A stretch of DNA of 40,000 bases from Pseudomonas fluorescens (GCF_040448305.1 NZ_CP148752.1:3978534-4018533), one strand, 5' to 3'. Positions 1-40,000 are shown, counted from the stretch's first letter. Numbers and translations: made by a program. The notes: a model not told the origin generated them from the letters alone.

Positions 1-339
1 GAGCCGGGCCATCCCCAGCAATAACAACATGGCACCCGCCATCATCGTGGCGATTTGCAGACCGTCAACACCATGCTTGGCCGTGACTCCCGCCAGAATC
101 ACGATGAACGCACCTGTCGGTCCGGCAATCTGCAAGCGGCTTCCGCCAAAGAGTGAAACCAGCAGACCACCGATGATTGCGGTGTAGATGCCTTGCTCAG
201 GCTTGACGCCAGATGCAATGGCAAACGCCATTGCAAGGGGGAGCGCCACGACCCCGACGATCACGCCAGACACCAAATTGCGCAGCCAATGCTTTCGCCC
301 CAACAACCCCGCCTTCCATGCCTCACCTATCGCAATCAT
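1..339 (-). CDS. SulP-family inorganic anion transporter, N-terminal 113 codons (rest lies beyond window start)
   Basis: Own translation of the minus strand from ATG at 339: MIAIGEAWKAGLLGRKHWLRNLVSGVIVGVVALPLAMAFAIASGVKPEQGIYTAIIGGLLVSLFGGSRLQIAGPTGAFIVILAG... This is the conserved SulP N-terminal TM pattern. GAGGAG lies 6 nt upstream of the ATG. Absent from the ORF track because there is no stop in the window. Confidence 0.85.
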   Translation of the reverse strand, partial: MIAIGEAWKAGLLGRKHWLRNLVSGVIVGVVALPLAMAFAIASGVKPEQGIYTAIIGGLLVSLFGGSRLQIAGPTGAFIVILAGVTAKHGVDGLQIATMMAGAMLLLLGMARL

Positions 340-414
340 GGCTAGCTCCTCAGTGGATGCATGTGCATAATATTAACATACAGTGATAATTGAAATGCCC
401 TGATCCACTGCTTC

Positions 415-744
415 GTGCGGCTGGAGATGTTTATAGAGAAAGTTCAGATGGAGCTGGGCGGGCATGCACTGCAAATAGAGAATCTTGAGAGCGCGTGTAG
501 CGTGGTGACTGACATGAATCGTAAAACTGTGAAAAGCAAACACGCCGAAGGCGTGACCTTTGACACCCATGTGATCGCAAACCCGACCAACCCCAAGGAG
601 TGGATCGTGTTTTTCAAGAAGGACGCCGGGAGAAGTTATTTCCTGGTTGATGACAACGAGGAAGTCGAGTCTTTCGGGCATCTGGATGACTTGATCGCCG
701 AGCTTCGAGACTTGGGCCTCAAGACCGCTGAAATCCACTTTTAA
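415..744 (+). CDS. hypothetical protein (about 100-109 aa), unknown function
   Basis: ORF-track 109-aa frame with a plausible globular composition (…THVIANPTNPKEWIVFFKKDAGRSYFLVDDNEEVESFGHLDDLIAELRDLGL…). It looks more protein-like than the overlapping minus-strand 127-aa frame. Start is uncertain (GTG 415, ATG 427 or ATG 448). No family recognised. Confidence 0.45.
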   Translation: MRLEMFIEKVQMELGGHALQIENLESACSVVTDMNRKTVKSKHAEGVTFDTHVIANPTNPKEWIVFFKKDAGRSYFLVDDNEEVESFGHLDDLIAELRDLGLKTAEIHF

Positions 745-767
745 CCCTTGGATCACGCCCTGGAGAC

Positions 768-953
768 ATGATCATGTCAGTGAACGTCGAGTACCTGTCC
801 AGTCAAGGCGAAGCTCTTTGGTCTGTATGTTCTGGCATCAGGCGAGTTCAGTTTCGGCATGAAAAAAGTGCTCACGACTTTGCTGCCAAGCTCAAGGAGA
901 GAATCGAGGCTCCGCATGTTTACCCTCAACGTGATCCGCCAGCGATAAATTAG
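768..953 (+). CDS. hypothetical small protein (61 aa)
   Basis: Short ORF 24 nt downstream of the previous one and in the same orientation. No recognisable motif. It may not be coding. Confidence 0.3.
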   Translation: MIMSVNVEYLSSQGEALWSVCSGIRRVQFRHEKSAHDFAAKLKERIEAPHVYPQRDPPAIN

Positions 954-1126
954 CTGCCAGGGACATGCATGTTTGCGTTCAGCGAAGGCAATATAGTGAG
1001 CCGGTGCAACGGCGAACCCTGAGTATTCGTCATCGAGCGCAAGCGCACCTGCAGACGACCAGGTTCGCAAACCCTGAGATCATCTGGATGTAGTACTTTC
1101 ATCAGGTCAACAGAACGGAAGCTGTT

Positions 1127-2200
1127 TTGGAAAGTAGCGCAGGCAAACGAGTTGTTGTCATTGGCGCAGGCATTGTGGGCGCGTCCGTGGCGTATCACCT
1201 GGCAGGCAAAGGCGCGAATGTCATCCTGGTCGAGGCTGAAGGTATAGCGTCCGGCGTGACCGGAAGCTCATTCGCTTGGATCAACACCTCACATAGCGGG
1301 CCCGATCCAATCGCAGAATTGCGTAGCGCCGCCACCCGGGAATACCGCCGCCTCCAAACCGAGCTGCCGGGTCTGAAAGTACGATGGACAGGCTCCCTGT
1401 CTTACAGCGCGAACCTTGATAGAGAGCTGCAAGACTCAGGCAACCCGCCTTCGGCAACCCTGGTATCTCGCTCCCGGATACTCGGTCTTGAGCCGAACCT
1501 CAAGAATCCCCCTCAACATGCCTTATATGAAGCCGAAGAAGGCGCGCTGGACGCAGTGGAAGCAACTCACGCCTTGATCGCAGGAGCCCGGAATCATGGC
1601 GCGAAAGTTCTTACGCATACTAAGGTGCTTGGCTTTTCAACTCAGAACGCAAAGGTGATGGGAGTCGAAACCGTAACGGGCATCATCGATGCAGACATTG
1701 TCGTACTGGCAGCGGGGACAGGCATCACGAAGCTGACTGAGAAGTTAAAGATATCCCTGCCAATAGAGGCCTCTGCGGCAATACTCATCCGCTACAAGAC
1801 ACAACCCAACCTCGTGAACACCATCATCTCCAGCCCTCAAATGGAAGTAAGGCAAAGCACCGATGGTACGTTGCTGGCGGCGGAAGATTATTTGGGAGAC
1901 TCCCTGGAAAACCAGCCAGTAGAGATAGCGCTACGAACTGCCCGGGCCATCCAGAACGAACTCTATGGGATTACTTCCATTGATCCAGAATTGGCTTGTG
2001 TCGGACTCAGGCCAATTCCTGTCGATGGTATCCCCATCATCGGCTATCTACCCGATATCGGCGGAGTGTACGTTTGCGCAATGCATCCTGGCGTCACTCT
2101 GGCGGCGATTGTGGGCCGTCTTGCCAGCGAGGAAATAGTCAATAACAAGGCATCCTCGGCCCTTGACTCGTGTCGCCCCGACCGATTCTTCCAGACATGA
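1127..2200 (+). CDS. FAD-dependent oxidoreductase (DAO / D-amino-acid-oxidase-like family)
   Basis: N-terminal dinucleotide fold KRVVVIGAGIVGASVAYHLAGKGANVILVE (GxGxxG followed by an acidic residue). Length of 357 aa is typical of the DAO family. TTG start as given by the track, with GGAAG upstream. Confidence 0.8.
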   Translation: MESSAGKRVVVIGAGIVGASVAYHLAGKGANVILVEAEGIASGVTGSSFAWINTSHSGPDPIAELRSAATREYRRLQTELPGLKVRWTGSLSYSANLDRELQDSGNPPSATLVSRSRILGLEPNLKNPPQHALYEAEEGALDAVEATHALIAGARNHGAKVLTHTKVLGFSTQNAKVMGVETVTGIIDADIVVLAAGTGITKLTEKLKISLPIEASAAILIRYKTQPNLVNTIISSPQMEVRQSTDGTLLAAEDYLGDSLENQPVEIALRTARAIQNELYGITSIDPELACVGLRPIPVDGIPIIGYLPDIGGVYVCAMHPGVTLAAIVGRLASEEIVNNKASSALDSCRPDRFFQT

Positions 2201-2659
2201 GTTCACTTGTCTTTCTCGCAAGCCCACTTCTCGCGATCAACAGTTTGAGTTCGAAGCTGTACTTTTCCAGGCGAGTCCCTCAGCGTGCCACCAGCGGAAT
2301 CAAGTCGATTTCGTTCAGTCGTGACAGACTGCTTTCGGCCAGGACCGGCCCTTCTCGACCAGTTAAATCCATGTCGCCTTTCTACCCGGCCGCCTGTGCA
2401 GGTTCAGCCTCAGCTCGACGCGCTGGCGGTTAAAGCCCCGGCGACCTTGAACTTCAGCGCCATGTCCTCATTCCCAAGCGGAACAGGCGGCGCCGCTCCT
2501 TCGCGTCATCCCGTCTCCCCCTCCCAGTAGTCTGAAACTCCCACCCCGCCTGGGAGTATCGGCCGATGTATATCGCCCGGCGTTTATCCATAGTTGTGGC
2601 ACGTACCTGAAAAAGGTCCACGGTCCGCTTTGGTGACTGCAATTGCTTTGGAGAACGTC

Positions 2660-5600
2660 ATGGCTACTCACAAAAAAAACTCGTCGCTAACGAACGATCT
2701 GCCCCCCCTAAACACTCCGTCACTCACCACTGACCTCAACGATTCAGTGGTGACAACATCGGTTACAGCCAGCGCTTTGGGCGTCGTGGCGACCGGCGCG
2801 GACGTCACGCTGGACGAATCGGCCGGGTTGCAGAACGCCACTGCCACGCCAACCCCTGCGGGGGACGCTGACGACAACGACATTCTGGTGGCGTCCCTGC
2901 CCACGAGCTTCGCTGACCGTTTGGCCGGACTTGGGGCAGGTACCGCAACGGGCGCAGCCTTGAGCGGCTATACCGGTGCCGTTGGCAACACCGGCAGCGA
3001 TGCATTCACCATCACCGCTGCCCCCGGAGCAAACATTACCGATATCAGCTTCACCGACAGTTCAGGCGCACCGCTCGATGGCCAGGACAGCGGACTGGAT
3101 ACCCTCGATGGCACCAGCATCTTTCTCTATACCGACACGAACGACAACAACATCGTTTTGGGTCGAGCCGGGGGCCCGGCCGGCGCGATCGTGTTCGCTG
3201 CCTACATTGAAGAAACCGGTTCGCCGGTCACGGGCGGCAAGATCTGGGTCGTGGAATACCAACCACTCAGCCATCCAGATAGTACGAACGCCGATGATTC
3301 GGTCAATCTGCTGGATAAGGTTTTCATCGGCACCAGCCAGGACCTGGAATTCAGTCTGGCCAATGCACCCTCCGGTCAGAACCTGTTCCTGATGTTCACG
3401 AAATTGAACCCGGAAACTGAAATTGTCGATGGTGTCACGCGGATCACGGATCCCACCATCATTGCCACCGGCAAGGACCCCGCAGACCAGTCAAGCGGCG
3501 TCAACATAAACACTGGCGACACGATCAATACCAGCCAGGCGGGTGGCCCGACCACCTTCGGCACCAACAATCAGATGATTGTGGAACAAGAGGGCATTCG
3601 CTTTTCGTTCGTCACGGGTGCCAGACAGGATGTGACCATTCCCAGCCTGGATCAGAACGAAGCAGATCTTGAATCCAACATCGACTTTACCAACGTCTAC
3701 AACACGACGTCGGCCAATTTCGACGTTGTGCAATTGCAAAGCGGCAAGAGCGCTATCGTAAAAATCAGCGCATTCAGTACCGCTGCTGAACCTGGCACGG
3801 ATTTCATCAACGGATACGCGGACGATACGCCGGTTGCAATCACCAATGTGCGCGTCATCAACAATAGCACCGGGCTGGTGATCGAGAATTCAGACGGCTC
3901 GGTGAATGATCCCGCCATTTCCATCAGCTTTACTCCTGAAGGGGTTGCCACCATCACCGGCGTTAAAGCCGGCTACCAGATTGAATACACCACAACGTCG
4001 GATCACAACCGCGTGCTCGTCGAGAACGGGGCGGCCGTCAATGCCAGGGGCAATGATCACGCCGACTTTGATATCGGTGGTTTCACGCTGGTCCAAGCCT
4101 CTGTTACGACCACCGAAATCGGCTCCCAGATGATCTTCGACGACGACGGACCGAGCATCAGCCCCACCGGCACGGAGCCGACGCTGACGGTGGATGAGAC
4201 GGTACTGTTGACCAACGATGCCCAGAGCTTTGCCGCCAACTTCAATTCAGAGTTTGGTGCGGATGGGGCTGGCACCCTGACCTATGCGCTGGGCGTGGTG
4301 GCCGGAGCCTCCGGGCTGACTGACACGGCCACGGGCGACGCAGTGAACCTGTCGCTCAACGGCACCGTGGTGGAAGGTCGCACGGCCACGGACAACCTGC
4401 TGGTGTTCACGGTCAGCGTGGCCGCCAATGGTGTCGTCACGCTTGACCAGATCCGGGCGGTGGTGCATCCCGATACAACCAATCCTGATGATTCGACGAG
4501 CCTGACCTCGGACAACCTGGTGACGCTGACGGCGACCATTACCGATGGGGACGGCGACAGCGCCCCGGCGACGTTGAACATCGGGCACAACCTGGTGTTC
4601 AAGGACGACGGACCGAGCATCACCACTACCGGCACGGAACCAACGCTGACGGTGGACGAGACGGTACTGTTGACCAACGATACCCAGAGCTTTGCCGCCA
4701 ACTTCAATTCAGAGTTTGGCGCGGATGGGGCTGGCACGCTGACCTATGCGCTGGGCGTGGTGGCCGGAGCCTCCGGGCTGACCGACACGGCCACGGGCGA
4801 CGCGGTGAACCTGTCGCTCAATGGCACCGTTGTGGAAGGTCGCACGGCCACGGACAACCTGCTGGTGTTCACCGTCAGCGTCGCCGTCAATGGCAGCGTC
4901 ACGCTCAACCAGATTCGCGCCGTAGTGCATCCCGACCCAACCAATCCCGATGATTCGACGAGCCTGACCTCGGACAACCTGGTGACGCTGACGGCGACCA
5001 TTACCGACAAGGAGGGCGACAGCGACCAGGCAACGTTGAACATCGGGCAGAATCTGGTGTTCAAGGACGACGGACCGAGCATCACCACTACCGGCACGGA
5101 GCCGACGCTGACGGTGGACGAGACGGTACTGTTGACCAACGATACCCAGAGCTTTGCCGCCAACTTCAATTCAGGGTTTGGTGCTGATGGGGCTGGCACC
5201 CTGACCTATGCGCTGGGCGTGGTGGCCGGAGCCTCCGGGCTGACGGACACGGCCTCGGGCCAGGCGGTGAACCTGTCGCTCAATGGCACCGTGGTGGAAG
5301 GCCGCACGGCCACGGGCAACCTGCTGGTGTTCACGGTCAGCGTCGCCGCCAATGGCAGCGTCACGCTCGACCAGCTCCGCGCCGTGGTGCATTCCGACCC
5401 AGCCAATCCCGATGATTCGAGGAGTTTGACCTCGGACAACCTGGTGACGCTGACGGCGACCATTACCGACAGGGACGGCGACAGCGCCCCAGCGACGCTG
5501 AACATCGGGCATAACCTGGTGTTCAGGGATGACGGCCCGGCACTCGCTTTCGGCAACCTGATCGGGACCGGTAGCGTCCTGGCGCAATCCGGGTTCTGGA

Positions 5601-6895
5601 ATATGGCGACGGGAGCCGACGAGCTGGGTGCGGCCGGTCTGGATATTTCGTTGGTCAATAACCAGTTCACCCTCGTCAGGCCAGACAATACGACCACGAC
5701 CGGGACCGGCACGCTCACCGAGCTGGCGCTGTCACCGGATGCTAATGGCGCGTACCAATTCGCGGGAACCTTGACCGGTGATTTCGACAACAACGCCGCA
5801 ACGGCGAACACCACCGTCGACTACACGCTGACCGCCTATGCCGATGGCCGCTATGCACTGGATCTGGTGCAAGGCTTCCGTTCGACGATCGTGCTCAGCA
5901 GTGCCGACGGCTCGCTCGCGGCCGGCGGCCCGGATCCAGTGCGCACATTGTTGATTCCGCAGACGAGTAACCCGGCTATTCCTTCGGCCTCCGAGGAGAT
6001 TGTGTTCTTTTCCGCGACGGCGCTTGCGTCGACTGCGGACATCCTGACCGGCATCGGGCTCGGAGCACCCGACCCCACCGAAGCCGCGCTACAAACCAAC
6101 CCCCTGCCGTCGTACATCGACCCGAGGGCCATGAACGTCAGCACGTCCGGCATCGGCGTCGCCAATAACGTGTTCCAGGGAGATAACCTGGCGGCAATCA
6201 GCGCCGCCGATGAAAGTTTCGTCATCAACCCAGAGAGCCTGTTGACAGCAATGAAGGTCTTCATCGACAACTCCGTGGCGGGTTACAACACGGCGACCGA
6301 GGACCTGTACTACAGGATCTACTACGCGGATGGGACGTTTTCGGACCGCGTCGAGGTGAACACCCTGACGCCGGAGGCTGGCGGGCAGGTGTCCTTCCTC
6401 GTCGAGAAGGCGGGGGCGTCACTGATCGACGCTGTTCAGCTGACGATGGGCCGTGGCGATATCAAGATCCCGGTGATCCAGTTCATTCAGGAGAGCGAGA
6501 GTCTGGCCAGCGATGTCCAGCTGGCGTTCAGCGCGACGCTGACGGACAAGGACGGGGACTCGGCGACGAGTGCGTTTGACGCCAACCTGTTCGCCAACGA
6601 ACCGGCCAACGCACCCTTCGACTTCACGCTGGCGGGCACGATCGGTGAACAGGATGCGTTCAACATCGATCTGTCAGTCAATGAGATCCTGTACCAGGTC
6701 ACCGGCTTCGATGTGGGCGCTGGCGTGCAAGACAAGCTGGTGCTCAACGGCGACCCGAACGCCGTTGTCCAATCGATCGACAACACCGGCGCAGACAGCG
6801 TCGTGACGGTTGCCGAGTCTGGCGGACAAGCAACGACCATCACCTTGGTCGGGGTCGATCTTCAGAGTACCGACATCTTTTTTGGCAGCGTTTGA
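2660..6895 (+). CDS. large repetitive secreted protein, DUF5801 / T1SS-143-type repeats, probable type I secretion substrate (1411 aa)
   Basis: ATG at 2660 is preceded by GGAGAA; the track start at 2594 is an upstream extension. No signal peptide. The repeated module is DDGPS…TLTVDET…FGADGAG…SGL…G..V.L…G.VVEG…LVFTV…G.VTL.Q.RAV.HPD..NPDD…TATITD.DGDS…NIG.NLVF. The C-terminal end-module is …DKLVLNG…GADSVVTV…TITLVGVDLQSTDIFFGSV. Confidence 0.85.
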   Translation: MATHKKNSSLTNDLPPLNTPSLTTDLNDSVVTTSVTASALGVVATGADVTLDESAGLQNATATPTPAGDADDNDILVASLPTSFADRLAGLGAGTATGAALSGYTGAVGNTGSDAFTITAAPGANITDISFTDSSGAPLDGQDSGLDTLDGTSIFLYTDTNDNNIVLGRAGGPAGAIVFAAYIEETGSPVTGGKIWVVEYQPLSHPDSTNADDSVNLLDKVFIGTSQDLEFSLANAPSGQNLFLMFTKLNPETEIVDGVTRITDPTIIATGKDPADQSSGVNINTGDTINTSQAGGPTTFGTNNQMIVEQEGIRFSFVTGARQDVTIPSLDQNEADLESNIDFTNVYNTTSANFDVVQLQSGKSAIVKISAFSTAAEPGTDFINGYADDTPVAITNVRVINNSTGLVIENSDGSVNDPAISISFTPEGVATITGVKAGYQIEYTTTSDHNRVLVENGAAVNARGNDHADFDIGGFTLVQASVTTTEIGSQMIFDDDGPSISPTGTEPTLTVDETVLLTNDAQSFAANFNSEFGADGAGTLTYALGVVAGASGLTDTATGDAVNLSLNGTVVEGRTATDNLLVFTVSVAANGVVTLDQIRAVVHPDTTNPDDSTSLTSDNLVTLTATITDGDGDSAPATLNIGHNLVFKDDGPSITTTGTEPTLTVDETVLLTNDTQSFAANFNSEFGADGAGTLTYALGVVAGASGLTDTATGDAVNLSLNGTVVEGRTATDNLLVFTVSVAVNGSVTLNQIRAVVHPDPTNPDDSTSLTSDNLVTLTATITDKEGDSDQATLNIGQNLVFKDDGPSITTTGTEPTLTVDETVLLTNDTQSFAANFNSGFGADGAGTLTYALGVVAGASGLTDTASGQAVNLSLNGTVVEGRTATGNLLVFTVSVAANGSVTLDQLRAVVHSDPANPDDSRSLTSDNLVTLTATITDRDGDSAPATLNIGHNLVFRDDGPALAFGNLIGTGSVLAQSGFWNMATGADELGAAGLDISLVNNQFTLVRPDNTTTTGTGTLTELALSPDANGAYQFAGTLTGDFDNNAATANTTVDYTLTAYADGRYALDLVQGFRSTIVLSSADGSLAAGGPDPVRTLLIPQTSNPAIPSASEEIVFFSATALASTADILTGIGLGAPDPTEAALQTNPLPSYIDPRAMNVSTSGIGVANNVFQGDNLAAISAADESFVINPESLLTAMKVFIDNSVAGYNTATEDLYYRIYYADGTFSDRVEVNTLTPEAGGQVSFLVEKAGASLIDAVQLTMGRGDIKIPVIQFIQESESLASDVQLAFSATLTDKDGDSATSAFDANLFANEPANAPFDFTLAGTIGEQDAFNIDLSVNEILYQVTGFDVGAGVQDKLVLNGDPNAVVQSIDNTGADSVVTVAESGGQATTITLVGVDLQSTDIFFGSV
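4142..5527 (+). repeat. 3 x 462-bp (154-aa) in-frame tandem repeat inside the 2660..6895 gene
   Basis: GACGACGGACCGAGC recurs at 4142, 4604 and 5066, and the related GATGACGGCCCG at 5528. The spacing is exactly 462 bp. The protein copies differ by roughly ten residues each. Confidence 0.95.
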
Positions 6896-6917
6896 GGTTT
6901 TGCGCGCGTGAACGGAT

Positions 6918-6956
6918 GCGAGGGTGGCCTAGGAAACCACCCTCGCATTCTTTTTG
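6918..6956 (+). terminator. rho-independent terminator of the 2660..6895 gene
   Basis: Perfect 10-bp stem GCGAGGGTGG (6918-6927) / CCACCCTCGC (6937-6946) with a 9-nt loop, followed by ATTCTTTTTG. It begins 23 nt after the stop codon. Confidence 0.85.
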
Positions 6957-7241
6957 CGGTTCTGAGGCTAGCCCCCATGATCGCATGCGCTGTGAACTGG
7001 CGAGCAGCACAAGTCTTTCGGTTCAACATCCCCATCAACGTGCCCATCGTCCGAATGCGAAAGGCACTGATCCGCTGCCTTACGGGGCGTCAATACGGAT
7101 CGATCACCACGCAGTTATCCGCTCACTTGCACAGCCGCTAGTGCCGGGTAACAGCTGAACACGTCGGCATCCTCAGCAAAGAACACACTTTCATACGGCC
7201 AGTAGTCAGTGCGCCGACGCATTTCACAATCTTCTCGTAAT

Positions 7242-7272
7242 AAAAACGGGCGCCTTATCGGGCCCGTTTTTT
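7242..7272. terminator. bidirectional intrinsic-terminator-like hairpin with no obvious gene to terminate
   Basis: AAAAACGGGC (7242-7251) pairs with GCCCGTTTTT (7262-7271) across a 10-nt loop. An A-run lies on the left and a T-run on the right. Confidence 0.55.
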
Positions 7273-7411
7273 GTTTCGGCAAACTTTGTTTCACATTTAA
7301 AACAAATTCGTTATTTCCACACGCTCAGCGTTACTTAAAAAAGCACTGCCTGCTCGAAAATCATCGAGCCTCGCACAATCGATGTGCAATTTCGTGCCAT
7401 ATAAGAAACTA

Positions 7412-7429
7412 CGTTTCATATATGAAACG
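7412..7429. promoter_or_regulatory. perfect 18-bp palindrome, candidate operator (IclR-type?) in the operon promoter region
   Basis: CGTTTCATATATGAAACG is its own reverse complement. It lies in the AT-rich gap about 135 nt upstream of the first operon gene. A second inverted repeat, TTTGTTT-N8-AAACAAA, is at 7285-7306. Confidence 0.5.
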
Positions 7430-7565
7430 CCATCAAATCTTTAAATAACTCTTAAATCGTTGTTTTTAAATGGTTTTCCAACATAAAAACGAATCAGCCA
7501 ATCTCTGGCATTGTTCATGCACTAAACACCGTATCACCTATAAAACAGACCAGAGACCCTTCCCA

Positions 7566-8417
7566 ATGGCTGTGAAAGAGATGTACGCCGTCACCCCTCA
7601 ATGGAACAACTCCGCTCCCAAGGAAGACCTGGAGCCCACCGAAATTGAATTTCGCAATGTCGGTAAATGTTTTCCGGCCAAGGGCAAGCCCGAAGCGCCG
7701 TTCGCCATTCGCGGGGTCAACTTCAAGATTCGCCGTGGTGAAGTGGTGTCGATCATCGGCCCTTCCGGTTGCGGCAAGAGCACCATCCTCAATATGGGTT
7801 CCGGCCTCTATCGTCCGACCGAAGGCGAAGTGTTCGTCGGTGGTGAAGCGGTCACCGGCCCGGTCCGTCAGGTCGCGTTCATGCTGCAAAAAGACCTGTT
7901 GATGCCGTGGCGCAGTATTCGCCGCAACGTTGAACTGGGCCTGGAAATACAAGGTGTGGCGGCCGCCAAACGTCAGGCCGTGGCCAAAGATCTGCTCGAT
8001 CGTTGCCACCTGCAAGGCTTTGCCGACCATTACCCGTTCCAGCTGTCGGGTGGCATGCGCCAGCGTGCTGCCCTGGCCCGCACCTTGGCAATCGACCCGC
8101 AAGTGCTGTTCCTCGACGAGCCATTCTCGGCGCTGGATGCGCAGACCAAGATGATCCTGCAACAGGACATGGCGCGGATGCTGTTTGATGAAAAGAAAAC
8201 CGCACTGTTCATTACCCATGACCTGATCGAAGGCATCGCCATGTCGGATCGGCTGCTGGTCATGAGCGCCCGCCCCGGCACCATCATCGAAGAAATCAAC
8301 ATTGATCTGCCGTTCCGCGACAACCCGCTGGAGCGCCGCAAGCTGCCGGAGATCGGCCCGCTGGTCGGTCGCCTGATGGAGTTGCTGCAAGTCAGTGAAG
8401 ACACCGAACTGCATTGA
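7566..8417 (+). CDS. ABC transporter ATP-binding protein (NitT/TauT nitrate/sulfonate/bicarbonate-type)
   Basis: Walker A GPSGCGKST, ABC signature LSGGMRQR, Walker B LFLDEPFSALD. ATG 7566 (MAVKEM…) is preferred over track start 7470, which lies in the AT-rich promoter region. Confidence 0.9.
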   Translation: MAVKEMYAVTPQWNNSAPKEDLEPTEIEFRNVGKCFPAKGKPEAPFAIRGVNFKIRRGEVVSIIGPSGCGKSTILNMGSGLYRPTEGEVFVGGEAVTGPVRQVAFMLQKDLLMPWRSIRRNVELGLEIQGVAAAKRQAVAKDLLDRCHLQGFADHYPFQLSGGMRQRAALARTLAIDPQVLFLDEPFSALDAQTKMILQQDMARMLFDEKKTALFITHDLIEGIAMSDRLLVMSARPGTIIEEINIDLPFRDNPLERRKLPEIGPLVGRLMELLQVSEDTELH

Positions 8418-8456
8418 TCCACGCCCGTGTGGCCATCAACCGATTGAGGAGTACGC

Positions 8457-9458
8457 ATGTTCAAGTCTCTGTTTCAACGCTTCAGCCAGGTTACCGGCAT
8501 CGCGCTCGGCCTGGGCATGGCTTTCGCCGCTCAGGCGCAGTCGACCGACGTGACTTACCTGTTGCCGGCGCCACCGAACTCGCCGGCGTTCGCCCCATGG
8601 ATCATCGCGCAGCAGAAGGGCTACTACGCAGCCCGGAACCTGAACATGACCTTCATCGCTGCCAAGGGCGGCGTGGACGTGGCGAAACAGATCGGCGCCG
8701 GTAACGCCATGCTCGGCGGCGCCATCGGCGATACCCCGATCGTGGTGCGGGCCAACGGGATTCCAGTGCGCGCCGTCGCGGTGCTCGGTGCCGGCGGCGT
8801 GACCATGATTGCCACCAATGCAGCGGAAAACATCAATTCCATCACCGACCTCAAGGGCAAGACCATGACGGTGATGTCCTACTCGGACACCACCTACTAC
8901 GCCCTGCTCGCCTCGCTGCGCAAAGCCGGCCTGAGCAAGACCGATGTGAACATCCAGGCGGCCGGTCCATCGGGCGTGTGGCAGTTGTTCTCGGCCGACA
9001 AATCCCAGGCGATGGCGGGCGTGCCGGACTGGGTGGTCAACGCCGAGGAAGCCGGGGTGAAGATCAAACTGATCCCGCAGGCACAGATTTTCGAAAGCAT
9101 GGCCCAGGCGATTCTCGCGTCCGACGACGCCATCGAGCATCACCCGCAGATTGTCCGTGATGTGGTCCAGGCCACCCTGCAAGGCATGAACGACATCATT
9201 CAAGACCCTAAAGCCGCAGCGGCCACATTCGCCAAGGCGGTCCCGGCTTATGCCGGCAAGGAAGCGTCGCTGGAGAAGGTCTTCAAGCTCTATGTCGAGC
9301 ACGTCTACGCCAATCAGTTAGTACCGGGGCGCATCGATCCGGCGCGACTTGAAACGGTCCGCCAGTTCTATGTCAGCGAAGGCATCGTCACCCAGGAGCC
9401 AAAGCTCGACGACCTGTACACCAACCAGTTCATCGACACCCAAACAGCCGCGCAATGA
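8457..9458 (+). CDS. ABC transporter periplasmic substrate-binding protein (NMT1/THI5-like, NitT/TauT family)
   Basis: Signal peptide MFKSLFQRFSQVTGIALGLGMAFAAQA, then …YLLPAPPNSPAFAPWIIAQQKGYY…GGVDVAKQIGAGNAMLGGAIGDTPIV…, typical of this SBP family. It sits between the ATPase and the permease. Confidence 0.85.
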   Translation: MFKSLFQRFSQVTGIALGLGMAFAAQAQSTDVTYLLPAPPNSPAFAPWIIAQQKGYYAARNLNMTFIAAKGGVDVAKQIGAGNAMLGGAIGDTPIVVRANGIPVRAVAVLGAGGVTMIATNAAENINSITDLKGKTMTVMSYSDTTYYALLASLRKAGLSKTDVNIQAAGPSGVWQLFSADKSQAMAGVPDWVVNAEEAGVKIKLIPQAQIFESMAQAILASDDAIEHHPQIVRDVVQATLQGMNDIIQDPKAAAATFAKAVPAYAGKEASLEKVFKLYVEHVYANQLVPGRIDPARLETVRQFYVSEGIVTQEPKLDDLYTNQFIDTQTAAQ

Positions 9459-9486
9459 CGGCCAGTGACAACAAGGTACCGACACG

Positions 9487-10263
9487 ATGAAAAACCTTAA
9501 TAACTCCATGCTCGGCAGCGTCGCCCTGCTGATCCTGTTCCTGGTGCTCTGGCAATGGGGCCCGGGATTGCTCGGCATGCCCGAATTCGTGATGCCGCAG
9601 CTGAGCCGCGTGGCCCAGGAAAGCCTGGTGATGTGGCACACCGGCGGCCTGTTGCAACACACCCTGATCACCGCCTTCGAAATCATTGTCGGCTTTGGCC
9701 TGGGTGCCCTGCTCGGCGTGGTGATCGGTGTGTCGCTGGGCCTTTCGCCCGCCGCTGAGGCCATGCTGTCGCCGTACATCCTCGCCCTGCAGATCGCCCC
9801 GAAAGTCGCCTTCGCCCCGCTGTTCGTCATGTGGCTGGGCTACACCATTTACCCGAAGATCCTGATCGCCATCCTGATCGTGTTCTTCCCGGTGATGATC
9901 AACGTACTGTCGGCAATCCGCACCGTGGACCCGGACATGATCAACCTCGTGCGGACCATGAACGCCAGTCGCTGGCAGATCTTTCGCCTGGTGGAGTTTC
10001 CTTCGGCCATGGCCGCGCTGTTCTCCGGCCTGCGCATCGCTTCGACCCTGGCCGTCATCGGTGTCACCGTCGGTGAACTGGTGGGCGGCAATCAGGGCCT
10101 GGGCTTCCTGCTGGTCGATGCCGAAGGTCAGGGCAATACCGCAGGCGTGTTCGTGGCCATTGTCATGCTCACGCTGATCGGTGTACTCGCTTACGGCGCA
10201 GTGGTCTGGACCGAAAAACGTGTCCTGCACTACATGCCCAAAGCCATGCTGAGCACCCAATGA
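9487..10263 (+). CDS. ABC transporter permease (NitT/TauT family)
   Basis: Six hydrophobic segments with an EAA-loop-like region NLVRTMNASRWQIFRLVEFPSAMAALFSGLRIA. The stop overlaps the next start (ATGA at 10260-10263). Confidence 0.9.
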   Translation: MKNLNNSMLGSVALLILFLVLWQWGPGLLGMPEFVMPQLSRVAQESLVMWHTGGLLQHTLITAFEIIVGFGLGALLGVVIGVSLGLSPAAEAMLSPYILALQIAPKVAFAPLFVMWLGYTIYPKILIAILIVFFPVMINVLSAIRTVDPDMINLVRTMNASRWQIFRLVEFPSAMAALFSGLRIASTLAVIGVTVGELVGGNQGLGFLLVDAEGQGNTAGVFVAIVMLTLIGVLAYGAVVWTEKRVLHYMPKAMLSTQ

Positions 10264-11027
10264 TGACGACCTTCAATCGCTTGCTCGAAGGCCGTCGCGT
10301 GCTGGTCACCGGTGGCGCCCGCGGGTTGGGTTACGCCTTTGCCCAGGCCATCGGCCGGGCCGGTGCCCACGTGGTCATCGCCGACATTCTCGCCGAACGT
10401 GTGCAGCAATCGGCCGCCGAACTGGTCGCTGAAGGCCTGACCGTGCACGGCGTGACGGTCGACCTGGCGCAACCGGATTCGATCGACGCCTGCATCGCCG
10501 AAACCACCCGTTTGCTCGGTGGGCTCGACGGTCTGGTGAACAACGCCTCGATCACCAACTCCGGCGGCAAGACCTGCGAAGAGCTGAGCCTGGACACCTG
10601 GGATCAGGTCATGCAAGTCAACGTGCGCGGCACCTGGTTGATGACCAAGGCCTGTCTGCCTGCCCTGCGCGCCAGCGGTCATGGCGCCATTGTCAACCTG
10701 GCCTCCGACACCCCGCTGTGGGGTGCGCCGAACCTGCTGGCGTATGTCGCGAGCAAGGGCGCAATCATCGCCATGACCCGCAGCCTGGCCCGCGAACTGG
10801 GGACCGACAACATCACGGTCAACGCCATCGCGCCCGGCCTGGTGCTGGTCGAGGCCACGGCTTATGTGCCTGAAGCCCGCCACCGTTTGTACAACGATCA
10901 ACGGGCCATTCAACGCCCACAACTTCCCGAAGACGTCAGCGGCGCCGTGTTGTTCGCGCTGTCCGACCTCGCCCGCTTCATCACTGGACAAACCTTGCCG
11001 GTCAACGGCGGGTTCGTCATGCCTTGA
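10260..11027 (+). CDS. SDR-family oxidoreductase (classical, canonical catalytic residues)
   Basis: Cofactor motif VLVTGGARGLGYA. Catalytic Ser followed 13 residues later by YVASK (YxxxK). Confidence 0.9.
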   Translation: MMTTFNRLLEGRRVLVTGGARGLGYAFAQAIGRAGAHVVIADILAERVQQSAAELVAEGLTVHGVTVDLAQPDSIDACIAETTRLLGGLDGLVNNASITNSGGKTCEELSLDTWDQVMQVNVRGTWLMTKACLPALRASGHGAIVNLASDTPLWGAPNLLAYVASKGAIIAMTRSLARELGTDNITVNAIAPGLVLVEATAYVPEARHRLYNDQRAIQRPQLPEDVSGAVLFALSDLARFITGQTLPVNGGFVMP

Positions 11028-11041
11028 TAATGGAGACTGTC

Positions 11042-11593
11042 ATGACCGACCTTTCTGCAAACTTGAATACACAGCACGACACCCCGAAAAGCTGGGAACA
11101 GCCCGCCGGCAGCGATCTCGAAAGCTGGATGAAAACCCGTATCGCGCGCTACGAAACCCGCAAGTACGACTGGAGCGCCTTGAAATTCCAGGCCGACTAC
11201 GACCCGAAATTCCGCCGCGCGCAAATGCGCTACATCGGCACCGGTGGCACCGGCGTGACCTCGGACATGAACACTATCCCGTCGGAGAACTTCACGTTCT
11301 CGACCATGGTGATTCCGGCCGGTCACGAAGGCCCGCCGCACCTGCACACCGACGTTGAAGAAGTGTTCTTCGTGCTGCGCGGCAAACTCAAGGTGATCAT
11401 CGAAAAGGACGGCGAGCGTTTCGAAACCATCCTCACCGACCGCGACGTCATTTCCGTGCCGCCCGGCGTGTACCGCGAAGAGATCAACATCGGCGATGAA
11501 GACGCGCTGATGTGCGTGATGCTCGGTGCGAAAAAACCGCTGACCCCGACCTACCCGCCAGAACACCCCCTGGCCTCGATCAAGCGCGGATAA
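11042..11593 (+). CDS. cupin-domain protein
   Basis: Cupin motifs GPPHLHTDVEEVFFVLRG and …VISVPPGVYREEIN. ATG 11042 has GGAG 6 nt upstream. The track start at 11024 is a TTG overlapping the previous stop. Confidence 0.75.
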   Translation: MTDLSANLNTQHDTPKSWEQPAGSDLESWMKTRIARYETRKYDWSALKFQADYDPKFRRAQMRYIGTGGTGVTSDMNTIPSENFTFSTMVIPAGHEGPPHLHTDVEEVFFVLRGKLKVIIEKDGERFETILTDRDVISVPPGVYREEINIGDEDALMCVMLGAKKPLTPTYPPEHPLASIKRG

Positions 11594-11597
11594 GCCC

Positions 11598-12482
11598 ATG
11601 TCACACGCCATCGATAATCTCGCCCCGCGGCTCACCGCCGGTCTCCAGGCTCAATTGGCCCGGGACTTTCCCCAGCGCACGCTGGAGATCGCGGGCGCAC
11701 GCCAGGCCTTTCGCGAATGCGGAAGCGGTCCTGCCATTGTGTTGTTGCACGGGATTGGCTCGGGCTCGGCGTCGTGGTTAGAGGTGGCGCAGGAGCTTGG
11801 CCGCAGCGCCCGGGTGATTGCCTGGGACGCGCCCGGATACGGCGACTCCACGCCGCTCAGAGCCTTGGCCCCCGATGCTTCGGATTATGCCGAACGGCTG
11901 CTGCAGATGCTCGACGCGCTGGGCATCCAGCGCTGCGTGCTGGTGGGGCATTCACTCGGGGCAATTACCGCCATCGCTTTCGCCAGTGGCGTGCACCAAC
12001 AGCGCATCAGCCGCCTGGTGTTGATCAGCCCGGCGCAGGGCTATGGCCATCCATCACGCGCCTTGCAGCGCCAGGAAGTGCGCAATAAACGCCTGCGCGC
12101 CCTGGAACAGTTGGGCATTCAACACATGGCCGAGCAGCGCAGTGCCTACATGCTCTCCCCCGCTGCCAGCCCTCAGGCACAGGCCTGGGTGCAGTGGAAC
12201 ATGGCGCGGCTCAAGCCAGAGGGTTATCGCCAGGCCATAGAACTGCTGTGCGGCGAGGATCTGCTGCGCCATGCACCGCTTTCAATGCCTTGCGAAGTGC
12301 ATTGCGGCGAAGCCGACGGCATCACGGCTCCCGAAAGCTGCCAGACCCTGGCCAAGGCCCTGGGCGGTACTTTCGACCTTATCAAAGATGCCGGGCACGC
12401 CAGCCCCATCGAACAACCTTGTGTAGTGGCAGGCCGCCTGGCCTTCGCTATCGAAGAATCCCTGACAGGTGCATCGCTATGA
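11598..12482 (+). CDS. alpha/beta-fold hydrolase (possible C-C bond / ester hydrolase)
   Basis: Oxyanion HG in VLLHGIGSG, nucleophile elbow GHSLG and a C-terminal His in DAGHASPIE. Length is 294 aa. Confidence 0.85.
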   Translation: MSHAIDNLAPRLTAGLQAQLARDFPQRTLEIAGARQAFRECGSGPAIVLLHGIGSGSASWLEVAQELGRSARVIAWDAPGYGDSTPLRALAPDASDYAERLLQMLDALGIQRCVLVGHSLGAITAIAFASGVHQQRISRLVLISPAQGYGHPSRALQRQEVRNKRLRALEQLGIQHMAEQRSAYMLSPAASPQAQAWVQWNMARLKPEGYRQAIELLCGEDLLRHAPLSMPCEVHCGEADGITAPESCQTLAKALGGTFDLIKDAGHASPIEQPCVVAGRLAFAIEESLTGASL

Positions 12483-13315
12483 ACGATTCAGATCTGCTGA
12501 AGGACGCTCAGGACAAATACATCGTGCCAGGTCTGGAGCGCGGCCTGCTGCTGCTGTGCGAATTCAGCCGACGCAATCGCACGCTGACCGCGCCGGAACT
12601 GGCCCGACGCCTGTCGCTGCCGCGCTCGACAATCTTTCGTCTGCTGACGACGCTGGAAACCATGGGCTTCGTGACCCGCAGCGGCAATGAATACCGCCTC
12701 GGCATGTCGGTGCTGCGCCTGGGCTTCGAGTACCTCGCCTCACTGGAACTGACCGAGCTCGGTCAGCCGCTGCTGGCCCGCTTGTGCGACCGCCTCAACT
12801 ACCCGAGCAATCTGGTGGTGCGCGACGGCCGCTCGATCGTCTACGTGGCCAAGGTCTCGCCGCCGTCGGTGTTCTCCACCGCGGTGAATGTCGGCACCCG
12901 CCTGCCCGCCCACGCCACCGTTCTTGGCCGCATCCTGCTCGAAGACCTGTCGCTGGCAGAATTGCGCGAGCTGTACCCGGAAGATCATCTGGAACAGTTC
13001 TCGCCCTGCACGCCGAAAACCGTGATGGAGTTGTTTGACATGGTTCAAGCCGACCGTCAGCGCGGATTTATCAGCGGTGAAGGCTTCTTCGAGTCGGCGA
13101 TCTCGACCGTCGCCGCCCCGGTGCGCGATCAATCCGGGCAGATCGTCGCGGCGCTGGGCGTGACGATTCCGACCACTCAGATCGTTCACGTCAACTTCAA
13201 CGAATTGCTCCTGCAAGTACGTCGCAGCGCTGACGAACTGTCGCGGTTGCTCGATTACAACACTGCGACTGGCCACGACGGCCACAACCGCGTAACGGCT
13301 CTGATGAGGGATTGA
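12479..13315 (+). CDS. IclR-family transcriptional regulator, embedded co-directionally in the operon
   Basis: N-terminal wHTH …VPGLERGLLLLCEFSRRNRTLTAPELARRLSLPRSTIFRLLTTLETMGFV… and a C-terminal IclR effector-domain pattern. ATG 12479 overlaps the hydrolase stop (ATGA). The track ORF from 12194 is an out-of-gene extension. Confidence 0.9.
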   Translation: MNDSDLLKDAQDKYIVPGLERGLLLLCEFSRRNRTLTAPELARRLSLPRSTIFRLLTTLETMGFVTRSGNEYRLGMSVLRLGFEYLASLELTELGQPLLARLCDRLNYPSNLVVRDGRSIVYVAKVSPPSVFSTAVNVGTRLPAHATVLGRILLEDLSLAELRELYPEDHLEQFSPCTPKTVMELFDMVQADRQRGFISGEGFFESAISTVAAPVRDQSGQIVAALGVTIPTTQIVHVNFNELLLQVRRSADELSRLLDYNTATGHDGHNRVTALMRD

Positions 13316-13316
13316 G

Positions 13317-14114
13317 ATGAGTCTCTATCAACTGCAAGACAGCACCGCGATTGTCACCGGTGGTTCTTCGGGAATTGGCCTGGCCTGTGTCGAGCTGTTG
13401 CTCGAAGCCGGTGCAGCCGTGGCCTTCTGCGGGCGCGACGAAGATCGCCTGCGCGGCGCCGAAGACAAATTACGTCAGCGCTTTCCCAAGGCGCGATTGC
13501 TGGCCCAGGTCTGCAACGTCCTTGACGCCGACTCGGTCAACGCCTTTGCCGCCGCCAGCCTTGCTGCATTGGGGCCGGCCAGCGTGCTGATCAACAACGC
13601 CGGACAAGGTCGCGTGTCGACCTTCGCCGAGACCACGGACAGCGCCTGGACCGAAGAACTGAACCTGAAATTTTTCTCGGTCATCAACCCGGTCCGCGCC
13701 TTCAAGGCACAGCTGCAAGGTGAAGCGAACGCGGCCATCGTCTGTGTCAATTCGCTGCTGGCCAGCCAGCCGGAACCGCACATGGTCGCCACCTCGGCCG
13801 CGCGCGCAGGGGTGATGAACCTGGTGCGCTCGATGGCCACCGAATTTGCCGTCGAAGGCATTCGGGTCAACGGCATCCTCATTGGCCTGGTCGAGTCCGG
13901 GCAATGGCGCCGACGTTTCGAAGCCCGCGAAGAGCGGGATCTGGACTGGGCCCAATGGACCGCTCAGCTGGCACAACGCAAACACATTCCCTTGGGACGC
14001 CTGGGCCTGCCGATTGAAGCGGCCCGCGCAATCCTGTTTCTGGCCTCGCCTCTGTCGGCTTACACCACAGGCAGCCATATCGATGTTTCTGGAGGCCTGT
14101 CCCGCCATGCGTAA
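13317..14114 (+). CDS. SDR-fold protein with non-canonical active site (YxxxK replaced by TxxxR)
   Basis: Cofactor motif AIVTGGSSGIGLA. Catalytic Ser in VNSLLAS, but 13 and 17 residues downstream the sequence reads T-SAA-R (ATSAARAG) instead of Y-xxx-K. Confidence 0.85.
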   Translation: MSLYQLQDSTAIVTGGSSGIGLACVELLLEAGAAVAFCGRDEDRLRGAEDKLRQRFPKARLLAQVCNVLDADSVNAFAAASLAALGPASVLINNAGQGRVSTFAETTDSAWTEELNLKFFSVINPVRAFKAQLQGEANAAIVCVNSLLASQPEPHMVATSAARAGVMNLVRSMATEFAVEGIRVNGILIGLVESGQWRRRFEAREERDLDWAQWTAQLAQRKHIPLGRLGLPIEAARAILFLASPLSAYTTGSHIDVSGGLSRHA

Positions 14115-15789
14115 TGAAAATACTGTCACCGTTGGCGCTGCCATCACCGCGTTTCTCGAGCAATGCGACGTCAAGGCCGCGTTCGGTGTGATCTCGATCC
14201 ACAACATGCCGATCCTCGATGCGTTCGCCGTGCGCGGCAACATCCGTTTCGTCATGGCCCGCGGTGAAGCCGGCGCCACTAACATGGCCGACGCCTACGC
14301 CCGTACCACCGGTGGCCTGGGTGTTTGCCTGACGTCCACCGGCACCGCGGCCGGTAACGCCGCCGGGGCGATGGTCGAAGCGCTGACCGCTGGCACGCCG
14401 CTGCTGCACATCACCGGGCAAATCGAAACGCCGTATCTGGATCAGGAATTCGCTTACATCCACGAAGCCCGTGACCAGCTGACCATGCTCAAGGCTGTGT
14501 CGAAGGCCGCGTTCCGCGTGCGCAGCGTCGAAACCGCACTCAGCACCATGAAGCTGGCCGTGCAGACCGCGTTGACCGCACCGACCGGGCCGGTCAGCGT
14601 TGAAATCCCGATCGACATCCAGTCGACTTTCATCCCGATGCCGACCGACCTGTCGCCGCTGCCGGTTCCCGTTGCCGTGCCCGCACCTGAAGCACTGGAC
14701 CTGGTGGCCGAGCGCCTGGCCACGGCCACCCGTCCCCTGTTGTGGCTCGGCGGCGGCGCGCGGCATGCCGGCCCGCAAGTCAAGCGCCTGCTGGACATGG
14801 GCGTCGGCGTGATTACCTCGACCCAAGGTCGCGGTGTGGTCAACGAAGACGACGAGCGCTGCCTCGGTGCGTTCTCGCAAAACAAACTGGTCGAGCAATT
14901 CCTGCAGAGTTGCGACGCCCTGCTGATCGCCGGCTCACGACTGCGCAGCAACGAGACGTTCAAATACGCGCTGAAGTTGCCACGCAACACCCTGCGCATC
15001 GACGCCAACCCGGCCATCGAAGGTCGCAGCTACAACAGCGAACTGTTCATCTGCGGTGATTCGGCACTGGCGCTGGAAGGCCTGGCGGATCGTCTGGAAG
15101 GTCGCCTGCAAATCGACCCGACGTTCCTCGCCGAGCTCAAGCACGTGCGTGAAAAATCCCGCACGCAACTGATCGCCGACCTCGGCCCGTACTCGGCCAT
15201 GGTCGAACAGCTGCAAGCCCTGACCGGGCGCAACTTCTCGTGGGTGCGCGACGTCACGCTTTCCAACAGCATCTGGGGCAACCGCCTGCTGACACTGTTC
15301 CATCCGCGTGCCGGCGTGCATGCATTGGGCGGCGGCATTGGCCAGGGTTTGTCGATGGGCATTGGCGCGGCCGTTGCGGCAGCGGAAACGGCACCTGAGC
15401 GCAAGGTCTTCGCCCTGGCCGGCGACGGCGGTTTCATTCTCAACCTCGGCGAGCTGGCAACGCTGGTGCAAGAGAACGCCAACGTGGTGATTCTGCTGAT
15501 GAACGATCAGCGCTACGGCGTCATCCGCAACATTCAGGACGCGGTGTACGGCAGTCGCCATTGCTACGTCGACCTGCACACACCGGACTATTCCAAGCTG
15601 GCCGAGTCGCTGAACCTGCGCCATGGCCTGGTCACCGACCTGAAGGATTTCGGCAAGGTCGTCGACGGTGCACTCGCGCAGCCGGGACCGTTCCTGCTGG
15701 AAGTCGACATGCTCAGTGTCGGCAGCTTCGCCACCCAGTTCGCCGGTCCGCCCAACAGCGAAACCAAAGCGCAAAAAGCCACGGCCTGA
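14107..15789 (+). CDS. thiamine-diphosphate-dependent enzyme (acetolactate-synthase / 2-oxoacid-decarboxylase superfamily)
   Basis: N-terminal Pyr domain …FGVISIHNMPILDAF…GEAGATNMADAYAR…LTSTGTAAGNA… and the ThDP motif GDGGFILNLGELATLVQENANVVILLMND. ATG 14107 overlaps the previous gene by 8 nt. Track start 13846 is an extension. Confidence 0.85.
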   Translation: MRNENTVTVGAAITAFLEQCDVKAAFGVISIHNMPILDAFAVRGNIRFVMARGEAGATNMADAYARTTGGLGVCLTSTGTAAGNAAGAMVEALTAGTPLLHITGQIETPYLDQEFAYIHEARDQLTMLKAVSKAAFRVRSVETALSTMKLAVQTALTAPTGPVSVEIPIDIQSTFIPMPTDLSPLPVPVAVPAPEALDLVAERLATATRPLLWLGGGARHAGPQVKRLLDMGVGVITSTQGRGVVNEDDERCLGAFSQNKLVEQFLQSCDALLIAGSRLRSNETFKYALKLPRNTLRIDANPAIEGRSYNSELFICGDSALALEGLADRLEGRLQIDPTFLAELKHVREKSRTQLIADLGPYSAMVEQLQALTGRNFSWVRDVTLSNSIWGNRLLTLFHPRAGVHALGGGIGQGLSMGIGAAVAAAETAPERKVFALAGDGGFILNLGELATLVQENANVVILLMNDQRYGVIRNIQDAVYGSRHCYVDLHTPDYSKLAESLNLRHGLVTDLKDFGKVVDGALAQPGPFLLEVDMLSVGSFATQFAGPPNSETKAQKATA

Positions 15790-15799
15790 GGACTTCGCC

Positions 15800-16603
15800 A
15801 TGTTGCATATCACCATGATCGGCTGCGGCGCAATTGGCGTCGGCGTGCTCGAACTGCTGGAGAAAGACCCGCAGTTGTGCGTCGACTACGTCATCGCCTC
15901 GGCCGGTTCCGAAGAGCTTGTACGTCAAAGGCTGACCAGTTTCAAACAACCACCGCAAGTGCTGACGGCGCTACCGGCCGACGCGCGCCCCGACCTGTTG
16001 GTCGAGTGCGCCGGTCACAAAGCCATCGAAGAACATGTGTTGCCGGCGTTGGAGCGTGGCATTGCCTGCCTGATCGTCTCGGTCGGCGCGCTGTCCGAAG
16101 TCGGCCTGGTAGAGCGTCTGGAAGCGGCAGCCGAACGCGGTCAGACCCGCATCGAATTGCTGCCCGGCGCCATCGGCGGTATCGACGCCTTGTCGGCGGC
16201 CAAGGTCGGGGGCCTGGACGCGGTGAACTACACCGGACGCAAACCGGCGCGCGCCTGGAAAAACACCCCGGCTGAACAGGCCTTTGACTTGGACAACCTT
16301 ACCGAAGCCACGGTGATTTTTCAGGGCAGCGCCCGCGAAGCGGCGCACCTCTACCCGAAAAACGCCAACGTCGCCGCGACCTTGTCGCTGGCCGGTCTCG
16401 GCCTGGATCGCACCCATGTGACCCTGATCGCCGACCCACTGAGCGAGGAGAACGTCCACCACTTCGAAGCCCGCGGCGCCTTTGGCGGGTTCGAACTGAG
16501 CCTGCGTGGTAAACCGCTGCTGGCCAACCCGAAGACCTCGGCGTTGACCGTTTACAGCGTCGTCCGCGCCTTGGGCAACCACGCCCACGCGATTTCGATT
16601 TAG
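15800..16603 (+). CDS. aspartate-dehydrogenase-like NAD(P) amino-acid dehydrogenase family protein (267 aa)
   Basis: MLHITMIGCGAIGVGVLE Rossmann start, a length of 267 aa and a C-terminal …NPKTSALTVYSVVRALGN… pattern as in NadX/AspDH-domain proteins. ATG at 15800; track start 15668 is an extension. Confidence 0.7.
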   Translation: MLHITMIGCGAIGVGVLELLEKDPQLCVDYVIASAGSEELVRQRLTSFKQPPQVLTALPADARPDLLVECAGHKAIEEHVLPALERGIACLIVSVGALSEVGLVERLEAAAERGQTRIELLPGAIGGIDALSAAKVGGLDAVNYTGRKPARAWKNTPAEQAFDLDNLTEATVIFQGSAREAAHLYPKNANVAATLSLAGLGLDRTHVTLIADPLSEENVHHFEARGAFGGFELSLRGKPLLANPKTSALTVYSVVRALGNHAHAISI

Positions 16604-16612
16604 GGGACTGCG

Positions 16613-18109
16613 ATGACTCTCGAACAGACTTTACCGATCTGCATTGCTGGCCAATGGCGGCTGGGGCGTGGTGAACGCTACGCCACGTGCTACCCCGCCA
16701 CCGGCGAAGCCGTTGCCTGGCTCAACGCCGCCAGTGTCGAAGACGTTGAAGAGGCCGTGCAAGGCGCCCACCAGGCGTTTCTGCACAGCGGCTGGGCGCA
16801 GCGCAAACCTCATGAACGCGCCTGCGTGCTGTACCGCATTGCCGAGCTGATCCGTGAGCGCAGCGAAGAACTGGCGCAATTGCAGCGCCAGGACAATGGC
16901 AAGCCGATCAACGAAACCCGCGCCCTGGTGGCCAGCGCGGCCGGCACCTTCCAGTTCTTCGCCGCGGCCTGTGAAACCCTCGAAGAAACCATCACGCCGT
17001 CCCGTGGTGATTTCGTCAGCATGAGCGTTTACGAGCCGATGGGTGTGATCGCCGCGATTACACCGTGGAACTCACCGATTGCCAGCGAAGCGCAGAAAGT
17101 CGCCCCGGCCCTGGCTGCCGGCAATGCGGTGGTCATCAAACCTGCGGAAATCACTCCGCTGATGGCCTTGCAACTGGCGCGCATCTGCGAAGACGCCGGG
17201 TTGCCCAAAGGCCTGCTCAGTGTGCTGCCGGGCAAGGGCTCGCTGCTCGGCGATGCGCTGACCCGTCACCCGCTGGTCAAGCGCGTGTCGTTCACCGGCG
17301 GTACCAAAACCGGCAAGCACATTGCCCACATCGCCGCCGACAAGATGATGCCGGTGTCACTGGAACTGGGCGGCAAATCGCCGACCATCATCCTCGATGA
17401 CGCCGACCTCGACCATGCGGTGGCCGGTGTGTTGTACGGCATCTTCAGTTCTTCGGGCGAAGCCTGCATCGCCGGTTCGCGGTTGTTCGTCGCCCGCGCA
17501 CTGTATGAGCCGTTCATGGCGCGCCTGGTGGCGGCGGCAGCCGAGTTGCGTGTCGGTGATCCGGCGGATGAGCGTACGCAAATGGGCCCGCTGATCAGCG
17601 CCGGCCACCGCGAGTCGGTGGAACGCTATGTGGCGCTGGGGCTGGCAGAAGGCGGACGTCTGCTGCTCGGTGGCAAGCGCCCGAGCGGCGGCGTTTACGA
17701 CCAGGGTTACTACTACCCGCCGACCATCCTCGAAGGTTTGAACAACAGCCAGCAAGTGTGCCAGGAAGAAATCTTCGGCCCGGTGCTGGTGGCCATGCCG
17801 TTCGACGACGAAGCGCAATTGCTGGAGCAGGCCAACGACAGCCTGTACGCCCTCGCCGCCGGCATCTGGACCGGCGACTACAAGCGCGCCTGGGCGCTGG
17901 GTCGAAAAATCCAGGCCGGTACGGTGTGGATCAACACCTACAAGCAGTTCTCGATTTCCACCCCGTTCGGTGGCTGGCGCGACAGTGGCCTGGGCCGCGA
18001 AAAAGGTCGACTCGGCATCCTGCAGTACATGGAACAGAAAAGCCTTTATTGGGGCATGAATGAACAGCCACTGGCCTGGGCCGGTGTGCAACGAGAGGTA
18101 GGGTTATGA
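16613..18109 (+). CDS. NAD(P)-dependent aldehyde dehydrogenase
   Basis: ALDH Glu motif VSLELGGKSP, Cys motif SSSGEACIAGSRLFV. Length is 498 aa. Confidence 0.92.
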   Translation: MTLEQTLPICIAGQWRLGRGERYATCYPATGEAVAWLNAASVEDVEEAVQGAHQAFLHSGWAQRKPHERACVLYRIAELIRERSEELAQLQRQDNGKPINETRALVASAAGTFQFFAAACETLEETITPSRGDFVSMSVYEPMGVIAAITPWNSPIASEAQKVAPALAAGNAVVIKPAEITPLMALQLARICEDAGLPKGLLSVLPGKGSLLGDALTRHPLVKRVSFTGGTKTGKHIAHIAADKMMPVSLELGGKSPTIILDDADLDHAVAGVLYGIFSSSGEACIAGSRLFVARALYEPFMARLVAAAAELRVGDPADERTQMGPLISAGHRESVERYVALGLAEGGRLLLGGKRPSGGVYDQGYYYPPTILEGLNNSQQVCQEEIFGPVLVAMPFDDEAQLLEQANDSLYALAAGIWTGDYKRAWALGRKIQAGTVWINTYKQFSISTPFGGWRDSGLGREKGRLGILQYMEQKSLYWGMNEQPLAWAGVQREVGL

Positions 18110-19071
18110 GCGTTTTAGGCATTGATGAAGTCACCTACGGTGTCGAGGACCTGGACACCAGCGCACGGTTTTTCAGTGACTGGGGCCTGAGCAAAGTCAG
18201 CGAACAACCTGACGAGGTGATCTTTGAAACCCTCAACGGCTGCCGCGTGGTGCTCGCCGACATCAATAAGGCTGGCCTGCCGCCGGCCATCGAGCCCGGT
18301 TCAACCGTGCGCGAAGTGGTCTGGGGCGTCGAAAGCGACGCCGACCTGAAGCTTTACAGCGAACGAATCGCCAACGATCCGGGCTTCATCGAAGCGAACG
18401 GCCGTATTGGTTGCACCGACCCCAATGGCCTGGCGATCCGTCTGCAGGTGACCCGCAAGCGTGAACTGAACATTGAGTGCAGCGGCCATAACACCTGGCA
18501 AACCAAGGGCCGGATCAACAAGGCTGCGCCGGTCTACGAACGCGCAACACCCATCGAGGTCGGGCATGTGGTGTTTTTCGTCAAGGACGTCAACGCCTGC
18601 GAAGCCTTCTATCACGAGCGCTTCGGCTTCCAGGCCTCAGACCGCTATCCGGATCGCGGCGCGTTCCTGCGCACCGCTGAAGAAGGCGGTCACCACGATC
18701 TGTTCATGCTGCAACTGCCCGCCCCTCGCGCCGGCCTGAACCACGTCGCCTTCACCGTGCGCGATGTGCACGAAGTGTTCGGCGGCGGCATGCACATTTC
18801 CCGCAGCGGCTGGGCCACTGAAATCGGCCCGGGGCGGCACCCGGTGTCTTCGGCCTTCTTCTGGTACTTCAAGAACCCGGCCGGCGCGCTGGTCGAGTAC
18901 TACGCCGACGAAGACCAACTGACCGGCGAATGGGAACCACGCGACTTCGAACCCGGCCCGACAGTCTTCGCCGAATGGGCGATTGCTGGCGGCATCGATG
19001 GCAATACCCGCCGCCAGCAAAACGTCGAGGCGCCGCAAGGCAAGTTCCTGACTGACAAACCGAAGCCCTGA
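18106..19071 (+). CDS. two-domain VOC / type I extradiol-dioxygenase-like protein
   Basis: Candidate 2-His-1-carboxylate triad at H154 (EVGHVVFFV), H213 (LNHVAFTV) and E264 (ALVEYY). From memory, this spacing is essentially that of catechol 2,3-dioxygenase XylE (H153/H214/E265). ATGA overlap with the ALDH gene. Confidence 0.8.
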   Translation: MSVLGIDEVTYGVEDLDTSARFFSDWGLSKVSEQPDEVIFETLNGCRVVLADINKAGLPPAIEPGSTVREVVWGVESDADLKLYSERIANDPGFIEANGRIGCTDPNGLAIRLQVTRKRELNIECSGHNTWQTKGRINKAAPVYERATPIEVGHVVFFVKDVNACEAFYHERFGFQASDRYPDRGAFLRTAEEGGHHDLFMLQLPAPRAGLNHVAFTVRDVHEVFGGGMHISRSGWATEIGPGRHPVSSAFFWYFKNPAGALVEYYADEDQLTGEWEPRDFEPGPTVFAEWAIAGGIDGNTRRQQNVEAPQGKFLTDKPKP

Positions 19072-19084
19072 GCAGGTCACGAGC

Positions 19085-19402
19085 ATGAGCGAATCCTTGC
19101 TGGTGACCGTGCTGCTCAAGCACGACCAATCGAAAAACCTGGAAGACATTCAGCGGCACATGAAACAGCAGGACTGGTGGGAGCGCTTTCCCCCGCAAGG
19201 CGTCGAGGTGATGTCCTGGACCGTGGCCATGGGCCTGGGCCAGATCGTCACCCTGCGTTTGCCGCCGAGCCTGCTGCCGACCCTCAACGTCGAGCTCGAA
19301 CGCTCGGCCTGGGGCGTGTTCAGCACCGAAGTTTTCCCGACGTATGACTTTATCCCCGTGCGCGAAACGATCCGCGAACGGGTACGCAACGGAGGTCAAT
19401 GA
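19085..19402 (+). CDS. hypothetical 105-aa protein (possibly small alpha+beta, muconolactone-isomerase/DUF3303-like)
   Basis: ORF in the operon frame context, 13 nt after the VOC gene. The pattern LLVTVLLKH…W…SWTVAMGLGQIVTLRLPPSLLPTLNVELE…EVFP loosely resembles the ferredoxin-like small isomerase fold. That assignment is a guess. Confidence 0.55.
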   Translation: MSESLLVTVLLKHDQSKNLEDIQRHMKQQDWWERFPPQGVEVMSWTVAMGLGQIVTLRLPPSLLPTLNVELERSAWGVFSTEVFPTYDFIPVRETIRERVRNGGQ

Positions 19403-19403
19403 A

Positions 19404-19631
19404 ATGAGCAATACCGAACCCTACCTGCAGCCCAATCAGGCCCGCAAGCGCCCCAACACCCAGTTCGAAGAGTTGCTGGGCGACTCCATCGAACGCGCCT
19501 TCGGCAACGGGGTGACCGAGTTGCCCGACCTGCTCGCGCACCTGAACCTGGCGGGTCCGCCCTGCCCCCTGACCACCGGCGAATGGACACCGGACGCCTA
19601 TAAAACCCTGATGGCTCGGCTGGGCGAATGA
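19404..19631 (+). CDS. hypothetical 75-aa protein
   Basis: ATG 19404 lies 1 nt after the previous stop: MSNTEPYLQPNQARKRPNTQFEELLGDSIERAFGNGVTELPDLLAHLNLAGPPCPLTTGEWTPDAYKTLMARLGE. No catalytic motif recognised. Confidence 0.5.
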   Translation: MSNTEPYLQPNQARKRPNTQFEELLGDSIERAFGNGVTELPDLLAHLNLAGPPCPLTTGEWTPDAYKTLMARLGE

Positions 19632-19652
19632 CCCGCCGGAGGTAAATAAGAA

Positions 19653-20687
19653 ATGAACATGAACACAACCGTTGATCCTGTAGAAAACCTCCTGGCAAAT
19701 GGCTTGAAGAACCTCTGGTTCCCGGTCCTGCCGAGCGACCAACTGGGCGAGAAGCCGGTGTCGATCCGTCGACTGGGCTACAAGATTGCCTTGTGGCGTG
19801 ACAATGACGGCAGTGTGCATGCCCTCGAAGACCATTGCCCACATCGCGGCGCACCGTTGTCCCAGGGCCCGGTATTGGGTGATCGTCTGCAATGCCCTTA
19901 TCACGGCGTCGAAGTGCGCTGCGACGGTACCGTCACCAAGGTTCCCGGCAGCCCCGGTTGCAAACTCGAAGGCAGCCGCCCGACCCGGATGTTCCACACC
20001 CGTGAAGCCGCCGGCGCGATCTTTCTCTACAACGCCGCCGAACCGCACGTTGAAAACCCACCGGAACTGGTGCTGCCCGAGCAGCTGACTTCCCCGGAGT
20101 GGAGCAGCTTCGTCTGCTACGCCGAGTGGAAAGGCGACTACCGCTACGTCATCGACAACGTCATGGACCCGATGCACGGCACCTACCTGCACAAGATGTC
20201 GCACTCCATGAGCGAAGGCGAAGCCACCGCCAAGTTCGTCACCCGCGACACCGACAAAGGTTTCTTCTTCGAGAAGGAAGGCCAGCGCGGGGTGAACTTC
20301 GACTGGACCGAATTCATGGACGACAGCTGCCACTGGCTGCGCCTGGAAATCCCGTATCCGAAAACCGGCGGCCCGGGCGGTAACTTCACCATCATCGGCA
20401 GCTACACGCCGAGCGGCCCTTCCATGTCGGCGGTGTTCCACTGGCGTTGCCGCCCACTGACCGGCTGGCAACGCGACACCTGGCGGTTCCTCTACAAGAA
20501 TCGTCTGGAAGCCCGCCACTGGGCGGTGCTGGAACAGGATCGGACGCTGCTCGAATTCATGGAACCAGACGCCAACCAGCGGGAAAACCTCTACCAGCAC
20601 GACCTTGGTGTAGTGCGCCTGCGTCGCTACCTGAAAAACGCGGCCAAGGCCCAACTGGAGCTGATCGACGCGAAGCAATTGTCATGA
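19653..20687 (+). CDS. Rieske [2Fe-2S] non-haem-iron oxygenase, alpha subunit only (class IA, phthalate/VanA/TsaM-like)
   Basis: Rieske motif CPHRGAPLSQG…CPYHG and mononuclear iron motif DNVMDPMHGTYLH. At 344 aa it has no adjacent beta subunit or ferredoxin. GGAGG lies upstream of the ATG. Confidence 0.9.
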   Translation: MNMNTTVDPVENLLANGLKNLWFPVLPSDQLGEKPVSIRRLGYKIALWRDNDGSVHALEDHCPHRGAPLSQGPVLGDRLQCPYHGVEVRCDGTVTKVPGSPGCKLEGSRPTRMFHTREAAGAIFLYNAAEPHVENPPELVLPEQLTSPEWSSFVCYAEWKGDYRYVIDNVMDPMHGTYLHKMSHSMSEGEATAKFVTRDTDKGFFFEKEGQRGVNFDWTEFMDDSCHWLRLEIPYPKTGGPGGNFTIIGSYTPSGPSMSAVFHWRCRPLTGWQRDTWRFLYKNRLEARHWAVLEQDRTLLEFMEPDANQRENLYQHDLGVVRLRRYLKNAAKAQLELIDAKQLS

Positions 20688-21121
20688 ACGCAGCGGTGCA
20701 ACGTGTTCAGGCCGACTCGCTGAACGAGTCGGCCAGCAACACCTGGTCGAATGCCTTGCTGATCGGCAACGAGGTGGTGATGTCCGGCATGACCGGTCAT
20801 CCCGCCACGCGCCTTGCCGCTGAATCCGGCACGCCGCTCGATACCTATGCCCAGACCCTGGTGGTGCTGGGCAAGGTTCGAGCGCTGGTCGAAGCGGCCG
20901 GTGGCCATGTCGGCAATATCTACCGGCTCACGGTGTATGTCACCGCCATCGCCGACAAGGACGAAGTGGGTCGCGCGCGTCGCGACTTCTTCGCCGGTCA
21001 GGCGCTGTTCCCGACCTCCACGCTGGTCGAAGTGAGCGCGCTGGTGTTTCCCGAACTGCGGGTGGAGATCGAGGCCGGCGCGCGTCTCGATCTCGATTTG
21101 CGAACTGTCGAAAAGAGGTGA
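20684..21121 (+). CDS. RidA/YjgF-family (enamine/imine deaminase-type) protein
   Basis: 145-aa protein …NEVVMSGMTGH…NIYRLTVYVTAI…FPTSTLVEVSALVFPELRVEIEA, the typical RidA fold signature. ATG 20684 overlaps the Rieske stop (ATGA). Confidence 0.8.
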   Translation: MNAAVQRVQADSLNESASNTWSNALLIGNEVVMSGMTGHPATRLAAESGTPLDTYAQTLVVLGKVRALVEAAGGHVGNIYRLTVYVTAIADKDEVGRARRDFFAGQALFPTSTLVEVSALVFPELRVEIEAGARLDLDLRTVEKR

Positions 21122-21124
21122 CCG

Positions 21125-22084
21125 ATGTCCATTTCCTCCCCCCTCACCGCGCTTGTGCATACCCTGCGCTACGAAGCCGAAGGCATCATCAGTGTCGAGT
21201 TGCGGCCCTACGGCGACACGGTATTCGCCCCGTTCGAAGCCGGTTCGCACATTGATCTGCATCTGCCCAACGGGCTGGTGCGCAGCTACTCACTGCTCAA
21301 CTCGCCGAGCGATCGAGACCGCTATGTGGTCGGCATCCTGCGTGATCGCAACAGCCGTGGTGGTTCGGAATATGTGCATGGGCAACTGCGGGTCGGCATG
21401 CAACTGCCGATTTCGGCACCGCGCAATAACTTCCAGCTCGACCTGAGCGCCAGGCACAGCGTGCTGGTAGCCGGCGGTATCGGTATCACGCCGATCTACT
21501 GCATGTTCCGCCAATTGCTGGCACTGGGAAAATCTGCCGAACTGATCTACTGCGCCCGTTCGCGGCAGGAAGCGGCACTGGTGGAAGAACTCAGCGGTCT
21601 GAGCGCCAAGGTGGTTTACCACTTCAATGACGAAAAAGGCATGCCGCCGGACCTGAGCGCCTACCTGGCAGGCCAGCCCGACGACACGCATTTTTATTGC
21701 TGCGGTCCGACACCGATGCTCGATGCCTTTGAAAGCACCTGCGAAGGCCTGGGTTATCCCCATGCGCATATCGAGCGTTTCGCCGCGGCTGAACTGCCGC
21801 CGTCCGAAGACGCGCAGAGCAGTTACAGCGTCGAGCTGAAAAAGTCCGGCAAGACACTGTCGATCGAACCGGGCCTGAGTTTGCTCGATGTGTTGCTAGA
21901 GGCCGGTTGTGACATCGAGTACAGCTGTCGCGAAGGCGTTTGTGGTTCCTGCGAAACGCGGGTGCTGGAGGGTGATGTCGACCACCGTGACGGCGTGCTG
22001 ACCAAAGCCGAGCGTGCCGCGAATAAATCAATGATGGTGTGTGTATCCGGCTGCAAGAGCCGGCGACTGGTGCTCGACCTGTAA
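21125..22084 (+). CDS. PDR/VanB-type oxidoreductase (FMN + NAD(P)H + plant-type [2Fe-2S]), reductase partner of the Rieske oxygenase
   Basis: FMN motif RSYSL, NAD motif VAGGIGITP, C-terminal cluster CREGVCGSCETRV…MVCVSGC. Confidence 0.9.
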   Translation: MSISSPLTALVHTLRYEAEGIISVELRPYGDTVFAPFEAGSHIDLHLPNGLVRSYSLLNSPSDRDRYVVGILRDRNSRGGSEYVHGQLRVGMQLPISAPRNNFQLDLSARHSVLVAGGIGITPIYCMFRQLLALGKSAELIYCARSRQEAALVEELSGLSAKVVYHFNDEKGMPPDLSAYLAGQPDDTHFYCCGPTPMLDAFESTCEGLGYPHAHIERFAAAELPPSEDAQSSYSVELKKSGKTLSIEPGLSLLDVLLEAGCDIEYSCREGVCGSCETRVLEGDVDHRDGVLTKAERAANKSMMVCVSGCKSRRLVLDL

Positions 22085-22107
22085 CACCTCTATTTCACCC
22101 GTTAAAC

Positions 22108-22133
22108 AGGCCGACTTTATGTCGGCCTTTTTT
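22108..22133 (+). terminator. rho-independent terminator ending the 17-gene operon
   Basis: AGGCCGAC (22108-22115) / GTCGGCCT (22121-22128) with a 5-nt loop, running into TTTTTT. It begins 24 nt after the reductase stop. Confidence 0.85.
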
Positions 22134-22467
22134 ATGCGCATGAAGTTACATCGCACAGTTAACGTGCACTTTGGTTACCCCCGCGACCTCACGTTTCACG
22201 GGCAATACAAGGAAATGCGTTTCCTATATAAACAATTGTTTTTACTAGGTTTATTCCTGACTGAAAGTGCAGCCAGCAGTTGGCATAGTTTCTGCTCTAT
22301 ATCTATCAGATTCATATGTCATACGCCGTATTACCTATGAAACAGTAAAAATAAAAACCCACGCCACATAGCAACATTCGAACGTTTCCAGCCATTGCCA
22401 CTTTAAAGGCAAGCGGAGAAGTGTTGCCGGTCACTTTGTAGCGCTCAACATTGCAGGGGAAGTCAGC

Positions 22468-23697
22468 ATGAAGAATTACGTTATAGGTCTGGGACTGTTG
22501 ATGAGCAGCTGCCTCAGCTTCGCAGGCGAACCCGGTCCTGCTGCGCCAGAGTCATCGGCCACCGCGAAAAAGCCGTTTCCGCATATCGCCTGGCGTAGCG
22601 AGGACGGCCAAAGCAGCCTGGACATCGGCGGCGCCTTGCGCACCAACTATCGCGATGAGCATTGGGATACTACCGAAAACAATGGCCGGTTTCTGTTCGA
22701 CACCTTCCGTATCGATGTGCAAGCGACTTACAAGAACCTCTACAGTGATGTCGGCTACTGGTTCCAGGACGACGGTAAACGTTCCATCGATCGTGGTTTC
22801 GTTGGCTATCGCCTGAACAGCAATTCCAATCTGCAAGTGGGGGCGCCGTTCAAACCGTTCGGGCTGGAACCCTACCCGCAATTCGGCTGGAGCTATCACC
22901 TGCCCTTCTTCATGGGTTACGGCGTCAGCGCCGGCACCGGTTTGAAGTACAGCTACAAGGACAAGGACTGGGACCTGCAGCTGGGGTACTTCCCGCGCAT
23001 GTTGCCTTCCGACATCCGCTACTCGCCGGAGGTCGGCCGTTACGCCGATCTCAAGGACAATGCGATTCCCTTTATCCAGTCGCGCCAGGATAACGAGAAG
23101 CACAACCAGCTCAATGCACGCGTCGCGCGGACCTTTGTCAACGATGGCTGGAAAACCGAAATCGGCGCATCGCTGGCCACTGCCCAGCTCTATAACGCCA
23201 CCACCAAGGATGACGGCGACTATTGGGCCGGCGGCATCCACGCCATCATCAACGCCGGTCAGTGGACCGTCAGCACCCAAGGCATTCGCTACGAATACGA
23301 CCCGAAAAACCCGACCGGCGTCAGCGACGATTCAATACTCATGGGCGGCAACGGGCTGACGCCCGCTTACCTGATTGCCGCCAAAGCCACCATCGCTTCG
23401 CTGAACGTCAGCTACGACATCCCCACGCCGAAACTGGGGCAGTTGAAGAAAATCAAACTGTACAACGACTACAGCCGCATGATGAAAGACAAGAGCGGTT
23501 GGGACGACTCGCAGATGTACACCGTCGGTGCACAGTTCCTCGCGATGCCGATCATGGCGTGGGTCGACCTGACCTGGGCGAAAAACGCCAACCCCTATGG
23601 CGGTGCAGAAAATGGCACCGGGTTTACCAATACCAGTTCAACAGGCAGTAATCAGTGGTACTACCGAACAAACATCAATATCGGGTACTACTTTTGA
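22468..23697 (+). CDS. outer-membrane beta-barrel porin (substrate unknown)
   Basis: Signal peptide MKNYVIGLGLLMSSCLSFA, Tyr/Gly/Asp-rich alternating strands, and the terminal …YYRTNINIGYYF with a C-terminal Phe typical of OMPs. Confidence 0.75.
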   Translation: MKNYVIGLGLLMSSCLSFAGEPGPAAPESSATAKKPFPHIAWRSEDGQSSLDIGGALRTNYRDEHWDTTENNGRFLFDTFRIDVQATYKNLYSDVGYWFQDDGKRSIDRGFVGYRLNSNSNLQVGAPFKPFGLEPYPQFGWSYHLPFFMGYGVSAGTGLKYSYKDKDWDLQLGYFPRMLPSDIRYSPEVGRYADLKDNAIPFIQSRQDNEKHNQLNARVARTFVNDGWKTEIGASLATAQLYNATTKDDGDYWAGGIHAIINAGQWTVSTQGIRYEYDPKNPTGVSDDSILMGGNGLTPAYLIAAKATIASLNVSYDIPTPKLGQLKKIKLYNDYSRMMKDKSGWDDSQMYTVGAQFLAMPIMAWVDLTWAKNANPYGGAENGTGFTNTSSTGSNQWYYRTNINIGYYF

Positions 23698-23777
23698 TTC
23701 ACGGGTATTTGCCACTGAAGGGAGTCGATTGCTGCCCTTTCCGACCGGCAGCCATCGGCCCACCGAAGGTCTGCCGG

Positions 23778-24704
23778 TCAAATGGCCCATGGGGGCGCGG
23801 GGATAAACTTTGACTCAATCCATTGTTTGAACGCGACGACCACGGCACCCGGAAATTTGGCCGATGGCCTGACCAGGTAGACCCCACCGGCGGTGTCCAA
23901 TTGCCAGTCAGGAAGAACATGCAACAGCCTCCCGGCAGCAATATCACGACTCATCAACCAGTCACCTGCCCCCAGTATTCCGGCATCGGCGCGGGCCGCT
24001 GCCAGTAATGATTCGCTGTCATTGGCCGTCAGGTTTCCTTTGGGAGAAACCGTCTGCAGCTCATTGCCGCAATGGAGTCTCCACTGGGGAAAAGACGCAA
24101 GGCCACTGAAGCGAAGGCAATTGTGCCGGATCAGGTCCTGTGGCGTTTCGGGCATGCCGTGCTGTCCGATGTAAGCAGGCGAGGCACAGAGTATCCGCCG
24201 ATGGTCACTCAGTTTCTTGGCGATCAACCGGCTGTCTTCCAACTCTCCGATTCGGATCGCCACGTCAAAACCTTCATCGATGATGTCGACCAGACGCTCG
24301 CTGTAGTCTGCAAGGATCGAGACATGCGGATGAGCCTTGAGAAACTCCGGCAGCATCGGGCCAAGCCAACGCCTGCCCATGGCTGCCGGCAATGCAAGGC
24401 GCAAAGTACCGCGGATTTCGCTGGCGCCCTCGGACGCTTGCTGCTGCGCTTCATTCATCAATTCGATGGCCGAGCGAAGGCGCTGCTCCAGCCTGGCACC
24501 TGTTTCAGTGATTCGAACCTGCCGGGTGGAGCGCTCCACGAGCCGAACGCCAAGGCGCTTTTCCATTGCGGCGAGTCGTTTCGAGACGACTGTAGGGTGT
24601 CGCTGCAATAGCCGGCCAGCTCCGACAAATGAGCCTTGCGAGGCCACGGCCAGAAACGCAGCGATTTCGTCACTGTACTGATTGTTCAGAACATCAAGAT
24701 TCAT
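23778..24704 (-). CDS. LysR-family transcriptional regulator
   Basis: N-terminal HTH …IAAFLAVASQGSFVGAGRLLQRHPTVVSKRLAAMEKRLGVRLVERSTRQVRITETG… Length is 308 aa. The start overlaps the upstream qor-like stop (ATGA at 24701-24704). Confidence 0.9.
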   Translation of the reverse strand: MNLDVLNNQYSDEIAAFLAVASQGSFVGAGRLLQRHPTVVSKRLAAMEKRLGVRLVERSTRQVRITETGARLEQRLRSAIELMNEAQQQASEGASEIRGTLRLALPAAMGRRWLGPMLPEFLKAHPHVSILADYSERLVDIIDEGFDVAIRIGELEDSRLIAKKLSDHRRILCASPAYIGQHGMPETPQDLIRHNCLRFSGLASFPQWRLHCGNELQTVSPKGNLTANDSESLLAAARADAGILGAGDWLMSRDIAAGRLLHVLPDWQLDTAGGVYLVRPSAKFPGAVVVAFKQWIESKFIPAPPWAI

Positions 24705-25675
24705 GGTTTTAGAATGATCGCCCCCGATGAACGCCCCGACTCCAGGTCCGCATGCGCCAATGCTGCGTCAGCCAGAGAGTAGCTTGCCCGAACCCGAGGT
24801 TTGATAATTCCCGCACCTATGGCGGCCAACACATCCTGCGCTCGCTCCTGATACTCGGAGGCACTCGCCGTATGGGCTGCCAAAGAAGGACGTGTGAGGA
24901 ACAGCGAGCCTTTGGCATTGAGTGTCGACAGTTCCACGGCTGACGGCGCACCTGATGAAGCGCCAAACGATACCATCAGACCTCGTGGTCGCAAGCTATC
25001 CAGGGATGCCTGGAAAGAAACACGCCCTATCGGGTCATAGACGACGTCGACCATTTTACCCTCGGTGATTCGAGCGACTTGGGAAGCCAGGCTGTCAGCA
25101 TCGAACACCAGGACTTCATCGCATCCCGACGCCTGAGCTTTCTCGACACTGGCTTGCTTTGAAACCACGCCGATCACCGTGGCACCCAAATGCTTGGCCC
25201 ACGGCACCATGATTTCCCCCAACCCTCCAGCCACACCGTAAAGGAGAATGGTTGTGCCGGGCCCTACCGGATAGGTGGCTTTCAAAAGGTACTGTGCAGT
25301 GATGCCCTTGAACATGACGGCTGCGGCATCGTCAAATGACAGCGAATCCGGAATTTTGACCACCCGCTCTGCCGGATAAAGCCGGGCCGAAGCATAGGAA
25401 CCGATAGGGCCGGTGGCATAGGCCACGCGATCCCCTACTCGCACGTTGCTGACACCCGCCCCCACAGCTGCGACACGCCCGGCGCCTTCCAGCCCAAGTC
25501 CGGATGGCAACGCAACGGGCACCGCTCCCTTGCGCTGGGTAACGTCGAGGAAGTTGACACCTACAGCCTCTTGCTCAAGCCAGACCTCGCCTTGGCCTGG
25601 CGCTTGTTCGCCCAGTGTCTCCAGGTTCAGTACTTCAGGGCTGCCGAGCTGGTTGAACCGGATCGCAGATACCAT
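24701..25675 (-). CDS. NADPH:quinone oxidoreductase / zeta-crystallin-type MDR dehydrogenase
   Basis: MDR pattern …GEVWLEQEAVGVNFLDV…GLEGAGRVAAVG… and cofactor fold LLYGVAGGLGEIMVPWAKHLGATVIG. ATG 25675 has AGGAG 8 nt upstream. The track starts at GTG 25696. Confidence 0.85.
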   Translation of the reverse strand: MVSAIRFNQLGSPEVLNLETLGEQAPGQGEVWLEQEAVGVNFLDVTQRKGAVPVALPSGLGLEGAGRVAAVGAGVSNVRVGDRVAYATGPIGSYASARLYPAERVVKIPDSLSFDDAAAVMFKGITAQYLLKATYPVGPGTTILLYGVAGGLGEIMVPWAKHLGATVIGVVSKQASVEKAQASGCDEVLVFDADSLASQVARITEGKMVDVVYDPIGRVSFQASLDSLRPRGLMVSFGASSGAPSAVELSTLNAKGSLFLTRPSLAAHTASASEYQERAQDVLAAIGAGIIKPRVRASYSLADAALAHADLESGRSSGAIILKP

Positions 25676-25785
25676 GGTCATTTCTCCTTCAGTCACGAGC
25701 CGTTATCAAATGAGTGGCCCCAGTGTGAGAACTGATCTGCTGATGAACAAGACTGGTTGATTGCAGGACATTAATGCACTGAATG

Positions 25786-25802
25786 CAGCAATATAATTGC
25801 TG
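25786..25802. promoter_or_regulatory. inverted repeat (7-bp arms, 3-nt spacer), candidate LysR-type operator upstream of qor-lysR
   Basis: CAGCAAT-ATA-ATTGCTG, about 110 nt upstream of the qor-like start, inside an AT-rich stretch. Confidence 0.35.
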
Positions 25803-26192
25803 ATAGCACGCATTGCTACGTGGAGCATGCTGGGTTCATGTGATTATGGAGAAAGCCAACGGTTGTCTCCGAGAGTCCGCTATGGGTAGTGGATTCTGGT
25901 AACCAGGTGCAGGTGGGTCGGACACTCGCGTAGCAGTCGCCAGTCCACTTCGGTGGTCACCTGCCAGCCACCGCATCGTTGAAACCGGGCCTGCTGCACT
26001 GGAGAGCTGTAGTTCAATTACTTGGCGTTATGCCGTGGGGGTCCTGACTTTTATCAACTAATCAGCAGCTATCGTTAACGCACGACTGGTTTTCGATTAC
26101 TAAACCCCTTGTTGATTCAGCTCAACGATTTTCCGGCTCCCAGGCGTAGAAGTACTCTGATTCACCGCCTCCCTTTTCGCTGGAGATTTGCC

Positions 26193-26618
26193 ATGCTGGC
26201 AGTCACGCTGATCAATGCACTGGTGGTCATCATCACCGTAGTGATCCACTATGAATGTCTGTTACGCCTGAATGATTGGCTACCCCGGCTCAAGCTGTGG
26301 AGCCGTTTCAGAATCGTAGTTGGAGTATTCGGCGCCCTCCTGGCCCACGCGATAGAGGTCTGGTGCTTTGCGCTGGTCTATTACCTGATGGTGCACTCCG
26401 GCAGATGGGGCAGCCTGACGGGCAACTTCGACGGTACGCTGATGGACTGCGTTTACTTTTCCTTTACGACGTACACGACGATCGGCTTCGGCGATATTTC
26501 GCCTGTGGGCAACCTCAAATACTTGACCGGTCTACAAGCCCTTACCGGGCTGGTGCTCATCACATGGACCGCATCCTTCCTGTTTCTGGAAATGCAGAAG
26601 TACTGGAAGCGCAACTAA
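26193..26618 (+). CDS. minimal potassium-channel family protein (pore-only, 141 aa)
   Basis: K+ selectivity filter TTIGFGD in SFTTYTTIGFGDISP, flanked by hydrophobic helices. ATG 26193 has GGAG 7 nt upstream. The track start at 26109 is an extension. Confidence 0.8.
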   Translation: MLAVTLINALVVIITVVIHYECLLRLNDWLPRLKLWSRFRIVVGVFGALLAHAIEVWCFALVYYLMVHSGRWGSLTGNFDGTLMDCVYFSFTTYTTIGFGDISPVGNLKYLTGLQALTGLVLITWTASFLFLEMQKYWKRN

Positions 26619-26690
26619 TCCCTTTTCTCACTCGTATCAGACTCAACTGTCGAACTGACGGTGTGCCATCAAGCCCGGTACAGATTCGAT

Positions 26691-26990
26691 CTAGATCGCC
26701 AGAACGCAGCATGGCACCTGATACAGAATATGCTCGGTCGTGCTGCCCAAAAGCTTGTGCACACCATGGGACTGGACTCTGCCCATCACGATCACATCCA
26801 CGTTGTGTTCATTAGCAAACTCACTCAACGCTGTGACCGGATGTCCCTCAATGAAATGTCGACGATTGGAGGGCACCCCGAACCGAGCTGCCAACCCAAG
26901 GAAAGACTTTTCCAGGTCTCTGCGAAGCGCTTTGGTAAGGTCAGCAAGTGTCAGGCCGCCTCTGTGTAGACACCAGCGATTCGCCACCAA
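26691..26990 (-). pseudogene. universal stress protein (UspA-family) C-terminal remnant
   Basis: The C-terminal Usp signature …NVDVIVMGRVQSHGVHKLLGSTTEHILYQVPCCVLAI is present, but the N-terminal ATP-binding half is missing. The frame opens only with TTG, directly after an in-frame TGA (26994-26996). It sits 73 nt downstream of the giant gene stop. Confidence 0.65.
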
Positions 26991-27063
26991 TGTTCATGGC
27001 CGGTTCAGCCTGGACGGCATGCCCCTGCAACCGCATAGCTACGTGCGGCCAGCAGCAAAAGCA

Positions 27064-30000
27064 TCATGCCGTCAGGATAAAGTCCGCCTGATCGATACCT
27101 GCACTGTTAACACCGACAAGGCGAATAGAGTCCACTCCGATCCCGATCACCGTGTCCGCCCCGTCAGCCGCAATGCTCACGTTGGCAGCGAACGTTTCGC
27201 TGCTGATCCCCAGCCCCGCGATATTGAGCAAGTCCTGCCCTCCGACCGGATCGATATCGAAGCCCTGGATCGAGTCGTTGCCGAAGCCTGCCGCAGCAAA
27301 CATGAAGGTATCGTTGCCGAGGCCGCCGTTGAGCGTGTCGTCGCCCAGCCCGCCGAAGAACAGATCGTCACCCGCACCGCCAACCAGAATGTCGTTGGCC
27401 AGGCCGCCCAGCATCCTGTGGTTTGCCGCCGCGGCATCGTAGGCCAGCTCACTGCCGCTGCCCTCGGCGTTCGCCTGCAAACCCGCGGCCGCATACTGGC
27501 CGTTCAGCGCGACCTGCGTCACATGCGCACCGTCGCTTACGCTCAACATGCCGCCGGTGCCGGTGTCATTCGCTGCATAGGTGATCTGCGTATCGGCACC
27601 GAACGCAACATCGCCAAATTCCAGCTTGTCACCCGCAGTAAAACCGCTGACGCTGCCACTGAACGCCGCCGACACATCAAGCTTGAGCGTGCCTGCCGCG
27701 CCGCTGTCAAACGTCACATGCTGATCGGAGGCTGCACCGAACTCCAGTGTCGCCGAACCGCTGATTGTCGCGCTTCCCGCGCCACTGGCATCTGCGTGGA
27801 TGGTGATGTTGCCATCGTTCGCCCACAGGCTACCGCTGTTGAGGAGCGCACTTTCAATCACCAATCCGCCGCTACCACTGGCTTGCAGCACACCCGTGTT
27901 GGTGACGGCGCTGCTACCGGTATCGATCACCAGCGCATTCGCACCGCTGGCAAGGATCAGGCCCGAGTTGACCAGCATCATCTGCCCCGCTCCCAACTGG
28001 CCGGCACCCGAGATGGTGTTGTCGGCATTGGTGAGCACCGTGTCGGCGCTGCCGCCGAAAATCACGTTTTGCGCGTTGTCGGATAGCAGCACCTGGCCGC
28101 CACCGGTCAAGGTCGCGCCACGGAACAGAATCTCAAGGTTGGTCGCGCTGCCGGTGGAGCCGAGCTCGATGGTGCCGCTGTTATGGATGCTGCCACCGAA
28201 CGGCATGATCGCGCCGTCGGCAATGGTGAGGGTACCGGCGTTGTTGGTGATCGGGTCCACATCGAACTGGAAGTTCGCTTCGCTCAAGTTCGCTGCATCG
28301 ACACCTTTCAGGGTGATCGTCTGGCCGGAGCTTATGCTGACCAGTGCATTGCCATTGGCGTCGTTAGTGATGCTCAAGTCAGCAACACCGGTGACACCCG
28401 TGAAGCCGATCATGTCGATCTTGTCTGCCATGGCATCGAAACTGTAGATCTGATTGTTGCCGATCGGCTGGGCGAAGACGAAGGTGTCGGCACCGGACGA
28501 ACCGGTCAGGTTGTCGTCAGCGGACAAGGCGAAGATCGGCGTGCCGGGGGCAAAGGCCTCGACGTTATTGAATACATAGGAACTGCCCACACTGCCGTCG
28601 GCGTTAGTCCAGGTCATGTTGATGTGGAGTACCGCAGCGCCCGCGAAGCCTTCTGGTGTTGTCACGGTCAATGCTCCGGGATCGCTGGTCTGCACGGTCC
28701 AGGTGCCGTCGCCGTTGTTGATTCCGGCGTTTATAGTCCAATTTGACGGAACGTCGGCAATTGTGACAACAAAGCTATCGCTCAGGCCTGCCGATGGATC
28801 AGCAATCGCAAGGTTTATTGCTTCTCCGGACACTCCCGCAGGGTAAGTCAGGCTAATGCTTGTTGCAGCACTAACGTTGCCTGCCGCGTCCATAGCCGTG
28901 ACAAATAGCGTCTTGGTACCCATAAACTTGCCAGTCAAATCAATATTGGCGAATTGACCGCCGGTATTGGTCGTTCCGGTCCCAATTTCTGTGTCGCCGG
29001 CGCCAAACACGCCATTGCCATTGTCCAGGTAAACCTTAATGAATGAATTAGCTTCGGCGCTCCCTGAAAGCTTATGGTTTGTACCAGAGTTGTTGTAAGT
29101 CAGCCCAGTCGGTGACGCTGGCGGCGTTGTATCAATCGGAGTTTCAACGACGTTCTGCACGTTTACCGTAATCGTCTGCGTATCGATTCCGCCACTGGCG
29201 TCGGCCACCTGAACATCCACAACGTAGGCGTTGTCGCCATCGGTACCACCGACATCCTGGGGATTCTCGTAATCGGGCGCCGAATTGAACGTCAGCACCC
29301 CGCTCGAACTGATCGAGAACTTGCTGAAGTCCGTCCCGGCCGTATTCAGGAGCGAGTAGCTCAGCGTCTGCGCCGGCAGATCAGCATCGGTCGCCGCCAC
29401 CGTCGTGACCGCCGTGGTGTTCTCCGCCACATTGATCGAAGCCGTCGTACCGCCACCGTTGGAAGTGATCGTCGGTGAGTCGTTGCTGCCGGCGATATGC
29501 ACGGTGACCGAAGTGAGGGTGCCGTCCGCACTGCTCACCGCGAAGGTGTCGGTGTAGGTGGTACCGGCGGCGAACTCGTTGTGGGCGGAGTTGGCGACGT
29601 AGGTCCAGGCACCGCCGGTGCCGATGGAGAACTGGCCGTAGCTGCCGGCGGTGTTGGTTTGGGCGACGAAGGTTGCGGCGCTGTCGACGTCGCTGATGGT
29701 CAGGGTGCCGGTGGTGGAAATGTCGACGGCGGCATTGGTCTCGGTGAGGTTGGCGATGTCGGCGGACAGCACGGCGGCATCGTTGGTGCCGAGGATATGC
29801 ACGGTGACCGAAGTGAGGGTGCCGTCGGCACTGCTCACCGCGAAGGTGTCGGTGTAGGTGGTACCGGCGGCGAACTCGTTGTGGGCGGAGTTGGCGACGT
29901 AGGTCCAGGCACCGCCGGTGCCGATGGAGAACTGGCCGTAGCTGCCGGCGGTGTTGGTTTGCGCGACGAAGGTTGCGGCGCTGTCGACGTCGCTGATGGT

Positions 30001-33000
30001 CAGGGTGCCGGCGGTGGAAATGTCGACGGCGGCATTGGTCTCGGTGAGGTTGGCGATGTCGGCGGACAGCACGGAGGCATCGTTGGTGCCGAGGATATGC
30101 ACGGTGACCGAAGTGAGGGTGCCGTCGGCACTGCTCACCGCGAAGGTGTCGGTGTAGGTGGTACCGGCGGCGAACTCGTTGTGGGCGGAATTGGCGACGT
30201 AGGTCCAGGCACCGCCGGTGCCGATGGAGAACTGGCCGTAGCTGCCGGCGGTGTTGGTTTGGGCGACGAAGGTTGCGGCGCTGTCGACGTCGCTGATGGT
30301 CAGGGTGCCGGCGGTGGAAATGTCGACGGCGGCATTGGTCTCGGTGAGGTTGGCGATGTCGGCGGACAGCACGGCGGCGTCGTTGGTGCCGCTGACGGTG
30401 ACGGTCACCAGCTGGGTGTCCACGCCCCCCAGGCCGTCGCTGACTTGCACCGTAAACACCTCATCATGACTCTCGCCCGCCTTCAGCGACTGCACCGCAC
30501 TGGCGACACCATCGGTGCCATTGGCCAAGGTGTAAGTCCATTGGCCGGTGCTGTCGACGGCGATCGAGCCATAGGTGCCTGTTGGCGAGCCATTGATAGT
30601 CCATGTCGCCGTGGCGTCGTGATCGATGTCGGCCGAGCTGAACTGGCCATCGACGCTGAGCGCGGTGTCTTCCTGCACCGCGCCGGCATCGTTGCCGGTC
30701 GCGAAGCTGAGCACGGGCGCGTCATTGCTGCCGCTGACGGTGATGGTCACCAGCTGGGTGTCGACACCGCCCAGGCCGTCGCTGACCTGCACCGTAAACA
30801 CCTCATCATGACTCTCGCCAGCCTTCAGCGACTGCACCGCACTGGCGACACCATCGGTGCCATTGGCCAGCGTGTAGGTCCACTTGCCGGTGGTGTCCAC
30901 GGCGATCGAACCGTAGGTGCCGGTTGCCGCGCCATTGATGGTCCAAGTCGCCGTGGCATCGTGATCGATGTCGGTCGAGCTGAACTGGCCGTTCACGCTG
31001 AGCGTGCCGTCTTCCTGCACCGCGCCCGCAGCATTGCCCGTCGCGAAACTGAGCACGGGCGCGTCGTTGCTGCCGCTGACGGTGATAGTCACCAGTTGGG
31101 TGTCGACACCGCCGAGGCCGTCGCTGACCTGCACGCTGAACACTTCGTTGTGACTCTCGCCGGCCTTCAGCGACTGCACCGCACTGGCAACGCCATCGGT
31201 GCCATTGGCCAGCGTGTAAGTCCACTTGCCGGTGTTGTCGACGGCGATCGCGCCGTAGGTGCCTGTTGGCGAGCCATTGATGGTCCAGGTCGCCGTGGCG
31301 TCGTGATCGATGTCGGCCGAGCTGAACTGGCCATCCACGCTGAGCGTGCCGTCTTCCTGCACCGCGCCCGCAGCATTGCCCGTCGTGAAGCTGAGCACGG
31401 GCGCATCGTTACTGCCGCTGACGGTGACGGTCACCAGCTGGGTGTCGACGCCGCCCAGGCCGTCGCTGACCTGCACCGTAAACACCTCATCATGACTCTC
31501 GCCAGCCTTCAGCGACTGCACCGCACTGGCGACACCATCGGTGCCATTGGCCAGCGTGTAGGTCCACTTGCCGGTGGTGTCCACGGCGATCGAGCCGTAG
31601 GTGCCGGTTGCCGCGCCATTGATGGTCCAGGTCGCCGTGGCATCGTGATCGATGTCGGTCGAGCTGAACTGGCCATTCACGCTGAGCGTGCCGTCTTCCT
31701 GCACCGCGCCCGCAGCATTGCCGGTCGCGAAGCTGAGCACGGGCGCATCGTTGCTGCCGCTGACGGTGATAGTCACCAGTTGGGTGTCGACACCGCCGAG
31801 GCCGTCGCTGACCTGCACGCTGAACACTTCGTTGTGACTCTCGCCGGCCTTCAGCGACTGCACCGCACTGGCAACGCCATCGGTGCCATTGGCCAGGGTG
31901 TAAGTCCACTTGCCGGTGTTGTCGACGGCGATCGCGCCGTAGGTGCCTGTTGGCGAGCCATTGATGGTCCAGGTCGCCGTGGCGTCGTGATCGATGTCGG
32001 CCGAGCTGAACTGGCCATCCACGCTGAGGGTAGTGTCTTCCTGCACCGCGCCGGCATCATTGCCGGTCGCGAAGCTGAGCACGGGTGCGTCATTGCTGCC
32101 GGTAATGGTGACGGTCACCAGCTGGGTGTCCACGCCGCCCAGGCCGTCGCTGACCTGCACCGTAAACACCTCATCATGACTCTCGCCCGCCTTCAGCGAC
32201 TGCACCGCACTGGCGACACCATCGGTGCCATTGGCAAGCGTGTAGGTCCACTTGCCGGTGGTGTCCACGGCGATCGCGCCGTAGGTGCCTGTATCCGTAC
32301 CCGCAATGCTCCAAGTCGCCGTGGCGTCGTGATCGATGTCGGCCGAGCTGAACTGGCCATTCACGCTGAGCGTGGTGTCCTCCTGCACCGCGCCGGCCTC
32401 GTTGCCCGTCGCGAAACTGAGCACTGGCGCATCGTTGCTGCCGGTAATGGTGATGGTGACGGTCTGCGCCGCCGAGGCCGCGTTGCCCGCGCCGCTGTCG
32501 TCGGTGGCCACCACGGTGTAGGTGAAGCTGATGGTTTCACCGGCGCTCAGGAAGTCCAGGTTCTCGCTGCTGCTGTAGTTCCAGCTGTCCTGATCAACCG
32601 AGAAACCAGCGACCAGCGCTGCGGCCTGCGCAGCACCGAGGGTGCCGCCGCTCCAGACGAGGTCGTTATTGGAGCTTTTGCTGACCGTCACGACGTCGCT
32701 GCTGTCCAGATCGGCAAAGCTCAGCACCCCGCTGTCGCTCAGCGTGGCCGCGCCGTTGCCTTCACTCATCGCCCCGGTCGTGTCGCCGATGGTCAGCGTC
32801 GGCTGGTCGTTGGTGCCGGTCAGGGTGATCGTCACGTCCTTGGTCACCGTCGCCCCGAAGTCGTCGGTCAGCGTCACCGTGAACACTTCGGTCTTGGTCT
32901 GGCCCTCGGCCAGGTACTGCGCCGCACTGTTATTCAGCGTATAGGTCCAGCCCACGCTGCCCGCAGCACCGCCGGTGCTCTCGTCGCTGACATTGGCCAC

Positions 33001-34002
33001 CAGCGTACCCAGCGCACCGGATGGCGCACTCACGCTGGCCACATGTGCGTCATCGGCCAGGTCCACGTCGCCGAAGGCGAAGCTGCCGCTGACCACCGTG
33101 GTGCCGTCTTCGGTCACCGCACCGCTTTCGACCTCTGCCGCCGTCACCGTCGGCGCGTCATTGGTGCCAGTGATGGTGACGGTCACATTCTGCGCGACCG
33201 ACGAGCCATGACCATCGTTGATGGTGACCAGGTAAGTTTCGGTGACTGTCTGTCCCTGGGCCAGGTACTGCGCCGCCGCATTGCTCAGGTTGTACGTCCA
33301 TTGCACCGAACCGTTGGCCGCGTTCGCTGCTTCGCTTACCGCCGAGAGCTCGAACGTACCAAGATAAGTAGCGTTGCCCGCCGCCGGCGCGAACGTCGCC
33401 GTGTGCGTGTCGCTCAGGTCGATGTCGTTGAAGGTAATCGTGCCGCTGGCCGTCAGCGAGTCGGTCGTGCTCGCAGTGGTGTCGGCGTCTTCGGTCACTA
33501 TGCCGGCCTGCGCGCCGATGCAAATCGTCACACCATCATTCACACCCGAAAACTGCACTGTCGCGGTGGCCCAACTGAGCGTTCCGTTGCCGAGACGTAT
33601 CGCATAGGTAAAGCTGTCCGTCAGGAGCTCGCCAGTCGCAAGCGCCTGGAGTTGTGCCTTGAAAGCCTCTGAAAAAGTAGCGGCGTCGTAGCCGACCTTA
33701 CCGTCCGAGGTGATCCAGATCTTTGCACCATTCTCGCTGGTGTCAGTACTCGTCGCCTCAGCCCTCGCCGTATCCTGGGCCAGGAGGTCGGTCGGAGCAT
33801 AAACCTTGGTGGCAGTAGTAAGACTGTCCGCGTTGTCGAGTGACCAGAGTGTCTTCGCGCTGCCGCCGAGGTCATTGGACATGACGTCCCAATACACGAC
33901 CCCCAACAGATTTTCAGTGGAGGTAAAGACATCTTCCTTCGCCTGCGGCGTGTTGGAAAACGAAGTAACGGTTCCGCCGCTGGTAGTTGTGGTGCTAGCC
34001 AT
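27064..34002 (-). CDS. giant repetitive RTX-type adhesin-like protein (2312 aa): VCBS-type repeats, cadherin-like and Ig-like modules, beta-helix-like region, RTX nonapeptides; probable T1SS substrate
   Basis: GGGAGA RBS before ATG 34002 and no signal peptide. Repeated …WTYTL.N……VQ.L..GE…..F.V.V.DG.GG…..VT.T..G.NDAP modules. Cadherin-like …INVAENTTAVTTVAATDADLPAQTLSYSLL…FSISSSGVLTF…. RTX run GGLANDILVGGAGDDLFFGGLGDDTLNGGLGNDTF (about 27300-27415). C-terminal …VDSIRLVGVNSAGIDQADFILTA. Confidence 0.92.
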   Translation of the reverse strand: MASTTTTSGGTVTSFSNTPQAKEDVFTSTENLLGVVYWDVMSNDLGGSAKTLWSLDNADSLTTATKVYAPTDLLAQDTARAEATSTDTSENGAKIWITSDGKVGYDAATFSEAFKAQLQALATGELLTDSFTYAIRLGNGTLSWATATVQFSGVNDGVTICIGAQAGIVTEDADTTASTTDSLTASGTITFNDIDLSDTHTATFAPAAGNATYLGTFELSAVSEAANAANGSVQWTYNLSNAAAQYLAQGQTVTETYLVTINDGHGSSVAQNVTVTITGTNDAPTVTAAEVESGAVTEDGTTVVSGSFAFGDVDLADDAHVASVSAPSGALGTLVANVSDESTGGAAGSVGWTYTLNNSAAQYLAEGQTKTEVFTVTLTDDFGATVTKDVTITLTGTNDQPTLTIGDTTGAMSEGNGAATLSDSGVLSFADLDSSDVVTVSKSSNNDLVWSGGTLGAAQAAALVAGFSVDQDSWNYSSSENLDFLSAGETISFTYTVVATDDSGAGNAASAAQTVTITITGSNDAPVLSFATGNEAGAVQEDTTLSVNGQFSSADIDHDATATWSIAGTDTGTYGAIAVDTTGKWTYTLANGTDGVASAVQSLKAGESHDEVFTVQVSDGLGGVDTQLVTVTITGSNDAPVLSFATGNDAGAVQEDTTLSVDGQFSSADIDHDATATWTINGSPTGTYGAIAVDNTGKWTYTLANGTDGVASAVQSLKAGESHNEVFSVQVSDGLGGVDTQLVTITVSGSNDAPVLSFATGNAAGAVQEDGTLSVNGQFSSTDIDHDATATWTINGAATGTYGSIAVDTTGKWTYTLANGTDGVASAVQSLKAGESHDEVFTVQVSDGLGGVDTQLVTVTVSGSNDAPVLSFTTGNAAGAVQEDGTLSVDGQFSSADIDHDATATWTINGSPTGTYGAIAVDNTGKWTYTLANGTDGVASAVQSLKAGESHNEVFSVQVSDGLGGVDTQLVTITVSGSNDAPVLSFATGNAAGAVQEDGTLSVNGQFSSTDIDHDATATWTINGAATGTYGSIAVDTTGKWTYTLANGTDGVASAVQSLKAGESHDEVFTVQVSDGLGGVDTQLVTITVSGSNDAPVLSFATGNDAGAVQEDTALSVDGQFSSADIDHDATATWTINGSPTGTYGSIAVDSTGQWTYTLANGTDGVASAVQSLKAGESHDEVFTVQVSDGLGGVDTQLVTVTVSGTNDAAVLSADIANLTETNAAVDISTAGTLTISDVDSAATFVAQTNTAGSYGQFSIGTGGAWTYVANSAHNEFAAGTTYTDTFAVSSADGTLTSVTVHILGTNDASVLSADIANLTETNAAVDISTAGTLTISDVDSAATFVAQTNTAGSYGQFSIGTGGAWTYVANSAHNEFAAGTTYTDTFAVSSADGTLTSVTVHILGTNDAAVLSADIANLTETNAAVDISTTGTLTISDVDSAATFVAQTNTAGSYGQFSIGTGGAWTYVANSAHNEFAAGTTYTDTFAVSSADGTLTSVTVHIAGSNDSPTITSNGGGTTASINVAENTTAVTTVAATDADLPAQTLSYSLLNTAGTDFSKFSISSSGVLTFNSAPDYENPQDVGGTDGDNAYVVDVQVADASGGIDTQTITVNVQNVVETPIDTTPPASPTGLTYNNSGTNHKLSGSAEANSFIKVYLDNGNGVFGAGDTEIGTGTTNTGGQFANIDLTGKFMGTKTLFVTAMDAAGNVSAATSISLTYPAGVSGEAINLAIADPSAGLSDSFVVTIADVPSNWTINAGINNGDGTWTVQTSDPGALTVTTPEGFAGAAVLHINMTWTNADGSVGSSYVFNNVEAFAPGTPIFALSADDNLTGSSGADTFVFAQPIGNNQIYSFDAMADKIDMIGFTGVTGVADLSITNDANGNALVSISSGQTITLKGVDAANLSEANFQFDVDPITNNAGTLTIADGAIMPFGGSIHNSGTIELGSTGSATNLEILFRGATLTGGGQVLLSDNAQNVIFGGSADTVLTNADNTISGAGQLGAGQMMLVNSGLILASGANALVIDTGSSAVTNTGVLQASGSGGLVIESALLNSGSLWANDGNITIHADASGAGSATISGSATLEFGAASDQHVTFDSGAAGTLKLDVSAAFSGSVSGFTAGDKLEFGDVAFGADTQITYAANDTGTGGMLSVSDGAHVTQVALNGQYAAAGLQANAEGSGSELAYDAAAANHRMLGGLANDILVGGAGDDLFFGGLGDDTLNGGLGNDTFMFAAAGFGNDSIQGFDIDPVGGQDLLNIAGLGISSETFAANVSIAADGADTVIGIGVDSIRLVGVNSAGIDQADFILTA
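29485..30384 (-). repeat. 3 x 300-bp (100-aa) near-identical in-frame tandem repeat
   Basis: Units start (protein direction) at 30384, 30084 and 29784. The unit is ND(A/S)xVLSADIANLTETNAAVDIST.GTLTISDVDSAATFVAQTNTAGSYGQFSIGTGGAWTYVANSAHNEFAAGTTYTDTFAVSSADGTLTSVTVHI.G. Only a few nucleotide differences between copies. Confidence 0.95.
30385..32436 (-). repeat. 6 x 342-bp (114-aa) tandem repeat with 684-bp higher-order periodicity
   Basis: Units start at 32436, 32094, 31752, 31410, 31068 and 30726. Antisense track ORFs recur every 342 bp (30626…32336). Those at 30968 and 31652 are identical, and 30806..31225 versus 31490..31909 are nearly identical. Confidence 0.95.
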
Positions 34003-34030
34003 GTCTTTCTCCCAAGAATTTCACTCTGAG

Positions 34031-34057
34031 CAAAAAACCGCTGTGGGCCGCTAACAG
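34031..34057 (-). terminator. weak hairpin + U-run between pilZ and the adhesin gene (possible attenuator / leaky terminator)
   Basis: On the minus strand: GCUGU-UAGCGGCCC-ACAGC followed by GGUUUUUU. The stem is only 5 bp, so function is uncertain. Confidence 0.3.
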
Positions 34058-34091
34058 CCACATGCCGATTCCTCCTCAACCCACGAACACT

Positions 34092-34379
34092 TCACTCCAC
34101 CGGTACCAGCCGGCTGGCCAGCAGCTTCACGCCCACCCCGACCCTGCCGCCCTGCGGCTCAATGCGCACGATTTGTCCTTGCGCCTTGAACTTCATGGGG
34201 CCGCCGGGGGTGTCGAGTTCGATCTCGAAGTCAATCAAGCTACCCATCTGCTGCTCGCTTTCGGTTTCGAAATACAAACCGGAGGCGCTGATGTCACGGA
34301 TGACACCGCTGCCCCCGCCGATCAGTTGCAGCGACAGGGTGACTTGTTCACGGGGCTCAATTCGGTGTGCGTCTTTCAT
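34092..34379 (-). CDS. stand-alone PilZ-domain protein (predicted c-di-GMP binding), 95 aa
   Basis: Both halves of the PilZ c-di-GMP motif are present: RxxxR (HRIEPR, residues 5-10) and DxSxxG (DISASG). It is the size of a single PilZ barrel. It lies 89 nt upstream of, and co-directional with, the giant adhesin gene. Confidence 0.8.
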   Translation of the reverse strand: MKDAHRIEPREQVTLSLQLIGGGSGVIRDISASGLYFETESEQQMGSLIDFEIELDTPGGPMKFKAQGQIVRIEPQGGRVGVGVKLLASRLVPVE

Positions 34380-34449
34380 GGCTGCAGTCTAAAAACGGCC
34401 GCTGTTTTTTACATGAGTGCGCTATCCCTTTTTTTCTGGGAGTCAATCA

Positions 34450-34487
34450 CCCATGAAAACAGTGTTTTACGGGACAAATGTCATGGG
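34450..34487. promoter_or_regulatory. nested inverted repeat in the pilZ / luxR-type divergent intergenic region
   Basis: CCCATGA (34450-34456) … TCATGGG (34481-34487) enclose AAAAC-AGT-GTTTT (34456-34468). Confidence 0.35.
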
Positions 34488-34583
34488 AGGGGGTGCCTGA
34501 AGCGCTATAGAAAAAAGCTACAGGCTGCAACGATTGCTATCATGATCAGCTAACACAACCCGCCTAAAGAGGCAGCGACCCGC

Positions 34584-35249
34584 ATGCCAATCCAAGTCCA
34601 GTTAGTCGCTCTACCGCTCGTGGCCTGGGGCCTTGAGCGTCTGGTGGAAAGCGCTCAACCGAGGTTGATGCTGGCGGGCTCGGCGGCGTCGGTGGCGGAG
34701 TACCTGCTTTCACTGCACCCATACGCTCCAGATGTGGTGGTGCTGGACCTGGACAGCGAGGACTGTATCGAGTCACTGGCCGAATTGCACAGCCAGACCA
34801 AAGCCAAGATTCTGGTAGTGACAGGGTCGAGCGACGTGGCGCTGCATGACCGTGCGGTGCTGGCGGGCGCACGTGGCGTGGTGGATAAGCGGGAGTCGGC
34901 ATCCGCCTCGACATTGCTCAAGGCCATAGAAAAAGTGCATGACGGCGAACTCTGGATTGACCGCAATGCGACCAGCCGTATCTTCCTTGAACTGGCGCGC
35001 AAGAAAGTCGAGCGCGATATAGACCCGGAGCAGCAAAAAATCGCCAAACTGACGCGCCGCGAGCAGCAAACCATTGCATCGCTGGCCAGCGACCCCTCAG
35101 CCCCAGGCAAGTTGGTGGCCGAGAAACTGCACATCAGCGAGCACACGCTGCGCAACCATTTGACATCGATCTACAGCAAGCTGGGCCTGACGAACCGCGT
35201 AGATCTGTACGCCTACGCACACAAGTATGGGCTTTCCACAGGCGACTGA
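34584..35249 (+). CDS. NarL/FixJ (LuxR-HTH) response regulator with atypical receiver domain
   Basis: C-terminal LuxR HTH LTRREQQTIASLA…GKLVAEKLHISEHTLRNHLTSIYSKLGL. The receiver keeps the phospho-acceptor context VVVLDLD, T (ILVVTGS) and K (VVDKRE). The N-terminal acidic pair is replaced: VQLVALPLV versus the usual …DDHP…. Confidence 0.85.
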   Translation: MPIQVQLVALPLVAWGLERLVESAQPRLMLAGSAASVAEYLLSLHPYAPDVVVLDLDSEDCIESLAELHSQTKAKILVVTGSSDVALHDRAVLAGARGVVDKRESASASTLLKAIEKVHDGELWIDRNATSRIFLELARKKVERDIDPEQQKIAKLTRREQQTIASLASDPSAPGKLVAEKLHISEHTLRNHLTSIYSKLGLTNRVDLYAYAHKYGLSTGD

Positions 35250-35494
35250 GGACTGTGGCCATACGTGGTTCCACCTTGTCAAAAAACAGGTGTTGACTCC
35301 TCTGACAGCCTGCTGAAACCAGAGAGGAATTCGTAGGCGTCCGATGAGCCCGTGTCCAATGAGATTTCGGGCGCCCTGTTACAGGCTTTGTAGTGGCTAA
35401 ATCGTGATAAGCAGGTAAGTCGATCACTCCCAAGCGAGATGGGTGTTGTCCGGACCAGACTCACACATCCCGCAGCCCTGCCATACTGTTCAGC

Positions 35495-36235
35495 ATGACC
35501 AGTGCAACTTTCCGCTTCTTTGATGAGCTCAACGATTTCCTGCCGGCCGAACGGCGGCGGCAACCCTTCACCTGCCAGTGCGCGCAAGGGGCGACGGTCA
35601 AGCACATGATCGAGGCGCTCGGGGTGCCGCACACCGAGGTCGAACTGGTGCTGCTCAACGGTGAGTCGGTGGGCCTGGAGCGGGTGATCCTCGACAGTGA
35701 CCGGCTGGCGGTGTATCCCAAGTTCGAAGCGCTGGACATCAGCCCGCTGCTCAAGGTTCGTGCGCAACCTTTACGGGTGCTGCGTTTCGTCGCTGATGCG
35801 CACCTTGGCGGGCTGGCCAGCCTGCTGCGCATGAGCGGCTTCGACACCCTCTACGACAATGCCTTCGAGGATGGTGAGATCGCCGAGATCGCTGCGCAGC
35901 AAGGACGCATCGTGCTGACCCGCGACCGCGAACTGCTCAAGCGACGAATCATCAGCCACGGCTGTTATGTGCATGCCCTGAAACCGTCGCTGCAGCTGCG
36001 CGAATTGTACGAGCGCCTCGATCTGGCGCGTAGCGCACGGCCATTCAGCCTGTGCCTTCATTGCAACCTGCCACTGCACGAGATCAGCCTGGAACTGGCC
36101 CGGACGCAGGTGCCGCCACGCATTGGCGTCCTCTATTCACGCTTCCTGCGTTGCGACGCCTGCCAACGGGTTTACTGGGAGGGTTCGCACTGGCGCGGTA
36201 TGTGCGCATTGCTGGCACCGCTGCTGAACCGATAG
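35495..36235 (+). CDS. Mut7-C RNase-domain (PIN-like, DUF82) protein with N-terminal ubiquitin/ThiS-like domain and C-terminal zinc ribbon
   Basis: N-terminal FRFFDELNDFLP…ATVKHMIEALGVPHTEVELVLLNGESV, central RFVADAHLGGLASLLRMSGFD…IVLTRDRELLKR, and C-terminal CLHCN…CDACQRVYWEGSHW (CxxC…CxxC). Confidence 0.8.
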   Translation: MTSATFRFFDELNDFLPAERRRQPFTCQCAQGATVKHMIEALGVPHTEVELVLLNGESVGLERVILDSDRLAVYPKFEALDISPLLKVRAQPLRVLRFVADAHLGGLASLLRMSGFDTLYDNAFEDGEIAEIAAQQGRIVLTRDRELLKRRIISHGCYVHALKPSLQLRELYERLDLARSARPFSLCLHCNLPLHEISLELARTQVPPRIGVLYSRFLRCDACQRVYWEGSHWRGMCALLAPLLNR

Positions 36236-36343
36236 CCGCCAGCCCTTGGCGGACACAAAATAACAAAATTGCCATGTGCTCCCTTCGTTCCTTCTTGCGT
36301 CGCACTGTTCATTGCCCGTTCCCGTACGTCTGGAGTTTCCCCA

Positions 36344-38470
36344 ATGCCCTCGCCTGAATACTTGCCCGCTGCGCTGCTGGGCCTGGCCCTTGTTTGTCCG
36401 GCCATGACCGAGGCTCAGGGCCTGGAGCTGGGACAAGTGCTGATTGGCGCCGAGGACCAGAGCGACGAAGACCAGGGGATCGAGGACGCCAGGGCCCGGC
36501 TGGCCCAGGTTCCCGGCGGCACCAACCTGGTCGACATGCGCCGTCCGTTGCAGGGCCGCGTGGCCAGCAATCAGGATGTGCTGGCGTACCAGCCGGGGAT
36601 CTATGCGCAGTCGGCGGGCAACGAAGGGGTGAAGATCTCGATCCGCGGATCGGGCATCAACCGTGCACCGGGCGCCCATGCCTCGGGGCTGTACACCCTG
36701 CTCGACGGCCTGCCGCTGACCGGCCCCGGCGGCACGCCCTATGAATTGCTGGAACCACTGTGGCTCGACCATGTGGAGGTGCTACGCGGCGCCAATGGGT
36801 TCGACCGGGGCGCTCTGGCCCTGGGCGGGGCCATCGATTACGTCAGCCATACCGGCTACGACGCACCGAAGTTGCAGGTACGTTACGCAACGGGCAGTCA
36901 CGGCTATCAGCAGCGCCAGATCAGTTCAGGGCAAGTGCTCGGCGCCTTCGATTACTACGTGGCCATGACCGATGCCGACGCCGACGGCTACCAGGACCAC
37001 ACGGCCAGCGAGAGCCAGGGTGTCATCGCCAACTTCGGTTATCGCTTCAACGCCAACCTGGAAACACGCTTCTACCTGCGCCACCGCCAGACCGACAACG
37101 ACCTCGCGGGACGGGTGACCAAGCACTCCATCGAGCATGACCCACGGGCGGCCAACCCGGCCTACGTGGCGCGGGACGACCGCCGCGACGAGCCGGGCAG
37201 CACCTTTATCGGCAACAAGACCACCTGGTACATCGATGACGATTCGAGCATCCAGACCGGCCTTGTCTACCACGACTATCCCATGGACTTGAGCGAGGGT
37301 CCCAACCGCCTGAAGGTGGCATACACCGACGTCAGCGGCACGTTCGACTACAAGCGTCGCGACACGCTTTGGGGGCTGGAAAGCCGAAGCACCCTGGGCC
37401 TGCGAGTGACCAAACACCTGCCCAATGCCGGCGCCAGTGAGTTCGTGCGCATCCCCACCGGCAACACCGCCGGTTATGCACCGGGCACACTGATTCGCAA
37501 CTTCACCTACCAGGGCTCGGACACGGTTCTGCATGTCGGCAACGACCTGGAGATCGCCGACGACCTGTGGCTGACCACCGGCCTCGCCGCGATCTACACC
37601 CGCCGCGAAAGCGATGTCACCTACCCGCAAGAAGGTGGCAAGACCAGCCTGCACGACTGGGACTACGCCCCGCGCGTGGGCCTGCGCTACCAACTGACAC
37701 CGGACCTGCAACTGTTCGGCAATCTCAGCCGCTCGGTCGAGGCGCCGCACCCATGGTCGCTAATCTATAGCTCGAACATCCGATTCCCCGCAGGCAGCGG
37801 CGTCGCCACGGGCGCCCAGCGCCAACCAATCACGCTGCAAAACCAGACCGCCACTACCCTGGAAATCGGCGGCCGCGGTGACAGCACGCTGGGGCAGTGG
37901 AGCCTGGCCTGGTACTACGCCCAGGTGCGCCACGAACTGCTTTCGGTGCTGCCCGACGCCAACGCCACCACGCCCTACGAGCTCAACGCCAGCCCCACCG
38001 TGCACCAGGGCGTGGAAGCCAGCCTGCTGAGCCCCCTCTGGTCGCCGGAGGATGGCGGCCAATTGAGCCTGCGCCAGAGCTATACCTTCAGTGACTTCCA
38101 CTACCGCGACGATGAGCGCTTCGGCGACAACCGCCTGCCGGGCCTGCCGATGCACTATTACCAGGGCGAACTGCGCTACGACTGGCCACAAGGCTTTTTC
38201 GCCGCGGTCAACACGCAATGGGTGTCCAAAGTGGCGGTCGATTACGCCAACAGCTACTACGCCGATCCCTACGCCATATTCGGCGCCACACTGGGCTACA
38301 ACGCGCCCAAGGGTGACTGGCAGACCTGGCTGGACATGCGCAACCTGACCGACAAGCACTATGCCGCCACGGTCACGCCGGGCTACGACGACAAAGGGCT
38401 GGACGCGGCACGATCCACCCCAGGCGAGGGCATGGCGATGTACCTCGGGGTGTCGTGGAGCCTGCTCTGA
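36344..38470 (+). CDS. TonB-dependent outer-membrane receptor
   Basis: Signal peptide MPSPEYLPAALLGLALVCPAMTEAQG and plug motif VEVLRGANGFDRGALALGGAIDYVSH, followed by a long beta-barrel with a Tyr/Asp/Gly-rich strand pattern. ATG 36344 has GGAG 8 nt upstream. Track start 36269 is an extension. Confidence 0.85.
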   Translation: MPSPEYLPAALLGLALVCPAMTEAQGLELGQVLIGAEDQSDEDQGIEDARARLAQVPGGTNLVDMRRPLQGRVASNQDVLAYQPGIYAQSAGNEGVKISIRGSGINRAPGAHASGLYTLLDGLPLTGPGGTPYELLEPLWLDHVEVLRGANGFDRGALALGGAIDYVSHTGYDAPKLQVRYATGSHGYQQRQISSGQVLGAFDYYVAMTDADADGYQDHTASESQGVIANFGYRFNANLETRFYLRHRQTDNDLAGRVTKHSIEHDPRAANPAYVARDDRRDEPGSTFIGNKTTWYIDDDSSIQTGLVYHDYPMDLSEGPNRLKVAYTDVSGTFDYKRRDTLWGLESRSTLGLRVTKHLPNAGASEFVRIPTGNTAGYAPGTLIRNFTYQGSDTVLHVGNDLEIADDLWLTTGLAAIYTRRESDVTYPQEGGKTSLHDWDYAPRVGLRYQLTPDLQLFGNLSRSVEAPHPWSLIYSSNIRFPAGSGVATGAQRQPITLQNQTATTLEIGGRGDSTLGQWSLAWYYAQVRHELLSVLPDANATTPYELNASPTVHQGVEASLLSPLWSPEDGGQLSLRQSYTFSDFHYRDDERFGDNRLPGLPMHYYQGELRYDWPQGFFAAVNTQWVSKVAVDYANSYYADPYAIFGATLGYNAPKGDWQTWLDMRNLTDKHYAATVTPGYDDKGLDAARSTPGEGMAMYLGVSWSLL

Positions 38471-38521
38471 GGCCTGATTGACACACCGTACGTCATCCGG
38501 AATGAGCAGATCGATGCCGCC

Positions 38522-39352
38522 TCAGACCTCAAAGTCGGTGGACAGCGCCAATGCTTTCCACTCACTTAGTTCCGTCTCTACAAAACGGTTTTTCGCCTCG
38601 ATTCGCGCCAGGGTGTCGCTGCCCAGCGCCAGGCGTTGTGGCGGTTTCGGGGCGTTGACCAGTGCGAGCATCGCTTCGGCAAACTTCACCGGATCCCCAG
38701 GCTGCGCATGGTTGGCGCCTTCGGCGAACTGGCGCATCTTGCCGACGGTTTCCTCATAGTCCGGCAGTTCCAGGGCGGTCTTGATCAGCGACTGCTCGTC
38801 CAGGAAATCGGTGCGGAAGAACCCGGGCTCGACGACTGTCGCATGGATGCCCAAGGGCGCCAGTTCCTGATGCAGCGCTTCGGTAATGCCCTCCACCGCA
38901 AACTTGGTGGAACCGTAGACGCCCCAGCCCATGTAGGCCTGATAACCGCCAATCGACGAGATGTTGATGACGTGACCGCTACGCTGGCGACGCATGTGCG
39001 GCAGTACCGCGCGGGTGACGTTGAGCACGCCGAACACGTTGGTGGCGAACAGGCGTTCCGTCTCGCTGGCACTGGTTTCCTCCACCGCGCCGAGCACCCC
39101 GAAACCGGCATTGTTGATCAGCACGTCAATGCGCCCGAAACGCTTGATGCCTTCGGCGACCGCCTGATGCGCTTCTTCCTCGCGGGTGACGTCCAGCCGC
39201 ACGGCCAGCAGGTTTGGTTGATCACCCAGGCGATCGGTGATGTCTTGTGGATTGCGGGCGGTGGCAATGACCGCGTCGCCGGCACGCAGGGCGTGTTCTG
39301 CGATGAGGGTGCCAAAACCACGGGAAGCGCCAGTAATGAACCAGATACGCAT
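38522..39352 (-). CDS. SDR-family oxidoreductase (classical)
   Basis: MRIWFITGASRGFG cofactor motif, catalytic Ser…YGSTK. ATG 39352 has GGAGGAG upstream. Track start 39415 is an extension. Confidence 0.9.
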   Translation of the reverse strand: MRIWFITGASRGFGTLIAEHALRAGDAVIATARNPQDITDRLGDQPNLLAVRLDVTREEEAHQAVAEGIKRFGRIDVLINNAGFGVLGAVEETSASETERLFATNVFGVLNVTRAVLPHMRRQRSGHVINISSIGGYQAYMGWGVYGSTKFAVEGITEALHQELAPLGIHATVVEPGFFRTDFLDEQSLIKTALELPDYEETVGKMRQFAEGANHAQPGDPVKFAEAMLALVNAPKPPQRLALGSDTLARIEAKNRFVETELSEWKALALSTDFEV

Positions 39353-39482
39353 TTCAACTCCTCCTGTCAGCGACCCGAGCGTTATTGCCGGGCCTTCTCG
39401 ATGAGTTGATGCCACTTTAAGGCTGTGCTACTGATGTGATAATCCCAGCAATTTTGCATGACTTTGTGAAAGGCGCTCACAA

Positions 39483-40000
39483 ATGAAATCCCCCTCCACT
39501 GCTGACCTGTCGGTCTTCCTGTGCATCGCCCAGCACCTGAACTTCAGTCGTGCGGCGGTGGAACTGGGCCTCACGCCCTCGGCCTTGAGTCACTCATTGT
39601 GCGCCCTGGAGAATCGCCTGGGCGTACGCCTGTTCAACCGCACCACCCGCAGCGTGGCCTTGACTGACGCCGGGGAACGCCTTTACACCCGACTGAAACC
39701 GGCCTTCCGTGACATCGATGATGCGCTGGAAGACCTCAATAACTTTCGCGACAAGCCCTCAGGAAACCTGCGCATCACCGCAGGTCGACAGGCATGCGAG
39801 TTGGTGCTGCTGCCGATCGTCAGCCAGTTCTTGCAGGTGTATCCGGACATCCGGCTGGAGATCGTCGAGAGCGACGCACTGGTGGACGTGGTGGCCGGCG
39901 GCTTTGACGCGGGGGTACGCTTTGGCAACCGCCTGGAAGCCGACATGGTTTCACTGCCCATTGGGCCGAACATGCGTTCGGTGGTCGTGGGCTCACCGGC
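39483..40000 (+). CDS. LysR-family transcriptional regulator, N-terminal about 172 codons (runs off window end)
   Basis: Own translation from ATG 39483: MKSPSTADLSVFLCIAQHLNFSRAAVELGLTPSALSHSLCALENRLGVRLFNRTTRSVALTDAGERLY… This is a LysR HTH, divergent from the SDR gene. Absent from the track because there is no stop in the window. Confidence 0.88.
   Translation, partial: MKSPSTADLSVFLCIAQHLNFSRAAVELGLTPSALSHSLCALENRLGVRLFNRTTRSVALTDAGERLYTRLKPAFRDIDDALEDLNNFRDKPSGNLRITAGRQACELVLLPIVSQFLQVYPDIRLEIVESDALVDVVAGGFDAGVRFGNRLEADMVSLPIGPNMRSVVVGSP

What the first reader, a model, noticed from the sequence alone, without database searches (positions are those of the whole stretch)
27064..35249. Stand-alone PilZ gene directly upstream of a giant non-LapG-type RTX adhesin, divergent from an atypical LuxR-type response regulator: candidate c-di-GMP adhesin module
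A 95-aa protein carrying both PilZ c-di-GMP motifs (RIEPR, DISASG) sits 89 nt upstream of the 2312-aa adhesin gene on the same strand. Across a 204-bp gap, a NarL/FixJ-type regulator with a degenerate receiver is transcribed divergently.

The well-known c-di-GMP control of Pseudomonas giant adhesins works through LapD/LapG proteolysis of an N-terminal retention module with a (T/P/A)AAG site. I find no such site or retention module in this protein: the N-terminus goes straight into VCBS-type repeats. No lapD, lapG or T1SS genes are nearby.

A dedicated PilZ adaptor next to the adhesin therefore suggests a different logic that I have not seen described. One possibility is that the PilZ protein modulates the DD-less response regulator. 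Another is that it gates secretion or anchoring.
Basis: partly seen in the sequence, partly recalled or inferred. Interest (0 to 1): 0.7.

Follow-up and report, generated by a model that had tools for sequence, protein, structure and literature searches.

The report
Portable PilZ–regulator–adhesin gene cassette
A small c-di-GMP sensor protein, an unusual kinase-less transcription regulator and a giant secreted adhesin form one discrete gene cassette, and the sensor–regulator pair recurs in many bacteria beside different surface-attachment genes, so it looks like an undescribed switch for sticking to surfaces.

Summary
A 95-aa PilZ gene lies 89 nt upstream of a 2312-aa RTX adhesin gene, and a NarL/LuxR-type regulator that lacks the acidic DD pair lies divergently across 204 bp. 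No T1SS gene occurs in the 40-kb window.

- **PilZ:** both c-di-GMP motifs are invariant across homologues and the predicted fold matches solved PilZ–c-di-GMP structures.
- **Cassette:** the three genes form a sharply bounded 8.2-kb unit. It sits in at least 11 different chromosomal contexts in Pseudomonas and has close relatives in Burkholderiales.
- **Tightest partner is the regulator, not the adhesin:** a homologous regulator lies within 3.5 kb in 61 of 77 assessable loci, and 3 of 3 in the reverse test.
- **Kinase link:** regulators with an adjacent HisKA_3 kinase keep DD; most orphans lack it.
- **Operator:** an 18-bp palindrome lies about 106 bp upstream of pilZ in the closest clade.
- **Cargo varies:** RTX/T1SS substrates of 245 to 3237 aa, Tad/Flp pili, EPS genes or a curlin-repeat protein.

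The best reading is a portable c-di-GMP plus regulator cassette controlling adjacent adhesion genes, with PilZ probably modulating the regulator. This mechanism is inferred. MrkH/MrkI is the closest known analogue. I found no prior description.

The parts
27064..34002 (-). Giant T1SS-type RTX adhesin, 2312 aa. Order of parts: a conserved N-terminal cadherin/VCBS-like domain, divergent VCBS domains, 6.1 x 342-bp and 3 x 300-bp near-identical tandem repeats, a cadherin domain, a beta-helix-like region, 3-4 RTX nonapeptides, and a C-terminal secretion signal.
   Evidence: Translation. Pfam and NCBIfam. Tandem repeats. RTX motifs and a single Cys. The N-terminal domain is 40-63% identical to PilZ-linked adhesins of Polaromonas and Gallionellaceae.
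27025..27063 (-). Conserved hairpin just after the adhesin stop codon. It marks the adhesin-side edge of the cassette.
   Evidence: Homology to other Pseudomonas loci ends about 38 nt after the stop codon. The sequence tgcttttgctgctggccgcacgtagctatgcggttgcag is shared and the flanks then diverge.
34032..34062 (-). Hairpin followed by a U6 run in the 89-nt pilZ-adhesin spacer. It may be an attenuator or a weak terminator.
   Evidence: Sequence, fold. The fold is not better than shuffled sequence (z -1.2). A cleaner hairpin plus U-run occupies the same position in L005, L023 and L030.
34092..34379 (-). Stand-alone PilZ-domain protein, 95 aa. It is the predicted c-di-GMP receptor.
   Evidence: The family has 588 clusters at 50% identity with E<=1e-10, and nearly all of the 150 listed are 61-146 aa single-domain proteins.
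34469..34486 (-). Operator-like 18-bp palindrome CCATGACATTTGTCCCGT. The ancestral form is CCATGACA-TT-TGTCATGG. It lies midway in the divergent promoter region.
   Evidence: It occurs once in the window. It is a perfect palindrome in L005. It lies at -103 to -116 from the pilZ ATG in 22 of the 24 scorable loci of the >=57% PilZ clade under the strict GA[CT]-N4-GT[CA] core pattern; L025 and L028 have 3-mismatch variants at the same position by the relaxed search. It is also present in L044 and L083.
34525..34544 (.). Second conserved block, CATGATAGCAA-N4-TTGCA, nearer the regulator start codon. It could be a promoter element or a second operator.
   Evidence: It is visible in the upstream sequences of Pseudomonas, Polaromonas and Rhodoferax loci. 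It was not analysed further.
34584..35249 (+). Orphan, atypical NarL/LuxR-family response regulator, 221 aa. The DD acid pocket is lost. D55, T80 and K102 are kept. A W124-I-D-R127 motif sits at the start of helix alpha-6.
27025..35260 (.). The whole cassette as a discrete unit of about 8.2 kb.
   Evidence: blastn homology to 15 other Pseudomonas loci stops within about 10 bp of the regulator stop codon and about 38 bp after the adhesin stop codon. There are 11 different regulator-side contexts among 12 loci.

Best explanation
The region is a self-contained regulatory-plus-cargo cassette.

**Proposed mechanism**
- The orphan NarL/LuxR-type regulator binds the conserved palindrome in the divergent promoter region as a dimer.
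- From there it controls transcription of pilZ and, by read-through of a weak hairpin or from a further promoter, of the adhesin gene.
- The 95-aa PilZ protein senses c-di-GMP.
- It acts as a trans-acting adaptor that modulates the regulator.
- In this lineage, which has lost both the kinase and the acidic Mg2+/phosphoryl pocket, PilZ supplies the input that phosphorylation supplies in kinase-linked relatives.
- High c-di-GMP would therefore raise production of the adhesin, which a T1SS encoded elsewhere in the genome exports.

**What is shown**
- Gene order and domain identities.
- Intact PilZ motifs and PilZ fold.
- Loss of DD tracking absence of an adjacent kinase (every kinase-linked regulator keeps DD; most orphans lack it).
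- Conservation of the PilZ-regulator pair and of the operator.
- Unit-like behaviour of the cassette.

**What is inferred**
- c-di-GMP binding by PilZ.
- Binding of the regulator to the palindrome.
- Contact between PilZ and the regulator.
- The direction of regulation.
- The export route.
For: **PilZ-regulator linkage**
- A regulator homologue lies within 3.5 kb of PilZ in 61 of 77 assessable loci.
- Three layouts occur: divergent, kinase-regulator-PilZ on one strand, and regulator-kinase divergent from PilZ.
- In the reverse test, 3 of 3 regulator homologues have a divergent small PilZ gene.

**Receiver state tracks the kinase**
- All kinase-linked regulators keep DD.
- Orphans in Pseudomonas, Polaromonas, Rhodoferax, Ramlibacter and Gallionellaceae have V-A plus a one-residue deletion.
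- A minority of regulators with no adjacent kinase still keep DD (L038, L049, L060, L083).

**Operator**
- The 18-bp palindrome holds a fixed position about 106 bp upstream of pilZ across genera.
- Its GAC-N4-GTC core has the spacing I recall for the DosR box. DosR/DevR is the best sequence match to the regulator in the PDB.

**PilZ competence**
- Motifs are invariant and the fold is confirmed.

**Cargo varies while the pair stays**
- RTX/T1SS substrates, Tad/Flp pili, EPS genes and a curlin-repeat protein follow PilZ in different loci.

**The cassette behaves as one unit**
- It moves between chromosomal contexts as a whole.

**Precedents**
- PilZ proteins act on regulators or receiver domains: TssZ-HinK (PMC10912698), HapZ-SagS REC (bioRxiv 10.1101/2020.02.11.943704) and MrkH/MrkI (PMC3161979).
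Against: - There is no experimental datum for any step.
- No PilZ-regulator fusion protein was seen among the top 150 family representatives.
- Four loci have PilZ plus a T1SS substrate, three of them also with ABC and MFP genes, but no regulator nearby: L032, L035, L048 and L076. The PilZ-T1SS link therefore also recurs on its own.
- A divergent regulator-target arrangement is equally what one expects if pilZ is merely the regulator's target gene.
- The hairpin with a U-run between pilZ and the adhesin gene may uncouple their transcription.
- The operator was not found in the kinase-linked loci.
Confidence: 0.4

Rival explanations
1. PilZ is an output, not an input. The regulator switches on pilZ together with whichever adhesion locus follows it. 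PilZ-c-di-GMP then acts on a common third-party target, most plausibly the flagellar motor, so that cells stop swimming as they deploy adhesins. This would resemble the EpsE clutch encoded inside the Bacillus eps operon, or the small PilZ brakes DgrA and MotL.
For: - pilZ is always the first gene on the same strand as very different adhesion systems: RTX/T1SS, Tad pili, EPS genes and a curlin-repeat protein. A target shared by all of these is parsimonious.
- The PilZ-cargo link persists without a local regulator in L032, L035, L048 and L076.
- The operator upstream of pilZ fits a simple regulator-target relation.
- MotI/DgrA and YcgR are among the structural matches, although all PilZ domains look alike.
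Against: - No flagellar or chemotaxis gene is linked in any locus examined.
- In seven loci pilZ follows the kinase and regulator genes on the same strand, like a third signalling component.
- The structural similarity does not discriminate among PilZ subfamilies.
- The EpsE, DgrA and MotL analogies rest on my own knowledge and were not tested here.
Confidence: 0.27
2. PilZ gates export. PilZ-c-di-GMP binds the T1SS ABC transporter or the substrate's C-terminus and licenses secretion or surface anchoring of the RTX protein. This would be a PilZ-based replacement for LapD/LapG control.
For: - In the closest clade, 21 of 25 loci have a T1SS substrate immediately downstream of pilZ.
- In L005, L023, L030, L032, L048, L060 and L076 the ABC and MFP genes follow directly.
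- PilZ domains gate polysaccharide export in BcsA and Alg44, which are the top structural hits.
- The adhesin lacks a LapG-type module.
Against: - The same PilZ-regulator pair heads Tad pilus, EPS and curlin-repeat loci that have no T1SS.
- In Pseudomonas the cassette has no T1SS genes at all.
- Only 9 of 56 more distant loci show T1SS evidence.
Confidence: 0.1
3. The regulator is itself the c-di-GMP sensor, in the manner of VpsT. The neighbouring PilZ would then be a second, independent effector, or a buffer that competes for c-di-GMP.
For: - phmmer aligns W124-I-D-R127 with W131-L-T-R134 of VpsT. R134A abolishes c-di-GMP binding in VpsT (PMC3359988).
- W-[ILMV]-D-R is the predominant form at this position across the aligned regulators, with a few variants such as WLDP, WMDQ, WLSH and WLDG.
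- It sits at the start of a long helix spanning 127-145, as in VpsT.
- Like VpsT, the receiver is non-canonical.
- DevR, VraR and NarL lack W and R at this position.
- FsnR shows that other NarL-type regulators can bind c-di-GMP (PMC9600515).
Against: - The third motif position is Asp, not Thr or Ser. This fails the published W[F/L/M][T/S]R pattern, which I cite from memory of Krasteva et al. 2010, and it puts a negative charge where a phosphate would sit.
- The motif is equally conserved in kinase-linked, DD-bearing members that look like ordinary phospho-regulators.
Confidence: 0.13

Closest known systems
MrkH / MrkI of Klebsiella pneumoniae (mrkHI operon beside mrkABCDF type 3 fimbriae; PMC3161979)
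   Same: - A PilZ-domain c-di-GMP receptor and a FixJ/LuxR-family regulator with a receiver-like N-terminus are encoded together next to an adhesin locus.
- They control that locus in response to c-di-GMP.
   Different: - MrkH is a 234-aa two-domain protein that binds DNA itself. Here PilZ is a bare 95-aa domain.
- mrkH and mrkI are co-transcribed. Here the two genes are divergent around a palindromic operator.
- The cargo is a T1SS RTX adhesin rather than chaperone-usher fimbriae.
- No PDE gene such as mrkJ is attached.
- Homology between MrkI and this regulator was not tested because no MrkI sequence was available to me.
Single-domain PilZ adaptors of P. aeruginosa: TssZ(PA0012)-HinK and HapZ-SagS
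   Same: - These are stand-alone PilZ proteins of about 100 aa. In TssZ the RxxxR motif is at residues 5-9, as here.
- They transmit c-di-GMP levels by binding a transcription factor (TssZ-HinK, PMC10912698) or a receiver domain (HapZ-SagS REC, bioRxiv 10.1101/2020.02.11.943704).
   Different: - Their partners are a LysR-type regulator and a hybrid kinase, neither encoded next to the PilZ gene.
- No adhesin cargo is linked.
- Here the partner is only inferred, from conserved adjacency.
VpsT (Vibrio cholerae) and its relatives BrpT and CsgD
   Same: - A LuxR/CsgD-type regulator with a non-canonical receiver drives biofilm-matrix genes.
- A W-x-x-R motif at the start of alpha-6 aligns between the two proteins.
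- From my own knowledge, BrpT controls the T1SS-secreted calcium-binding matrix protein CabA.
   Different: - The motif is W-I-D-R, not W[F/L/M][T/S]R.
- VpsT binds c-di-GMP directly and has no PilZ partner.
- Sequence similarity is limited: E 4.6e-10, over the C-terminal half only.
PprAB two-component system of P. aeruginosa (PMC3510237)
   Same: - A NarL/LuxR-family regulator turns on a T1SS RTX adhesin (BapA), Flp/Tad pili and other fimbriae.
- That is the same spectrum of cargo found next to the PilZ-regulator pair here.
   Different: - PprB is a classical phospho-regulator with a cognate kinase.
- It has no PilZ partner and no described c-di-GMP input.
- Homology to this regulator was not tested.
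LapA / LapD / LapG system of P. fluorescens (PMC3032545)
   Same: - c-di-GMP control of a giant T1SS RTX adhesin in Pseudomonas.
   Different: - The Lap system acts after translation. LapG cleaves an N-terminal retention module and LapD holds LapG back.
- Here there is no retention module, no conserved di-alanine site, and no lapD or lapG in the window.
- The c-di-GMP receptor here is a PilZ protein paired with a transcription factor.

Membership tests
PilZ-domain c-di-GMP receptors | Match to Pfam PF07238 above the gathering score | tested here: met
   36.2 bits against a cutoff of 22.5, E 8e-9
PilZ-domain c-di-GMP receptors | RxxxR and [D/N]xSxxG c-di-GMP binding motifs | tested here: met
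   R6-IEP-R10 and D29-ISAS-G34 are present. Both R, the S and the G are invariant, and the D is nearly invariant, in 28 homologues.
PilZ-domain c-di-GMP receptors | Six-stranded beta-barrel PilZ fold | tested here: met
   The AlphaFold model (pLDDT 92) is all-beta. Foldseek gives TM 0.69-0.73 to c-di-GMP-bound BcsA, Alg44, VCA0042 and MotI.
PilZ-domain c-di-GMP receptors | Actual binding of c-di-GMP | not testable with these tools
   Needs DRaCALA, ITC or MST on purified protein.
NarL/FixJ/LuxR response regulators | C-terminal GerE-type HTH and N-terminal receiver fold | tested here: met
   GerE scores 42.2 bits. The receiver scores 29.2 bits (cutoff 30.2). phmmer to DevR covers residues 16-213 at E 1e-13. 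The AlphaFold model matches LiaR, VraR and NarL at E 5e-12 to 2e-10.
NarL/FixJ/LuxR response regulators | Acidic DD pair that binds Mg2+ for phosphotransfer | tested here: not met
   V8-A9 plus a one-residue deletion replaces DD. D55, T80 and K102 are retained.
NarL/FixJ/LuxR response regulators | Cognate histidine kinase encoded alongside | tested here: not met
   None in the window. Present (HisKA_3 type) in 22 more distant PilZ-linked loci, whose regulators keep DD.
VpsT-type c-di-GMP-binding regulators | W[F/L/M][T/S]R motif at the start of helix alpha-6 (pattern recalled from Krasteva et al. 2010; R134 essential per PMC3359988) | tested here: not met
   The aligned residues are W124-I-D-R127. 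W and R are conserved, but Asp replaces Thr/Ser and Ile is outside [F/L/M].
LapG/LapD-controlled (LapA-like) adhesins | N-terminal retention module followed by a conserved (T/P/A)AAG LapG site | tested here: not met
   The N-terminus is a cadherin/VCBS-like domain. The only early PAAG (residue 206) varies in orthologues. No retention-module model matched.
LapG/LapD-controlled (LapA-like) adhesins | lapD and lapG in the genome | not testable with these tools
   Absent from the 40-kb window. The rest of the genome is not available.
T1SS-secreted RTX adhesins | C-terminal GGxGxD nonapeptides and an uncleaved C-terminal signal; Cys-poor, acidic repeat protein without an N-terminal signal peptide | tested here: met
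   HemolysinCabind scores 32.8 bits at residues 2199-2232. There are 3-4 nonapeptides and 1 Cys in 2312 aa. The C-terminal 330 aa is 85-93% identical in the Pseudomonas orthologues.
T1SS-secreted RTX adhesins | Dedicated ABC, MFP (and OMP) genes adjacent | tested here: not met
   None in the window or in the Pseudomonas relatives. Present next to the homologous cassettes in L005, L023, L030, L032 and L060.
MrkH/MrkI-type module | The PilZ protein has an extra N-terminal domain and binds DNA itself | tested here: not met
   The protein is 95 aa and a single PilZ barrel. The 150 listed family members are 61-196 aa, all but two under 150 aa.

The most novel reading that the evidence does not exclude
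A widespread 'second-messenger-for-phosphate swap'. In this reading an ancestral three-gene unit (HisKA_3 kinase, NarL-type regulator, small PilZ) integrated phosphorylation and c-di-GMP. In a Burkholderiales lineage, later transferred to Pseudomonas, the kinase and the DD pocket were lost. PilZ-c-di-GMP then became the sole activating input of the regulator, docking on the VpsT-like W-x-D-R helix. The resulting two-gene switch with its palindromic operator would be a portable plug-in. It would make whatever adhesion locus lies downstream respond to c-di-GMP: an RTX adhesin with its T1SS, Tad pili, EPS genes or a curli-like protein.
Probability: 0.25. Interest if true: 0.8.

Novelty: new variant of a known kind. 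Interest (0 to 1): 0.62.

Why it matters
- **A different control logic.** c-di-GMP control of giant adhesins in Pseudomonas is understood almost entirely through LapD/LapG proteolysis. This cassette points to a transcription-level route, built from a PilZ adaptor and a kinase-less response regulator, that can be gained by horizontal transfer together with its adhesin.
- **A function for orphan PilZ proteins.** Single-domain PilZ proteins are the most abundant c-di-GMP receptors, and most have no known partner. Here conserved adjacency names a specific candidate partner for a family of at least 588 sequence clusters. It also provides a defined operator and a natural series running from kinase-linked to kinase-less regulators.
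- **Testable evolution.** That series makes it possible to test how two-component and c-di-GMP signalling are wired together and rewired.
- **Annotation value.** The PilZ-regulator pair marks adhesion and biofilm loci in poorly studied Burkholiales-type and other environmental bacteria (Burkholderiales in particular).

Tried and rejected
- **LapG-type control:** rejected. There is no retention module, and the PAAG at residue 206 is not conserved.
- **Plasmid or phage origin:** no plasmid match by DNA or protein search. No integrase or transposase lies beside the cassette in the window or in L001-L004.
- **c-di-GMP riboswitch or other known RNA in the conserved pilZ leader:** Rfam found nothing relevant. 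The one hit, to GRIK4 3' UTR (19 bits, cutoff 38), is chance.
- **Terminator between pilZ and the adhesin gene:** a hairpin with a U-run exists, but its fold energy is no better than shuffled sequence. This stays inconclusive.
- **Sigma-70 promoter scan:** found no site in the 204-bp divergent region.
- **Rosetta-stone fusions of this PilZ subfamily to REC or HTH domains:** none among the top 150 representatives. A PilZ survey does report REC-PilZ and PilZ-HTH fusions in other clusters (bioRxiv 10.1101/2020.02.11.943704).
- **Sequence search of the PilZ profile against PDB chains:** only chance antibody hits. The fold search was needed instead.
- **Operator in kinase-linked loci:** not found.
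- **Strict VpsT membership:** rejected on the motif.
- **Prior description of a PilZ plus NarL-type regulator cassette:** literature searches found none. The library does not cover most subscription journals.
- **PilZ-regulator complex prediction:** not attempted.


Full report
**1. The observation**

| Gene | Coordinates | Length |
|---|---|---|
| Adhesin | 27064..34002 (-) | 2312 aa |
| PilZ | 34092..34379 (-) | 95 aa |
| Regulator | 34584..35249 (+) | 221 aa |

The gaps are 89 nt (PilZ to adhesin) and 204 bp (PilZ to regulator).

*PilZ.* The protein matches PF07238 above threshold. It carries R6-IEP-R10 and D29-ISAS-G34. In an alignment of 28 homologues down to 43% identity, both arginines and the S and G of the second motif are invariant, and the D is nearly invariant. 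An AlphaFold model (pLDDT 92) is an all-beta barrel. Its best matches among solved structures are the c-di-GMP-bound PilZ domains of BcsA, Alg44 and VCA0042 and of MotI, with TM 0.69-0.73.

*Regulator.* It has a GerE HTH and a receiver that scores just under the Pfam cutoff. It aligns end to end with DevR, VraR and NarL, and its predicted fold is a full NarL-type regulator. V8-A9 and a one-residue deletion replace the acidic DD pair. D55, T80 and K102 remain.

*Adhesin.* It has 11 Cadherin_4, 9 Big_9 and 13 VCBS matches, a cadherin domain and a short C-terminal RTX block. It also contains 3 x 300-bp (98% identical) and 6.1 x 342-bp (89% identical) tandem repeats.

*No T1SS.* No T1SS ABC, MFP or OMP gene is among the large ORFs of the 40-kb window that were scanned.

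*One correction.* A PAAG string does occur, at residue 206. It is replaced by AAQG, PAGG or PAEG in orthologues and lies inside a VCBS domain. It is therefore not a LapG site.

**2. The triad is a conserved, discrete unit**

- The window comes from a Pseudomonas of the jessenii/mandelii type.
- A scan of one genome per species with a PilZ profile gave 79 loci. Contig look-ups gave more.
- All 16 Pseudomonas species hit have the same order, regulator<- ->PilZ->adhesin. Adhesin length varies from about 1630 to 2944 aa, and assemblies often break in the repeats.
- Homology between the window and these loci stops within about 10 bp of the regulator stop codon and about 38 bp after the adhesin stop codon.
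- Twelve loci with a usable regulator-side flank fall into 11 different contexts. Six adhesin-side flanks fall into 4.
- No integrase or transposase is adjacent, and no plasmid carries the cassette.
- The nearest non-Pseudomonas relatives are Burkholiales-order bacteria, i.e. Burkholderiales (Rhodoferax, Polaromonas) and Gallionellaceae. Identities are unusually high for beta- versus gamma-proteobacteria: PilZ 58-69%, regulator 67-76%, adhesin N-terminal domain up to 63%.
- I read this as horizontal transfer of the whole unit. How it moves is unexplained.

**3. What is linked to what**

*PilZ and the regulator.*
- Of 81 distinct loci, 77 have enough upstream sequence to judge.
- A homologue of the window's regulator lies within 3.5 kb of PilZ in 61 of them.
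- Three layouts occur.

| Layout | Loci |
|---|---|
| Divergent orphan regulator | 31 |
| Divergent regulator plus kinase | 15 |
| Kinase-regulator-PilZ on one strand | 7 |
| Regulator-PilZ on one strand, no kinase detected | 8 |

- In the reverse direction, three regulator homologues (63-68% identity) chosen only for long contigs all have a divergent 84-93-aa PilZ gene.
- The receiver's state follows the kinase. Every kinase-linked regulator keeps DD. The orphan ones in Pseudomonas, Polaromonas, Rhodoferax, Ramlibacter and Gallionellaceae share the V-A replacement with the deletion. A minority with no adjacent kinase still keep DD (L038, L049, L060, L083).

*PilZ and the downstream gene.*
- In the closest clade (PilZ at least 57% identical), 21 of 25 loci have a T1SS substrate downstream. 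Sizes run from a 245-aa RTX protein to the giant adhesins.
- In L005, L023, L030 and L032 the T1SS ABC and MFP genes follow directly.
- Further out, the downstream gene can be any of the following:
  - other RTX proteins (Big_13, Cadherin_5, a peroxidase-RTX of 2311 aa);
  - a curlin-repeat protein;
  - an EPS priming glycosyltransferase;
  - a complete Tad/Flp pilus operon;
  - something apparently unrelated, such as a POT transporter.
- Four loci have PilZ plus a T1SS substrate, three of them also with ABC and MFP genes, but no regulator nearby: L032, L035, L048 and L076.
- PilZ is therefore the hub. The regulator is its most constant neighbour, and adhesion or secretion genes are its usual downstream cargo.

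**4. A conserved operator**

- About 106 bp upstream of the pilZ ATG lies an 18-bp palindrome.
- It is perfect in L005 (CCATGACA-TT-TGTCATGG) and reads CCATGACATTTGTCCCGT in the window, at 34469-34486.
- Under a strict GA[CT]-N4-GT[CA] core pattern it is at -103 to -116 in 22 of the 24 scorable loci of the closest clade. L025 and L028 carry 3-mismatch variants at the same position by the relaxed search.
- It is also present in L044 and L083, where PilZ is only 38-46% identical.
- It occurs once in the window.
- In the window it sits midway between the two start codons, so it could serve both promoters.
- Its GAC-N4-GTC core has the spacing I recall for the DosR box. DosR/DevR is the regulator's best sequence match in the PDB. 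The DosR comparison is from memory and was not tested.
- A second conserved block lies nearer the regulator start.
- A hairpin with a U-run separates pilZ from the next gene in both Pseudomonas and Burkholderiales. Its fold energy is not significant.
- No Rfam family matches the conserved leader.

**5. Mechanism**

Best-supported reading:
- The regulator binds the palindrome and controls pilZ and the downstream cargo.
- PilZ senses c-di-GMP and feeds back on the regulator as an adaptor.
- In the kinase-less, DD-less lineage, this replaces phosphorylation as the input.

Support:
- The pair is conserved in three layouts.
- The receiver state correlates with the kinase.
- Precedents exist: TssZ-HinK (PMC10912698), HapZ-SagS REC (bioRxiv 10.1101/2020.02.11.943704) and MrkH/MrkI (PMC3161979).

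None of the contacts is shown. I give the specific PilZ-to-regulator step 0.4. The broader statement, that this is a conserved c-di-GMP plus NarL-type regulatory cassette for adjacent adhesion genes, I would put near 0.7.

Rivals:
- **(a) PilZ as a co-expressed output, 0.27.** It would act on a common target such as the flagellar motor. This explains why it heads very different adhesion loci and why the PilZ-cargo link survives without a local regulator.
- **(b) PilZ gates the T1SS, 0.10.** It fits the closest clade but not the Tad, EPS or curlin-repeat loci.
- **(c) The regulator itself binds c-di-GMP as VpsT does, 0.13.** W124-I-D-R127 aligns with VpsT W131-L-T-R134, and W-[ILMV]-D-R predominates across the aligned regulators. 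However, Asp replaces Thr/Ser, and the motif is equally present in ordinary-looking kinase-linked members.

**6. Comparison with what is known**

- It works most like mrkHI, in which a PilZ protein and a LuxR-type regulator sit beside an adhesin operon. It is not a member of that family, because the PilZ here is a bare single domain.
- It is not a Lap system.
- The regulator is a NarL-family protein that fails the phosphorylation-pocket test. It also fails the strict VpsT motif test.
- The cargo range resembles the PprB regulon: BapA with its T1SS, Flp/Tad pili and CupE (PMC3510237).
- Six full-text searches found no description of a PilZ plus NarL-type regulator cassette. A survey of Pseudomonas matrix components lists LapA, LapF, MapA, PsmE and CdrA but not this adhesin or module (PMC7716237).
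- The library omits most subscription journals, so absence of evidence is limited.

**7. Verdict**

- The feature is real and non-random.
This is a portable PilZ-regulator switch carrying an adhesin, not an adhesin-specific adaptor.
- Novelty: a new variant of a known kind.
- Interest: 0.62. It gives a specific, testable partner hypothesis for a large family of orphan PilZ proteins, and a natural series from kinase-linked to kinase-less regulators. Every mechanistic step still needs experiment.

Noticed in passing
window 2594-6895 (+): A second large repeat protein, about 1410-1433 aa. It has four DUF5801 domains and a C-terminus that resembles a T1SS secretion signal, but no GGxGxD nonapeptides. 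No T1SS genes lie next to it either. The same 40-kb window therefore holds two probable T1SS-type surface proteins without an exporter.
   Followed up: partly
window ~950-27025: In P. monachiensis-type relatives (L001-L004, L015) the homologue of window 1-950 lies only about 1.2 kb beyond the adhesin stop codon. Relative to them, the roughly 26 kb in between is an inserted or replaced block abutting the cassette. It holds the DUF5801 protein, an ABC importer, and an aromatic-type catabolic cluster (SDRs, cupin, hydrolase, IclR, TPP enzyme, aldehyde dehydrogenase, extradiol dioxygenase, Rieske/VanA-like oxygenase and reductase). It also holds LysR, ADH and K+ channel genes.
   Followed up: partly
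window 27025 and 35255-35265; loci L010-L022, L031: The cassette edges are the same to within a few bases in all Pseudomonas loci. Yet 12 loci show 11 different regulator-side contexts, with no integrase, transposase or long terminal repeats seen. REP-like palindromes follow the adhesin-side hairpin in L014, L015 and L031. The way the cassette relocates is unexplained.
   Followed up: partly
L090 1-5754, L091 1-5902; also L033 and L039: The same orphan regulator-PilZ pair sits at the head of complete Tad/Flp pilus loci in Ramlibacter-like bacteria. These loci contain a prepilin peptidase A24, RcpC, a secretin, Flp pilins and a TadG-like protein. A ZIP transporter repeatedly lies on the regulator side.
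   Followed up: partly
L005 7252-9111 and 14395-16917: The metagenomic cassette with the perfect palindrome is flanked by cyclic-nucleotide genes. These are a cNMP-binding patatin, a Crp-like cNMP-binding protein and a class III nucleotidyl cyclase with a MerR-like N-terminus.
   Followed up: no
L063 10433-13444: A 1003-aa protein made of curlin repeats lies directly downstream of a kinase-regulator-PilZ unit in a Thiotrichales MAG. That is unusually long for a curlin-repeat protein.
   Followed up: no
L076 10487-17422: A 2311-aa protein combines an animal-haem-peroxidase domain with RTX repeats and a serralysin C-terminal domain. It lies downstream of a PilZ gene and upstream of T1SS ABC and MFP genes in a Gallionella MAG.
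   Followed up: no
window 34380-34450 (-), alignment A2: The roughly 70 nt before the pilZ ATG carry blocks conserved across genera: TCCCAG-A6-G-GAG, an invariant CATG, and ACTG 6-8 nt before the start codon. There is no Shine-Dalgarno sequence and no Rfam match. The role is unknown. It could be a promoter, a half-site or a leader element.
   Followed up: partly
window 35495-36235 (+): A Mut7-C RNase with an N-terminal ubiquitin-like Ub-Mut7C domain lies immediately beyond the regulator-side edge of the cassette. A TonB-dependent receptor follows at 36269-38470. L014 shares this flank.
   Followed up: no
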